Positions 1 to 64,000 of a DNA stretch of 64,000 bases are shown piece by piece. The notes below the pieces were generated by a model, which was not told where the DNA came from, ran no database searches, and was given only the letters and a program-made list of their open reading frames with translations. A program made the position numbers and the translations under genes. The DNA is from a virus. Location of the stretch: positions 53,643 to 117,642 of the IMG/VR virus record IMGVR_UViG_3300037502_003770; one strand, written 5' to 3'. Within the stretch, counting starts at the first letter, position 1, and every line of letters starts with the position of its first letter.

Positions 1-198
1 TTAGAATTAACAAATTTAGATAAAAAAGATATTATAAAAGAAAATTCTTCTATATTTGAAGAGGAACAACAGATAGCATCTTTTACTAAAAATCTACAAA
101 GATTAACTGATATAGATGAGGAAGTTGATAGTAAATATTATTTATTATTGTATATTGCGTTAGAAAAAAAGTATAAAACGCAAGGTTTAAAAAACTAA
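1..198 (+). CDS. 3' end of a hypothetical protein gene (partial, runs off window start)
   Basis: Frame 1 is open from the window start to TAA at 196-198; no recognisable domain. Confidence 0.35.
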   Translation, partial: LELTNLDKKDIIKENSSIFEEEQQIASFTKNLQRLTDIDEEVDSKYYLLLYIALEKKYKTQGLKN

Positions 199-214
199 CT
201 TTAAAACATAAAAA

Positions 215-2506
215 ATGAACACAAAAGATTTTTCTCTCTTAGATTTTAGAGAAACCAACAATTTAACTTTAAACAATGAAAAAGGGACTTTTGCAAGTCA
301 TATTTCAATTTTTTTAAAGGAAGATTTTAAAAATGTTTATATTATAAACTCTGATAATCCTTTACAATATATTAATAAAATTAAGGAATTATTTTTATTA
401 AGTGATGCTGTATTTTTTTATAACGAACTTATTCTTAATTATGATAAAACATCTGATTATGATATTATTGCAAGTAGAGATACAGCCGAACATAATTTAA
501 AAGTTAAAATTGATGATGAATCTTTTGTATTAGAATATTTTAAATTAGAAAATAAATTTATTTTCAATATTAGATATAATCAAAAAAGTATTGATTCTTT
601 ACCTAAATTAGTTTCTGAATATATTGATTCTTTACTTTCAGAAGAAATCTTTTCTGAATATTCAGTATATAGAACTGATGAAATGTATTTTACTTTAAAT
701 GAATTTTTAGTAAAGAATAAATATATTCTTGAAAAAAATGATATAGTTTTAGATACGACTGGTTATGTAACAGAAAATACTTATAACCCTAACACTCTTT
801 TTCCAAGTAAAAATGTTTGTGTTATTGAAGAGGTTAATAATAAAAGTGAAACTAATGAAGACGATGAAGATAATGGTCTTTATGAAGTTTTATTTGTATG
901 CTCTGAAGATGGTCTTTCATATATTCTTAATACAAGAGATATCTCTTCTTTTGAAGAATTAGATTGTTTTGAAATAAAAGAAGTAACAGAAGGTGGTTTA
1001 AAAGTTAAAAAAATGCTTCATCATGAAGATATAAACCCAAACGATGTTTATATTGAATTAATTAAAACAACCGAAGAAGAACTTGCAAATAATTATGAAT
1101 TAATTAGTAATGGTATTACCACTAATAAAATTATAGGTCAAATTGAACATATAGAAGAAATATTTGATGATAATTCATCAGATTATGATGATACAGAAAA
1201 TCATGAAGTTATGTTCTCTAAACGAGTAAGTGATGAACTATGCCTTGTATACTGGTTAAAATTTGAAGATTTATCTCTTTTTGGTGTAGAAAATATTGAA
1301 GAATTAAAAAACCAATTTTATGAAATTTCTGAATCAACAGAAAAAGAAGGTGGTTTAAAAGCTTTAAAATTAGTTTCATTTCATGGACAAATACCTACTG
1401 AAATATATATTAAAATCAATAAAGTAACTCAGGAAGAATTTATATTAGATTTTAATAATTTGATTGATACTTTAAAACAAAGTACATTTCAAGGTGAAAT
1501 TGTCTTAGAAAGTGATACACATTCTTATAGTTTTAGTACTGATAATGCTATTTCTTTTGAAAAGACTCATAAATATAGAATAATTGAAACTAGTAATGAG
1601 GCTGGTATTTTAGTTAAGAAAAATACACTAAAAAATAAAATGCAGCCATATATAGATTCAATACATTCTATGTGGAATAATATATTTCCTCAAGAAAAAG
1701 ATGGACCTATAATGCTTGATGATTCAGGAAATAATATGTTATCTAAAAAAACAGAATCTAATAAAGAAGAGGAAGTTTATGTAGTTTTAGCTAGAATTAA
1801 AGAAGATAAAAAAGAATCTTCTCAATTAAGTCTCGAATTTGAAGAAAATTCTAATGGGGGTAATATAGTTTTAAAGGATAAAGAATCTTCTCAAGCACCA
1901 ATAATTACTGATGAAACAAGTTCAGTTGAACAAACCGAAAATGTTGAATCTAATTTTATGTTAATCTATCCTTTTGAACAGTTACCAGCATATGTTTCTA
2001 CTTTTGTTAATGCTTATTCAAAATTAACAACTCTTTTAGAAAAAGAAACTTTTGTTGAAAGGTATTTAGATTTGTTAAAATGTTATAATATTTTAAATAA
2101 TAATAAAATAGAAAGTTATTTAATTCCTGAAGATAATTCAGTTGCTAATAACAAAGTTTCTATTAGATTATATGAAAATCAGGATTTATTCTATTTGATT
2201 CAGTTAATAACCAAAACTCATAAAGAAACCATATTAGAAAATATGATTTCAAGAAATCAAAGAATAAATAGATTATATGAAAGCATAGCTAGGGGTGTAT
2301 TTATGAAATATTTACACTTTGATATTGAGACTCCTGATGGAAAATCTTTTTCAGAAAAGGTGAAATTTGAAGCTCATCAGTACTCAATTGATGAAATGAT
2401 ACAAATATTAGATGATAATTCAATTCCTTTCAGAAACGATAGTTATAATATACAAGTTTCTGATTTTGAAAAAGATGTTTTACCTAATATTTATTTTAAT
2501 GAATAA
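215..2506 (+). CDS. large acidic hypothetical protein (763 aa)
   Basis: Long uninterrupted ORF, D/E-rich, internal repeat EGGLK(V/A)xK...(H)xxI(N)P; no catalytic motifs recognised. Confidence 0.6.
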   Translation: MNTKDFSLLDFRETNNLTLNNEKGTFASHISIFLKEDFKNVYIINSDNPLQYINKIKELFLLSDAVFFYNELILNYDKTSDYDIIASRDTAEHNLKVKIDDESFVLEYFKLENKFIFNIRYNQKSIDSLPKLVSEYIDSLLSEEIFSEYSVYRTDEMYFTLNEFLVKNKYILEKNDIVLDTTGYVTENTYNPNTLFPSKNVCVIEEVNNKSETNEDDEDNGLYEVLFVCSEDGLSYILNTRDISSFEELDCFEIKEVTEGGLKVKKMLHHEDINPNDVYIELIKTTEEELANNYELISNGITTNKIIGQIEHIEEIFDDNSSDYDDTENHEVMFSKRVSDELCLVYWLKFEDLSLFGVENIEELKNQFYEISESTEKEGGLKALKLVSFHGQIPTEIYIKINKVTQEEFILDFNNLIDTLKQSTFQGEIVLESDTHSYSFSTDNAISFEKTHKYRIIETSNEAGILVKKNTLKNKMQPYIDSIHSMWNNIFPQEKDGPIMLDDSGNNMLSKKTESNKEEEVYVVLARIKEDKKESSQLSLEFEENSNGGNIVLKDKESSQAPIITDETSSVEQTENVESNFMLIYPFEQLPAYVSTFVNAYSKLTTLLEKETFVERYLDLLKCYNILNNNKIESYLIPEDNSVANNKVSIRLYENQDLFYLIQLITKTHKETILENMISRNQRINRLYESIARGVFMKYLHFDIETPDGKSFSEKVKFEAHQYSIDEMIQILDDNSIPFRNDSYNIQVSDFEKDVLPNIYFNE

Positions 2507-2516
2507 GGTTATTATA

Positions 2517-2957
2517 ATGTTTTTGTTATTATTCTGTCTGAATACTTTTAAAGTATTTGGACAGAATTTAACAGAATTACAAAAGAAAGATAGTATATTA
2601 TATTACTTAAATAATTCTAATATTAAATTCAAAAGATTTGTACTTAAACAAATAATGTATGAATCAAGTTTTTTAAAATCTAAACTTGCTAGATTAAATA
2701 ACAATGTAACAGGTTTTAGATTTCCTAGAAGTAGAAAAACATATGCTATTAAGAAAAAGTATGGTTATGCAGTTTATTTATCTATAAAAGATTGTATTTT
2801 AGATTATGAACTCTTCCAAAATAGATTTAAAGGTTCTACTTTAAAGGAATATGAAAAATTTTTAAATAAAATTTATTCTAAAAATAAAAAAACATATTCT
2901 AAAAAAATACATTCTTTAGATATTGATAGAATTTACAAAAACTTACAACTTAATTAA
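2517..2957 (+). CDS. secreted protein with glucosaminidase-like (muramidase/FlgJ C-terminal type) segment
   Basis: ORF track gives 2412..2957 overlapping the upstream gene. ATG 2517 yields signal-peptide-like MFLLLFCLNTFKVFG. ESSFLKSKLARLNNNVTGFR resembles the E-S-x-x-G-x-S-x-L-x-x-x-N-N-x-F-G-I-K glucosaminidase motif. Confidence 0.4.
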   Translation: MFLLLFCLNTFKVFGQNLTELQKKDSILYYLNNSNIKFKRFVLKQIMYESSFLKSKLARLNNNVTGFRFPRSRKTYAIKKKYGYAVYLSIKDCILDYELFQNRFKGSTLKEYEKFLNKIYSKNKKTYSKKIHSLDIDRIYKNLQLN

Positions 2958-2976
2958 AAAAAAAACAACTGTTACA

Positions 2977-3294
2977 ATGAACCAAGAAATCAAACACAAT
3001 CAACCAGATTTTAAAGAATTTGTTAAAAACTTATCTCTTTCACAATTAAATACTCTTTCAGAACATATTAGTTTTGAAATAAATAAACAATTAGAAGTAG
3101 GTGCTGTTGTTGAATTAAGTGATGGTACAAATGATACTATTACTAAAATTCATACAGAAATTACAGCTGTAACTTTAAAAAAGTCAGGTAAAAAAGATAT
3201 TAAACAAATAAAAAAGATTAAACATACTAATGCTGAACGTATTAATTTTAACAACTTAAATTTTAATAACCAAGAAAATGATGACAACAATTAA
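2977..3294 (+). CDS. hypothetical protein
   Basis: ORF track 2923..3294; internal ATG at 2977 avoids the overlap; no domain recognised. Confidence 0.4.
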   Translation: MNQEIKHNQPDFKEFVKNLSLSQLNTLSEHISFEINKQLEVGAVVELSDGTNDTITKIHTEITAVTLKKSGKKDIKQIKKIKHTNAERINFNNLNFNNQENDDNN

Positions 3295-3715
3295 AAATAA
3301 ACTTGATTTACTTAAAACTGATTACATGCGTAATCGTGATGTTTCTAATTTAAATGCTATTAGAAATATCTTAACCAGATTAACAGTAGCAGAAAAAAAT
3401 AATTCAAATAATGAATTATCTGATGAACAAGTAATTAACTTATTTATTTCATTAGAAAAAGAATTAAATAAAAATATACCATTATATATTGAGAGTGGTA
3501 GAAATGATTTAGCTGATAAAGATAAGGTAGAATTAAATATAATTTCAGAATTTTTACCTAAAAAATTAACTGAATCTGAATTAATTAGTATTATTGAAAC
3601 TATTAAGAATAATAATCCTGATTATAATAAACCTATTATTGGTTTAGTTATGAAAGAACTTAATAGTAATTATAAAGGACAATTTGACCAAAAATTAGTA
3701 TCAACTTTAATTTAA
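3278..3715 (+). CDS. GatB/YqeY-domain protein
   Basis: 145 aa; pattern ...SEFLPKKLTESEL...IIGLVMKELNSNYKGQFDQKLVSTLI matches the YqeY/GatB C-terminal domain family. Confidence 0.65.
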   Translation: MMTTIKNKLDLLKTDYMRNRDVSNLNAIRNILTRLTVAEKNNSNNELSDEQVINLFISLEKELNKNIPLYIESGRNDLADKDKVELNIISEFLPKKLTESELISIIETIKNNNPDYNKPIIGLVMKELNSNYKGQFDQKLVSTLI

Positions 3716-3722
3716 AAAAACA

Positions 3723-4565
3723 ATGTTACAAAAAGTAAAAAACCTTTTAGAAAATAATTTAATTTACAACCTTATTTTAATGTTTGGTTTTATTTTAAAT
3801 ATTACTTTTGGAAATCCTGTTTCTCTTTTTATTAGTTTTCTTTTTGGTTCTCTTATTGCATATAAGTTAATTATTTTAGAAGAAAAATCTTTTGAAGAAA
3901 GAAAAGAAGCTATTAATAAAGATTTTGAAAATTTAAATAATAGCACTTCTTCTATTAAAGAGAATGATACTAAAACTAACTCTTTATTTGATGAGTTTAC
4001 TGATAAATCCACATTTGAGGATTTCTTTAAGAAAGCATTAAATTTACCGCCTGATGCTAAAGTACATATTATTGACGATATAAATTTGATGGGTGGTGGT
4101 TCTAATATTCAAAATAATCCTTTTGCAAATAAAAAAGGTGTTAAACCAAAAGAAGAAGATTTAACTGATAGAGTTATTTATTTAGATAATAAGTTAGCTG
4201 TTTTAACAGGTAAAATAAGTGAACACGAAATTAAAGATATTAGGAAAAAATATGAAATGTTAAGTGAAACTGGTCAAAATGAGTTTTTGGTTGAAAAAAT
4301 ATATAACGAGTTTTTTAATACTGATTTTGAACCTACTTTTGAAGAAAAACTTAATTTCTTTAAAAATAAGTTAACAGATGTAACATTACATAAAAACAAA
4401 ATGGAAAATGATAAACTTACTCTACTTTTCTTAGTCGATATTGAAAAGAACGGTGAATCTAAGTTTATGGAAGATTTAAGAGCTGAAGCAATTAAGAAAG
4501 AAATGTATGAATTTCTTATTGAATTAACCGAATATGAAGAAAAACAAAGAAACAAGTCCCTATAA
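3723..4565 (+). CDS. membrane-anchored coiled-coil hypothetical protein
   Basis: Two N-terminal hydrophobic helices, then a charged coiled-coil-like region. Confidence 0.5.
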   Translation: MLQKVKNLLENNLIYNLILMFGFILNITFGNPVSLFISFLFGSLIAYKLIILEEKSFEERKEAINKDFENLNNSTSSIKENDTKTNSLFDEFTDKSTFEDFFKKALNLPPDAKVHIIDDINLMGGGSNIQNNPFANKKGVKPKEEDLTDRVIYLDNKLAVLTGKISEHEIKDIRKKYEMLSETGQNEFLVEKIYNEFFNTDFEPTFEEKLNFFKNKLTDVTLHKNKMENDKLTLLFLVDIEKNGESKFMEDLRAEAIKKEMYEFLIELTEYEEKQRNKSL

Positions 4566-4693
4566 AAAAATTAAAAGAGATTTAATGAAGAGGGATAACC
4601 TTACTAATGATAGAAGATTCGTTAGTAAGGTTGTTGAAAACAAAAAGAAAAAAGAAAGTAAAAATTTCTGTAAGAATTTTAAATTGAAAAAAT

Positions 4694-4885
4694 ATGAGTA
4701 AGAAAAAGTCTGTTAAGCAAGAATTTATTTTTGTAAATGAAACAACTTGTGAAGCGTATGTTGGAATGAAAGGTGGTAGATTTATTTTCAGCCCAAACTT
4801 TGCAGATGCTAAGATATTTGATGATATAAATCAAGTACATTATTTAGAATCAGCCATTCAGAAACCTTCAATTTTAATATTATAA
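4694..4885 (+). CDS. small hypothetical protein
   Basis: 63-aa ORF on the coding strand; no domain. Confidence 0.35.
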   Translation: MSKKKSVKQEFIFVNETTCEAYVGMKGGRFIFSPNFADAKIFDDINQVHYLESAIQKPSILIL

Positions 4886-4890
4886 TAGTT

Positions 4891-5262
4891 ATGTCAAAAA
4901 TAAAAGTTGAATACTTTGATGAAAGTGAAGTATTTACTATTTTCAAAAACTTTATTCCTTCATATATTAGTAATTTAGATGATGATAATTCTTTAGAAAT
5001 TATTGATTATTTAAATAAAGAATTACTACCTAAAAGTAAGTCTTTTAAGAGTGAAACTGATTTATTTCAGTTTGAAACTAAATTAAGGTCTATTAATTTA
5101 AAGGATAATGAATATGAAAATTATTCTTTATATGAAATAATAAATACATTTATAGATGAATTTTACTATGAATGTGATAAACAATTAGAAGACCAAGAAA
5201 ATATTAACGTAAAAGTTAATGAAAATGGTAAAAATTTAAAGAAATTTAAAGAAAAAAATTAA
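4891..5262 (+). CDS. hypothetical protein
   Basis: 123-aa ORF; no domain. Confidence 0.4.
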   Translation: MSKIKVEYFDESEVFTIFKNFIPSYISNLDDDNSLEIIDYLNKELLPKSKSFKSETDLFQFETKLRSINLKDNEYENYSLYEIINTFIDEFYYECDKQLEDQENINVKVNENGKNLKKFKEKN

Positions 5263-5317
5263 CATATTAACCAGTAAAACGTATTATTTAAAACAAACAT
5301 TAAAAAAAACTTTTCTT

Positions 5318-5830
5318 ATGCAAAATACAGAATTATTATTTAGTAAACTTAACGATTACGCTATCGAAGTTTCTCAAAAAGAGTCAGTTAAATGGTCATT
5401 TAACATGTCTTGGTTAAAGTATCACATGGTAAACGATATGTTTGAAAAACATATTATGAGTAACCGAGAAAAGGGTATTGACCAAAGAGATTTAATTATT
5501 TACTTTGGCGAATTTGATAACTCACCTAACTTAGATTTATTACATAGATTTATGTTAAAGTCTCATCAATCTTATCCAGAATCAAGAGGTTTTTTACATT
5601 TCTTATTCTTACAAAAGATTCCTCAATGGTTAGAATCTGTAAAGAAAACAAGACCTAATTATGATTATTCAGCCGATAAAGAATTTGGTGATTTAATTAG
5701 TTCTTTCTACATGAGAAAAATGACCTTAGAAAATTTTGTTGTTAAATATAAAGAACTAACAAACTTAGACCTTTCTCATTTAATACCTGAATTTGCTCCT
5801 ATTCTAAACGCTAACTTAGTAAAAGAATAA
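5318..5830 (+). CDS. hypothetical protein
   Basis: 170-aa ORF; no domain. Confidence 0.45.
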   Translation: MQNTELLFSKLNDYAIEVSQKESVKWSFNMSWLKYHMVNDMFEKHIMSNREKGIDQRDLIIYFGEFDNSPNLDLLHRFMLKSHQSYPESRGFLHFLFLQKIPQWLESVKKTRPNYDYSADKEFGDLISSFYMRKMTLENFVVKYKELTNLDLSHLIPEFAPILNANLVKE

Positions 5831-5865
5831 TTAAAATATTTGTTCAATTTTAAACTTTACAAAAA

Positions 5866-6309
5866 ATGTTAACAGCCACAACAACAGATACTAAAAAACT
5901 TTCAGAAGTATTAAATAAAAATCAAACTGATACTTATTTAACAGAAGTACAAAATCTTTTTGAAGAAATTGTACTTCTTTCAGAAGATGCTTCTAAGAAA
6001 GGATATAATGGTATATATTTCACACCAAATATTAATATAAGACACTTTATGTCTTTAAGTACTGAATTTTTAGATTTTTTATCTGAAAAACTTTTAGCAG
6101 AAGATTTAAAACTTTTTGTAATACCAACAAATAGTTCAATTAGTGATGATACAAAGATTTATGTTACTTGGGTAGGTGATAACCAATTTCATAAAATGAA
6201 TCTGATTTACTGTAATTTTAAGGGTAAAATTAAGAATAAAACAGAAAAATCAGACTCAATAAGTAATCTAATAAAAGATTTCTTTTCATCTTTTAAAAAG
6301 AACTGGTAA
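5866..6309 (+). CDS. hypothetical protein
   Basis: 147-aa ORF followed by an intrinsic terminator. Confidence 0.45.
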   Translation: MLTATTTDTKKLSEVLNKNQTDTYLTEVQNLFEEIVLLSEDASKKGYNGIYFTPNINIRHFMSLSTEFLDFLSEKLLAEDLKLFVIPTNSSISDDTKIYVTWVGDNQFHKMNLIYCNFKGKIKNKTEKSDSISNLIKDFFSSFKKNW

Positions 6310-6316
6310 TTTTTTT

Positions 6317-6353
6317 AGGTGCTTATATTTTCTTTATATAAGCACCTTTTTTA
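6317..6353 (+). terminator. intrinsic terminator
   Basis: aggtgcttata / tataagcacct 11-bp stem followed by a T-run. Confidence 0.65.
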
Positions 6354-6382
6354 AATAATTAAAACAACTAAACAAAAAAAAT

Positions 6383-7087
6383 ATGCTTAAAGATTTAAAA
6401 AGAATCTTCATTAAAGAAGATGAACCCGAAACTAAAGTTACAACTACAAATAAAGTAGTTTCACCTCCATTATCTACTGATTTTGGTATTGATAATACAA
6501 CACCGATAAGTAATAATCTATTTCAACCACAACAAGTACCAAATGTAAATGTACTTTCTTCAAATGAAAATATTTTGAAGTTTCAAACTATTGTAGAAGA
6601 AATTTTAAAAGAAAATAATTTACAAGGTTTTGATTATCATGAGTTTATGTTAAGTATAAATTCAATGCAAAATTCAGGTACACCTGAAAGTGTAATTTAT
6701 AAATTAGCATTTAATTCTTTATCTTCAGTTGATTCTTCTTTAACTAAAGAGCATATCATTGCATCAGCCAATCATTATATTGATGTTTTAAATAAAAATA
6801 ATCAAGGTATTTTTAAAGATAAAATGGATGAAAAGTATTTCAAACCATCTTCTTTAAAAAAGGAAAGAGCTGCTGAATTAGATAATCAGGTATTAAAAAT
6901 ACAAGAACAAATTGTAGCTTTACAACAGCAAATTAATTCTTTAAATGAAGAAAAAAATACTGTACTATATGAATCTTTAGAATTACAGAATAAGGGTACT
7001 GAAAATATTAATATTTTTAATATGGTTGTAACTTCAAAAATTGAAGAAATCAATAAAAATATTGAAAAAGTACAAACATACATTTAA
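6383..7087 (+). CDS. coiled-coil hypothetical protein
   Basis: 234-aa ORF with a Q/E/K-rich C-terminal heptad-like region. Confidence 0.5.
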   Translation: MLKDLKRIFIKEDEPETKVTTTNKVVSPPLSTDFGIDNTTPISNNLFQPQQVPNVNVLSSNENILKFQTIVEEILKENNLQGFDYHEFMLSINSMQNSGTPESVIYKLAFNSLSSVDSSLTKEHIIASANHYIDVLNKNNQGIFKDKMDEKYFKPSSLKKERAAELDNQVLKIQEQIVALQQQINSLNEEKNTVLYESLELQNKGTENINIFNMVVTSKIEEINKNIEKVQTYI

Positions 7088-7122
7088 TTAAAAAATTCTT
7101 TTAAACTTAAAACAAAAAAACA

Positions 7123-8109
7123 ATGTTAGGAAACGATAATCAAAACATTACAAAAAAGTCTTATTGGGATAGACCCGATGGAAAAGTTGGTATCATTGCA
7201 GGTATATTTTTAGCAGGGTACGCTGGTTTAAAATTATTACCTATTTTAACCGCAATAGTTTGGAATACAATTAATTTTGGTATAGCGTGTGGTGTAGGTT
7301 TTGCTTTATTTATGTTAGTTTCTAATAGGAAATTTAGACTAAGTGTTGGTTATCTTTATGAAATATTTTTTAAAGCTTTAACAGGTTTTGTTATTCAATT
7401 AGACCCTTTTATTATTGCTGAATCTTATATTCAAGATATGGAAAAGGAACAAAGAAATTTAAAAAATAAAATAGTTGAAATTTTAGGACAAAAAGAGAAT
7501 TTAACAGATACTCTAAATAAAAACAAAAAACAAATTTCAAGAAAAGAATCCGAATACCAATTAGGCGTAGAAAGAAATGATAGAGTTTTAATAGAAACTA
7601 GTCAAGTTGAAATTGGTGAACTTATATCTTTTAATGACAGTATTACTTTAATTTTAAATGATATTATTGTAGTATCTGAACAATTACAACAACTAGATGA
7701 AAACGCTACTATTGCAATAAAAAACGCTAAAACTACTCTAAACAATACTAAAATTAAATATGATACTTTACTTAAAGGTAATAGTGCTTTAAAATCAGCT
7801 TTATCCATTATAAATGGCGACCCTGATAAAAAACAAATGCTTGAAATGTCAGCTGAACAATTACAAATTACTATGTCTAACCAACTAGCTCAAATGAAAT
7901 TGGGTATTAAAGAAGGTGAAAAACATTTAAAACAAGCAGCCCTCAATAGAGCTATTGATGCTAAAGAAGGTGAAAAATATATGCAGCAAAGGCTTCAAGA
8001 AAAGAATAACAATTCTATTAGTATGAATCAGTTAACTAGTAAAGTATCTAACCCTATTAAGAATACTAGTACTGATAATAAAACTTATGATAAGTTTGAT
8101 GAACTTTAA
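7123..8109 (+). CDS. membrane-associated coiled-coil hypothetical protein
   Basis: 328 aa; two hydrophobic helices near the N-terminus, then a coiled-coil. Confidence 0.5.
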   Translation: MLGNDNQNITKKSYWDRPDGKVGIIAGIFLAGYAGLKLLPILTAIVWNTINFGIACGVGFALFMLVSNRKFRLSVGYLYEIFFKALTGFVIQLDPFIIAESYIQDMEKEQRNLKNKIVEILGQKENLTDTLNKNKKQISRKESEYQLGVERNDRVLIETSQVEIGELISFNDSITLILNDIIVVSEQLQQLDENATIAIKNAKTTLNNTKIKYDTLLKGNSALKSALSIINGDPDKKQMLEMSAEQLQITMSNQLAQMKLGIKEGEKHLKQAALNRAIDAKEGEKYMQQRLQEKNNNSISMNQLTSKVSNPIKNTSTDNKTYDKFDEL

Positions 8110-8132
8110 TCAACACTTCTTTAAATAAACGA

Positions 8133-8171
8133 ATATACTCCAGTTAAAATAATTACTGGGGTATATTTTTA
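8133..8171 (+). terminator. intrinsic terminator
   Basis: atatactccagt ... actggggtatat 12-bp stem (one G-U) followed by TTTTT. Confidence 0.65.
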
Positions 8172-8182
8172 AATTATATAAA

Positions 8183-8713
8183 ATGAAACCAATAGTAATC
8201 AAAATTTATTCTGATAATTTCTTTTATTGTGAAAAAAATATTTCAGTTTATAAAAAATTTAATAATTTAGCGTTTTTTTATTTTAATTCATTAAGTTTAA
8301 GTTATAATTTTGAACCGTATTATAATTTTATAAATGAATTTCGTATTTATATGGATAAAACCGTTTTTAATCTTTTATTAAGAATTATTTATTCAAATAA
8401 AAAATATTTAAAATCAGATAATTTTAATAATTATTATTTTATTTTGGCTAATAAACTTTCTCTTGATAGTGATACAGTATGTTTATTATTAAAAAATAAA
8501 ATTATTAGGTTTAATGAGACTTCAGTACATAATCGTAGAAGTTTGCTTGTTTGTAAAACTGCACTAGAATATGATTTTAACAATTTTAAATATATTCCAA
8601 ATGAATTACAAAAAAATACTGAAATTTTAGCTTTATATAAATCTGAATTTTTCAGACAATCAATAAAAAAATTTAATATAAAAAATTCTAATTTTTATGA
8701 AAATAATAATTAA
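8183..8713 (+). CDS. FamA-long protein (N-terminal motif of the form I-x-I-F-N-N-N-F-F-Y-x-E; C-terminal DUF4116-like repeat)
   Basis: N-terminus MKPIVIKIYSDNFFYCEKN; C-terminal YIPNELQKNTEILALY resembles the DUF4116 repeat. Confidence 0.55.
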   Translation: MKPIVIKIYSDNFFYCEKNISVYKKFNNLAFFYFNSLSLSYNFEPYYNFINEFRIYMDKTVFNLLLRIIYSNKKYLKSDNFNNYYFILANKLSLDSDTVCLLLKNKIIRFNETSVHNRRSLLVCKTALEYDFNNFKYIPNELQKNTEILALYKSEFFRQSIKKFNIKNSNFYENNN

Positions 8714-8733
8714 ATTTAAATAAACTTAACAAT

Positions 8734-9088
8734 ATGAATAACATATATATTTCTAATGACTTTTTTATTTATATAGATTATGACTTGGGTTATAATTTAT
8801 TTTTAATAAATTTTAAAGAAACAAATATTTTTAGCGAATATAGTCTTTATTACAAGCGACAACTTATCAAACATAAAACCAAAGATGTTTATTTTTTTTA
8901 ATATTATTGAAATTATTGAAAATATAGATATTTCAGAAAAATTTTTAATTAATATAATAGAATTTTTCTATAGTAATGAATATAGTATTCATCTTGGTAT
9001 TAATAATATTAAATATTTACCTAAAAAATATGTAACCGTTTATGAAAATATTATTAAATATTTCCACTTTAAACCTTTAAGAATTTAA
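8734..9088 (+). pseudogene. FamA gene split by a frameshift in a T8 tract (ORFs 8734..8901 and 8885..9088)
   Basis: ORF1 MNNIYISNDFFIYIDYD... ends in GTTTATTTTTTTTAA. ORF2 starts inside the same T-run in the +1 frame and carries the DUF4116-like INNIKYLPKKYVTVYENIIKYF. Confidence 0.45.
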
Positions 9089-10375
9089 CCTCTTAACTGT
9101 CTCGGTATTACGGATAATACCTCTATCTCCTCATGTAAACAATCGGAGATTGCATTTGAATACTTCTTCATTATATTATAACTACCATTTACATCAGCAT
9201 TTATAACTATCCCTTTTGAAGATTTAAATAATTTTGTTGTAATCCTACTACCCAAATAACTATCTTTCTTACATAAAGACTCATTATCTAAAAAAGAACA
9301 CTTACTTGTATAAGATTCCTCTTGTCTTACAAGTTTGATTCCCTTTTCAAATAACTTGTACTCTAACATAGAAAATAATTTATAATAAGGTATCATTACA
9401 AAATTTTGATTATTTTTCTTTCCATTATTAATGTCTTGTTTCCATTCTTTATTTCTACCTACTACTAAAGTATGATAGTTTTTTGAAACTAAATGATTCA
9501 CTAATAATTTACTTATTTTATGTAAATAATCTTCTATTTTGTTATTTCTTCTTAAATTTAATTTTTCTATCCTTTTAGAAGTATAAACTCCTTTATCTAA
9601 CTTACTTCTAAACTCAGCTAACTTCTTATTATAATATTGATTTATATTCTTTAATGGTTTACCATTTATTATTAAAGGTTGTTTATTATCAGAAAAAGTT
9701 AATGTTAATAAATTATTAACACCTACATCCGCTGAACACACCCTTTCTTTAGAAGATGGTTTAACAAAAAGAGATGTATCTATTTTTTTAGAATAAACAA
9801 CTTCTATTACATAATATCCATATTTAGGAACAATTCTTACTTGTTTAATATTAGTTTTATTCACTATCTTACTTTCTAATAAAATAGAAGTCATACTTAA
9901 CTTAATCAACCCTTTAGAAAGAAATTTCTTATCTTTAGAAATAGCACCTTTTTCATAGGTTGTGATGTATTTTCTATTTTTATCTAAATATTTAGGAATA
10001 TTAACCTTTTCATTATATTTTCCTTTTAATTTAAGTTTTAATAAAGAAAAGAAAGATTTAAAGTTTTTATCTACTAATTTTAAAGTTTGTTTAGATACTT
10101 TATCAGGTAACTCTCTATAATCAAAAGAATCTCTTACTTTATAATAGAGTTGTAAATAAGAAAGATATTTTTTTGTTTCAAAGAAATGTTGTCTTACAAT
10201 AAAGAGGGCATAGTTATAGAGATTTCTACTTTTAGTACAAAGAGTTTCACATTCAGAAAAGAATTTATGATTAGGAGTTATTGTATATTTTTGTACTCTA
10301 TTAACTAACATTTAAAATAAGTATATTTATATATAAATAGTAAAAATAAATTATTTTTATTAACAGAAAGGTGTA
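9075..10375 (-). mobile_element. tnpB-only IS200/IS605-like element (no tnpA)
   Basis: Left end tatataaatagtaaaaataaattat at ~10330-10356 is shared with the three TnpB-like paralog elements. Boundaries approximate. Confidence 0.55.
9085..10311 (-). CDS. tnpB: TnpB (IS200/IS605 OrfB-type RuvC-like nuclease, classic zinc-finger form)
   Basis: 408 aa. RuvC-I SADVGVNN, RuvC-II LVVGRNKEWKQ, YTSKCSFLDNESLC zinc-finger region, RuvC-III DVNGSYNIMKK. N-terminal YNYALFIVRQ is TnpB-like. Confidence 0.85.
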   Translation of the reverse strand: MLVNRVQKYTITPNHKFFSECETLCTKSRNLYNYALFIVRQHFFETKKYLSYLQLYYKVRDSFDYRELPDKVSKQTLKLVDKNFKSFFSLLKLKLKGKYNEKVNIPKYLDKNRKYITTYEKGAISKDKKFLSKGLIKLSMTSILLESKIVNKTNIKQVRIVPKYGYYVIEVVYSKKIDTSLFVKPSSKERVCSADVGVNNLLTLTFSDNKQPLIINGKPLKNINQYYNKKLAEFRSKLDKGVYTSKRIEKLNLRRNNKIEDYLHKISKLLVNHLVSKNYHTLVVGRNKEWKQDINNGKKNNQNFVMIPYYKLFSMLEYKLFEKGIKLVRQEESYTSKCSFLDNESLCKKDSYLGSRITTKLFKSSKGIVINADVNGSYNIMKKYSNAISDCLHEEIEVLSVIPRQLRG

Positions 10376-10501
10376 TAAAATATAATATAAAAATATTAAC
10401 ATTTTCAAAGTCTGAAATTTTAACAACATATATTAAAGGATTTTTGAATTCTTCAGAAAAAAAGTATTCTTTAAATAAAAAAGACTTATTAAAAATAAAA
10501 A

Positions 10502-11062
10502 TTGATTTTTATGAAAATAACGATTTATAATAATAACTTTCTTTATATAGAGTGTTTAACTACAGCAGTATGTTATAATTTACATATAGATAATTTTTTT
10601 GATTCATTTAGGTATAATTACATAAATTATTTTAGTCAAAATAAATACCCTATTAGTTATGATTTTTTGTTAAGTCTTGAAAATTATAAACAATACATTT
10701 TACCTGAAAATATTTATATCTTTCTTATAAAGAAATATAAAGATAACATCAGATATACATCTTCTGAATTATTTAATAAATTTGGAATAATTTATTCGTC
10801 TATTACATATAATATATGTTTAGAATTAATTAAAAATTATAGTGATTTTAAATTGAGTAAAATACCATCTAAATTTAGGGACATTAATTTATGTAAAGAA
10901 GCTTTAAAAAATAATTACTTATATTTAAGTTCAGTACCTAAAAAATTAAGAAATAATAAGGAAATACTTAATGTATATTTAGAATCTTTTATTAAATATA
11001 CTAAAGAAAAATACGGTATTTCTGAAGAAAATATAGCTAAATTAAAAAACTTTTCTCTTTAA
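10502..11062 (+). CDS. FamA-long protein
   Basis: MKITIYNNNFLYIE...; C-terminal LCKEALKNNYLYLSSVPKKLRNNKEILNVY is a DUF4116-like repeat. Confidence 0.6.
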   Translation: MIFMKITIYNNNFLYIECLTTAVCYNLHIDNFFDSFRYNYINYFSQNKYPISYDFLLSLENYKQYILPENIYIFLIKKYKDNIRYTSSELFNKFGIIYSSITYNICLELIKNYSDFKLSKIPSKFRDINLCKEALKNNYLYLSSVPKKLRNNKEILNVYLESFIKYTKEKYGISEENIAKLKNFSL

Positions 11063-11063
11063 A

Positions 11064-11633
11064 ATGGAAATAATACTTACAAATAATATTAATTTTCTTT
11101 ATATAGAAAAAGATGGTTTCCCAAATATAAGTATTTATAGTTTATATTTTGGAAATAATCTTTCTTTTTTAGAATCTTATGCTGAAAAAAATGAATTTCG
11201 TTATTTAACTAATATTACTGCTGGTTATTTTTGGGATGTTGTAAGATATCTTACAGATATTAAATATATTAATAAATTAGCTGAATTTTATTCTTCTATT
11301 AATGATAGTAATAATATTTCTTTTATTCATTTAAATAGAACTTTTATAAATAAAGTTAATAAAAAATATTTAAGTACTGAATTGTTTGAAATTATTACAT
11401 CTAATAAATATTATGGTAACTCACTGAGTGATATTCCTAGTGAATTTAGGTCTTTAAAAGTATGTTTAAAATTTATTAAATCTGAACCTGAACAAATATA
11501 TCATGTACCAAAACATTTAAAGAATAATAAAGAAATTATTAATACTTATATATTTCATACAATGGAAAATGCTTGTAGAAAATATAAGTTCTCAAAAGAA
11601 ATATCAGAACAATTAAAAAACCTTTCTATATAA
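11064..11633 (+). CDS. FamA-long protein
   Basis: MEIILTNNINFLYIEKDG...; C-terminal IPSEFRSLKVCLKFIKSEPEQIYHVPKHLKNNKEIINTY; 1-nt gap after the previous stop. Confidence 0.6.
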   Translation: MEIILTNNINFLYIEKDGFPNISIYSLYFGNNLSFLESYAEKNEFRYLTNITAGYFWDVVRYLTDIKYINKLAEFYSSINDSNNISFIHLNRTFINKVNKKYLSTELFEIITSNKYYGNSLSDIPSEFRSLKVCLKFIKSEPEQIYHVPKHLKNNKEIINTYIFHTMENACRKYKFSKEISEQLKNLSI

Positions 11634-11634
11634 A

Positions 11635-12198
11635 ATGAATCAAATAATAATATATACTGAAACTAATTTTTATGTTGAAACATATAAAACTTTATTCTTA
11701 AATAAAAAAACAAACTTACATATATGGTTTCTTTGTAATATAAATAATTTTTCTGATAATATAATTATTAGAGATAAAAAAACTGATAAAAGATATATTA
11801 ATTTAGAAATTAAAAGAAGAATATACGATAGTATTGAAAATATATTCCCATTTAAACATGAAAAAATAAGTTTATTAATAGTAAAAAACTTTTTTGATGT
11901 AATAAAACATATCAAAGCTTTTAAATCTGTGAAAAATGTTACTTATGAAATAAGTAAATATTTTATTGAAAATAATAAATATCAAAGATTACCAAGCATA
12001 AAAAAGAAATATAGAACGCTTGAAATTTGTAAGTTAACAATAAAAAATAATTCTACTTATATAAGTGATGTACCTGAAGAATTATTAAATAACGAAGAAA
12101 TCATAAATACATATCTACAAACTTTAATTAATGAAAATATTAAACGTGCTAAATTTTCTGAAGAAACTATAACTAAATTAAAAAACCTTTCTATATAA
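11635..12198 (+). CDS. FamA-long protein
   Basis: MNQIIIYTETNFYVETYK...; C-terminal ICKLTIKNNSTYISDVPEELLNNEEIINTY. Confidence 0.6.
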   Translation: MNQIIIYTETNFYVETYKTLFLNKKTNLHIWFLCNINNFSDNIIIRDKKTDKRYINLEIKRRIYDSIENIFPFKHEKISLLIVKNFFDVIKHIKAFKSVKNVTYEISKYFIENNKYQRLPSIKKKYRTLEICKLTIKNNSTYISDVPEELLNNEEIINTYLQTLINENIKRAKFSEETITKLKNLSI

Positions 12199-12199
12199 A

Positions 12200-12685
12200 A
12201 TGAAAATTTATTTGAATTTTTATAATTATTTCTATTTTGAATCTTCTGTAAAAACGTACTCTCTTTTGAAAAATACAGTTTATTTTCAATTAGCACTGGA
12301 GATTTTTTTCGATAGAAATTTTTATAATAAGATTTTTTCGCCACTTACTAAAAACTATTATGATTATTCTATTCGTTATAATAAGAAATTTTCAGAAAAA
12401 CTTAGTATTATGATTAGTAAGTACATGATAAAAGATAATTATGAAATATATCGTGATTTTTCTTATGAATTACAAACTTTAGAAAATACCTTACTTTATT
12501 TAGGTATTATAATTGAAAAGTACAATCACGTAAGTCATTATAATTTATCTGTTATTCCTAGTAAATTATTAAAAACTAAAGAAATTACACAAAAAATAGC
12601 AATGGTACGTATTAAATCTTTATCTTTTGAAGAAGAATTTAACCAAGAATATATTGAATCAGTTTTAAAAATTTTAACATTATAA
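12200..12685 (+). CDS. FamA-long protein (divergent)
   Basis: MKIYLNFYNYFYFESS...; C-terminal LSVIPSKLLKTKEITQKI. Confidence 0.5.
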   Translation: MKIYLNFYNYFYFESSVKTYSLLKNTVYFQLALEIFFDRNFYNKIFSPLTKNYYDYSIRYNKKFSEKLSIMISKYMIKDNYEIYRDFSYELQTLENTLLYLGIIIEKYNHVSHYNLSVIPSKLLKTKEITQKIAMVRIKSLSFEEEFNQEYIESVLKILTL

Positions 12686-12734
12686 AATAAATTAAGTATT
12701 ATATTTAACATTAAACAAAAACAATCAAACAATT

Positions 12735-14519
12735 ATGTTCAACAAACTAACAACAACAGGGAAAGCGTTAATTGCCCTACTTATTATTGGTTTACTTATT
12801 TGTGGTAAGTTCTTTATTTTCGATAGATTACCTCAAGAAGTTCAAGAATCTCAACATTTTGGTAAAGTAAGTTTACCAGATTCACCTGAAGCATCTTTAA
12901 CAGGAAATGCTGCTATTAAATTAGAATTTCCTAAAGAAACAGATGCAAATAATGGTGGTACAAAAATCATTTGGAAAATGATGGCGTGGCAAAGTCAAAA
13001 TGGAATTGTTTATTCAAATGGAGGTTCTACCACTAAAGAAAATAGTCTATTTGATAAAGCTAAATTAGATGTAACACTAGAAAGACAAGATGATTGTTTT
13101 AAAAGTTGTGCAGATTTAGTAGCTTTCACTAAACAATACAAAGAAAACCCTGAAACACCAGCTGTTTTTATTACATTTATGGGTTCTGGAATTCCAGCCT
13201 ATATTTCAGGAATTTCTAAACAAGTGGAAGATTTAGGACCTGAATATCAACCAGTAGCTTTTCTAACAACTGGAAAATCTTATGGTGAAGACCAAATTAT
13301 AGGTGATAAAAAATATAAAGATAATAAACAAAATCTAAAAGGTGCTACGGTTGTAGGTGTACGAATGGATGGTGATTTAGATTTAGCTTTAAAACTTTGT
13401 GGTGATAATGGAATAAAAGTAAATGTAGATGATAAAGTTTACGACCCTGAAGCTTTAAACTTTATGTATTCAGGAACTTTCATGGATGCAGTTGTTATGT
13501 ATAATAATAATTATTCTGAAACTCGAAAAATCGCTATTAATGGTAAAACAATTGGTAGAGATACAACAATTAGTGCTGATTTAGTTGCAACATGGACACC
13601 AGGCGATGTTAAAGCAAAACAAGGTAGAGGTGGTGTAACAATTATTTCCACTAAACAATATGCGAGTATTATGCCAAATATCACAATTACTTGTAAGAAA
13701 TGGCTAAACGACCACCGAATACAAGCTCAAGAAATTACAAAAGCATGTGCTATCGCAGGAGACCAAATCAGGACATTTGACGATGTTAAGAAATATGTAT
13801 CTCGTTTAAATACTGATTTTTATAATGAAAAAGATGCTTCACCTGAATATTGGTACAAATATTATAATGGTGAACAAATTGATGAAGATACGAGGTTAGG
13901 TGGTTCAATGGTATTTAACTTAGGTGATATGGCAAATATGTTAGGTATCTTCATTGAAGGACAAACAGACCATACAGATATTTATAAATCAGTTTATAAT
14001 ACCTTTGGTACGCTTCAAAGCAAATATTACCCTAATGATTTACCTAAATACTTAGAATATACTAAGGCTTTTGATAAAACAGTTTTACAAACAGTAATTA
14101 ATGAAAATCCTGAATTACTCACAGGTAAAATCAATTTAATTGATTATAGTAAAACAGAAAAAGGCGACCAAATTGGTAATAAATCTTATAATATTGAATT
14201 TGCATCAGGTTCATCAGAACTTACCGAAAGTGGCAAACGAGAATTAGATGAAATTTATACTAATATTGTTTCAGCTGACGGTACAAAAGTAGAATTGATT
14301 GGTCATACTGATAATCAAGGTATTTCCTCTGAAAACTTATCTCTTTCTGAAAGAAGAGCCAAATCAGCACTAGAATATCTAAAACAAAAAGGTGTGGAAT
14401 CTCAAAGATTAGTATCTAAAGGTAGAGGTGATAGTGAACCAGTTGCAGATAATTCCACAAGTGCAGGTAGAGCTAAAAATAGAAGGGTAAATATTTCACT
14501 CTTTGCTATTAAAGAATAA
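12735..14519 (+). CDS. OmpA-family protein with N-terminal membrane anchor
   Basis: N-terminal TM segment; C-terminal LIGHTDNQGISSENLSLSERRAKSALEYLKQKGV...RAKNRRVNISL is a typical OmpA C-terminal peptidoglycan-binding domain. Confidence 0.75.
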   Translation: MFNKLTTTGKALIALLIIGLLICGKFFIFDRLPQEVQESQHFGKVSLPDSPEASLTGNAAIKLEFPKETDANNGGTKIIWKMMAWQSQNGIVYSNGGSTTKENSLFDKAKLDVTLERQDDCFKSCADLVAFTKQYKENPETPAVFITFMGSGIPAYISGISKQVEDLGPEYQPVAFLTTGKSYGEDQIIGDKKYKDNKQNLKGATVVGVRMDGDLDLALKLCGDNGIKVNVDDKVYDPEALNFMYSGTFMDAVVMYNNNYSETRKIAINGKTIGRDTTISADLVATWTPGDVKAKQGRGGVTIISTKQYASIMPNITITCKKWLNDHRIQAQEITKACAIAGDQIRTFDDVKKYVSRLNTDFYNEKDASPEYWYKYYNGEQIDEDTRLGGSMVFNLGDMANMLGIFIEGQTDHTDIYKSVYNTFGTLQSKYYPNDLPKYLEYTKAFDKTVLQTVINENPELLTGKINLIDYSKTEKGDQIGNKSYNIEFASGSSELTESGKRELDEIYTNIVSADGTKVELIGHTDNQGISSENLSLSERRAKSALEYLKQKGVESQRLVSKGRGDSEPVADNSTSAGRAKNRRVNISLFAIKE

Positions 14520-14548
14520 AATATAACCTTATTTAAAATAAAAAAACT

Positions 14549-14578
14549 CTCAATTTTAACGATTGGGGGTTTTTTTTG
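14549..14578 (+). terminator. possible weak intrinsic terminator
   Basis: ctcaat/attggg 6-bp stem (one G-U) followed by GGTTTTTTTT. Confidence 0.35.
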
Positions 14579-14607
14579 TAATATAAATAAACATAAACAA
14601 CATTATA

Positions 14608-15213
14608 ATGAAACTAACTTATTCTATTTCAGAAAATAATTATATTGGAATTAGCAATCAAATTTTCTTTTATGAGTTACTATTTGGTTTATCTATATTA
14701 AAAAATAATACAGTTTATTTTAGCATACCTTCTTCTTATAGTGAAAGGTTATCTGAATCATTAAAAATAATTACAGGAAATATTGAATCTTTAATAAAAG
14801 TTGATAATAAAATTAAATATGTTGATGTTATATTTTCAAGTTCTATTGAGAAAGCTGAAATATCATTTTCTTCTCATCATAAATTTAGTTTAGATATAAA
14901 TGATAAATTAAATATATCTTACTTAATTGAGAGAATACAAAAATTTTCTAATTTAAAAGCATTAGAAAATATCAATGTTACTGACGAAACAATGGAACTT
15001 TCAGAAGGCTCCGTTGCTTTATTAAAAACAGCTTTAGAAAAATTAGAACCTTCTATTCAAGAAGCTATTTTATTAAATGATATACCTACTTTATTGAAAA
15101 TTGCTTTAGTAAATAAACTATATAGATTAGTTGATACTAATTTAGAATTTGATAATATTCTAAAAGTAGAAGATATTGCAACAGCTTTACAATTTTTACC
15201 TAGATTAAATTAA
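14608..15213 (+). CDS. hypothetical protein, FamA-like motif offset from the N-terminus
   Basis: ISENNYIGISNQIFFYELL at residues 8-26. Confidence 0.35.
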   Translation: MKLTYSISENNYIGISNQIFFYELLFGLSILKNNTVYFSIPSSYSERLSESLKIITGNIESLIKVDNKIKYVDVIFSSSIEKAEISFSSHHKFSLDINDKLNISYLIERIQKFSNLKALENINVTDETMELSEGSVALLKTALEKLEPSIQEAILLNDIPTLLKIALVNKLYRLVDTNLEFDNILKVEDIATALQFLPRLN

Positions 15214-15214
15214 T

Positions 15215-15442
15215 ATGAAGGATGATATTTTTTTACAAATTGATATAAATACTGGTCACACAAAATACTTTGAACGTGACAGTAAATTTAATTTAAAACT
15301 TTCTTTAATTATTATTTATTTTACAGAAGAGACTTTTTTGAATAAAAATGGTTTGTATCTTTTACTTATAATGAAAGATGGTAAAACCATTTTCTTTAAA
15401 GATTTTAGACATCAAAAAATAATTTATTATGTTGGAAATTAG
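15215..15442 (+). CDS. FamA-short protein
   Basis: IFLQIDINTGHTKYFERD motif; tandem position in the array. Confidence 0.35.
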   Translation: MKDDIFLQIDINTGHTKYFERDSKFNLKLSLIIIYFTEETFLNKNGLYLLLIMKDGKTIFFKDFRHQKIIYYVGN

Positions 15443-15623
15443 TATATATTATAATTATACAACTTACAATGAAATTTTTGATATTAGCGTATTGAAATCA
15501 TGTCTTAATATACAGATAAAAGAATATATAGTTTTCCATGAATATATACAATCTTTTTCTAAGTTAATTTCATATTATAATAAAAATCTTCGTAACTTAA
15601 AATATTATGTTAATAAAAATTAA
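15429..15623 (+). CDS. FamA-short-like protein (weak)
   Basis: MLEISIYYNYTTYNE; overlaps its neighbours. Confidence 0.3.
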   Translation: MLEISIYYNYTTYNEIFDISVLKSCLNIQIKEYIVFHEYIQSFSKLISYYNKNLRNLKYYVNKN

Positions 15624-15855
15624 ACTCTCAGAACATTGTTTTTATATTGAGGATTCTTTATACTCAAGACCTTTTACAAGAAGGAACTTTGCTTTTGATT
15701 TAATTTTAAATAATTTTAATGAAATAACATATTTTTTCAATAATAATTTTTATTTAACATGTAATATAAATAAAAATAATATTGAATATTTTGATATTTC
15801 ACTAATGACTGGTATTAAAAATTTTCTTAATTTAACGCATTATATACCAACATAA
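15607..15855 (+). CDS. FamA-short protein
   Basis: MLIKIKLSEHCFYIEDS. Confidence 0.4.
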   Translation: MLIKIKLSEHCFYIEDSLYSRPFTRRNFAFDLILNNFNEITYFFNNNFYLTCNINKNNIEYFDISLMTGIKNFLNLTHYIPT

Positions 15856-16149
15856 ATGTTAGACATTATTTTATATATAGATTGCTTTCAATATATTGAG
15901 GCAACAATAGTGGATATCGGTTCACCAAAAAAAATCTTATTTAGATTAGATTTAAATAATAAAAATAGAATTTTTATTGAAATAAATAGATTTTCTTTAA
16001 AGAAAGGTTATTTTTCATTAATTAACTTTATAAAAGAACGCAAAATTTTATTTAATGATTTAGATTATATAAATATTTTAGATTTAAAATATTATTTTAA
16101 AATATCAAATTCTATCAAAGAGAAAGATTCTCACCTTGCTTTTCTCTGA
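15856..16149 (+). CDS. FamA-short protein whose 3' end runs into the antisense of TnpB-like copy 1
   Basis: MLDIILYIDCFQYIEAT...DLKYYFKISNSIKEKDSHLAFL. The last ~15 codons lie opposite the TnpB-like C-terminal coding region. Confidence 0.4.
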   Translation: MLDIILYIDCFQYIEATIVDIGSPKKILFRLDLNNKNRIFIEINRFSLKKGYFSLINFIKERKILFNDLDYINILDLKYYFKISNSIKEKDSHLAFL

Positions 16150-17495
16150 ATTTAACTGAAAAACTTTATAAGAATGTAAACATTCTTCAATAGAAACTCT
16201 ATATCTCATTTTAGAGTTTTTTATTTTAAGGTAAACTTCCTTCCAATCCTTACAATTAATAAAAGTTTCCTTCCATTGGTCTTTTATTAACAGATTTGGA
16301 TAAAAATTTCCCTTATTTCTTTTAATTATACATTCTATTCCCCTGCGTAAAATTTCTATTGAGGCATTAACAGCATCGCTGTAATCATATTGCAAATTGC
16401 CTATAATAGATGAATACGCAGGATTTATTCTGTATAATTTAATATCTTCAATAAATAACCTTTTTGAAAGATTTTCTATAAAAAGATTTCTTTTCCAAAG
16501 GTTATTATTTTTTCTATTATATTTTCTTCCTTGACCAGCATTTTTACTTTTAAAAGATAAGTCTTCAATAAAAACCGCTTTACAATTATAATACTTTGCA
16601 ACTAAAGAAATCTTCTTAGAGATTTCAATTACTTCATGTTTAATTTTATTCTGAAAGTACTTTGCTTCTTGAGAATCAGTTGATAATTTTAAGGAAATAA
16701 ATTTATCAGTTAGTTCTTTTAAAGAAAACTCTTGGCAATGAATAAGTTTATCATCTTCCATAATAGAAATACCTATATTATTAGGATTCATATCTATCCC
16801 TAAATATCTTTCTTTTGAAGGGAGAAATTTCTTTTCTTGAGATTTAAATTCTTCAAAAGAAATATAAATGTATTTTAAATCAAGTTTTACAGAAAATTTA
16901 TAACCATTCTCAAAACAATCAATATCATTTAATTCCTCAAGTTTAAATAATTCCTTTTTAATATTTCTTCTTAAAGAAGGGAGGTATAAAGGAATATGTA
17001 AATTTCTATTTACTTTAAAAGTGATTTTATTGTTATCAATAATATCTAATTCAAAATAAGTATTTCCTTTATTAGATGTTGTTCCTTGACAAGTAATAGG
17101 TGATAATTTATTTATTTTAAATTCATCATTACTTATCTTACCTTTACATCTTTCATAAAAGTTATTCTTTCCACCAAAAATAACTTTTTGATTTTGAAAT
17201 CTTGTATGAACATCTTTTCCTTCTAAAATAGCGTATTCTATTTGTTTAGAATTAAGCTTTCCAATATTATTTAAACCTTTAAGTAAAGATTTCATTTCTT
17301 TAATATCTGTTATCCCTTCAAAATATCTATTATATGAAAACCTTATTACAGAAGAGAATTGTTTCATTAAAGAATGGATTTCTTTTAATGAATTTACATC
17401 AGTAGTATAAGGCATTTTAATAGTTTTCAAAAGTCTTTAATGTTTATTATAAATAGTAAAAATAAATTATTTAGTATATAATTTTATAACGAATT
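16085..17495 (-). mobile_element. tnpB-like-only IS element, copy 1
   Basis: Shared 3' flank TAAAATATCAAAT just past the stop; shared left end tgtttattataaatagtaaaaataaatta at 17441-17470. Confidence 0.55.
16105..17430 (-). CDS. TnpB-like RuvC nuclease paralog 1 (no zinc-finger insertion in RuvC-III)
   Basis: RuvC-I GIDMNPNNIG, RuvC-II AVFIEDLSF, RuvC-III INPAYSSIIGNLQYDYSDAVNASIEI. No CxxC between PAYSS and DAxNA. Called start is TTG; the ATG 5 codons in gives MPYTT. Confidence 0.75.
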   Translation of the reverse strand: MKTIKMPYTTDVNSLKEIHSLMKQFSSVIRFSYNRYFEGITDIKEMKSLLKGLNNIGKLNSKQIEYAILEGKDVHTRFQNQKVIFGGKNNFYERCKGKISNDEFKINKLSPITCQGTTSNKGNTYFELDIIDNNKITFKVNRNLHIPLYLPSLRRNIKKELFKLEELNDIDCFENGYKFSVKLDLKYIYISFEEFKSQEKKFLPSKERYLGIDMNPNNIGISIMEDDKLIHCQEFSLKELTDKFISLKLSTDSQEAKYFQNKIKHEVIEISKKISLVAKYYNCKAVFIEDLSFKSKNAGQGRKYNRKNNNLWKRNLFIENLSKRLFIEDIKLYRINPAYSSIIGNLQYDYSDAVNASIEILRRGIECIIKRNKGNFYPNLLIKDQWKETFINCKDWKEVYLKIKNSKMRYRVSIEECLHSYKVFQLNSEKSKVRIFLFDRI

Positions 17496-17534
17496 TAATA
17501 TATAAATGTATTTATAAAATAAACTTTTCAAAAA

Positions 17535-17756
17535 ATGAAAATATTTATAGGAAATTGGTTGTTCACTTATGAAGAAATTAATTTAAAAGGTAAAATTGAA
17601 GTTTACTTTTGTATTCATTCTTTATATAACAGTCTTTTTATTTATCAACAAAAATCAAAAAAATTAACTATTTTAACTATAAATGATAATATAAAAAGAA
17701 TAAGTTTTAGTCGTTATACTCTTAATGTTCATAATTTAAACTATTATATAAACTAA
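17535..17756 (+). CDS. FamA-short protein
   Basis: MKIFIGNWLFTYEEIN; TAATG overlap with the permease start. Confidence 0.4.
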   Translation: MKIFIGNWLFTYEEINLKGKIEVYFCIHSLYNSLFIYQQKSKKLTILTINDNIKRISFSRYTLNVHNLNYYIN

Positions 17757-18568
17757 TGAAAAAATTATTATTACCATCTTTTATAGAAAAACCTTCTTTT
17801 AAAATAATACTTATCTCAAGTATTATTCAGTTTGTTTTAGCTATTTTATTTCTTGAATATAATGGTAATGAGGTATTACCTAAACCAAGTAAAGTTTTAC
17901 ATTCTTTGTATAGTATAGTTATTAGTAAAGATTTTATCTTTGATTTTGTTGCAACATTATCTATGATATTTAAGAGTATGTCGATAGCTATTTTAATATC
18001 ATTATTCTTTATATATTTAAGTTTAATACCTATATTTAGAAATATGGCACAATTCATTTCTAAATTAAGGTTTTTAACTTACACAGGTTTAGTATTTGTA
18101 TTTACTGTTATTTTTCATAATGGTTCAGACATTAAACTATCTCTATTCTTATTTGCTATTATTCCTTATTTTGTAACATCTTTACTTTCTTATGTAAAAG
18201 ATATACCACAAAAAGAATATGAGTTAGCTTATACTTTAAAATTTAATGAATTTAAAACATTATATGAAGTAGTAATAAAAGGTCAATTACATACAGTATT
18301 TGAAGTAATAAGACAAAACTTTGCAATAGCATGGATGATGATTACAAGCGTTGAAGCATACTCTATGAGTGAAGGAGGTTTAGGAACCATGATGATTAAA
18401 TCAAATAAATATTTAGATATGAATAGTGTTTTTGCTGTATTAATAATAATTTTAATACTTGGAATATTCTTTGATTATTTATTTGATGTTTTAAAAGTGT
18501 TCTTCTTTCCATATACAAATATAAAAAGGTATGAAAATTTTTGGATAAATAAACTTTTTAAGAAATGA
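17756..18568 (+). CDS. ABC transporter permease, NitT/TauT (SsuC/TauC-like) family
   Basis: LPKPSKVLHSL N-terminal motif; about 6 TM segments; ELAYTLKFNEFKTLYEVVIKGQLHTVFEVIRQNFAIAWMMITSVEAYSMSEGGLGTMMIKS matches the conserved permease loop. Confidence 0.7.
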   Translation: MKKLLLPSFIEKPSFKIILISSIIQFVLAILFLEYNGNEVLPKPSKVLHSLYSIVISKDFIFDFVATLSMIFKSMSIAILISLFFIYLSLIPIFRNMAQFISKLRFLTYTGLVFVFTVIFHNGSDIKLSLFLFAIIPYFVTSLLSYVKDIPQKEYELAYTLKFNEFKTLYEVVIKGQLHTVFEVIRQNFAIAWMMITSVEAYSMSEGGLGTMMIKSNKYLDMNSVFAVLIIILILGIFFDYLFDVLKVFFFPYTNIKRYENFWINKLFKK

Positions 18569-18930
18569 TAAATATCTTTACAGAAAACTTCTTTTATTTA
18601 GAAGGTGGTGTCGAAAACCCAATACTTCATATAAGAAAATATACTACTTTCTTATATTTTAATATAAATATTGTAGATTATTTTATAGAAAAACTACGTA
18701 ATTTTAAAGTTGTTTTATATCATTTTGGTGAATATAATTTCTTTAATTTAAAATATGATGCTCAAGTAAACATATTATATTATTTACAAATTAGTATAAA
18801 AAAATCTATTCTTAATAAACTTTCTTTTCCTTTAGCTAAGTTTATCTATGATTCTGCACAAATAGGTGGTAAACTTAGTGGTAAAATAAAAGCTAGTCAT
18901 GTACCAAATAAATACCTTTTTCCAAAATGA
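18565..18930 (+). CDS. FamA protein (FFYLEGG subtype)
   Basis: MINIFTENFFYLEGGVE; ATGA overlap with the permease stop. Confidence 0.55.
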   Translation: MINIFTENFFYLEGGVENPILHIRKYTTFLYFNINIVDYFIEKLRNFKVVLYHFGEYNFFNLKYDAQVNILYYLQISIKKSILNKLSFPLAKFIYDSAQIGGKLSGKIKASHVPNKYLFPK

Positions 18931-19280
18931 TACAAATATTTAATGAAAACTTCTTTTATTTAGAAGGTGGTTTACAAGATAATGTATATGATAGAATACT
19001 AAGTTGTTTTATCTACTTTAATTCTTTCATTCACGATTATTTTATTAGTAAATTTGATAAAAATAAAGTAGAACTAAATTTATATCATTTTGAGATATAT
19101 AATAAGATAGAACTAAATAGAAGTTATAAAAAAATTCCTTATGAAATAACATTTACTTTAAATAAATTTTTTGTAAAAAAAGCTTCTTTTTCTTTAGTAA
19201 CAAATATTTACAAATATGCAATATCTTGTGGAAATATTAAGAAAACTAACTTACCAAAGAAATTTCAAAATTTATGTTAA
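18927..19280 (+). CDS. FamA protein (FFYLEGG subtype)
   Basis: MIQIFNENFFYLEGGLQ; near-identical to 18565 at the 5' end; ATGA overlap. Confidence 0.55.
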   Translation: MIQIFNENFFYLEGGLQDNVYDRILSCFIYFNSFIHDYFISKFDKNKVELNLYHFEIYNKIELNRSYKKIPYEITFTLNKFFVKKASFSLVTNIYKYAISCGNIKKTNLPKKFQNLC

Positions 19281-19480
19281 TAAAAATAGAATTTTCAAAC
19301 AACAATAATTATTTTGAAACGGAAGTAGGAAGGTTTTATTTTCATTTTACTATAACCTTTTATTATGAATGTGTTCATATTCTTGAAAGTACATTAAATT
19401 ATATTTATATTAAATATAATAATGAATATTTATATAAAAATTTTCAAAATATTAATAAACTTAATTTAAAATATTATTAG
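19274..19480 (+). CDS. FamA-short protein (C-terminal NLKYY)
   Basis: MLIKIEFSNNNNYFETE...NINKLNLKYY. Confidence 0.45.
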   Translation: MLIKIEFSNNNNYFETEVGRFYFHFTITFYYECVHILESTLNYIYIKYNNEYLYKNFQNINKLNLKYY

Positions 19481-19485
19481 TAATT

Positions 19486-19710
19486 ATGTATACTTATATT
19501 ATAATAATAGAATTATCAAACGATATTAATTATTATGAAAGAGAGCAATTTGCGAGTTTTTATTTTCATTTTGTAATATCTTGTATTTATTATGAATGTA
19601 TGCGCTTTAATGAGAGTTTAATATTAATTTATATTGAACATAACGATAAAGATTTATATAATTATTATAAAAATATTAACAAACTTAATTTAAAATATTA
19701 CTTGTTTTAA
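19486..19710 (+). CDS. FamA-short protein
   Basis: ...IIELSNDINYYERE...NINKLNLKYYLF; paralog of 19274. Confidence 0.45.
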   Translation: MYTYIIIIELSNDINYYEREQFASFYFHFVISCIYYECMRFNESLILIYIEHNDKDLYNYYKNINKLNLKYYLF

Positions 19711-19728
19711 AAAAACCATTTTCAAAAA

Positions 19729-20520
19729 ATGATTACTTACAAAAAAGAAGAACTTATTTTATCAGTAAATGACCTTTCTGTAAAGTATGGTGATAAACAA
19801 ATATTAAAAGATATTTCTTTTGATATTCATAATATTACAAGACCAAATCTTACTCAAGGACAAATCATATCTATTTGTGGTAGAAGTGGTTGTGGTAAAA
19901 CATCTTTATTTAAAACTATATCAGGTTTTTTAAAACCAACAACAGGAACTATAAAAATAGGTGTTGAACAAAAAGATGTAATTATGGGTGAGGTTGGTGT
20001 TATTCAACAAGATTATCCTTTATTTAATCATAGAACTGTTTATGAAAATCTTTCTCTTAGTTTAAAAAACGTTAAGACAGATAACGAAAAGAAAGAAAAA
20101 ATACATCATTATTGCGATTTATTTAATCTTTTGGAACATTTAAATAAATACCCTTCACAACTATCAGGTGGTCAAAGACAAAGAGTATCTATATTACAAC
20201 AGGTATTAACTGAAAATAAGTTTATTCTTATGGATGAACCATTTTCAGGATTAGATGTTTTAATGAAAGATAAAGTTATTGAACTTATGTTAAAGGTTTC
20301 AAATCTTGATGAAATGAATACTTTAATAATAGTTTCTCATGATATTGAATCATCTTGCGCTATTTCTGATACTGTACATATTTTAGCAAATAAAGATAAT
20401 ACAGGCTCTACAGTTGTTAAATCATATGACTTTCTAAAAGAAAATCTTGCTTATAGAAAAGATATTAAAGATGATTATAATTTCAAAAGAATTATTAATG
20501 AAATAAAAAGTTTAATCTAA
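19729..20520 (+). CDS. ABC transporter ATP-binding protein (SsuB/TauB-like)
   Basis: Walker A GRSGCGKTSL, signature LSGGQRQRVSI, Walker B ILMDEPFSGLD, H-loop IVSHD. Confidence 0.9.
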   Translation: MITYKKEELILSVNDLSVKYGDKQILKDISFDIHNITRPNLTQGQIISICGRSGCGKTSLFKTISGFLKPTTGTIKIGVEQKDVIMGEVGVIQQDYPLFNHRTVYENLSLSLKNVKTDNEKKEKIHHYCDLFNLLEHLNKYPSQLSGGQRQRVSILQQVLTENKFILMDEPFSGLDVLMKDKVIELMLKVSNLDEMNTLIIVSHDIESSCAISDTVHILANKDNTGSTVVKSYDFLKENLAYRKDIKDDYNFKRIINEIKSLI

Positions 20521-20717
20521 TGCAGATACTTATTTATTTAGAAAGGCATTCAAAATATTTTGAATATTATTATGATAATTCTTTTGAAGAAAGTTTAGTA
20601 TTTGAAATTAGAACATCTTTTTCGTTTGAATTTGTTAAAAATTTTATAATAGAAATATGGGAAAAAAATAATGATTCTTGGTATTATTATAATAAATTAA
20701 AATATTACGTATGTTAA
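20520..20717 (+). CDS. FamA-short protein
   Basis: MQILIYLERHSKYFEYYY...NKLKYYVC; TAATG overlap with the ATPase stop. Confidence 0.4.
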   Translation: MQILIYLERHSKYFEYYYDNSFEESLVFEIRTSFSFEFVKNFIIEIWEKNNDSWYYYNKLKYYVC

Positions 20718-20911
20718 ATATAGGTATTATTATTTTAAATAATGATTTTCGTTATTATGAATATTTTATTGGTATATTTGTTTTTGAAATTGATAATTTT
20801 GTTTTTTCTGAAACTTTTGAAATTGGTTATCATATTAGACTAGAAAGTTTAAGAAAAAACGGTAAGCGTTATTTTATTGCAAATGTTTTTAATTTAAAAT
20901 ATTACTTATGA
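20711..20911 (+). CDS. FamA-short protein
   Basis: ...ILNNDFRYYEYF...NVFNLKYYL. Confidence 0.45.
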   Translation: MLNIGIIILNNDFRYYEYFIGIFVFEIDNFVFSETFEIGYHIRLESLRKNGKRYFIANVFNLKYYL

Positions 20912-21108
20912 TAAGAATAAATTTTAATAATGGTCTTTATGAAGAATGGTTACATAATTGTAATATATATACTTTTGTTACTTTAGTGTATTATTTTGAA
21001 TGTGTAAGCTTTTTAAATTCAAGTTTTCAAATTAATGAATTAAAATTTAAAGGGAATTATTTTTATTATAAAAATATTAATCTTCTTAATTTAAAATATT
21101 ACTTATGA
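20908..21108 (+). CDS. FamA-short protein
   Basis: MIRINFNNGLYEEW...NINLLNLKYYL; ATGA overlap. Confidence 0.45.
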   Translation: MIRINFNNGLYEEWLHNCNIYTFVTLVYYFECVSFLNSSFQINELKFKGNYFYYKNINLLNLKYYL

Positions 21109-21323
21109 TTCATATTTTTTCTCTTAATAAAAACATTTTTTATTCAGAAAAATTTATATTTAATGCTGATGTATTTCTTGTTCGTTTAAATATTAATAAT
21201 TATGTTGAAAGTATTATGTTTGATTATAATTTTATTCTATTAGAAATGGAATATTCGATGTTTATAGAAATTAATAAACTTCTTAAATTAAAATATTATT
21301 TAAGTTATTACTTATGGCTGTAA
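21105..21323 (+). CDS. FamA-short protein
   Basis: MIHIFSLNKNIFYSEKF...INKLLKLKYYL; ATGA overlap. Confidence 0.45.
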   Translation: MIHIFSLNKNIFYSEKFIFNADVFLVRLNINNYVESIMFDYNFILLEMEYSMFIEINKLLKLKYYLSYYLWL

Positions 21324-21523
21324 ATATATATTTAACAAATTCTTCTTATAGGGAAAGACAACATGAATATTATATTAGTAATATATTTCATAATGAAAAT
21401 ACTATTTTCAGTTCGATATATTCTTTACAATTAGCATCTTTAATAAAAAATAAAATCTTTTATTATTCAATAGTACAAAAATATAATACTGTTTTAAAAT
21501 TAAAATATTATTTATGGGAATAA
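21314..21523 (+). CDS. FamA-short protein (divergent N-terminus)
   Basis: ...NTVLKLKYYLWE. Confidence 0.4.
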   Translation: MAVNIYLTNSSYRERQHEYYISNIFHNENTIFSSIYSLQLASLIKNKIFYYSIVQKYNTVLKLKYYLWE

Positions 21524-21744
21524 AAATTTGTTTTAACAATACTACATGGAATTTTTATATTGAATTTTTTTCTTATAAAGAGTGTATTTTCACTATTAAA
21601 ATTTTATCTAATTTAATAACATCTACATTAATTGGAAATAAATTACAAGATGTTGTTTTAAAAATAAAAAATAATACACTATTAACAACTGATTCCATTA
21701 AAAACGTTACCACTAATGTTCTTAATTTAAAATTTTATATATGA
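21514..21744 (+). CDS. FamA-short protein (divergent)
   Basis: ...NVLNLKFYI. Confidence 0.4.
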   Translation: MGIKICFNNTTWNFYIEFFSYKECIFTIKILSNLITSTLIGNKLQDVVLKIKNNTLLTTDSIKNVTTNVLNLKFYI

Positions 21745-21956
21745 TAATAAGTATTAAAATTTCTAATAATAATTTTTCTTATGACGAAAATATTTCCAGT
21801 ATTTATGATAATACTATAATAACTAACTTATGGATTTTTAAATGTTTTGAAGATAGAATTTTTATTAACACAATAAATCAAATAATAGAAATGATTTACT
21901 ATATTACAATTAATAATTTCACAGTATACAGTAATAATAAATATTATAAAACTTAA
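21741..21956 (+). CDS. FamA-short protein (divergent, no KYY tail)
   Basis: MIISIKISNNNFSYDEN...; ATGA overlap. Confidence 0.35.
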   Translation: MIISIKISNNNFSYDENISSIYDNTIITNLWIFKCFEDRIFINTINQIIEMIYYITINNFTVYSNNKYYKT

Positions 21957-21965
21957 AGAACTAAA

Positions 21966-22193
21966 ATGAGAATAAATATTAAAATAAAAACATATTTCTT
22001 TAAATATGAAGAATTTAATTTAGTAGATGAAAATATGATAACTCATCTAGACCTTTCAAATATCTTTTATTTTGAAAGAAGTTATTTTTCTTTAAATGTA
22101 GATAATTATAAAATATATGCAATTTATAAAAATAGATTTCTTTATTTTGAAAATCGTGATGTTAATTTACTTAAATTAAAATATTATCTATGA
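21966..22193 (+). CDS. FamA-short protein
   Basis: MRINIKIKTYFFKYEEFNL...VNLLKLKYYL. Confidence 0.45.
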   Translation: MRINIKIKTYFFKYEEFNLVDENMITHLDLSNIFYFERSYFSLNVDNYKIYAIYKNRFLYFENRDVNLLKLKYYL

Positions 22194-22402
22194 GATTACA
22201 AATTGTTTTTAATTTTGGAGGTTATTATAGTGAACTTGATAAATATGTAATTGTTTACATTTATCCAAAATATTATGATATTTATTTTAATGATGTATTT
22301 TATTATATTGATTCAAATATAAAATTAATAGAAGTAAGGCATTTAAACAGCAAAAAATATTCTCGTGAATATAAAGATTTCATTTTAAAATACTATACAT
22401 AA
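22190..22402 (+). CDS. FamA-short protein
   Basis: MRLQIVFNFGGYYSELD...FILKYYT; ATGA overlap. Confidence 0.4.
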   Translation: MRLQIVFNFGGYYSELDKYVIVYIYPKYYDIYFNDVFYYIDSNIKLIEVRHLNSKKYSREYKDFILKYYT

Positions 22403-22612
22403 TGAAGATAGAAATTAAATCAACATATTTTACGTATTATGAAAGACTTGGTTATGATGTTCAAAATTATTTTTCTTTAAATTTAGATTGGATTTTTTTT
22501 AGAAGATATAGATTTATATAAAAATGAATTTATTATGAATTTTGTAGGTTTTGGTCAAAAATGTTTTTATTCAAAAAATAGTAATTTACTTAAATTAAAA
22601 TATTATATATAA
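22402..22612 (+). pseudogene. FamA-short gene frameshifted at a T9 homopolymer
   Basis: Frame a: MKIEIKSTYFTYYERLGYDVQNYFSLNLDWIFF... Frame b after GATTTTTTTTTAG: ...FFLEDIDLYKNEFIMNFVGFGQKCFYSKNSNLLKLKYYI ending at 22610-22612. Confidence 0.45.
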
Positions 22613-24000
22613 AATATTAAATTCTTTCAAAGACAAAAGTTTTCACCTTGCTTTTCTCTGAACTTAACTGAAAAACTTTATAAGAATGCAAACATTCTTC
22701 AATAGAAACTCTATATTTCAATTTAGAGTTTTTTATTTTAAGAGAAATTTCTTTCCAATCTGTACATTTAATAAAAGTTTCCTTCCAACGGTCTTTTATT
22801 AACAAATTGGGATAAAAATTTCCCTTATTTCTTTTAATTATACATTCAATTCCTCTGCGTACAATTTCTATTGAGGCATTAATAGCATCAGTATAATCAT
22901 GTTGCAAATTGCCTATAATAGACGAATACGCAGGATTAATTCTGTATAATTTAATATCTTCTATGAATAACCTTTTACTTAAATTTTCAAAAAACAGATT
23001 CCTTTTCCAAAGGTCATTATTTTTTCTGTTATATGTTTTTCCCTTACCAGCGTCTTTTTGTTTAAATGATAAATCTTCAATAAAAACTGCTTTACACTTA
23101 TAATATTTTGCAAGTAATGAAATCTTTTTTGAAATTTCAATTACTTCATGTTTAATTTTATTCTGAAAGTACTTTGCTTTTTCAGAATCAGTAGATAGTT
23201 TTAAAGAAATAAATTTATCAGTTAATTCCTTTAAAGAAAACTCTTGACAATGAATAATTTTATCATCTTCCATTATAGATATACCTATATTATTGGGATT
23301 CATATCTATTCCTAGATACCTTTCTTTTGAAGGAAATTTCTTTTCTTCATATTTAAATTCTTCAAAAGATATATAAATATATTTTAAGTCAAGTTTTACA
23401 CAAAATTTATATCCTTTCTCACCAAACTTTATATCATTTAATTCTTGAAGTTTAAATAATTCTTTTTTAATATTCTTTCTTAAAGAAGGAAGGTATAAAG
23501 GTATATGCACATATTTATTTACTTTAAATATAATTTGATTATTATCAATTATATCTAAATTAAAATAAGAATTTCCTTTATTATTAGTTATTCCTTGACA
23601 CGTAATAGGTGAAAGTTTATTTATTTTAAATTCATCTTTACTTATTTTAGCTTTACACCTTTCATAAAAATTATTCTTTCCTCCGAAAATAACCTTTTCA
23701 TTTTGAAATCTTGTATAAACATCTTTTCCTTCTAAAATAGCATACTCTATTAGTTTAGAATTAAGTTTATTTATATTATTTAAATTAGAAAGTAAAAATT
23801 TTATTTTCTTAATATCAGATATCCCTTCAAAATATCTATTATAGGAGTACCTTACTACAGAGGAGAATTGTTTCATCAAAGAATGAATTTCTTTTAATGA
23901 AGTATCATCTGTAGTGTAAGGCATTTTAATAGTTTTCAAAAGTCTTTAATGTTTATTATAAATAGTAAAAATAAATATAATTTTTTTAACAAATCATTTT
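22598..24000 (-). mobile_element. tnpB-like-only IS element, copy 2, immediately 5' of tRNA-Met
   Basis: Shared 3' flank TAAAATATTAAAT; shared left end at 23951-23980. Confidence 0.55.
22617..23939 (-). CDS. TnpB-like RuvC nuclease paralog 2 (no zinc-finger insertion)
   Basis: 440 aa, near-identical to copies 1 and 3; GIDMNPNNIG, AVFIEDLSF, INPAYSSIIGNLQHDYTDAINASIEI. Confidence 0.75.
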   Translation of the reverse strand: MKTIKMPYTTDDTSLKEIHSLMKQFSSVVRYSYNRYFEGISDIKKIKFLLSNLNNINKLNSKLIEYAILEGKDVYTRFQNEKVIFGGKNNFYERCKAKISKDEFKINKLSPITCQGITNNKGNSYFNLDIIDNNQIIFKVNKYVHIPLYLPSLRKNIKKELFKLQELNDIKFGEKGYKFCVKLDLKYIYISFEEFKYEEKKFPSKERYLGIDMNPNNIGISIMEDDKIIHCQEFSLKELTDKFISLKLSTDSEKAKYFQNKIKHEVIEISKKISLLAKYYKCKAVFIEDLSFKQKDAGKGKTYNRKNNDLWKRNLFFENLSKRLFIEDIKLYRINPAYSSIIGNLQHDYTDAINASIEIVRRGIECIIKRNKGNFYPNLLIKDRWKETFIKCTDWKEISLKIKNSKLKYRVSIEECLHSYKVFQLSSEKSKVKTFVFERI

Positions 24001-24029
24001 AAATCAAGTATTATATAAACAAACACAAT

Positions 24030-24103
24030 GGACCTATAGCGCAACTGGTCAGAGCAGCTGACTCATAATCAGCAGGTTTCAGGTTCAAATCCTGATAGGT
24101 CCA
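24030..24103 (+). tRNA. tRNA-Met (anticodon CAT; could also be initiator or tRNA-Ile2 type)
   Basis: Acceptor ggaccta/taggtcc; anticodon stem gctga/tcagc with loop ctCATaa; T-arm tcagg-ttcaaat-cctga; D-loop with GG; no encoded CCA. Confidence 0.8.
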
Positions 24104-24121
24104 CTTTAAAATTTTATAAAA

Positions 24122-24727
24122 ATGGTGTTAATATCAAGTAAAGTTATTTCTGTAACAGAAAGTAATTGGCAAGAACTAAAACCAAAATTAGTTTTAGAAT
24201 TAAAAAATATTATAACTACTTGGGAAATCAAGAGATTAATACAAGCAGACAGTTTTAACAAATTTTTTGATGTTTTATATAGTAATTATGTACCATTAAA
24301 ATTTGAATATGCAAGTATTATTGAAATTGAAAATATGAAACAATCTAAATATAAAGAATCAGAATTTATTATTTGGTTGTTAGAAACTTATTGTTTAAAA
24401 ATTGAAAATTATAGTTTATCTAAATTAAGTAGTAATAATGAACTTACTGAACAAGTAATTAAATTACATAAAGATTTAATAGCAGGTAAATTTGATGAAT
24501 TTAAATGGAAATCTCTTCGTAATAGTACTGGTTTTTGTAAAAAACCAATAAATATTGTTGAATATATTTGTTATTGCTCACTTAATACTGATGATTTTTA
24601 TTTTATTAGTATAAACCATGTTATACGTCTTTTTTTCCATTATTTAGATGAAGACCGTAGTATTGGTGATAGTATTGCAGACACAATTGCACAAGAAATT
24701 ACTAACAAACTAATAACCTTTTTATAA
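24122..24727 (+). CDS. hypothetical protein
   Basis: 201-aa ORF; no domain. Confidence 0.45.
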   Translation: MVLISSKVISVTESNWQELKPKLVLELKNIITTWEIKRLIQADSFNKFFDVLYSNYVPLKFEYASIIEIENMKQSKYKESEFIIWLLETYCLKIENYSLSKLSSNNELTEQVIKLHKDLIAGKFDEFKWKSLRNSTGFCKKPINIVEYICYCSLNTDDFYFISINHVIRLFFHYLDEDRSIGDSIADTIAQEITNKLITFL

Positions 24728-24731
24728 AAAA

Positions 24732-24980
24732 ATGAACTCTATTTTAATAAAAGGAATTTATACTGAGTATGATGATATTTTTTTAATAGAATATCATTTT
24801 AAAAAATTTAAAGTTTCATTAAAAAATGATAGTTTTCATCTAACTTTAAAACTAGGTTCATTCACTAAACTTTATATTGAAGATAGTTTTAAACAAGTAC
24901 ATAGATTTTTTAAATTAACAGAAAAAGAATTACGAGAACTAGTTAAAACAATAACATTAACATCTTTTAAACAAAAATAA
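24732..24980 (+). CDS. small hypothetical protein
   Basis: 82-aa ORF, tightly linked to the AAA ATPase (ATGA overlap at 24980). Confidence 0.4.
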   Translation: MNSILIKGIYTEYDDIFLIEYHFKKFKVSLKNDSFHLTLKLGSFTKLYIEDSFKQVHRFFKLTEKELRELVKTITLTSFKQK

Positions 24981-26119
24981 TGGAAAATAGAAATCAAAAA
25001 TGGGTCATTGATGATAATCAAGCTATGTGCTTTAATGGTTCTATCGTTAAGGATAGTTTACCTAAAGCGGTATATCTTTTAAAATATGAAAAGATGATAG
25101 GTATGTTTTTAGAAAAAGTATCTGATAATTTTATATTTAACCATGAATTATATAATAGTGGTTCTGATAGAATTATTAAAAGATGCGTTAATTCTTGGAA
25201 TAAATCAGAAACAAACTTAGGTATTCTTTTTAATGGTCTTAAAGGTTCAGGTAAAAGCGTTACTGCAAAACTTATTTGTAATGAAATTAATTTACCTGTT
25301 ATATTAATAAATAAAAATATAGGTGATATTTCTGAATATATCAATAATATACAGCAAGATATTATTATTTTTATAGATGAATTTGAAAAGATATTTCCTT
25401 ATCAAATGCACAGTAGAAATAATGAAGATGATAAAGCTAATAAAGATAGTAATATGTTACTTTCTTTAATGGATGGTGCATTTACTTCTGAATATAAAAG
25501 ATTATTTATTGCAACAACTAACACTCTTATAATAAACCCTTTTCTTTTAGAAAGACCTTCTCGTTTTAGATATACTTTTAATTTTACAAATGTTGATAAT
25601 ACAACATTAAATGAATTAATAGATAAATTATTAGTTAATAAAGAATTTGAAACGGATTTAATTGAAACAATTAATACATTAGAAAATTATTCAGTTGATA
25701 CTGTAATTTCTATTATTAAAGAAATGAATTTATATAATGAAAAAGCTAGTGATTTTATAGATTTCTTTAATGTTAAAAGAAAAGATAGTGAAACTTATGA
25801 TATATATGAAATGAATGATGATGGTACTTATGAGTTAGCTATTAATCATACAACATCACTTGATTATTTTTCAAAATCAAGAAACGATAATAAAAGAAAA
25901 GATATTATTTATGAAACTACTAAATTTGGTGGTTGGCTTTATGAAATTATTCATTACGAAAATGGTAATATAAAAGCTTATAAATATGAATACGATGAAG
26001 ATGATAATAATAACAGAATTAAAGATAATGATGGTAAAGATATTATCTTTAAGTTAAAAGCTGTTAAAAAATCAAATTACACTCGTTATAGTGGTGATAG
26101 TAGTACAGTAGCTTTTTAA
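24980..26119 (+). CDS. AAA-family ATPase (classic AAA domain)
   Basis: Walker A GLKGSGKSV, Walker B IIIFIDEFEKI, LLSLMDG, ATTNTLIINPFLLERPSRFRY (arginine-finger region). Confidence 0.8.
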   Translation: MENRNQKWVIDDNQAMCFNGSIVKDSLPKAVYLLKYEKMIGMFLEKVSDNFIFNHELYNSGSDRIIKRCVNSWNKSETNLGILFNGLKGSGKSVTAKLICNEINLPVILINKNIGDISEYINNIQQDIIIFIDEFEKIFPYQMHSRNNEDDKANKDSNMLLSLMDGAFTSEYKRLFIATTNTLIINPFLLERPSRFRYTFNFTNVDNTTLNELIDKLLVNKEFETDLIETINTLENYSVDTVISIIKEMNLYNEKASDFIDFFNVKRKDSETYDIYEMNDDGTYELAINHTTSLDYFSKSRNDNKRKDIIYETTKFGGWLYEIIHYENGNIKAYKYEYDEDDNNNRIKDNDGKDIIFKLKAVKKSNYTRYSGDSSTVAF

Positions 26120-26136
26120 ACAAAACAATTAATAAT

Positions 26137-26406
26137 ATGTTCGCAGAAGCAGGTAAAGGAAAAACTCACGATTTAGTTGAAAGTATAAATAAACTTTCTA
26201 ATAAAAAAGATAAGGAATTTTTAAAAGATAATATCCTTAAAAAAGGACTTCCTTTAAAAGTAAATTATTTTTCTATTAGTTTAGAAACTATTGAAGAACT
26301 TAAAGCTTCAAAAATGAAAATTGATTCTAAACAAGAATTAGTAACTGAATGGGATGGAAAAAAACCAGTTAAAGGATTTTTAACTTATCTTATTATAAGT
26401 AAGTAA
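26137..26406 (+). CDS. small hypothetical protein
   Basis: 89-aa ORF followed by a terminator. Confidence 0.4.
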   Translation: MFAEAGKGKTHDLVESINKLSNKKDKEFLKDNILKKGLPLKVNYFSISLETIEELKASKMKIDSKQELVTEWDGKKPVKGFLTYLIISK

Positions 26407-26414
26407 AATTATAA

Positions 26415-26447
26415 CCATAAGAATTAATTTTCTTATGGGTTTTTATT
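26415..26447 (+). terminator. intrinsic terminator
   Basis: ccataagaa/ttcttatgg 9-bp stem followed by a T-run. Confidence 0.6.
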
Positions 26448-26508
26448 TTAACAATATATCAAATATAATAGTATTATAATTGTTCTTAAACTTTAACATC
26501 TATAAAAA

Positions 26509-27657
26509 ATGGTTCTTTCTGAAATAACAACTTCTTTAATTAAAGAAAATTCTCTAATTGAGAATCCTGTTTCTGTTAATAAAATTGATTTATCAAAACA
26601 TAAATCAAAACAATATGAATTATATGATTCACTATTAAGTTCATTAATTGAAAATGATATAATCAACTTCAATATAATTGAACCAAAAAAAGGTTTATCA
26701 TATTTTAATTTATTTAAAAAGACCTTAAATAAATTAAGGGAAGAAAATAGATTAAACGCTTGTATTCCAAATTTAAAGATACAATTTAAATTTCTTTCTT
26801 GCAACGTAAATGATTTATATAATCTTTTAATAGAATTTGCTGATACAAATCTTTTGGTATCTCATCCAACATTATTAAAAGATTTCACACCTGAATTACT
26901 AAAAAAATATATTACATATTGCTTAGATAATTCTATCGTACATTCTATTGTTAGGATATTATATGTCTTTGACAATAAATTATCTCTTGATAAAGATTAT
27001 TATGAAGATGTTATTGTTAAACTTTTGGAAAGTAATTCCTTAATAAACAATTCTTCTCTTAGAGAAATACATCCTTTCTTATTAAAAAATAAATCTACAT
27101 ATACTAAACTATGTTATTTATTTTTAAATCAAGATAAAAATAATATTAAATATGTAATACCTCAATTAATATCTTCTAAAGAAGATTATCAATCATTAGT
27201 GGATAAATCTATTGAAGGAAGTTTTACTAAGTTTAATTTATCTTATGCTGATAAAAGATTCCTTTTAAAAGAAATAGATGTTACTTTAAGTAAGAATTAT
27301 TACTTTAATATAACTGTTCTAATAAATGATAAAAGGTATGTGGATAATTCATTTAATAATGATACAGGTTTAATACCTCATTTTGATAATAAAGTAAATA
27401 AACTAATGCTTTATCTTCATGATGTAAAAGAAAATAAAGTAATTAGTTCAGTAGATATTTTTAATACAGATGAACTCAAATCTGGGTATGACTGGTTTAA
27501 ATACTTGGATGCTTCAACCTTTGTTAAATTTGATAAAGCTCAAAATGAACTTGACCAAATGAAAAATAGAGCTTTAAAAGATAAAGAGAAAACCAAAGGG
27601 GGTATTCATGGTATTAAACGTGGTTCTAACGTTACCAAATCTAAAAAACGTAAATAA
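26509..27657 (+). CDS. hypothetical protein with basic C-terminal tail
   Basis: 382-aa ORF; C-terminus GGIHGIKRGSNVTKSKKRK. Confidence 0.5.
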   Translation: MVLSEITTSLIKENSLIENPVSVNKIDLSKHKSKQYELYDSLLSSLIENDIINFNIIEPKKGLSYFNLFKKTLNKLREENRLNACIPNLKIQFKFLSCNVNDLYNLLIEFADTNLLVSHPTLLKDFTPELLKKYITYCLDNSIVHSIVRILYVFDNKLSLDKDYYEDVIVKLLESNSLINNSSLREIHPFLLKNKSTYTKLCYLFLNQDKNNIKYVIPQLISSKEDYQSLVDKSIEGSFTKFNLSYADKRFLLKEIDVTLSKNYYFNITVLINDKRYVDNSFNNDTGLIPHFDNKVNKLMLYLHDVKENKVISSVDIFNTDELKSGYDWFKYLDASTFVKFDKAQNELDQMKNRALKDKEKTKGGIHGIKRGSNVTKSKKRK

Positions 27658-27673
27658 CTATTAACAACCTTCA

Positions 27674-27708
27674 AAACCGTTTTAACTTTGATTAGAACGG
27701 TTTTTTTA
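27674..27708 (+). terminator. intrinsic terminator
   Basis: aaaccgtt/aacggttt stem followed by TTTTTTT. Confidence 0.6.
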
Positions 27709-27721
27709 AAATAAAAACTTT

Positions 27722-28351
27722 ATGGTAAACAATTTTAAACAAGTTAAAAACATATTATCTTTTGAAGATAAAAATGATTTCTATTTAGTAGAAATTATTA
27801 AAAGAAAGAAAGATAATTCTCATGATTCTTCTTTTAAAAAGAATGAAAAACATATAAAAAGGTTTTATATTAATAATTTAGAAGATTTTGATGAGAAACA
27901 AAACTCAATAATAGAAACTTGTATTAGAAATAATGCAAGGGCGTATATCAAACTTAATAAACGCAATCATAAACATATAGCAAAAGTTATGAATGTAAAA
28001 CTCGCTGAAATTTTACTTCATGATAATAACGATGAATATAAAAGACTCGAAACTTTATATTCAAAAGTAACAGGAAAATATTTTGTAAATAATGATAAAA
28101 AGTTTATTATAGATTTAGATGAAAAAGACCTTCATTTAAAAGAAGAAATACTTACATATTTAAAAACTCATAATGACTTTAAATTTTCTTTACATAAAGA
28201 GGATTTAGTAATAGATACATTCCCATCAAATACTGGTCTTCATATTGTTACTAAAAAATTTAATTTAAATATATTTAAAAAGAAATATCCAAATATCGAT
28301 GTACATTCTGATAATATGGTCTTACTTTTCTTTAATAATCAACCTTTATAA
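27722..28351 (+). CDS. hypothetical protein
   Basis: 209-aa ORF; no domain. Confidence 0.45.
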   Translation: MVNNFKQVKNILSFEDKNDFYLVEIIKRKKDNSHDSSFKKNEKHIKRFYINNLEDFDEKQNSIIETCIRNNARAYIKLNKRNHKHIAKVMNVKLAEILLHDNNDEYKRLETLYSKVTGKYFVNNDKKFIIDLDEKDLHLKEEILTYLKTHNDFKFSLHKEDLVIDTFPSNTGLHIVTKKFNLNIFKKKYPNIDVHSDNMVLLFFNNQPL

Positions 28352-28355
28352 GAGA

Positions 28356-28426
28356 TAATTTTTTAACAAAAAAGAATCTTTCTTGTAATATAAATCAATT
28401 CAATGTTCAACTAAACAAAAAAAACA
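28356..28426 (+). promoter_or_regulatory. degenerate TPC cassette copy (leader type 1)
   Basis: ttttttaacaaaaaagaatctttcttgtaatataaatcaa...ctaaacaaaaaaaacaATG. Confidence 0.4.
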
Positions 28427-29023
28427 ATGAAAAACTTTCTAATTCTTTTAATGCTTGTATTTACTTTCAGCATTACAACTTTTGCACAAACTCAAACTAC
28501 CACAACACCTGATTATGGTTTTGCTAAAGGTCAAATTACTATTGGTGGTAATCTAATGGGTTACGCTGTTAAAACTAGTAGTCCCTCAATTACTGAATCA
28601 GCTTTTGGTGGTGGCTTAAATTTAGGTTATATGTTATCAGCTAAACATAATATTGCTTTAATGACAGATTATGTGAGTACATCTGATAATTCAAGACAAA
28701 ATACTTTTGGTTTAAGTTATACTTTTTATCCACTAAATCAAAGAGTCGCACCATATTTACAAGTTAACGCAGTAAGATTTAATAGAACAGAAAATAGTGG
28801 TCTTGTTAGTTCTATTACTTCAGAAACGGAAACCACAGTTAGAGGTTATTCAGCTTATCTAAGTGCTGGAGTTTGTTACAGGGTACATACAGACTTTTGG
28901 ATTTCAACTCAGTTTAACTTCTTACAATACCAAAGATATGATGATAGTGATTATACTGTAACTGAATTTGGTACATTACAAGCACCATTTACTTTAGGAG
29001 TACAATATTTCTTGAGTAGATAA
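28427..29023 (+). CDS. outer-membrane beta-barrel protein (small OMP)
   Basis: Signal peptide MKNFLILLMLVFTFSITTFAQ; alternating amphipathic strands; aromatic-rich C-terminal strand. Confidence 0.55.
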   Translation: MKNFLILLMLVFTFSITTFAQTQTTTTPDYGFAKGQITIGGNLMGYAVKTSSPSITESAFGGGLNLGYMLSAKHNIALMTDYVSTSDNSRQNTFGLSYTFYPLNQRVAPYLQVNAVRFNRTENSGLVSSITSETETTVRGYSAYLSAGVCYRVHTDFWISTQFNFLQYQRYDDSDYTVTEFGTLQAPFTLGVQYFLSR

Positions 29024-29052
29024 TACTTAAAAAACAATAACTTACTTAATAA

Positions 29053-29085
29053 AAAGTCTATTTTAAAAGAATAGGCTTTTTATTT
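29053..29085 (+). terminator. intrinsic terminator (related to the TPC hairpin)
   Basis: aagtctatt-ttaaaag-aataggctt 9-bp stem (one G-U) followed by a T-run. Confidence 0.55.
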
Positions 29086-29100
29086 TTAAATAAATATTTT

Positions 29101-30723
29101 ATGAAAATAGAAAACAGAATAGAAAAAGCTATTTCTTTATACGGAAATAATTCAACTGAAAATTTAAATGATTTTAATTTTTTTAATTGTAGTAGAGAAG
29201 AATTAATTTCATCAAAAAAACACTACGAATATATAAGTGGTCGTGATAATTCAATTCCAGAAAATGAAGTTGAATTATATATAAAAATATTGGGAAAAGA
29301 AAAAATAAAATCTTATATTTTAGAAGATTTAAAAAATATAGATAATTTAAATTATTATTTCAGAAGGAATTTAGAAAATTTAGATTTTACTATTTCAGAT
29401 TTAATAAACAATAGACAGTATTTACCAGAATTGTTAGATTATGATAATTCATATAGATTTTATAGTTTATTATCTAATAGTTTAAAAGAAAATAATTTTG
29501 ATGAGGTTGTTTTATTTTTATTAGAATATATATTTATTAATAATGATTATTGGCAAACATATTATACTTTTTATGATACTTTTTTATCTAAAAATCCAGA
29601 TTTATTTAAAAGAAATAAAGATATTCTTTTAGAAAATCTAATACAATCAATAAATAGTCAAAATATTTTAAATATTTTTTCTTTAATTATATGTAATATT
29701 GAATTAGATTTATCTACTGTAAAAGAAATTTATAACTTAATAAATTTATACGATTTAAGTTTACCAAAATTTATTTACGATTCATTTGATAACTCACGTT
29801 CTTTAGAATATGATAAAAGAAATAATAACCCATTAAAAAATAACTTAACTTTATTTTATGATTATTATCTATCATTAGATAGAGATAAAAATATTATAAA
29901 ATATTCTGACCATATTTTTTATGACAATCATATTGTAAATCAAATTTTTATCGAAAAATTAAAAGAAATTTACACAAAAGAGTATATTATTGAAAATCCT
30001 AATTCTTTAAAAAATAATAAGATTCTAAATATGTTAATTAATAATAAAATATTAAATACTGATATTTATAATCTTTTATTAGAAAACAATATTGAAAATG
30101 TGTTTACTGTTGGATATAGTTATCGTTTTCATGATAATTATAAATTTATAAAAATAAAAATTTATGAAGTATTAGATATTTATGTCAATAATAAATATTA
30201 TATAAATTCATTTAAAAGTGAAACTATGTATAGTATTTTAAATAATACATTAAATAAATTTTCTAAAATTGAATTAGTTTCTATTTTAGAAAAATATTTT
30301 ATACCAATATTTGATTATTTTACTGAGATTGAAAAGAAAGAAAGAGAAAATAGGGTTTATTCTGATGAGCTTTTATATGATGATAGAGTTGATGTTGAGG
30401 AATATAAAAATGATTTTTACAATTCAAAAAATGATTTTATTTTTTTAGTTGAATGTTTCATAATCAATATATTGAATATTAAACAACAATATGAATTAAT
30501 AACCAAATATGATTATAAATTAATTGATGTTATAAAAAAACCAAAAACAAGTTTATTTTTAAAACTTGCTTCCTTTGATAATAATTATTTTATGAGATAT
30601 TTATTTCTTTTAAAACTTAACAATTATGAGAATATTTCGTATTATAGAAAGGAACAAAGAAAAACTAAAAGTAAAAGTTTAAAACATTCAGGTGATGCCA
30701 TGTTGGTAGCAAAATCTTGTTAA
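29101..30723 (+). CDS. hypothetical protein (540 aa, N/Y/I-rich)
   Basis: Long ORF; no domain. Confidence 0.5.
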   Translation: MKIENRIEKAISLYGNNSTENLNDFNFFNCSREELISSKKHYEYISGRDNSIPENEVELYIKILGKEKIKSYILEDLKNIDNLNYYFRRNLENLDFTISDLINNRQYLPELLDYDNSYRFYSLLSNSLKENNFDEVVLFLLEYIFINNDYWQTYYTFYDTFLSKNPDLFKRNKDILLENLIQSINSQNILNIFSLIICNIELDLSTVKEIYNLINLYDLSLPKFIYDSFDNSRSLEYDKRNNNPLKNNLTLFYDYYLSLDRDKNIIKYSDHIFYDNHIVNQIFIEKLKEIYTKEYIIENPNSLKNNKILNMLINNKILNTDIYNLLLENNIENVFTVGYSYRFHDNYKFIKIKIYEVLDIYVNNKYYINSFKSETMYSILNNTLNKFSKIELVSILEKYFIPIFDYFTEIEKKERENRVYSDELLYDDRVDVEEYKNDFYNSKNDFIFLVECFIINILNIKQQYELITKYDYKLIDVIKKPKTSLFLKLASFDNNYFMRYLFLLKLNNYENISYYRKEQRKTKSKSLKHSGDAMLVAKSC

Positions 30724-30739
30724 CAATAAAAATCTTTTT

Positions 30740-31012
30740 ATGGAAAAAATAGAACTGCAAGAAGTGGAAATTATGGATGAAGATACTATTTCTTCAAAAC
30801 AAATAGTCCTTTATAATGACGATTTCAATACATTTGATAATGTTATTAAATGTTTAATGGTTTATTGTAAACATGTGTATGAACAAGCACTACAATTTGC
30901 TATGCAAGTGCATGAAAAAGGTAGATGTTCCGTTAAAGAGGGTTCATATAAAGAATTAAAACCTATTTGCGAGGCTTTACTTGAGAAAGGTTTATCAGCT
31001 CAAATAGAATAA
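30740..31012 (+). CDS. clpS: ATP-dependent Clp protease adaptor ClpS
   Basis: 90 aa; VLYNDDFNTFDNVIKCL...AMQVHEKGRCSVKEGSYKELKPICEAL matches the ClpS core. Confidence 0.8.
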   Translation: MEKIELQEVEIMDEDTISSKQIVLYNDDFNTFDNVIKCLMVYCKHVYEQALQFAMQVHEKGRCSVKEGSYKELKPICEALLEKGLSAQIE

Positions 31013-31019
31013 AAGATAT

Positions 31020-31523
31020 ATGAAACATAACATACAACAAGAAAAATTTTCTTTATTTATTGAAAAAAATTTCATAATAGAATATGAAAAAAATACCACA
31101 TCATATAGAATAGATGTTTATAATGATGTAAAAAAATATGATAAATATCTTATTGACAAATATATTAAAACGGATGATACTTTTCGAGTACTAAACTTAT
31201 TTCAAAATTTAAAATTAGAATATTATAATGGTTTATTATCATTAAATTTTGAAAGAAAAGAACATATTTATATAAATTATAGTTCTCTTGAATATGGTAC
31301 TCAACATAATAAAGAAAAATTCCTAAACGAAGTAATTAAATATTTACCGCAAACAGATTTAACTAAAAAAATAGATTTTTCTAAAAGAAATATTTTTGGT
31401 AGTACAAATCATGTATTTATTAAAGACATACCTTTTTTTAATGAAAAATTTATTCCATTAAATGTAGAACCTTATGTAAAAAATGCTATTACTAATAATA
31501 ATTTTTTAATAAATTATATATAG
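31020..31523 (+). CDS. hypothetical protein
   Basis: 167-aa ORF. Confidence 0.45.
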   Translation: MKHNIQQEKFSLFIEKNFIIEYEKNTTSYRIDVYNDVKKYDKYLIDKYIKTDDTFRVLNLFQNLKLEYYNGLLSLNFERKEHIYINYSSLEYGTQHNKEKFLNEVIKYLPQTDLTKKIDFSKRNIFGSTNHVFIKDIPFFNEKFIPLNVEPYVKNAITNNNFLINYI

Positions 31524-31542
31524 TAAGGATATTATTCACCGT

Positions 31543-31619
31543 TTTAACAAAAAACATTATTTCTTGTAGTATAAATCAGTTCAAACAAAACAACAATTAA
31601 ACAAAAACAATTTTCTCTT
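31543..31619 (+). promoter_or_regulatory. degenerate TPC cassette copy (leader type 1)
   Basis: ttttaacaaaaaacattatttcttgtagtataaatcagttcaaacaaaacaa... Confidence 0.4.
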
Positions 31620-32429
31620 ATGAAAAGATTCCTTTTCCTCTTATGTACAATCATTACTTTAGTATCGATGCAATCATGCGAAATGATTGAATCTGGATAT
31701 GTTGGTATCAAAGTTAATAAAACTGGTGATAATCAAGGTGTTCAAAACATAGTAGAAGTTACTGGGTGGTGTTTCTATAATCCAATTACAAGTAGTATTT
31801 ACGAGTTTCCAACACACGTTCAACACGTAGATTATGAAGCTTTTGAAGTAGGTGCTAAAGATGCTGCATTATTTACTATTAAACCATCATTAAATTATAT
31901 GGTTTCACCAAGTAAAGTACCATTTATCTTTGTTAAATATAGAAAACCTTTAAATGAAATTGAACAACAATTTATCAGAACTACATTATTTGAAGCTTAT
32001 AAAATTTCAGCAAACAGGTATAGTTCAGATAGTTTACTTAAATCAAGACAAATCTTCGAGGATAATGTAAGAAAAATCTTGGTTGATTCTTTAGGAAAAG
32101 ATGGTTTTATTTTAAATCAACTAACTTGTAATATCTCAATTCCAAAAAGTTTGCAAGAATCTATTGAAAGAAAAAATAATAGCGTTCAGGCATCAATGCA
32201 AGCAGAGAATGAAGTTAAAACAGCTGAGGCTAATGCCAGAATTGCAATTGCCCAAGCCAATGGAGAAGCACAGGCTGCATTAATCGCAGCGAAAGCTGAG
32301 GCTGAAGTAAATAGACTACGTCAACAAAGTTTAACACCTTTGCTTATTCAACAGCAGTATATTCAAAAATGGAATGGTGTTTTACCTCAATATGGACAAG
32401 TTCCTTCTTTAATGAAACAAGTTCAATAA
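31620..32429 (+). CDS. SPFH/band-7 domain lipoprotein
   Basis: Lipobox LVSMQSC; C-terminal Ala/Glu-rich AEANARIAIAQANGEAQAALIAAKAEAEVNRLRQQ typical of SPFH/HflC-type proteins. Confidence 0.6.
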   Translation: MKRFLFLLCTIITLVSMQSCEMIESGYVGIKVNKTGDNQGVQNIVEVTGWCFYNPITSSIYEFPTHVQHVDYEAFEVGAKDAALFTIKPSLNYMVSPSKVPFIFVKYRKPLNEIEQQFIRTTLFEAYKISANRYSSDSLLKSRQIFEDNVRKILVDSLGKDGFILNQLTCNISIPKSLQESIERKNNSVQASMQAENEVKTAEANARIAIAQANGEAQAALIAAKAEAEVNRLRQQSLTPLLIQQQYIQKWNGVLPQYGQVPSLMKQVQ

Positions 32430-32449
32430 GAAGAAATAAAATTATATTA

Positions 32450-32486
32450 AAAGACTTCTATTTTAAAAGATAGAAGTCTTTTTAAA
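32450..32486 (+). terminator. intrinsic terminator (TPC-hairpin relative)
   Basis: aaagacttctat-tttaaaag-atagaagtcttt 12-bp stem. Confidence 0.65.
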
Positions 32487-32497
32487 TAAAGATAAAT

Positions 32498-32809
32498 ATG
32501 TTTATAAAAATAATTATAACAACAAATACATTTTTCTATTCTGAATGTATTACTAGTATATATGGGAATGGTAGTAGTTTATTATATTGTGAATATATCA
32601 ATAGTCAATACTGTTTTAATTTTGAAAAAGCTACTGAATGGAATGCTTATTTCAAAATTAATGAAAATTTATGGATTACTTTTCAATTACCTATGTCAGA
32701 TTTTCATTTAAATGATGTGTATTTATTTTTAGACTTTCGTGATAAACATTCATATAATAATTTATCTAATTTTTTTAAAAAATTTAAACCAAATGAATAT
32801 AAATATTAA
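32498..32809 (+). CDS. FamA protein
   Basis: MFIKIIITTNTFFYSECIT. Confidence 0.5.
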   Translation: MFIKIIITTNTFFYSECITSIYGNGSSLLYCEYINSQYCFNFEKATEWNAYFKINENLWITFQLPMSDFHLNDVYLFLDFRDKHSYNNLSNFFKKFKPNEYKY

Positions 32810-33293
32810 TACAGAACATTGTTTTTATCAAGAAATTAATTATTATTTAGAATATAATATTAAACCAATTTTTATTTTAATAAATAAGTTTTTTTCTGAG
32901 GAATGGTTTCTTCCTTTAATTGGTATAACTTATTTTTATAATAATTTATTTCATAATAAAACAGTTAAATCTTTAAGAAAAACTCATCTTTATGAATATA
33001 TATTATTAAGTTTTTTACGTATTAGGATGAAACTTGATAAATTAAATAAAACCACAATAAAACAAAGTGTTGATAATTTTATTCATCATACACATATAAC
33101 ATATTATACAGAAAATATTTGTAAAGAATTAATAAAATATTATGGTATTGAAATTATTAAATTTTTACCAAATAAATTCTTTACTAAAAAACTGTATATT
33201 TTTATGTATGATTTATTAGGCAATGAATTGCTTTCTTTACATAAAATATCAAATTCTTTCAAAGACAAAGGTTTTCACCTTGCTTTTCCTTGA
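32793..33293 (+). CDS. FamA protein whose 3' end runs into the antisense of TnpB-like copy 3
   Basis: ORF track 32739..33293; motif MNININTEHCFYQEIN from ATG 32793; tail ...KISNSFKDKGFHLAFP lies opposite the TnpB-like C-terminus. Confidence 0.4.
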   Translation: MNININTEHCFYQEINYYLEYNIKPIFILINKFFSEEWFLPLIGITYFYNNLFHNKTVKSLRKTHLYEYILLSFLRIRMKLDKLNKTTIKQSVDNFIHHTHITYYTENICKELIKYYGIEIIKFLPNKFFTKKLYIFMYDLLGNELLSLHKISNSFKDKGFHLAFP

Positions 33294-34640
33294 ATTTAAC
33301 TCAAAAACTTTATAAGAATGTAAACATTCCTCAATAGAAACTCTATATTTCAATCCAGAGTTTTTTATTTTAAGGGAAACTTCCTTCCAATCCTTACATT
33401 TAATAAAAGTTTCCTTCCAACGGTCTTTTATTAATAGATTTGGATAAAAATTTCCCTTATTTCTTTTAATTATACATTGAATTCCTCTGCGTACAATTTC
33501 TATCGAGGCATTAACAGTATCAGTATAATCATGTTGCAAATTGCCTATGATAGATGAATACGCAGGATTTATTCTGTATAATTTAATATCTTCAATAAAT
33601 AATCTCTTTGAAAGGTTCTCTACAAACAAATTTCTTTTCCAAAGGTTATTATTTTTCCTGTTATATGTTGTTCCTTTACCAGCATTTTTATCTTTAAAAG
33701 ATAAATCTTCAATAAAAACAGCTTTACAATTATAATATTTTGCAATCAAAGAAATCTTTTTTGAAATTTCGATTGTTTCAAATTGTATTTTATTTTGAAA
33801 GTACTTTGCTTTATCAGAAGAAGAATCTAATTTTAAAGAAATAAATTTATCTATTAACTCTTTTAAAGAAAATTCTTGACAATAAATAAGTTTATCATCT
33901 TCCATAATAGAAATACCTATATTATTAGGATTCATATCTATTCCTAGATATCTTTCTTTTGAAGGGAGAAATTTCTTTTCTTCATTTTTAAATTCTTCAA
34001 AAGAAATATAAATATATTTTAAATCAAGTTTAATAGAAAATTTATAACCTTTTTCAAAATTAGGTTTTACATCATTTAATTCTTGAAGTTTATACAAATC
34101 TTTTTTAATATTTTTCCTTAAAGAAGGTAAATATAAAGGTATATGTAATTTTTTATTTACTTTAAAAATGATTTGATTATTATCAATTATATCTAATTCA
34201 AAATAAGAATTTCCTCTATTATTGGTAACACCTTGACACGTAATAGGTGAAAGTTTATTTATTTTAAATTCATCTTTACTTATATTTCCTTTACATCTTT
34301 CATAAAAATTATTCTTTCCACCAAAAATAACCTTTTGATTTTTAAATCTTGTGTGAACATCTTTTCCTTCTAAAATAGCGTATTCTATTAATTTAGAATT
34401 TAAATCTTGAATATTATTTAAACCTTTAAGTAAAGACTTTATTTTTTTAATATCAGTTATTCCTTCAAAATACCTATTATAAGAAAACCTTACTACAGAA
34501 GAGAATTGTTTCATTAAAGAATGAATTTCTTTTAATGAATTTACATCAGTTGTATAAGGCATTTTAATAGTTTTCAAAAGTATTTAATGTTTATTATAAA
34601 TAGTAAAAATAAATTATTCTTTTAACAAATAGAAGTCTTT
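33232..34640 (-). mobile_element. tnpB-like-only IS element, copy 3
   Basis: Shared 3' flank TAAAATATCAAAT; shared left end at 34589-34618, then ttttaacaaatagaagtcttttctgtattata which matches the 3' half of the TPC hairpin. Confidence 0.55.
33249..34577 (-). CDS. TnpB-like RuvC nuclease paralog 3 (no zinc-finger insertion)
   Basis: 442 aa; GIDMNPNNIG, AVFIEDLSF, INPAYSSIIGNLQHDYTDTVNASIEI. Confidence 0.75.
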   Translation of the reverse strand: MKTIKMPYTTDVNSLKEIHSLMKQFSSVVRFSYNRYFEGITDIKKIKSLLKGLNNIQDLNSKLIEYAILEGKDVHTRFKNQKVIFGGKNNFYERCKGNISKDEFKINKLSPITCQGVTNNRGNSYFELDIIDNNQIIFKVNKKLHIPLYLPSLRKNIKKDLYKLQELNDVKPNFEKGYKFSIKLDLKYIYISFEEFKNEEKKFLPSKERYLGIDMNPNNIGISIMEDDKLIYCQEFSLKELIDKFISLKLDSSSDKAKYFQNKIQFETIEISKKISLIAKYYNCKAVFIEDLSFKDKNAGKGTTYNRKNNNLWKRNLFVENLSKRLFIEDIKLYRINPAYSSIIGNLQHDYTDTVNASIEIVRRGIQCIIKRNKGNFYPNLLIKDRWKETFIKCKDWKEVSLKIKNSGLKYRVSIEECLHSYKVFELNSRKSKVKTFVFERI

Positions 34641-34674
34641 TCTGTATTATAAAATAATAAACATTTATAAAAAA

Positions 34675-35466
34675 ATGATATACTTTACATCAGACCTTCA
34701 TTTCCACCACAAAAACATTATTAAATCCTTAACTAAATGGGATAAGAATACTCCTTGTTTAAGGAATTTTTCCTCTATTGAGGAAATGAATCTTACTTTA
34801 ATAAATAATATTAATCAAACAATTAAAAATCCCCAAGAAGATATACTTTTTATATTAGGTGATTTTTCATTCTCTCGAAAAGAAAAAGATTTAATTGAAA
34901 TAAGGAATCAAATTCTTTGTAAAAATATTTATTTTGTTGTAGGAAATCACGATTGGCAGTTTGAATCTCCTGTTATTAGGGAATTATTCACAAAGGTTTC
35001 TACCTTTAATCAATTAATTCTTTATAAAGATTATACTTTTGATTTGTATGATATACCTTGCTATTTGAAAAAACATACACAAAAGGAAGTACTTTCAAAA
35101 ATAGAATTATTTCATTACCCAATAAACGTGGATATTTATAGTGAATATAAATATTTACATTTACATGGACACCTTCATACCACACTTTCTTTACAAGAAC
35201 AACTTAATTCTAAATATAATAATGTATTGGATATTGGTGTAGATTCTCATCCTGAGTTAAAACCTTATACTATAGATGAAATCCTTTTAACTAAAAAGGA
35301 AAATTTCTATAATATGTATAAAGCAGGTAAATGTAGTATTGATGATTCTGATGATTATGTTGATAAATGGCACAATTCAAAAGAAATTGGTATTCCATTA
35401 AATAAATTCTTAGGATTTCCTACAAATAAAGAATACGAACTTTACCTTAAAGGATTAGATTTTTAA
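34675..35466 (+). CDS. calcineurin-like metallophosphoesterase
   Basis: Motifs SDLHFHH, GDFSF, VGNHD, HLHGHLH. Confidence 0.75.
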   Translation: MIYFTSDLHFHHKNIIKSLTKWDKNTPCLRNFSSIEEMNLTLINNINQTIKNPQEDILFILGDFSFSRKEKDLIEIRNQILCKNIYFVVGNHDWQFESPVIRELFTKVSTFNQLILYKDYTFDLYDIPCYLKKHTQKEVLSKIELFHYPINVDIYSEYKYLHLHGHLHTTLSLQEQLNSKYNNVLDIGVDSHPELKPYTIDEILLTKKENFYNMYKAGKCSIDDSDDYVDKWHNSKEIGIPLNKFLGFPTNKEYELYLKGLDF

Positions 35467-35477
35467 ATTATCTTGTT

Positions 35478-36278
35478 ATGACCATTTACATCTTTAATAA
35501 TAATCTTTTTTATTTAGAGATACATAAAGTATTTACTCTTATAAATTCTAAATTCTATGAATTTGATAAGGGTATTATACCTGCATTAAAAAGATTACTT
35601 GATATGACAGCTAATGATAGCAAGTTAAAAAATTTTAAGATGTATAAATACTTCTGTAATTTTTTATACGAAGTATGTTTTGAGAAATCTAGGATATTAA
35701 ATACTATCAAAGATAATGAAGTTTTAGTTTATATTATTGAAAAAAATAATCTAACTGATGATTTAGAAACTTTAGAAAAATTATATTTTTCAAATAACGC
35801 ACTTTCAGATGAAAAAATATTTAAACAAGTTTTAGATACTTTTAAACCGAAGTTTCAATATTATAATTTTAATAATTTAAATAAAAAATTATTTGAATCA
35901 AAGACTGTTCGTAATTATATAGTTGATATATTTAAAAGAACATTACAGGCATCAAGTATACCATTATTATCCATACCAAAACCTACCGAATATAATATAT
36001 TAACTGAATCTGAATATATTGATATTGTTTCATATGGTTTTAAGAAATATCAAAATTCTGGTGTTTTTGAAACTGATAAATCTCGGTATTTTACACCAAC
36101 AATACAACAGTTTATTGATTTCATTAATAAAGAAAGTAAAAATATTAAATCTTATCATTCTTCTGATAGTGAGAATACAGTAATATCATATAAAAAATTA
36201 TTTGAAATGAGACATAATCAAACCCATTTCTTTACTCAAGAACAAATTAATACTTTAATTGACTTACATAAAGAATAA
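35478..36278 (+). CDS. FamA N-terminal motif protein (266 aa)
   Basis: MTIYIFNNNLFYLEIHK. Confidence 0.5.
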   Translation: MTIYIFNNNLFYLEIHKVFTLINSKFYEFDKGIIPALKRLLDMTANDSKLKNFKMYKYFCNFLYEVCFEKSRILNTIKDNEVLVYIIEKNNLTDDLETLEKLYFSNNALSDEKIFKQVLDTFKPKFQYYNFNNLNKKLFESKTVRNYIVDIFKRTLQASSIPLLSIPKPTEYNILTESEYIDIVSYGFKKYQNSGVFETDKSRYFTPTIQQFIDFINKESKNIKSYHSSDSENTVISYKKLFEMRHNQTHFFTQEQINTLIDLHKE

Positions 36279-36761
36279 ATGTTAAATATAATTTTAAGTT
36301 CAAATAAATTTGTTTATCAGGAAATAGGTCAGGAAGACTATGGATATACTGGTTATCTTAAATATAATCAATATATACCTGAAGCAGAATTTTTCGTAAG
36401 TTATCTTTATTGCAATAGTAATATTTTTCTACATGAGTATCAGGAATATGGTTTAAAATATTCTTTTAAAGAAAAAATAGAAGATATTGAAATAGCAAAA
36501 CGTTCAATTGGTACTAATAATAAATTTATAAACCATAAAACTCCTTTCTATATAGGTGGAAATTATTCATTAAATAACGACGTTAATTATTTTGTTACCT
36601 TATTACCTTTAAGAAAAATCTCTACTAGAAAAGAAAGGTATACTTTTAATAATGATTCTGAATATCATAAAATTACAACTTACAAAATAGATTTTTCATT
36701 ACGAGAAAAACCATCTTTAATTAAAAAAATAAAAACATTTTTAAAGAAAGTATTATGTTAA
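36279..36761 (+). CDS. FamA protein
   Basis: MLNIILSSNKFVYQEIG. Confidence 0.5.
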   Translation: MLNIILSSNKFVYQEIGQEDYGYTGYLKYNQYIPEAEFFVSYLYCNSNIFLHEYQEYGLKYSFKEKIEDIEIAKRSIGTNNKFINHKTPFYIGGNYSLNNDVNYFVTLLPLRKISTRKERYTFNNDSEYHKITTYKIDFSLREKPSLIKKIKTFLKKVLC

Positions 36762-37147
36762 ATATTAATATTTCTTGTTTTCACAGTATTTACTTTGAAA
36801 GAAGTTTTCTACCTAATTTATTTAGTTTAAGTTTTGATTTTATTATTAGTTTTGCTTTAATTAATACAATTTTTAATGAATCTAATAATAAAAGAATATT
36901 TTGTACATTTTTAAATTTATCAAATGGTCTACCTCAAAAGATATTAAGAAAATATCCACATTTTAGTAAACAAATTTATCATCTAATAATAGAACATAAT
37001 ATTAATCATATATCAAAAATTAATTTAAAAGATAGAACGTATGAAATGTATAAAATGGTTTATATTAGAAAATCACATGATACTTTTATAAAATACTTTC
37101 CAAAAGAAATCTTAGAACAAATAAAAAATGAAATTAAAAATAATTAA
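36755..37147 (+). CDS. FamA protein
   Basis: MLNINISCFHSIYFERS. Confidence 0.45.
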   Translation: MLNINISCFHSIYFERSFLPNLFSLSFDFIISFALINTIFNESNNKRIFCTFLNLSNGLPQKILRKYPHFSKQIYHLIIEHNINHISKINLKDRTYEMYKMVYIRKSHDTFIKYFPKEILEQIKNEIKNN

Positions 37148-37173
37148 CTAATTAAAAAAATAATTATATTCTT

Positions 37174-37461
37174 ATGAAAGAAGCCATAAAAATAAGTGAA
37201 CTTAAAACAAACCTTGAGACAAATGTTAACCTTAACTATGACGAACATATTGAAAAGATTAATAACCTTCTTTTAGAAGATTCACAATCACATGGACCAA
37301 GACAAACTATAACTTATGAAATTAATTATAAAGATGAATATATTTGTGATAGTGTAACAAATTTTTTATCTGAATATTATGAAAAAGAAGGTTATTCAAT
37401 AGAAATAGAATACAATTCTAAATATAGATTAGGTAATAAACTACATATTTCTTACAGTTAA
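37174..37461 (+). CDS. hypothetical protein
   Basis: 95-aa ORF. Confidence 0.4.
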   Translation: MKEAIKISELKTNLETNVNLNYDEHIEKINNLLLEDSQSHGPRQTITYEINYKDEYICDSVTNFLSEYYEKEGYSIEIEYNSKYRLGNKLHISYS

Positions 37462-37465
37462 AATT

Positions 37466-37600
37466 ATGAAAAAAGATAAACAAAATGTAGAATTAAAAGC
37501 TGTTAAAGGTGCGGGTTTTATGTCTTTGGTTAAAGAGTTAGATAAACAAATAGTTTGGACCAAGGAGTTAACTAAAAAAGTTTTAAATAAAAAAAAATAA
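37466..37600 (+). CDS. possible small basic protein (44 aa), not in the ORF track
   Basis: ATG 37466 MKKDKQNVELKAVKGAGFMSLVKELDKQIVWTKELTKKVLNKKK. Confidence 0.25.
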   Translation: MKKDKQNVELKAVKGAGFMSLVKELDKQIVWTKELTKKVLNKKK

Positions 37601-37604
37601 TACT

Positions 37605-38090
37605 ATGAATAAACAAGAAGAGAAAGATTCACCAGGTTATAAAGCATTAGAAAGGGATTTAGAAGCTCAATTACTAAGGTCACATATAAAACCAAAAGAA
37701 GGTGCTGGTTACAAAGGATTATTTAACCAAATAGAGAAAAATTTAGTATGGAAAAAGAATAAAACTTTTCACATAATAAAATTTACTCAAAATAAAGTGA
37801 GTTTTGAAGTATTGGAAGATACTTTTGCTGATTACCATTCAGCATTAAAATACTTAGATAAGTATGAAGTACTTAATTCTGAAAATGAGAATAATCTTTA
37901 TTTAGTTACAGATTCATTAGGTTATTTTTTATCTACAGGTTTTTATGATAAAGAAAAACTTATTTCTTTAAGAAAAATTACTGTACAAAAGAAAGTAACT
38001 TTTACAATAGAATGTGTACATGAAGATTTCTTACTTGAAAAAATACAATCTTTCTGTAAAGAAAATAATATCACTTATAAACTAAACTAA
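37605..38090 (+). CDS. hypothetical protein
   Basis: 161-aa ORF. Confidence 0.45.
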   Translation: MNKQEEKDSPGYKALERDLEAQLLRSHIKPKEGAGYKGLFNQIEKNLVWKKNKTFHIIKFTQNKVSFEVLEDTFADYHSALKYLDKYEVLNSENENNLYLVTDSLGYFLSTGFYDKEKLISLRKITVQKKVTFTIECVHEDFLLEKIQSFCKENNITYKLN

Positions 38091-38096
38091 CATTTT

Positions 38097-38864
38097 ATGA
38101 AATTAGAACTTACAAAAGAACAAATTGAAAATATAAATAACGAATTATCAAATAAATATTATATATGGAGGGAACAAGGTATTGCGATACAACCTCAAGG
38201 TGTACCTTTACATGTAACTGAACCTGTTCTATATAATAGTTATATTACACATGGAGTAAGTGGTGGAAATTGTTGGAATAATAATAAATATCGGTTTGAT
38301 AATGGTAAGGACGATAGGAAAGAATTTATTACTATAAGGTTAGTTCTTTCTGAATTAAGAATTCACCATTCAATAATTGAACAAACTTATAGGGATATTG
38401 ATAGACTTTTAATTGAGAATGATGATTATTGTGATACTCATTATTATGGAAATTATGATAATTATACAGTTGAATATATACCACTTTCAAAATTACTTAA
38501 CTATTTACAAGGTTTTAGATTAGAAAATGATACTATTTCTTTTAATAAAAATAAAATTGATAATATTCTTACTGATTTAAGTATATTAAAAAAATCTTGT
38601 GTTAATATATTAAAAATATTTAATATTGAAACTAATGTGGATTTTATTAATCTAAATTTAGAACCTAATTTTACAAGTTATAATATTTATATTAATATAT
38701 TAGATGATAATGGTAATGTAGAAGCTGATGATATTATTAATATTACAGATGAACAAGGTTTTTTAAGAGTATATGATACAAGTGAACAAGAGAGTCATAT
38801 GATTCCAATAAGGTTTTTCTCAATGAATGAGAATGAAATAAAAAAAGAATTAAATCTTTTGTAA
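38097..38864 (+). CDS. hypothetical protein; C-terminal domain paralogous to 40257..40607
   Basis: LKKSCVNILKIFNIETNVDFINLNL...IPIRFFSMNENEIKKELNLL versus LKKRCSEIFKIFGIDINYNDFNLNI...IPLRFIYETDENIQKEIELF. Confidence 0.45.
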   Translation: MKLELTKEQIENINNELSNKYYIWREQGIAIQPQGVPLHVTEPVLYNSYITHGVSGGNCWNNNKYRFDNGKDDRKEFITIRLVLSELRIHHSIIEQTYRDIDRLLIENDDYCDTHYYGNYDNYTVEYIPLSKLLNYLQGFRLENDTISFNKNKIDNILTDLSILKKSCVNILKIFNIETNVDFINLNLEPNFTSYNIYINILDDNGNVEADDIINITDEQGFLRVYDTSEQESHMIPIRFFSMNENEIKKELNLL

Positions 38865-39100
38865 TGGAAATATTAATTATCAGAGATTGTATTTTTTATT
38901 ATGAAGTTAGTAAGTTCTGTTATGTATTTATACTATCAAGTGGTAATTATCTTTATAATAAAATTGTACAAACAGCTGATATGAAATTCATAATAAATTA
39001 TCCTCATGGGAATACTTTTTTCATTATAGATAAAAAATATTCACATTTTAACATAATAAATATAATCACTTTGTGCAACTACATAATCGTATGGAATTAA
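38864..39100 (+). CDS. FamA-short protein
   Basis: MEILIIRDCIFYYEVSK; ATGA overlap with the upstream stop. Confidence 0.4.
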   Translation: MEILIIRDCIFYYEVSKFCYVFILSSGNYLYNKIVQTADMKFIINYPHGNTFFIIDKKYSHFNIINIITLCNYIIVWN

Positions 39101-39841
39101 ATGAATATAGAATATAATAAAATATATAATCAAAGCTGTCTGGAAATATTAAAAGATATTCCTGACCAAGAAATAGATTTAGTAGTAACATCACCACCTT
39201 ATAATATGAATCTTCGTATTAGAGGTAATAAATATGTTAAAAGAAGTTATAAAGAAAAAGGCTTCTCTACAAAGTATGATGGTTTTAAAGATGATTTACC
39301 TATTGATGAATTTTATAATTTACATAAATCTATATTAACTGAATTATTAAGAACAAGTAAAATTATATTTTATAATATACAAATAGTTACAGGTTCTAAA
39401 AAAGCTTTTTTTAAATTAATAGGTGATTTTTCTGAACAATTAAAAGATATTATTGTTTGGGATAAAGGACATGGTCAACCGTCTATGTTGCCAGCTGTTT
39501 TGAATAGACAAAGTGAATTAATTTTAATATTTGATTCTACCAATGCAATAAGTAGACAATTTGATAAAGTTAACTTTAAAAGAGGAGAATTATCAGATAC
39601 TTGGAAAATTAATAGAGGAAAGAAAATTCTTAAAGAACATTCAGCCGTTTTTCCAGAAGAATTAGTTGAAAAAATAATATTAAATTTTAGTAATGAAAAT
39701 GATTTAATATATGACCCATTCTCAGGTACAGGAACTACTTGTTATGTTGCAAAAAAATTAAACAGAAGATTTTTAGGTACTGAAATAGTTAAAAAATATT
39801 TTGACTTCTCAAATGAAAGAATAAACCAACTTAATAAATAA
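39101..39841 (+). CDS. DNA methyltransferase, beta-class (N4-cytosine or N6-adenine)
   Basis: Motif IV VVTSPPYNM at the N-terminus and motif I DPFSGTGTT at the C-terminus (beta order); SPPY suggests N4C. Confidence 0.8.
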   Translation: MNIEYNKIYNQSCLEILKDIPDQEIDLVVTSPPYNMNLRIRGNKYVKRSYKEKGFSTKYDGFKDDLPIDEFYNLHKSILTELLRTSKIIFYNIQIVTGSKKAFFKLIGDFSEQLKDIIVWDKGHGQPSMLPAVLNRQSELILIFDSTNAISRQFDKVNFKRGELSDTWKINRGKKILKEHSAVFPEELVEKIILNFSNENDLIYDPFSGTGTTCYVAKKLNRRFLGTEIVKKYFDFSNERINQLNK

Positions 39842-39847
39842 ATAATT

Positions 39848-40282
39848 ATGCAAGACTTAATAACAACCATACAAAATTATAATTCTTTAAGAGAAAGAAT
39901 TATTCATATAAGTAAAAATCTTTTTAAAATACACAATATTAATTTAGAATATATCACAAATATTGAACATAGAAAAAGAGAGAATGATTTAGAATTACAA
40001 CCTTATTCAATATCAATTTATAAATTTAATACTTCAGAATATATTCATGTTACTTTTTTAGAAGATGAATATTATGGTGAAGGTAAAACCGAATCATATT
40101 TAAATATACCATTTAATTTTCTCACCTCTACTGATGAAGAAATTCTTTCTTTTATAGAAGAGGCTAAAGAAAAAGAAAGACAAAAGGAAGAAGAATATAG
40201 AAGTAAATTTCTAAAAGAAAACGAAATTAAACATAAAGAATATATTAAATCTGAATATGAAAAATACTTTAACAAACAATAA
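39848..40282 (+). CDS. hypothetical protein sharing the C-terminal IP-x-x-F motif with its neighbours
   Basis: YLNIPFNFLTSTDEEILSFIEE; glutamate-rich tail. Confidence 0.4.
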   Translation: MQDLITTIQNYNSLRERIIHISKNLFKIHNINLEYITNIEHRKRENDLELQPYSISIYKFNTSEYIHVTFLEDEYYGEGKTESYLNIPFNFLTSTDEEILSFIEEAKEKERQKEEEYRSKFLKENEIKHKEYIKSEYEKYFNKQ

Positions 40283-40607
40283 ACTTTCTTTACAAGAAAT
40301 TAAATCTTCTTTTGAAAATATATCTTTTTTAAAGAAAAGATGTTCTGAAATATTTAAAATTTTTGGTATAGATATTAATTATAATGATTTTAATTTAAAT
40401 ATTGTTAATCAAGCTTCTAATGTTAAAGTAGATTTTTCATATCATTTTCGCAAAAGAAAATATTCTTTCTTTGATAAAGATGGTTTTATTGAAGCCGAAT
40501 ATTATGTGGATTATGAAGAATTTAATATAATTAATATTCCTTTACGATTTATATATGAAACTGATGAGAATATACAAAAAGAAATAGAATTATTTAACAA
40601 AAAATAA
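40257..40607 (+). CDS. hypothetical protein, paralog of the 38097 C-terminal domain
   Basis: See 38097. Confidence 0.45.
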   Translation: MKNTLTNNKLSLQEIKSSFENISFLKKRCSEIFKIFGIDINYNDFNLNIVNQASNVKVDFSYHFRKRKYSFFDKDGFIEAEYYVDYEEFNIINIPLRFIYETDENIQKEIELFNKK

Positions 40608-40654
40608 ATCTTTTTATATTATAAGCATGTTCAATCCAAAAAAAACGTTTCAAA

Positions 40655-41251
40655 ATGTTAAAACCTAGAAGACCAAATAATTTATCGAAATTAAATAATA
40701 GTAATCAATCTAATGGTAAATATTTTAAACCTGAATCTAAAGGGAAACGTATAAATAACAAGTCCATACTTGATACACATCCTTTTATTCCGTTAAGAAA
40801 AGCTATATCAATATCTTTTTTTGATGTATCAACCAATTTAGGTCGTAATAATGGTATTGATGAAACTTTTGAAATTAAATCTATTAAACAAATAAAGAAA
40901 GATTATAAGGAAACTATATTAAAGTTTGTTAATATATTTCCTGAAACAAAAAATTTACCTAAAATAGAAGATTTAGAAAAAGAAATAGATATTTGGATTT
41001 CCCAAGTAACAAAACATTCAAAAGTAACAAAAGAAACTGATAGAATGTTTATTTCTTTTCTAAAAGAAGAAATTTTAAATGAAAAATCTTTTTCTTTTGA
41101 TGAGAAAGATTGTATTAAAATAATTGGTCCAGCTTATCTTATTCTAACAGAAATATTTAATCAAACATATGATTCTTTAAAAAATTTATATGCTATTAAA
41201 TATTTTGAATCTATAAAAGGTTCGATTCAAAACTTTAAAGACTTACGTTAA
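40655..41251 (+). CDS. hypothetical protein
   Basis: 198-aa ORF. Confidence 0.45.
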   Translation: MLKPRRPNNLSKLNNSNQSNGKYFKPESKGKRINNKSILDTHPFIPLRKAISISFFDVSTNLGRNNGIDETFEIKSIKQIKKDYKETILKFVNIFPETKNLPKIEDLEKEIDIWISQVTKHSKVTKETDRMFISFLKEEILNEKSFSFDEKDCIKIIGPAYLILTEIFNQTYDSLKNLYAIKYFESIKGSIQNFKDLR

Positions 41252-41304
41252 AAAATCATTTTCTCTTTAAAAAGAAATTATTTTAAAGGGAAGATTTAAC
41301 CTTT

Positions 41305-42042
41305 ATGAAACATTTTGAATCTTATTATAATTTTGGTAAATATCATCCCAATGTCGATGATAAACTTAATATAATCGAAAATAATTTAAATAAATGTCTT
41401 TACCATAGAGAACTATTATTTAAAGATAGTAGTATCATTTTTAATTTAAAATATGTTTTAAAAAGATATTACTGTAACCCAAATAGATATTATCATAATT
41501 TAAATCATATTATATTTATGACTTCAATGTTTTTTGATTTAAAAGAATATAAAAAAATCAATGATAATGAAAAATATTCTATTTTACTATCTATTTTGTT
41601 TCATGATATTGTATATGATATTAAATCAAGTACAAACGAAGAAGATTCTGTTGAAATCTTTTTATTATATTATAATTCATTAAGTACTATCGTACAAAAA
41701 CAAATAGATAAAGATTTAATAATAAATTTAATTTTAGTAACAAAAAATAGAACTTTAAAAAAAGGTGTTTCTTTACCTTATAAAATTATACATCGTTTAG
41801 ATAATGCCATAATTAGAGAAAATAAAAATACAGATATTCTTTTAGAATATGAAACAAATATTAAAGAAGAATATCTTCAATATTATTCTTTTGATGAATA
41901 TTATTTAGGTAGAAAGAAATTCTTACTCAAAGAAATAGAAATCTCTGGAAATCAATCTCTTAATGTAATATTAGAAAATTTAAATATAAATTATATTAAT
42001 GAATTAAGTCATCAAATAATTACTAAAAATTTTAAAAGTTAA
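41305..42042 (+). CDS. possible HD-domain phosphohydrolase-like protein
   Basis: YHNLNHIIF ... LSILFHDIVYD (H...HD pattern). Confidence 0.35.
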   Translation: MKHFESYYNFGKYHPNVDDKLNIIENNLNKCLYHRELLFKDSSIIFNLKYVLKRYYCNPNRYYHNLNHIIFMTSMFFDLKEYKKINDNEKYSILLSILFHDIVYDIKSSTNEEDSVEIFLLYYNSLSTIVQKQIDKDLIINLILVTKNRTLKKGVSLPYKIIHRLDNAIIRENKNTDILLEYETNIKEEYLQYYSFDEYYLGRKKFLLKEIEISGNQSLNVILENLNINYINELSHQIITKNFKS

Positions 42043-42046
42043 AATT

Positions 42047-42193
42047 ATGTACGTACAAGGATGGAAGCAACCTGTTTATTCAGTTATAAATAAAAAATTA
42101 ATTTGGACTAAAGACAAACGTAGAACCTATGAAAATTGGGAACGTGAGTTTTATATAAATCAAAGATATTTAATACAACTTATTAGATTATAA
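42047..42193 (+). CDS. possible small protein (48 aa), not in the ORF track
   Basis: MYVQGWKQPVYSVINKKLIWTKDKRRTYENWEREFYINQRYLIQLIRL. Confidence 0.25.
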   Translation: MYVQGWKQPVYSVINKKLIWTKDKRRTYENWEREFYINQRYLIQLIRL

Positions 42194-42248
42194 TTTCTTT
42201 TAACAAAAAAGAATTATTTCCTTAATATAATAAAACCCTTCTAAAAAT

Positions 42249-43301
42249 ATGAGTACTTTTAAAGTATCAAAAGAAATAATTGAAATTTTCCCACATCCAA
42301 ATGCTGATAGTTTAGAAATTGGTAAAGTAGGAACTAGACAAGTGGTAGTTCAAAAAGGTTTATACCAAACAGGTAATGAGGTTATATTTGCACCAAGCAA
42401 ATCAGTTTTACCTGAAGGGAGAATTAAAACTGAATTTAAAGATTATCTTGTTGGTGATAATAAAGATAGAGTATCATCTATTCATTTAAGAAATGAACTT
42501 TCTGACGGAATTATTATCCCAAAAGAATTAATTGATTTTGATTTAGATACTGTTTCTATTGGTGAAGATATTTCTCAGAGATTAGGAATATATAAATATG
42601 AAAAAAAGATTCCCGAAGAGCTTCTTCCTTTTGTAAAAAATATTGATTTTCCAAATTATTACAAACACGATTGTGAACAATTTAGAATTTATTCATCTCA
42701 ATTAGCAGACGATGAACAAATTTCAATAGAAGAAAAAATACATGGTACACAAGTTACAGCTTTTTATGACTTTGATGTAGAAGATGGGTTTGTTTCAAGT
42801 AAAGGTTTACTTGATGATGGATTCTGTTTTATTAAGTCTGAAGGTTTTCAATTTGATTATATTAAGGCTGTTAATAATACTGGGATATTTGAATTAATTA
42901 AAAAACATTTTTCTACAGGACAAGTTCAAGTCTTTGGAGAAGGTATTCCAGTATTTAGTGGTTTTAATTATGGTTTAAATTCTGATACTAAAAGAGTTTT
43001 ACTGTTTGATGTTTTTCATAATGGAAAAAGAATTCCTTATAATGATTTACATCAAGATTTTAAAGATATTTGGGTTCCTGTTTTCTACATTGGAAAAATT
43101 AAATTTGATGAGGAAAGAAATCTTTCCAAAGAATTAGTAGATTTTCGTTCAGGAAAAGAAACAGTTTCAGGAAAATCTTTACATATTAAAGAAGGTATTG
43201 TGATTAGAACAATCGAATACAAAAGAGCTTTCGATAACACAAAACTTATTCTTAAATTAATAAATCCAAAGTATAAAGAAAGCGGAGAAGAAACTAACTA
43301 A
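42249..43301 (+). CDS. RNA ligase (Rnl2-like) with N-terminal tRNA-binding OB-fold domain
   Basis: N-terminal IEIFPHPNADSLEIGKVGTRQVVVQKG matches the tRNA-binding (Myf/EMAP-type) domain; EEKIHGTQV matches Rnl2 nucleotidyltransferase motif I (KIHGT). Confidence 0.6.
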   Translation: MSTFKVSKEIIEIFPHPNADSLEIGKVGTRQVVVQKGLYQTGNEVIFAPSKSVLPEGRIKTEFKDYLVGDNKDRVSSIHLRNELSDGIIIPKELIDFDLDTVSIGEDISQRLGIYKYEKKIPEELLPFVKNIDFPNYYKHDCEQFRIYSSQLADDEQISIEEKIHGTQVTAFYDFDVEDGFVSSKGLLDDGFCFIKSEGFQFDYIKAVNNTGIFELIKKHFSTGQVQVFGEGIPVFSGFNYGLNSDTKRVLLFDVFHNGKRIPYNDLHQDFKDIWVPVFYIGKIKFDEERNLSKELVDFRSGKETVSGKSLHIKEGIVIRTIEYKRAFDNTKLILKLINPKYKESGEETN

Positions 43302-43341
43302 AAAAATATTAGAAAATTTAAGCGTGAAAACTGATTTTTAA

Positions 43342-43372
43342 AACCTATTTTCTTTGAGGATAGGTTTTTCTT
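43342..43372 (+). terminator. intrinsic terminator
   Basis: aacctat/ataggtt stem followed by a T-run. Confidence 0.5.
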
Positions 43373-43427
43373 TTAACAAAAGTTTACTTTTAAAGTAATA
43401 TTAATACAAACTAATTTTATTTCCTTT

Positions 43428-44393
43428 ATGAAAAACCCTTTCTTAGATAAACTTTCTTCTGAAAAAAATTCTTTTATATTAGATAATTTAAAATCTAAAT
43501 TAAAAGAATTAAATATTTCTCATAAGGAGTTGGCTACTAGAATGGGTTACGAAAATCCTAAAAATTTATACCCTAAACTTAGAGGTGAGACTTTATTAAA
43601 TGTAAAAGATATAACAGCTTTTAATATGGTTTTACCTAAAAAAGATAAACTTCTTTTAAATGAAGGTTATTCTTTAGAAAATGATTCTTTTTTTCATAAT
43701 ATTGAAAAGAATATATGTAAAGAAATTCAAAGATTTTTTATTTCACAGTTAAATAATCAAAATGAAATAAGTTTTTATTTTGTAAATTATCTTGATTTAA
43801 GACATTGGGATTCCACCGAAGGACCGCAACCTAATATTAAATTTATATTTAAAAATCCTAAAAATAATAAACTTTATTATATTAAAGAAAGTTATCGTGA
43901 TTATAAAGATGAACCTATTCAGGTAGATGAATTTACAATTGGTTTAATTGAAAAGAATTACGATATATTCTTTAAATATTGTAAAGATAATACAAATAAA
44001 GAAAGGTCAGCTCACTATTGGAATAGTAAAGGTGAACCAGTAGAAAAGAAATATGAAGATAAATCAGTTGTTTCAGAATATTGTTTTGAATATTTTAAAG
44101 ACAATATTGATAAAACAAGAAAGATAAATCTTTTAATAGAAGGAAATTCTTCGTATGATTTTGAATTTTATCAGCACATACTCTTCAATACAGAAGAAGG
44201 TGAAGATTATTTTGAATCTCGAAAAAAACATGGTTATTCAACAGACTATGATGAACTATTAAGTTGTTATTTAATTGCAAAAGATTTTGTTGATGAATTT
44301 AACCCAAGAGCAAAGAATAAAAATCTTTTCTTAAAAGAGTATGAATTTTACACAGTAAAAAACATTCTTAAAAAAGAAAAAACTTTAGAATAA
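43428..44393 (+). CDS. putative HTH (XRE-like) domain protein
   Basis: ISHKELATRMGYENPKNLYPKLRGE looks helix-turn-helix-like; the rest is unknown. Confidence 0.4.
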   Translation: MKNPFLDKLSSEKNSFILDNLKSKLKELNISHKELATRMGYENPKNLYPKLRGETLLNVKDITAFNMVLPKKDKLLLNEGYSLENDSFFHNIEKNICKEIQRFFISQLNNQNEISFYFVNYLDLRHWDSTEGPQPNIKFIFKNPKNNKLYYIKESYRDYKDEPIQVDEFTIGLIEKNYDIFFKYCKDNTNKERSAHYWNSKGEPVEKKYEDKSVVSEYCFEYFKDNIDKTRKINLLIEGNSSYDFEFYQHILFNTEEGEDYFESRKKHGYSTDYDELLSCYLIAKDFVDEFNPRAKNKNLFLKEYEFYTVKNILKKEKTLE

Positions 44394-44468
44394 AAAGAAT
44401 TTTTAACAAAATATATTTCTTTTAGTATTATAACCACAATTAATGTTCAACTTAAATTTCTAATAAAA

Positions 44469-45152
44469 ATGTTTCAACCTAAAACAACATCATTCCAAAA
44501 AAATTCTAATCCTTCAAAAGAAAGAATTTATTCAGTACCAGTTTCTTACCTTAAAGAAGGTAGCAACATCATTTTAAAACCTTATATGTTTGAAAGAGGT
44601 TGCGATGGTAATAATGTTACAATTGTTTGTGATGGTAATGGTAATCAAAAACCTTTGATTCCATCAAATATTTCACCTACTGTAGAAAATGGTTTTATCA
44701 GAGCCAAAGTAGGTGTAAGACAAGGTGATTTAGTTATCAATGCTGTAATAACAGAAGATAATGAGACTAAAATATTTATTACTAGAATTACTGATATTAA
44801 TATTAGTACATTAGATTCACAACCTAAAGCTAATATTAAAACAAAATTATTAGCTAAATGGTCTAAGAATTTTGAAACAAATAAATATTCTTGGTTTTGT
44901 TCAAAAAGAACAATTGACCCTCAATTTGCAAATGCTATTATTGCAGCAGTAGCAGCCCTAGAAGCTAACCAACTTAACGTGCCTATATTCGTTATAGATA
45001 ACCAAGGTTTGATGCTCACACCATGCTCACAAGGTGTTATTACAAAAGAAACAGAAGATAATCTATATAATAGATATATTCAACCATTTCTTTCAAAAGA
45101 AGAAGATTTTATTGAAGAAGATACAAATTCTTCAGTAATTAAAAACTATTAA
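44469..45152 (+). CDS. hypothetical protein
   Basis: 227-aa ORF. Confidence 0.45.
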   Translation: MFQPKTTSFQKNSNPSKERIYSVPVSYLKEGSNIILKPYMFERGCDGNNVTIVCDGNGNQKPLIPSNISPTVENGFIRAKVGVRQGDLVINAVITEDNETKIFITRITDINISTLDSQPKANIKTKLLAKWSKNFETNKYSWFCSKRTIDPQFANAIIAAVAALEANQLNVPIFVIDNQGLMLTPCSQGVITKETEDNLYNRYIQPFLSKEEDFIEEDTNSSVIKNY

Positions 45153-45247
45153 TAATTAACTTTCCTTCACAGACAAATCCCCTTTCTAAAAGAATAGTAC
45201 CCTTTTTAGGGTGTTGAAATTTTCTAAAAGAATATTTATTTTTAAGG

Positions 45248-45320
45248 AAAGGGAATTTTTTTAAGACTTCTTTTTTAACAGAAAGAAGTCTTTTTTGTAT
45301 TATAATTAAACCTTTAAAAA
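45248..45320 (+). promoter_or_regulatory. TPC cassette (terminator hairpin + promoter-like block)
   Basis: aagacttcttt-tttaacag-aaagaagtctt perfect 11-bp stem at 45263-45292, then a T-run and ttgtattataat. Confidence 0.6.
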
Positions 45321-45335
45321 AATCTTTTCTTTAAT

Positions 45336-45731
45336 ATGTCAGCATTTGAAATATTCTCAATCTTTACATCTATTATAATAACAAGTTGCTTTTTAGTTAC
45401 TTGGAATATTATTAATTATTGTAAGAATTTTGTTGATAAATATAATAAAGATTACAATAATCTTGTAGATGATTATAATTCTTTACTTAAAGAACATAAA
45501 CAAAATATTGAAGACTATAATTTTCTTTTAAATGATGTAAATGAAAACCATATATTTAAATATAATATGATGGTTGATAAATATAATGATTTATTACTTG
45601 AAACAAAACTTCTTAAAGAAGAACCTAAAGAAGTACATTTAAATTTTTTACTTGAGAAAGTTTCTTTATTAGGAGAAGAATCTTTAACTGAAAAACAAAA
45701 ATTATATTTAAAAAAGTTTTCTTTAAAATGA
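45336..45731 (+). CDS. membrane-anchored hypothetical protein with DYNxL repeats
   Basis: N-terminal TM; repeated KDYNNL/DDYNSL/EDYNFL/DKYNDL. Confidence 0.45.
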   Translation: MSAFEIFSIFTSIIITSCFLVTWNIINYCKNFVDKYNKDYNNLVDDYNSLLKEHKQNIEDYNFLLNDVNENHIFKYNMMVDKYNDLLLETKLLKEEPKEVHLNFLLEKVSLLGEESLTEKQKLYLKKFSLK

Positions 45732-45982
45732 TACAAATTTTTAATAATAATTTTATTTACTATGAAAGTAGTAATTTTAAAAAATGTTTAAATTTTTATT
45801 TAGGTAATCTTATTTTTATAGATACAGGATTATTATATAATAAAAGTTTTATTTATGAAGTATATAAACTTTTAGATTTAAAATATATATTAAAAGATTT
45901 AAACTATAAACATAAAAGTAGAATTAAGACATTTACTCAATATTGTTATAATTTTAATAACGATAATAAACCTTATTTATGA
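45728..45982 (+). CDS. FamA-short protein (second array)
   Basis: MIQIFNNNFIYYESSN; ATGA overlap. Confidence 0.5.
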   Translation: MIQIFNNNFIYYESSNFKKCLNFYLGNLIFIDTGLLYNKSFIYEVYKLLDLKYILKDLNYKHKSRIKTFTQYCYNFNNDNKPYL

Positions 45983-46245
45983 GAATAAAAATATTTAATA
46001 ATAATCTTTTTTATTTTGAATTAAATTCTAATAATAAAGATTACTACTATTCAAATATAAAAATTATTGATATTGGTTTTCTTTTAAATAAAGAATTTTT
46101 ATTTGAACTTTATCAAGTTATAAGAAGCGATTCTTCTATTCAATTAACAACTTTTAATATTCATTATTTATATGATAAATGTAGATTTTTTATTGATTTT
46201 AATTTAGAATATAATTTAAATGATAACCCATACCTTTATTTATGA
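45979..46245 (+). CDS. FamA-short protein
   Basis: MRIKIFNNNLFYFELNS. Confidence 0.5.
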   Translation: MRIKIFNNNLFYFELNSNNKDYYYSNIKIIDIGFLLNKEFLFELYQVIRSDSSIQLTTFNIHYLYDKCRFFIDFNLEYNLNDNPYLYL

Positions 46246-46535
46246 AAATTTTTATCTTTAAAGAAAACTTGTTTTATTGTGAGTGTTATACCCCTTTTAG
46301 ATTTGGTAGTCATATTATATTTTTATATATAAATTCTTATTTTATTGAAACAAATGATTTAAATATAGTGTATCATTTTGATAATACTTTTGAATATTCA
46401 ATACGTTTTAATTTAAAACCTTTTGACAAAACAAATGATAATATAAATCAGTTATTTCTTATTTTAAAATATGCTTCTAAAAGTAGAAGTGTAATTTTTT
46501 CAAAAAAAGAATCTTATTATTACAAAACGAAATGA
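46242..46535 (+). CDS. FamA-short protein
   Basis: MKIFIFKENLFYCECY. Confidence 0.5.
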   Translation: MKIFIFKENLFYCECYTPFRFGSHIIFLYINSYFIETNDLNIVYHFDNTFEYSIRFNLKPFDKTNDNINQLFLILKYASKSRSVIFSKKESYYYKTK

Positions 46536-46825
46536 GAATATTAATCTTTAATAACTATATGTATTATTTTGAATTTTTTCATACGCACAGTACATATTAC
46601 AAAAATCCATTATATTTATATATAAATTCTTATTTTCTTGAGACAAGTAATATTGATATTTATTATTATCTAGTAAAATATTTTGAATATAGTATTGTAT
46701 TTTTTAGATATAAAAAATCACTTGAAAATATAAAAGATTTATTTTTAAAATTAAAATTTGAATATAATACTTTTGAATCCATACCTTTCTTTTATAAAAA
46801 ACGAAATGAAAATATTAATCTTTAA
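46532..46825 (+). CDS. FamA-short protein (stop lost; reads past the next start)
   Basis: MRILIFNNYMYYFEFF...PFFYKKRNENINL. Confidence 0.45.
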   Translation: MRILIFNNYMYYFEFFHTHSTYYKNPLYLYINSYFLETSNIDIYYYLVKYFEYSIVFFRYKKSLENIKDLFLKLKFEYNTFESIPFFYKKRNENINL

Positions 46826-47099
46826 TAACAATTTGTTTTATTTAGAAAATGATTTTCAATTCTATGAAACATTCTTATTGATAAATTCTAAAATAATTGA
46901 AACTAACAAGCTTATAACAATATTTTTATTTGTTAAACGAGATAATAAGAATTTACAAACAGTATATAATTTTTGTAATATATCTTTAAATGTATTGTAT
47001 GAAGTTGCAATGGAATATTACAAAATTAATGTTTTAAATAAACCTTTAACTTCAAGTGGTATAGCTTATAAACCTTTCTTTTATAAAAAACGAACATGA
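46806..47099 (+). CDS. FamA-short protein
   Basis: ORF track 46758..47099; motif MKILIFNNNLFYLEND from ATG 46806; C-terminus KPFFYKKRT; stop overlaps the pth ATG (ATGA). Confidence 0.5.
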   Translation: MKILIFNNNLFYLENDFQFYETFLLINSKIIETNKLITIFLFVKRDNKNLQTVYNFCNISLNVLYEVAMEYYKINVLNKPLTSSGIAYKPFFYKKRT

Positions 47100-47635
47100 A
47101 CACTAACAAATACTTAATAGTTGGGTTGGGCAATCCTGAAGATAAACATAGATTCAATAGACATAATATTGGATATAGAGTTGCTGATAAGTTTGCAAAA
47201 CATTATCAAGGAAAAGAATTTAAACATTACAGTAAAAACTCTTTACTTTCAAAAGTAAATTTTTCTGATAAGGAAATATATGTTTTAAAACCATTAACTT
47301 ATATGAACTTATCAGGTCTTGCAGTAAAAGAAATTATTAAAGATTTTGATATTCCTTTAGAAAATGTTTTAATTATAACAGATGATATTTCTTTAGATTT
47401 TGGTAAACTAAGATTAAGAAATAAAGGAAGTGCTGGTGGTCACAATGGTTTAAAAAACATTGAAAAAGAATTACAAACTGATGAGTATTCTCGTCTTAAA
47501 ATAGGTATTGGTTCAGACTTTAAAAAAGGTGAACTAATTGATTTTGTACTAGGTAATTTTACAATGGAAGAAGAACTTGGTTTATCTTTAATTCATCTTG
47601 AATCTTTTAAAATAATTGAAAACTTTATTAACTAA
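47096..47635 (+). CDS. pth: peptidyl-tRNA hydrolase
   Basis: LIVGLGNPEDKHRFNRHNIGYRV, LTYMNLSG, GHNGLKNI are Pth signatures. Confidence 0.9.
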   Translation: MNTNKYLIVGLGNPEDKHRFNRHNIGYRVADKFAKHYQGKEFKHYSKNSLLSKVNFSDKEIYVLKPLTYMNLSGLAVKEIIKDFDIPLENVLIITDDISLDFGKLRLRNKGSAGGHNGLKNIEKELQTDEYSRLKIGIGSDFKKGELIDFVLGNFTMEEELGLSLIHLESFKIIENFIN

Positions 47636-47906
47636 AAATATGTATATAATCACTTCTTATTACTTTTCAATATTATTAGTTCTATTCATAATAGTAACTG
47701 TTTTATTTAAACCTTCTTTATTTAAAAGGTTTATTATATTGTACTTTAAATTGTTTGGTATTGATTATTATGATAATTATTATGATTTTGAAAAATTTTT
47801 TATATGGATAGCTTTAGTACTTTTCATATTATTACCTTTTATTGCAATACCATTAATATTACTTATTTTATTTATTGGAAGAATAATTAAAATATTAAAA
47901 AATTAA
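47616..47906 (+). CDS. small membrane protein (2-3 TM)
   Basis: Hydrophobic 96-aa ORF. Confidence 0.4.
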   Translation: MKTLLTKNMYIITSYYFSILLVLFIIVTVLFKPSLFKRFIILYFKLFGIDYYDNYYDFEKFFIWIALVLFILLPFIAIPLILLILFIGRIIKILKN

Positions 47907-47956
47907 CTTTCTTTAAGAAAAAATATATTATTAAAAGAAACTAAACTTTAAAAGAA

Positions 47957-57553: not shown

Positions 57554-57907
57554 ATGAATATGAAAACAGAAGTTAATGAATGGAAAGATGGTAGGTTTGC
57601 TATTTTTGATTCCGAAACAAAAAAGATTCTTGATGATGCACAAGGTTATGGTTATAAAACCAAACAAAATGCTTTAAAAGCTATGTGGTATAAATTTAAA
57701 GGTGGTAAAGAAAAGAAAGATGAAGAAAAGGAATTATTTAATAAATGGATAAAAGAAAATAAAAAAGTTTATAATACAATAAATGATTATTTTGAATCAG
57801 CTTTTAAAGAAATAGCAAGAGGTGAAACAACTATTAAAGAAATTTATCAAGAAATAGAAGAAGAATTTAATATTAAAATACCTGATTATGTAATTAAAAA
57901 TATGTAA
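57554..57907 (+). CDS. hypothetical protein
   Basis: 117-aa ORF. Confidence 0.4.
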   Translation: MNMKTEVNEWKDGRFAIFDSETKKILDDAQGYGYKTKQNALKAMWYKFKGGKEKKDEEKELFNKWIKENKKVYNTINDYFESAFKEIARGETTIKEIYQEIEEEFNIKIPDYVIKNM

Positions 57908-57913
57908 CCTTTT

Positions 57914-58309
57914 ATGAATAAAATAACTATTTTTAATGAAAATTTTATTTATTTAGAAATGATTATTTCTAATATGGAATATTTAAATATAACAAATTTA
58001 TATATAAATAAATACACTTTAAAATCAATGGATAAAGAAGATGAAAATGTTGTCTCATTTATAGCATCTATTTTATTAGATAGATTAAATTTATTTAAAG
58101 ATTGGTATTTTTATTTCTATAAAATAACAGTAGAAAGTGAATTTAGATATATAAGTTTTGTATATAATACAATAATGAATCAACAAGAATATTATGATAT
58201 TATATATAAGATATATTTAAAAGATAAATCTATTATTGAAAAATATAGAGAAATTTTAACACCTAAAGTTGTCAGAAATCTTTTAGAAAATAATAAAATT
58301 ATTTCTTAA
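57914..58309 (+). CDS. FamA protein
   Basis: MNKITIFNENFIYLEMI; C-terminal YLKDKSIIEKY is DUF4116-like. Confidence 0.5.
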   Translation: MNKITIFNENFIYLEMIISNMEYLNITNLYINKYTLKSMDKEDENVVSFIASILLDRLNLFKDWYFYFYKITVESEFRYISFVYNTIMNQQEYYDIIYKIYLKDKSIIEKYREILTPKVVRNLLENNKIIS

Positions 58310-58360
58310 CTAAAAAGATATATTTCTGTAATATAAATCAAACTAAACAAAAACGGCAAT
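58302..58360 (+). promoter_or_regulatory. TPC cassette, partial (leader type 1)
   Basis: ttaactaaaaagatatatttctgtaatataaatcaaactaaacaaaaacggcaatATG. Confidence 0.45.
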
Positions 58361-58678
58361 ATGAAAAAAATCTTATTCTTAATATTATTTTCTATAATAA
58401 GTGTTTCTTTTTACTCATGTGGTAAACAAAGGAAAAGTAACACAAAAAATTATACTTTAATTTATGAAGCACCTTGTTTACCTGAGTATATTATTTTTTA
58501 TGATGAAACATTAAAAGAAACGGTAACATATTCTTCACATAAAGCAAAAAATGATAATATAACTGAATTTACTTGTCAGTATGTTAAAATTTCATTAAAA
58601 CAAAAATATTCTGAAATAATAATCAAAGATACTATTGGTTATCAAAAAATGTTTTACACTCGTGATTTACAATATTAA
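58361..58678 (+). CDS. lipoprotein
   Basis: MKKILFLILFSIISVSFYSCGK lipobox. Confidence 0.5.
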   Translation: MKKILFLILFSIISVSFYSCGKQRKSNTKNYTLIYEAPCLPEYIIFYDETLKETVTYSSHKAKNDNITEFTCQYVKISLKQKYSEIIIKDTIGYQKMFYTRDLQY

Positions 58679-58680
58679 TA

Positions 58681-58787
58681 ATATGTAAGCGTAGTAAAGC
58701 TCCGTTAATGATAGGTTAAACTAAGGGTTTGGCTCTATGTGCGAGAAACCCTGAAAGACCCGAAAAACGCTTACATATTTTTATTTT
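58681..58787 (+). ncRNA. candidate structured small RNA or palindromic element bounded by a 12-bp perfect inverted repeat
   Basis: ATATGTAAGCGT...ACGCTTACATAT encloses ~83 nt of locally GC-enriched sequence with an internal agggtt/aaccct hairpin, followed by TTTTATTTT; non-coding and intergenic. Confidence 0.35.
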
Positions 58788-58828
58788 AAATAAAATTCTT
58801 TACTTAAAAAAACTTTAAGAATATTATC

Positions 58829-59824
58829 ATGAAACTAACAAAAAAAGTAGAAGAAAAAATAATAGCGGTTTATACTGAAAAAAATGGTTTCACCAAAGTA
58901 ATGAAGGATGGAAAAATGAATCTTCTAAATAAAGAAGGTGTATTAATTTCAGATACTTGGTATGATAATATTTTTTATAATGGACTAAATAATTTTTTGA
59001 TTGTAGAAGTTGAAGACAAATATAATTTTTTAAATGATGATTTTAAATTAATTTCAGATACTTGGTATGATAATATTTCAGGTTTTAATAATAATTATTG
59101 TTTTGTTTATTCTGATACGATAGATAAACAAAATCTTATTAATAAAGAAGGTAAAATTTTATTAGATACTTGGTGTGATTATATTGAAAATCTTAGTTAC
59201 CTTAACGATAAAGATTTCTTTATAAAAGTACATATTGATGGTAAAACTAATATCTTTAATGAAAATTTAAATTTACTGTCAAATGTTTGGTATGATTCAA
59301 TATATATTGTAAATGATTATAACATTAGAAAAAGTAGAAAAAATACAACACATACTATATTAGTAGAGCGTGATAAAAAATATAATTTTATTAATAGAGA
59401 TGGTAAATTATTATCTGACACTTGGTTTGATAATGCTTTCAATTTTACATTTGAGTTTGCTAGTGTAACTCTTAATGATAAAGTTAATTTTATTAATAGA
59501 GATGGTAAATTATTATCTGACACTTGGTTTGATAATGCTTCTAATTTTCACTATAATAATTATACTTTATCTGAAGTTGTATTAAATAATAAAGTTAATT
59601 TTATTAATAGAGACGGTAAACTAGTATCTGACACTTGGTTTGATTATGTTAACCTTCATCCTGATAGTGAGTATGGTATTGTAAGAATTAATGATAAATT
59701 TGGTTTAATAAATAAAAAATGTTTATTGGAAACAGAAGTAATCTATGATGAAATAAAACGAATTAGTATGTCTGATAAGTTTGAATTTCATTTAAATGGT
59801 GAAGTTTATGTTCAAGAAGAATAA
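58829..59824 (+). CDS. repeat protein with about 9 tandem (K/D)x(N/V)FIN(R/K)DGKL(L/V)SDTW(F/Y)DN units (WG-repeat-like)
   Basis: Clear ~25-aa periodic repeat; resembles WG/KWG-type repeats. Confidence 0.5.
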   Translation: MKLTKKVEEKIIAVYTEKNGFTKVMKDGKMNLLNKEGVLISDTWYDNIFYNGLNNFLIVEVEDKYNFLNDDFKLISDTWYDNISGFNNNYCFVYSDTIDKQNLINKEGKILLDTWCDYIENLSYLNDKDFFIKVHIDGKTNIFNENLNLLSNVWYDSIYIVNDYNIRKSRKNTTHTILVERDKKYNFINRDGKLLSDTWFDNAFNFTFEFASVTLNDKVNFINRDGKLLSDTWFDNASNFHYNNYTLSEVVLNNKVNFINRDGKLVSDTWFDYVNLHPDSEYGIVRINDKFGLINKKCLLETEVIYDEIKRISMSDKFEFHLNGEVYVQEE

Positions 59825-59827
59825 AAA

Positions 59828-59906
59828 TTCAAAAAGACTTCTTTTTTAACAGAAAGAGGTCTTTTTCTGTAATATAGATAATTTTAACCTTTAAATAAAT
59901 CAGTAA
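59828..59906 (+). promoter_or_regulatory. TPC cassette (leader type 2)
   Basis: aagacttcttt-tttaacag-aaagaggtctt (one G-U), then tttctgtaatatagataattttaaccttta. Confidence 0.6.
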
Positions 59907-60521
59907 ATGACAAAATATAATGAAGTAAAGAAGTTTTTCAATAATGAAATATTTTCTCAATTACCTTCTCATCATTTTACAAGTATTGTGGGTAGAACCA
60001 CTAAATTTGCTAAAGTTATAGCAAACCTTAACCCTACTTTGGTTATACCTGGAGAACATATTGATAAATTAAAAACTTTTATTTCATATATAGTATGGTT
60101 AGACTCTTCACCAACTAAATATGACCGATTTGGTGGTATTCTTACTGTGGAATATTTAGAAGAAATAATGAGAGTTATTGTTTATGAAATAATATTTTGT
60201 AAACAAATGAAACTTGACAATTCTTTTAGGAAACCTGAAAATAATACTTACTATAGATTTGAGATTGATAGTAATGAATCTTTAAATACAGAAGATTATA
60301 TATCTATCTTAGATAGTTTACCTGATTTGGAAGCTATAAAATCTGAAGAAAATGAAAATGTAATATTTGAAAAAATATTTTTACTATCACAAGAATTATA
60401 TAACCCTCAGCATCCAATAAGAAGATTTTTATATTCTAAATTTTCTTTATATGAGATACAAACAGTTATATCTGATATCATACTAACTAATGATTATGAG
60501 AAAATTCAATATAAATTATAA
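59907..60521 (+). CDS. hypothetical protein
   Basis: 204-aa ORF. Confidence 0.45.
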   Translation: MTKYNEVKKFFNNEIFSQLPSHHFTSIVGRTTKFAKVIANLNPTLVIPGEHIDKLKTFISYIVWLDSSPTKYDRFGGILTVEYLEEIMRVIVYEIIFCKQMKLDNSFRKPENNTYYRFEIDSNESLNTEDYISILDSLPDLEAIKSEENENVIFEKIFLLSQELYNPQHPIRRFLYSKFSLYEIQTVISDIILTNDYEKIQYKL

Positions 60522-60526
60522 TAATT

Positions 60527-60748
60527 ATGACTTTAGATAACTGTTTACCTGATGGCTACGTTCCAATTTCAAATGTATCTTTTTCTGAAAGAATGAAGAT
60601 TATTAATAATATATTTATCCCAACAGAAGAAATTTATATTAGAAAAGAAACTTCTTGGGAAAGAATAACTTTTTATAAACAAGTTGTCTTTGAATATGAA
60701 ATAGCTATTTCAGGTAGAGATTTTTTTGAAGTAAACAAACTTAAATAA
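60527..60748 (+). CDS. small hypothetical protein
   Basis: 73-aa ORF. Confidence 0.35.
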   Translation: MTLDNCLPDGYVPISNVSFSERMKIINNIFIPTEEIYIRKETSWERITFYKQVVFEYEIAISGRDFFEVNKLK

Positions 60749-60771
60749 TTATCACCTTTAAAACATTTATT

Positions 60772-61356
60772 ATGCAAAAAGTTAAACTAACATTATTTGA
60801 CAATGAATTTAGATTTGGTGAACCTACTAAATTTTATGAAGTCAAAAAAGAATATTATTTCCTATCAAATAGGAGTTCTACTGAGATAAAAGAAATTTTT
60901 GCAAAATCAAATGAATTAACAGGACTTGATTTTGAAAAACTCTTTTTAAGAAGAAATGAATATAATAGACGATATACTTTAAATAAAGATGAAATTTCAA
61001 TTCTTGAAGAAAACGGTATTGATTTTTCAAAAGTTCTTAGTACTTTTTTTTATTCTCACATGATATTTTTAGATTTAAGTCGTGATGGTGAAGGTGGTTA
61101 TGTTTTTAAAGAATATGATTCAATAAAATTATTTGTTGAATATGTAAAATTATCAGACCCCGAAATAATTTTAGAACTAGTTGATGGGTATGATAAATTA
61201 TTTAAAGACAGTAATAATCAGAAAATATGGGATGAATATTCAAAATTATCCGATTCTGAAACAATAATTAGATTGATTGAACCATACTCAAATGAGTATG
61301 AAAATATTGATGTTTCTTTTATATTATGGTTAGCTAGTATTTATAATTATTCATAA
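60772..61356 (+). CDS. hypothetical protein
   Basis: 194-aa ORF. Confidence 0.45.
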   Translation: MQKVKLTLFDNEFRFGEPTKFYEVKKEYYFLSNRSSTEIKEIFAKSNELTGLDFEKLFLRRNEYNRRYTLNKDEISILEENGIDFSKVLSTFFYSHMIFLDLSRDGEGGYVFKEYDSIKLFVEYVKLSDPEIILELVDGYDKLFKDSNNQKIWDEYSKLSDSETIIRLIEPYSNEYENIDVSFILWLASIYNYS

Positions 61357-61404
61357 TTAGTACTAAATTAAAGATAAACAATATTTTATAAACAAAATTA
61401 AATA

Positions 61405-61490
61405 AAAATTCTTTTCTTTCAATAATACTTCTTTTTTAACAGAAAGAAGTATTTTTTGTAATATAGATAATCTTAAACTTTAAATCATTT
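61405..61490 (+). promoter_or_regulatory. TPC cassette (leader type 2; stem variant with a compensatory T-A pair)
   Basis: ttcttttctttcaataatacttcttttttaacagaaagaagtattttttgtaatatagataatcttaaacttta. Confidence 0.6.
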
Positions 61491-61871
61491 ATGAAAAACA
61501 TACTTCTTAAAATAAGTATATTCTTAATGAATATAAATTTCTTGAAAGGAAAAATATCTTTTTCATTAAAAAGTGATATACTAAAGAAATATTTTGCACC
61601 TTATGTTTCTCGTTCTTTTGAAAAACAATCTTTTAACCCTATAATTATTTTTAAAGAATATGATAACGCAATCATTGAATATGGTAAAATATTTAATGAT
61701 GATTATAGTTCTCCTGATTTATGGTCTAGGTATAAAGGTTATCAAAAAGGTAGATATAATTATAATAAATCCGAATATAAAGGAAATTTTATACAAAATA
61801 TTTGTTTAAGAATTATTATTTTTAATGTGAAAATACCTATTTTAAGGAAAAGATTTGTATATAAAAGTTAA
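61491..61871 (+). CDS. hypothetical protein
   Basis: 126-aa ORF. Confidence 0.4.
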   Translation: MKNILLKISIFLMNINFLKGKISFSLKSDILKKYFAPYVSRSFEKQSFNPIIIFKEYDNAIIEYGKIFNDDYSSPDLWSRYKGYQKGRYNYNKSEYKGNFIQNICLRIIIFNVKIPILRKRFVYKS

Positions 61872-61914
61872 ACAGTTTAATAGTACTGAAATACGTCTGA
61901 TAAAATTATTAATC

Positions 61915-61981
61915 TCAAAAATACTTCTTTTAACAGAAAGAAGTATATTTTGTAATATAGATAATCTTAACCTTTATCAAA
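61915..61981 (+). promoter_or_regulatory. TPC cassette (leader type 2; shortened loop)
   Basis: aaaaatacttcttttaacagaaagaagtatattttgtaatatagataatcttaaccttta. Confidence 0.55.
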
Positions 61982-62287
61982 ATGAATAGAAAAACAGAAC
62001 TTCATGAAGAATTAAAATCTTTATTTGAAAATAAACTTAAAGAAGATAGGGATTTTAAACTATCTTTTGACGAACAAGAAGTACCATTCACATTAGAAGT
62101 AAAATATACGGGTAGTAATGAAGTAACACAATTTAAAACATATATAAAATCATTTAGTTGGTATGGATTTTTAATGTGTGATTTTTATACTTTACCTGAA
62201 GATGAAAATTTTAAAGATGGTTTTTGTCAGATAATTGTTGATTACACAGAAGAACAATTAGAATATTTTATAAGCAAACTTAAATAA
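61982..62287 (+). CDS. hypothetical protein
   Basis: 101-aa ORF. Confidence 0.4.
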   Translation: MNRKTELHEELKSLFENKLKEDRDFKLSFDEQEVPFTLEVKYTGSNEVTQFKTYIKSFSWYGFLMCDFYTLPEDENFKDGFCQIIVDYTEEQLEYFISKLK

Positions 62288-62291
62288 AATT

Positions 62292-62372
62292 CTTTTCCTT
62301 TCAAAAATACTTCTTTTTTAACAGAAAGAAGTATTTTTTGTAATATAGATAATCTTAACCTTTAGAACATTT
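62292..62372 (+). promoter_or_regulatory. TPC cassette (leader type 2)
   Basis: ttcttttcctttcaaaaatacttcttttttaacagaaagaagtattttttgtaatatagataatcttaacctttag. Confidence 0.6.
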
Positions 62373-62813
62373 ATGAAAAAAGATTCATTTGAAGTAATAA
62401 TTACTGGTACTAATAAAGAAGGTAATAAGCAAACTTTTAATTATCATAATATTAGTATATCAGGTTATGGTAATTATGTTGAAAATAACTTTTCTTTTTG
62501 GAAAAAGATAATTCATTTATTATCATCTCTTTTTTTAGGGAAAATGTATTTTATTAATTCTGATTTTAAGTTTAAATTACTGGCTCATCTAATGATGTTG
62601 GATAATGCTATTAAATTAAAAGAGTTAAGAAATATGAGTTTAAAGTTAATACCAACTGTATCAGATTTTCTTGATATAAATTTTTATTATCAAGAAATAC
62701 TTGAAACTAAAGGTATAACTTATGGTGAAGTCTTTTGGATTAAAAATAAAAATAACTTTGATACATTAGCTTTATGGTTTAATTCAACTGTATCTAAAAA
62801 TCTCTCAAAATAA
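62373..62813 (+). CDS. hypothetical protein
   Basis: 146-aa ORF. Confidence 0.4.
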   Translation: MKKDSFEVIITGTNKEGNKQTFNYHNISISGYGNYVENNFSFWKKIIHLLSSLFLGKMYFINSDFKFKLLAHLMMLDNAIKLKELRNMSLKLIPTVSDFLDINFYYQEILETKGITYGEVFWIKNKNNFDTLALWFNSTVSKNLSK

Positions 62814-62821
62814 AAATCTTT

Positions 62822-63112
62822 ATGCAAAGAATATATCATTTTAGTTTAGTAAAATCTTTAGATGAAAGTAAAAAACCTTTCAAAAAAATAACTAGACAGT
62901 ACGCAAGTATTCCTTTGTCTGATAATGATTTATTATCAAAGTTATTATCATCTTCATTTAAAAATGATAGTGAAATAAAAATTGATTCAATAAAATCATT
63001 TATTTCTTTGTTAAAGAAAGAATTAAATATAAAAGATGTTATTGAGTTTTTTGAAACTACCGTAGAATTATTATCTTCTTCAGAAAAACTATCTCTTGAA
63101 ATAAACTATTAA
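62822..63112 (+). CDS. hypothetical protein
   Basis: 96-aa ORF. Confidence 0.4.
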   Translation: MQRIYHFSLVKSLDESKKPFKKITRQYASIPLSDNDLLSKLLSSSFKNDSEIKIDSIKSFISLLKKELNIKDVIEFFETTVELLSSSEKLSLEINY

Positions 63113-63116
63113 AAAA

Positions 63117-63710
63117 ATGGAAAACATAAAAAGTTATAAGAATAGTTTATTACTATCTATTTTAGATAGTTTTAATTATTTAGCTACACTTAATAGTAAT
63201 TCTATTAATAGTGTATATATTTCTAATAATAAGATTTCATTACCTTGTGATTATAATACAATTACATTATATTTAGATGATACTCAAGAAGGTAGTTTAT
63301 TAGATAAGTTATATTTTTATACAAATTCATCTCTTCAAGGAAATCTTTTAGATTTACAAGTTGAAACTATTCATCAATTTAAAGATGTTTTATCTGATAT
63401 GGTTTTACATAAAAAAGATTTAATCCGTAGTATTGAAATTCTTTTTAATGGTAAATCTAAAAAACTTAATACTATTCAAGAAATAGGAATTAAAGAAAAT
63501 GATTTACTAATAGATTTTGATTGGGATGGTAACGTTTATCATTGTAATCGCATTATTAGTTATGGTCAATATGAAAAGAATATTTATATTGAAATATATA
63601 TTGTTGATAATGGAAATAGTTATAGAGTACCATTATCAATAAGTAATTTATCGATTGATACTTTAATTAAAGTATATCATTACTTAAACAATTTAAACAT
63701 TTCCTTATAA
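63117..63710 (+). CDS. hypothetical protein
   Basis: 197-aa ORF. Confidence 0.45.
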   Translation: MENIKSYKNSLLLSILDSFNYLATLNSNSINSVYISNNKISLPCDYNTITLYLDDTQEGSLLDKLYFYTNSSLQGNLLDLQVETIHQFKDVLSDMVLHKKDLIRSIEILFNGKSKKLNTIQEIGIKENDLLIDFDWDGNVYHCNRIISYGQYEKNIYIEIYIVDNGNSYRVPLSISNLSIDTLIKVYHYLNNLNISL

Positions 63711-63724
63711 TAATCCTTTCCTTA

Positions 63725-64000
63725 TGAAAAAACTTATTTTTACAATACTAATTTTATTCTTAGGAATAAATCTTTATGCTCAAAAAACTCATATTATAAA
63801 AGAAGATACTGCTTTTATATATGTGGATTCTAAAGCAACGTTAGCTGAACTACAAGAAGAAAATAAATCTTTAAAAGTAAATATTGTTATTTTAAATAAT
63901 AATATTAAAGATTTACAAAATGAAATAAAAGAGAAAGAAAATGAACTTTATAGTATTATAACAACAATGTTATTGATTATTATTTTAATTTTCTTTCATA
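63725..64000 (+). CDS. secreted hypothetical protein (partial, runs off window end)
   Basis: ATG 63725 MKKLIFTILILFLGINLYAQ signal peptide; frame open to the window end. Confidence 0.4.

What the first reader, a model, noticed from the sequence alone, without database searches (positions are those of the whole stretch)
45248..62372. Repeated ~70-nt terminator, promoter and leader cassette (TPC) placed in front of many unrelated genes, with compensatory stem substitutions
At least ten copies of (tcctttcaa)AAAAGACTTCTTTTTTAACAGAAAGAAGTCTTTTTTGTAATATA(G/A)AT... lie 45-60 nt upstream of unrelated genes. The positions are 45248, 54570, 54993, 55826, 58302, 59828, 61405, 61915 and 62292, with degenerate copies at 28356 and 31543 and hairpin-only relatives at 29053 and 32450. 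Copies come in two leader types, ...taaatcaaactaaacaaaaaaa-ATG and ...tagataatcttaacctttag..ATG. Three copies (61405, 61915, 62292) changed AAGACTTC/GAAGTCTT to AATACTTC/GAAGTATT, a double change that keeps base pairing. The 59828 copy has a single change that gives a G-U pair. That pattern indicates selection on the RNA hairpin. The cassette looks like a mobile or duplicated unit combining a bidirectional terminator with a promoter-like block, giving each downstream gene identical transcription signals.
Basis: seen in the sequence. Interest (0 to 1): 0.6.

Follow-up and report, generated by a model that had tools for sequence, protein, structure and literature searches.

The report
Phage promoter–terminator cassettes, PeSL-like
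An uncultured giant phage puts near-identical ~70-base units in front of many small unrelated genes; each unit combines a transcription stop hairpin with a start signal, and the design matches the "PeSL" cassettes already described in T4-like phages, so it is a good new example, not a new kind of element.

Summary
Nine copies lie between 45.2 and 62.4 kb, all on the gene strand, and degenerate or partial relatives lie elsewhere in the window. The conserved block reads as a two-block promoter, TTAACA-N17-TA(A/T)TAT. This motif occurs 31 times on the + strand, 2 times on the - strand, and 2.6 times by chance. Twenty-four copies are intergenic, mostly 20-47 nt before a start codon. In seven cassette copies, and in one unrelated stem at 14540, a 13-16 bp hairpin followed by a T-run overlaps the promoter. 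The -35 hexamer sits at the loop apex, and the 3' arm plus T-run form the spacer. The stem shows two compensatory double changes and several G·U pairs, and it folds better as + strand RNA. Related metagenomic contigs carry different genes next to the same gene, and the breakpoints fall in the T-run/-10 core. This matches PeSLs, the promoter-early stem-loop cassettes of T4-like phages. The host phage is a ~313 kb, 21% GC uncultured jumbo phage, probably infecting Bacteroidota. Its promoter consensus does not match the Bacteroidota sigma-A consensus. Promoter activity, termination and timing are inferred, not shown. Verdict: new member of a known kind, moderate interest.

The parts
45263..45303 (+). 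Cassette copy A. Hairpin 45263-45292, -35 TTAACA 45275-45280, -10 TATTAT 45298-45303. The leader runs to the ATG at 45336.
54589..54617 (+). Cassette copy B. -35 TTAACA 54589-54594, -10 TAATAT 54612-54617. The 5' arm is degenerate, so there is no stable hairpin. Type-1 leader to the ATG at 54650.
54995..55039 (+). Cassette copy C. 16-bp hairpin 54995-55030 (dG -16.0), -35 55010-55015 at the loop apex, 18-nt spacer, -10 55034-55039. Type-1 leader to the ATG at 55071 (Bax1-I family membrane protein).
55835..55878 (+). Cassette copy D. Hairpin 55835-55870 (dG -16.1), -35 55850-55855, -10 55873-55878. The leader runs to the ATG at 55908 (lipoprotein).
58306..58334 (+). Cassette copy E, promoter and type-1 leader only. 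-35 TTAACT 58306-58311 overlaps the stop codon of the upstream gene. -10 58329-58334. No hairpin. ATG at 58361 (lipoprotein).
59831..59875 (+). Cassette copy F. Hairpin 59831-59866 with one extra G·U pair (dG -15.8 as + strand RNA, -10.8 as - strand RNA), -35 59846-59851, -10 59870-59875. Type-2 leader to the ATG at 59907.
61424..61464 (+). Cassette copy G. Hairpin 61424-61453 with the U-A variant of the G-C pair, -35 61436-61441, -10 61459-61464. Type-2 leader to the ATG at 61491.
61916..61958 (+). Cassette copy H. Hairpin 61916-61952 (two T fewer in the 5' arm, one bulge, U-A variant), -35 61930-61935, -10 61953-61958. Type-2 leader to the ATG at 61982.
62303..62346 (+). Cassette copy I. Hairpin 62303-62338 (U-A variant, dG -14.0), -35 62318-62323, -10 62341-62346. 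Type-2 leader to the ATG at 62373.
14540..14584 (+). Same architecture with an unrelated stem. Hairpin 14540-14576 (CTCTCAAT/ATTGGGGG, needs two G·U pairs; dG -14.6 on +, -5.8 on -). -35 TTAACG 14556-14561 lies in the loop. -10 14579-14584. The ortholog in relative L004 has ATTGGGAG.
32449..32483 (+). Terminator-only relative of the cassette hairpin. It has the same distal stem, a U-A to A-U double change, loop TTAAAA instead of TTAACA, and no -10 box.
29049..29080 (+). Terminator-only hairpin, more distant relative: AAAAAGTCTATT/AATAGGCTTTT followed by a T-run.
28363..28391 (+). Degenerate copy. TTAACA-N17-TAATAT with a weak hairpin (dG -6.5) and a type-1-like leader, before the outer-membrane beta-barrel gene at 28427.
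31544..31572 (+). Degenerate copy. TTAACA-N17-TAGTAT with a type-1-like leader and no hairpin, before the Band 7 lipoprotein gene at 31620.
34622..34650 (+). Half cassette. TTAACA-N17-TATTAT whose spacer is the 3' arm ATAGAAGTCTTTT. The 5' arm is missing, and the end of a TnpB-like element lies 9 nt upstream.
23986..24014 (+). Same promoter class without a hairpin. The -10 ends 15 nt before the tRNA-Met gene (24030-24104).
42200..42228 (+). Same promoter class with a weak loop-centred hairpin, before the RNA ligase gene at 42249. Further members of the class start at 5259, 10360, 12674, 26448, 40594, 43373, 44403, 47903 and 48884.

Best explanation
The cassette is a composite transcription unit boundary of a phage: an intrinsic terminator overlaid on a promoter, followed by a short leader without a Shine-Dalgarno sequence.

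How it is proposed to work:
- RNA from the upstream gene folds into a 13-16 bp A/U-rich hairpin (AAAAAGACUUCUUUUU-UAAC-AGAAAGAAGUCUUUUU) followed by U's, and is released there.
- The same DNA is a two-block promoter. The hexamer TTAACA sits at the hairpin apex and serves as the -35. The 3' arm plus T-run is the 17-bp spacer. (T)TG-TA(A/T)TAT is the -10.
- Transcription would start a few bases downstream and give a 15-30 nt A-rich, G-poor leader.
- Each small gene or short operon therefore becomes an insulated unit with the same signals.
- The near-identical copies arose by duplication and recombination. They also act as portable homology. Crossovers in the T-run/-10 core swap, insert or delete the genes between them, as described for the PeSL cassettes of T4-like phages.

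Shown here: the sequence anatomy, the motif enrichment, the strand and position bias, the fold energies, the stem variation and the synteny breakpoints.

Inferred: promoter activity, termination, timing and the identity of the polymerase or sigma factor.
For: - Motif statistics. TTAAC[N]-N16-18-TA[N]TAT occurs 31 times on the + strand and 2 times on the - strand, against 2.6 +/- 1.6 expected in 200 order-2 Markov simulations. The spacer is 17 nt in 28 cases, 18 nt in 3 and 16 nt in none. Twenty-four sites are intergenic. In 22 of these the -10 ends 20-47 nt before the next ATG. One precedes the tRNA by 15 nt.
- Features not imposed by the search pattern. G lies just before the -10 in 19 of 24 sites, the 3' half of the spacer is T-rich, and A follows the hexamer in 21 of 24.
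- Hairpins. They centre on the -35, with dG -11.9 to -16.1 and z -4.6 to -6.8, in copies A, C, D, F, G, H and I. An unrelated stem at 14540 has the same layout.
- Strand preference. The + strand RNA folds better than the - strand RNA in all four hairpins tested: -16.1/-14.9, -15.8/-10.8, -14.6/-5.8 and -14.0/-12.8.
- Stem variation. Among 16 pairs, two show double compensatory changes and one changes to G·U. 95.5% of cells are paired, against 60-73% when the 3' partner is slid by 1-3 columns. The ortholog of the 14540 stem in L004 differs by G·U to A-U.
- Position. The hairpins begin shortly after the upstream stop codon.
- Relatives. The Bax1-I gene keeps its own -10 and leader upstream and its hairpin downstream, but has different neighbours in L009/L010 and in L011. 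Homology starts in the T-run at 55027 and ends just after the -10 near 55880. L006 lacks 58813-59883, which holds the WG-repeat gene plus hairpin F. L007/L008 join an E-type promoter directly to the leader of the g59907 homolog. Independent assemblies from different samples agree on these arrangements.
- Literature. PeSLs are sigma70-like promoters combined with stem-loop terminators. The stem-loop may overlap the -35. They are dense in hyperplastic ORFan regions and mediate indels and replacements (PMC2839356; PMC4122927).
- Independent parallel. In Tenacibaculum phage pT24, 5 of 7 intergenic host-type promoters have a terminator hairpin that carries the -33 TTTG in its loop or 5' arm, with the T-run as spacer.
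Against: - No transcript data exist, so start sites, termination and timing are all unverified.
- The stems are A/U-rich, with only 3 G-C pairs. The generic terminator scan reported only copy A. My reading of its stated rules is that it extends the stem into the A/T runs of the other copies and then finds too few T's after it.
- Sixteen of the 24 promoters of the class lack a strong hairpin, and copies B and E of the cassette family have lost it. The overlap is therefore not obligatory.
- If the host belongs to Bacteroidota, as the absence of SD (3 of 115 genes), the SC lipoboxes and the best phage relatives suggest, the motif does not fit the host sigma-A consensus TTTG/TAnnTTTG (PMC9723704). 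No sigma or RNA polymerase gene lies in the window. The enzyme that would read the motif is unknown.
- The covariation is thin: two independent double changes among closely related copies.
- The recombination role rests on five short metagenomic contigs. Not all breakpoints are at cassettes: the L006 left breakpoint is at 57909, and the L004 deletion covers 8386-10982.
Confidence: 0.75

Rival explanations
1. Hairpin-dependent promoter. The stem-loop is extruded in the DNA and is itself the recognition element of a phage (virion) RNA polymerase, as in phage N4 early promoters. It is not a terminator.
For: The conserved hexamer sits exactly at the apex of the hairpin in eight sites. The motif does not fit the presumed host's sigma-A consensus.
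Against: - Sixteen of 24 intergenic sites with the same two blocks and the same 17-nt spacing have no stable hairpin.
- The stems need G·U pairs and fold better as + strand RNA; the 14540 stem gives -14.6 against -5.8.
- The hairpin is always followed by a T-run and follows a stop codon.
- Terminator-only relatives exist without the downstream block (32449, 29049).
Confidence: 0.04
2. Mobile DNA element or site-specific recombination site. The repeats would be a MITE-like element or an attC-like site of a gene-cassette system moved by a dedicated recombinase. The promoter resemblance would be incidental.
For: An imperfect palindrome recurs between unrelated small ORFs in one orientation. Gene content differs at these sites between relatives. 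The PeSL authors themselves left open homologous versus site-specific recombination (PMC4122927). TnpB-type elements sit next to three promoters of the class.
Against: - All copies are on the gene strand at a fixed distance from a start codon.
- I saw no target-site duplications or terminal inverted repeats beyond the hairpin when reading the copies.
- No integrase or recombinase family is present among the 119 window proteins.
- Breakpoints lie in the longest shared stretch (T-run/-10), as expected for homologous exchange.
- The two-block motif also exists without the palindrome.
Confidence: 0.08
3. Terminator plus conserved leader only. The TTAACA...TA(A/T)TAT block would not be a promoter but part of a conserved 3' end or 5' UTR element (stability, processing or translation signal), and the genes would be read from distant promoters.
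For: No transcript data exist. The generic sigma70 scan cannot tell promoters from background in this 21% GC DNA: 233 hits found against 195 expected.
Against: - The two blocks keep a strict 17-nt spacing (28 of 31) even where the spacer sequence is unrelated.
- The motif precedes a tRNA gene by 15 nt, and follows minus-strand elements where no upstream + strand transcript can arrive (10360, 23986, 34622).
- A terminator immediately upstream would leave the downstream genes without transcription.
Confidence: 0.06

Closest known systems
PeSLs (promoter-early stem-loops) of T4-like phages RB49/phi1, T4/PST and KVP40/nt-1 (Arbiol et al. 2010, PMC2839356; Comeau et al. 2014, PMC4122927)
   Same: Both are repeated intergenic cassettes of a -35/N17/-10 promoter plus a terminator stem-loop. 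The stem-loop may overlap the -35. Both are dense in regions of small ORFan genes and lie next to insertions, deletions and replacements between close relatives. Degraded 'half' copies occur in both.
   Different: The host phage here is not a recognisable T4 relative. The consensus is TTAACA/TA(A/T)TAT. There is no Shine-Dalgarno at the 3' end. The stem is A/U-rich, not polyG/polyC, and the same stem sequence is reused in most copies. Promoter and terminator activity and mini-circles were shown experimentally for PeSLs but not here. 'Early' timing and use of the host sigma are unknown here.
Terminator hairpin overlapping host-type promoters in Tenacibaculum jumbo phage pT24 (seen here; I know of no published description)
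   Same: The hairpin is followed by a T-run, the upstream promoter element lies in the loop or 5' arm, the T-run serves as spacer, and the downstream box lies 20-24 nt before the ATG. It is a jumbo phage with a Bacteroidota host.
   Different: The promoter is the Bacteroidota sigma-A type (TTTG-N17-21-TAnnTTTG). Every stem is a different sequence, so it is a shared design and not a repeated cassette.
Morons of lambdoid phages (a gene with its own promoter and terminator). Comparison taken from the discussion in PMC2839356.
   Same: Single accessory genes are insulated by their own promoter and terminator.
   Different: Moron flanks are not conserved repeats and are not thought to mediate the exchange.
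Phage N4 early promoters (DNA hairpin recognised by the virion RNA polymerase). From my own knowledge, not checked here.
   Same: A conserved sequence sits at the top of a short hairpin upstream of early genes.
   Different: In N4 the hairpin is obligatory and there is no -10 box at 17 nt. Here most promoters of the class lack the hairpin, and the stems use G·U pairs.

Membership tests
PeSL composite promoter-terminator cassette | Repeated intergenic motif with a two-block (-35 / about 17 nt / -10) promoter upstream of a gene start | tested here: met
   The motif occurs 31 times on the + strand, 2 on the - strand and 2.6 by chance. The spacer is 17 nt in 28 of 31. Twenty-four sites are intergenic, mostly 20-47 nt before an ATG.
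PeSL composite promoter-terminator cassette | Stable stem-loop next to or overlapping the promoter, placed to terminate upstream transcription | tested here: met
   Eight sites have dG -11.9 to -16.1 with a T-run after the stem and the -35 at the apex. Copies B and E and most other promoters of the class lack it.
PeSL composite promoter-terminator cassette | Concentrated among small non-essential or ORFan genes (hyperplastic region) | tested here: met
   There are eight copies in 54.5-62.4 kb. Most downstream proteins have no Pfam family. Whether the region is hyperplastic on the scale of the whole genome cannot be seen from one window.
PeSL composite promoter-terminator cassette | Insertions, deletions or replacements between close relatives with junctions in the cassette | tested here: met
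   The junctions at 55027, about 55880, 59844 and 59884 all fall inside or within about 10 nt of a cassette, in relatives L006-L011. The sample is small, and some breakpoints lie elsewhere.
PeSL composite promoter-terminator cassette | Measured promoter and terminator activity; early expression by host sigma70 RNA polymerase | not testable with these tools
   The phage is uncultured and no transcript data are available. The motif does not fit the presumed host's sigma-A consensus.
PeSL composite promoter-terminator cassette | Formation of mini-circles by recombination between neighbouring copies | not testable with these tools
   This needs inverse PCR or read-level analysis.
PeSL composite promoter-terminator cassette | Carried by a T4-like myovirus (the taxon in which PeSLs were defined) | tested here: not met
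   There is no nucleotide match to known phages. The Rad50-like protein matches best a 735-kb uncultured phage (31% identity) and Tenacibaculum jumbo phages; T4-like hits cover 14-26% of the query. This is a matter of taxon, not mechanism.
Intrinsic (Rho-independent) terminator | Stem-loop directly followed by a U-tract, downstream of a stop codon, on the transcribed strand | tested here: met
   The stems are 13-16 bp with 6-8 T after them. The hairpins begin shortly after the upstream stop codon (one search gives stop to -35 distances of 21-122 nt for the cassette copies). They fold better on the + strand. G-C content is low, at 3 pairs.
Bacteroidota sigma-A promoter (-33 TTTG / -7 TAnnTTTG) | TAnnTTTG box enriched upstream of genes on the coding strand | tested here: not met
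   TAnnTTTG occurs 67 times on the + strand and 67 on the - strand, and only 4 lie within 80 nt upstream of a start. No two-block match lies upstream of any gene. As a positive control, phage pT24 gives 9 against 1.
N4-type hairpin promoter | Hairpin present at every promoter of the class | tested here: not met
   Sixteen of 24 sites have no stable hairpin.
Integron-like gene cassette array (attC sites) | Tyrosine recombinase (IntI) nearby | tested here: not met
   No integrase or recombinase family was found among the 119 window proteins. The rest of the ~313-kb genome was not available.
MITE / small non-autonomous transposon | Target-site duplications, and insertion in either orientation regardless of genes | tested here: not met
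   All copies lie on the + strand at a fixed distance from a start codon. I saw no flanking duplications when reading the copies.

The most novel reading that the evidence does not exclude
The TTAACA-N17-TA(A/T)TAT class may be a phage-specific promoter type, read by a sigma factor or RNA polymerase encoded elsewhere in this ~313-kb genome, in a phage whose host (Bacteroidota) uses a quite different consensus. The repeated cassettes would then form an integrase-free gene-cassette exchange system for huge phages of this phylum. That would extend the PeSL principle well outside T4-like phages and couple it to a private transcription code.
Probability: 0.3. Interest if true: 0.55.

Novelty: new member of a known kind. 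Interest (0 to 1): 0.35.

Why it matters
If correct, composite promoter-terminator cassettes that both insulate accessory genes and serve as recombination handles are not a peculiarity of T4-like coliphages and vibriophages. They would recur in an unrelated, uncultured jumbo phage lineage. Overlaying the terminator on the upstream promoter element would be a shared compaction design, since it is also seen in Tenacibaculum phage pT24. The work also gives a ready promoter model for annotating transcription units in this phage group. Finally, it flags a mismatch between phage and presumed host promoter consensus that points to phage-encoded transcription specificity.

Tried and rejected
- Searching for the cassette elsewhere. 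An exact 22-mer of the hairpin and a looser loop-to-(-10) pattern found nothing in IMG/VR. In GTDB genomes and JGI metagenome contigs they found only one unrelated Firmicute contig, a chance match. A type-1 leader 26-mer and a generic promoter pattern in IMG/VR gave nothing, or two chance hits in 37% GC contigs.
- Megablast of 24 kb against known phages gave no match.
- A single-protein scan of IMG/VR with the AAA ATPase gave no relatives.
- The generic sigma70 scan is uninformative in 21% GC DNA: 233 hits against 195 expected.
- The Bacteroidota-type promoter search shows no enrichment.
- Rfam found only the tRNA.
- The N4-like hairpin promoter, MITE/attC and 'leader only' readings were rejected for the reasons given under the rival explanations.
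- Leader type versus protein class. Type-1 leaders precede five envelope proteins out of five (g28427, g31620, g54650, g55071, g58361). Type-2 leaders precede one or two out of five. My one-sided hand estimate is p of about 0.02-0.08, and the comparison is confounded by shared ancestry of the copies, so I do not treat it as established.
- Fetching the 312,694-nt JGI contig that holds an identical protein failed; only short Logan contigs of the same phage were returned.
- Sample accessions were not found in the paper library.

Full report
**Context.** The window has 21% GC. Almost all ORFs lie on the + strand and are tightly packed. There is one tRNA-Met. Pfam and PHROG hits are those of a large phage carrying many auxiliary genes: AAA ATPase, RNA ligase, DNA methylase, ABC transporter parts, OmpA and outer-membrane beta-barrel proteins, Band 7, ClpS, Bax1-I, peptidyl-tRNA hydrolase and TnpB. 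There is no sigma factor, RNA polymerase or integrase. A protein identical to g59907 is recorded on a 312,694-nt JGI contig. The same phage is present as short Logan contigs of SRR12611921. No known phage matches at the nucleotide level. A Rad50-like protein of the close relative L004 matches best a 735-kb uncultured phage (31% identity over 90% of the query) and then Tenacibaculum jumbo phages. Only 3 of 115 genes have anything like a Shine-Dalgarno sequence, and G is depleted upstream of starts. Lipoprotein signals end in ...FYSC or ...MQSC. Lack of SD is a trait of Bacteroidota (PMC6847099, abstract seen; PMC9723704). I therefore take the window to be part of an uncultured jumbo phage, probably of a Bacteroidota host. 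The host is an inference.

**The observation.** The hairpin core matches six times with at most 3 mismatches, all on the + strand, with none expected by chance. Reading the intergenic regions confirms nine copies between 45.2 and 62.4 kb, degenerate copies near 28363 and 31544, and hairpin-only relatives at 29049-29080 and 32449-32483. The two leader types are real. The downstream proteins are unrelated apart from one shared lipoprotein signal peptide.

**What the conserved block is.** The loop and what follows read TTAACA, 17 nt, TA(A/T)TAT. I searched TTAAC[N]-N16-18-TA[N]TAT over the whole window. There are 31 hits on the + strand and 2 on the - strand, against 2.6 +/- 1.6 (maximum 7) in 200 order-2 Markov simulations. 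The spacer is 17 nt in 28 hits, 18 nt in 3 and 16 nt in none. Twenty-four hits are intergenic. In 22 of these the second hexamer ends 20-47 nt before the next ATG. One ends 15 nt before the tRNA, and one lies 113 nt before g10502. The invariance of the hexamer letters is imposed by the search pattern. Other features are not imposed: G lies just before the second hexamer in 19 of 24 sites, the 3' half of the spacer is T-rich, and A follows the hexamer in 21 of 24. The same class is seen in the close relative L004 at orthologous sites, and at an additional terminator-then-promoter site.

**The hairpin.** In copies A, C, D, F, G, H and I the RNA folds into a 13-16 bp stem with loop UAAC, at dG -11.9 to -16.1 kcal/mol and z -4.6 to -6.8. 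The -35 hexamer is the apex of the hairpin. The 3' arm plus T-run is the spacer. The -10 follows within 0-6 nt of the stem. Copies B and E have lost the 5' arm. A site at 14540-14584 has the same layout with an unrelated stem (CTCTCAAT/ATTGGGGG) that needs two G·U pairs. Its ortholog in L004 has ATTGGGAG, a G·U to A-U change. All four hairpins tested fold better as + strand RNA than as - strand RNA: -16.1/-14.9, -15.8/-10.8, -14.6/-5.8 and -14.0/-12.8. This argues for an RNA hairpin on the gene strand and not a DNA cruciform. It also shows that 'bidirectional' is at best a property of the main family.

On an alignment of seven copies, 95.5% of cells pair, against 60-73% when the 3' partner is slid by 1-3 columns. 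Two of 16 pairs show double changes: G-C to U-A, shared by G, H and I, and U-A to A-U in the terminator-only copy 32449. One pair changes to G·U. G, H and I also share their leader and flanks (D9, D18), so their double change is probably one event.

Other anatomies occur in the same window:
- Terminator only: 6310, 8110, 27658, 29049 and 32449.
- Terminator immediately followed by the promoter: 26407 and 43302.
- Promoter only.

**Relatives.** Three protein searches and exact look-ups gave five informative short contigs from other samples.

- *Around the Bax1-I gene (55071-55817).* L009/L010 and L011 are 87% identical to the window from 55027 to about 55914 only. Upstream, homology begins in the T-run, 7 nt before the -10. 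The relatives have a hairpin-less TTAACT-N17-TAATAT that overlaps the stop codon of a different gene, which in L009 is a 43%-identical relative of g60772.
- *Downstream of Bax1-I.* The 3' end of the gene, the hairpin and the T-run are conserved. In L009 the hairpin carries the same G·U variant as window copy F. In L011 two T are missing and G is changed to T next to the loop. Similarity stops within a few bases of the -10, and different genes follow.
- *Around g59907.* L006 lacks 58813-59883, which holds the WG-repeat gene plus hairpin F, with the right junction 9 nt after the -10. L007/L008 join an E-type promoter to the leader of the g59907 homolog.
- *Reproducibility.* The arrangements of L007/L008 and of L009/L010 each recur in independent assemblies, so they are not single misassemblies.
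- *Exceptions.* Not every difference is at a cassette. The left end of homology in L006 lies at a gene start without a cassette. L004 differs by a deletion around a TnpB element and by recombination between DUF4116 paralogs.

[quoted passage not shown] Five subclasses are distinguished by the position of the stem-loop, including overlap with the -35. PeSLs are dense in hyperplastic ORFan regions. They lie next to indels and replacements and recombine to give mini-circles. Consensus and stem type differ between phage groups (PMC2839356; PMC4122927). Every sequence-level feature of that definition is met here.

The experimental features cannot be tested. The phage is not a T4 relative. There is no SD. 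The stems are A/U-rich and reuse one sequence.

As a further comparison I read 37 kb of Tenacibaculum phage pT24. There the Bacteroidota-type motif TTTG-N17-21-TAnnTTTG occurs 9 times on the gene strand and once on the other. Five of the 7 intergenic sites have a terminator hairpin (dG -8.9 to -20.1) that carries the TTTG in its loop or 5' arm, with the T-run as spacer. Overlaying the terminator on the upstream promoter element is therefore a recurring compact design. In pT24 each stem is unique and the promoter is host-type.

**The open point.** The window shows no enrichment of TAnnTTTG: 67 on the + strand against 67 on the - strand, with 4 near starts. If the host is a Bacteroidota, the TTAACA/TA(A/T)TAT class is not the host sigma-A type (PMC9723704). 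A phage-encoded sigma or polymerase, or another host sigma, would then have to read it. Nothing in the window settles this.

**Verdict.** The most likely mechanism is a PeSL-like composite terminator-promoter-leader cassette that insulates accessory genes and provides homology for gene shuffling (confidence about 0.75). It is a new member of a known kind, of moderate interest.

Noticed in passing
window 16105-17430, 22617-23939, 33249-34577 (all - strand): Three 86-92% identical copies of a ~1.3-kb element encode a 441-aa protein with no Pfam hit. It is a divergent TnpB/Cas12f-like RuvC nuclease. The evidence: 986 cluster representatives in the 50%-identity library; invariant D213, E289 and D352; borderline profile hits to Cas12b, TnpB and Cas12f (E 0.01-0.03); an AlphaFold model with pLDDT 89; Foldseek matches to Cas12f at E 2e-10 and to TnpB at 5e-7.
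   Followed up: yes
window 10330-10348, 17449-17467, 23958-23976, 34596-34614 (approximate): The canonical TnpB (9085-10311, - strand) and the three TnpB-like elements share the 19-nt block TATAAATAGTAAAAATAAA just upstream of their starts. In three of the four cases a TTAACA-N17-TAWTAT promoter begins within about 12 nt beyond that end. At 34622 only the 3' arm of a cassette hairpin survives. The elements seem to sit at, or to have been retained at, promoter or cassette sites.
   Followed up: partly
window 58679-58790 (+): A GC-rich (for this genome) element of about 110 nt is closed by a 13-bp stem (UAAUAUGUAAGCG...CGCUUACAUAUU) and followed by a U-run. It folds at dG -26.6 with z -2.4. No Rfam family matches. 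It is about 90% conserved in relative L006, with the changes confined to one internal stretch. It is a candidate small RNA of unknown kind, lying between the lipoprotein gene and the WG-repeat gene.
   Followed up: partly
L013 (Tenacibaculum phage pT24, NC_049383) 2047-2106, 6452-6510, 11791-11850, 31028-31087, 33511-33569: Host-type promoters (TTTG...TAnnTTTG) have a terminator hairpin laid over the -33 element and the T-run as spacer. This is the same composite design as in the window, but each stem is unique.
   Followed up: partly
window 18548, 18910, 45711, 46228, 57903; L007 1239-1288: A family of small paralogous ORFs has conserved 5' ends, with the same ~45-60 nt around the start (D13/D16, 43). 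It is spread over the window and over relatives.
   Followed up: no
window 8386-10982 and 11640-12149 compared with L004: The close relative L004 (94-97% nucleotide identity) lacks the TnpB region and one of the DUF4116 paralogs. These rearrangements are unrelated to the cassettes.
   Followed up: partly
window 23986-24104: The tRNA-Met gene has its own promoter of the same class, with the -10 ending 15 nt before the mature 5' end.
   Followed up: partly
L011 1036-1056: In one relative a (TA)n microsatellite has expanded at the -10 box of the cassette downstream of the Bax1-I gene.
   Followed up: no
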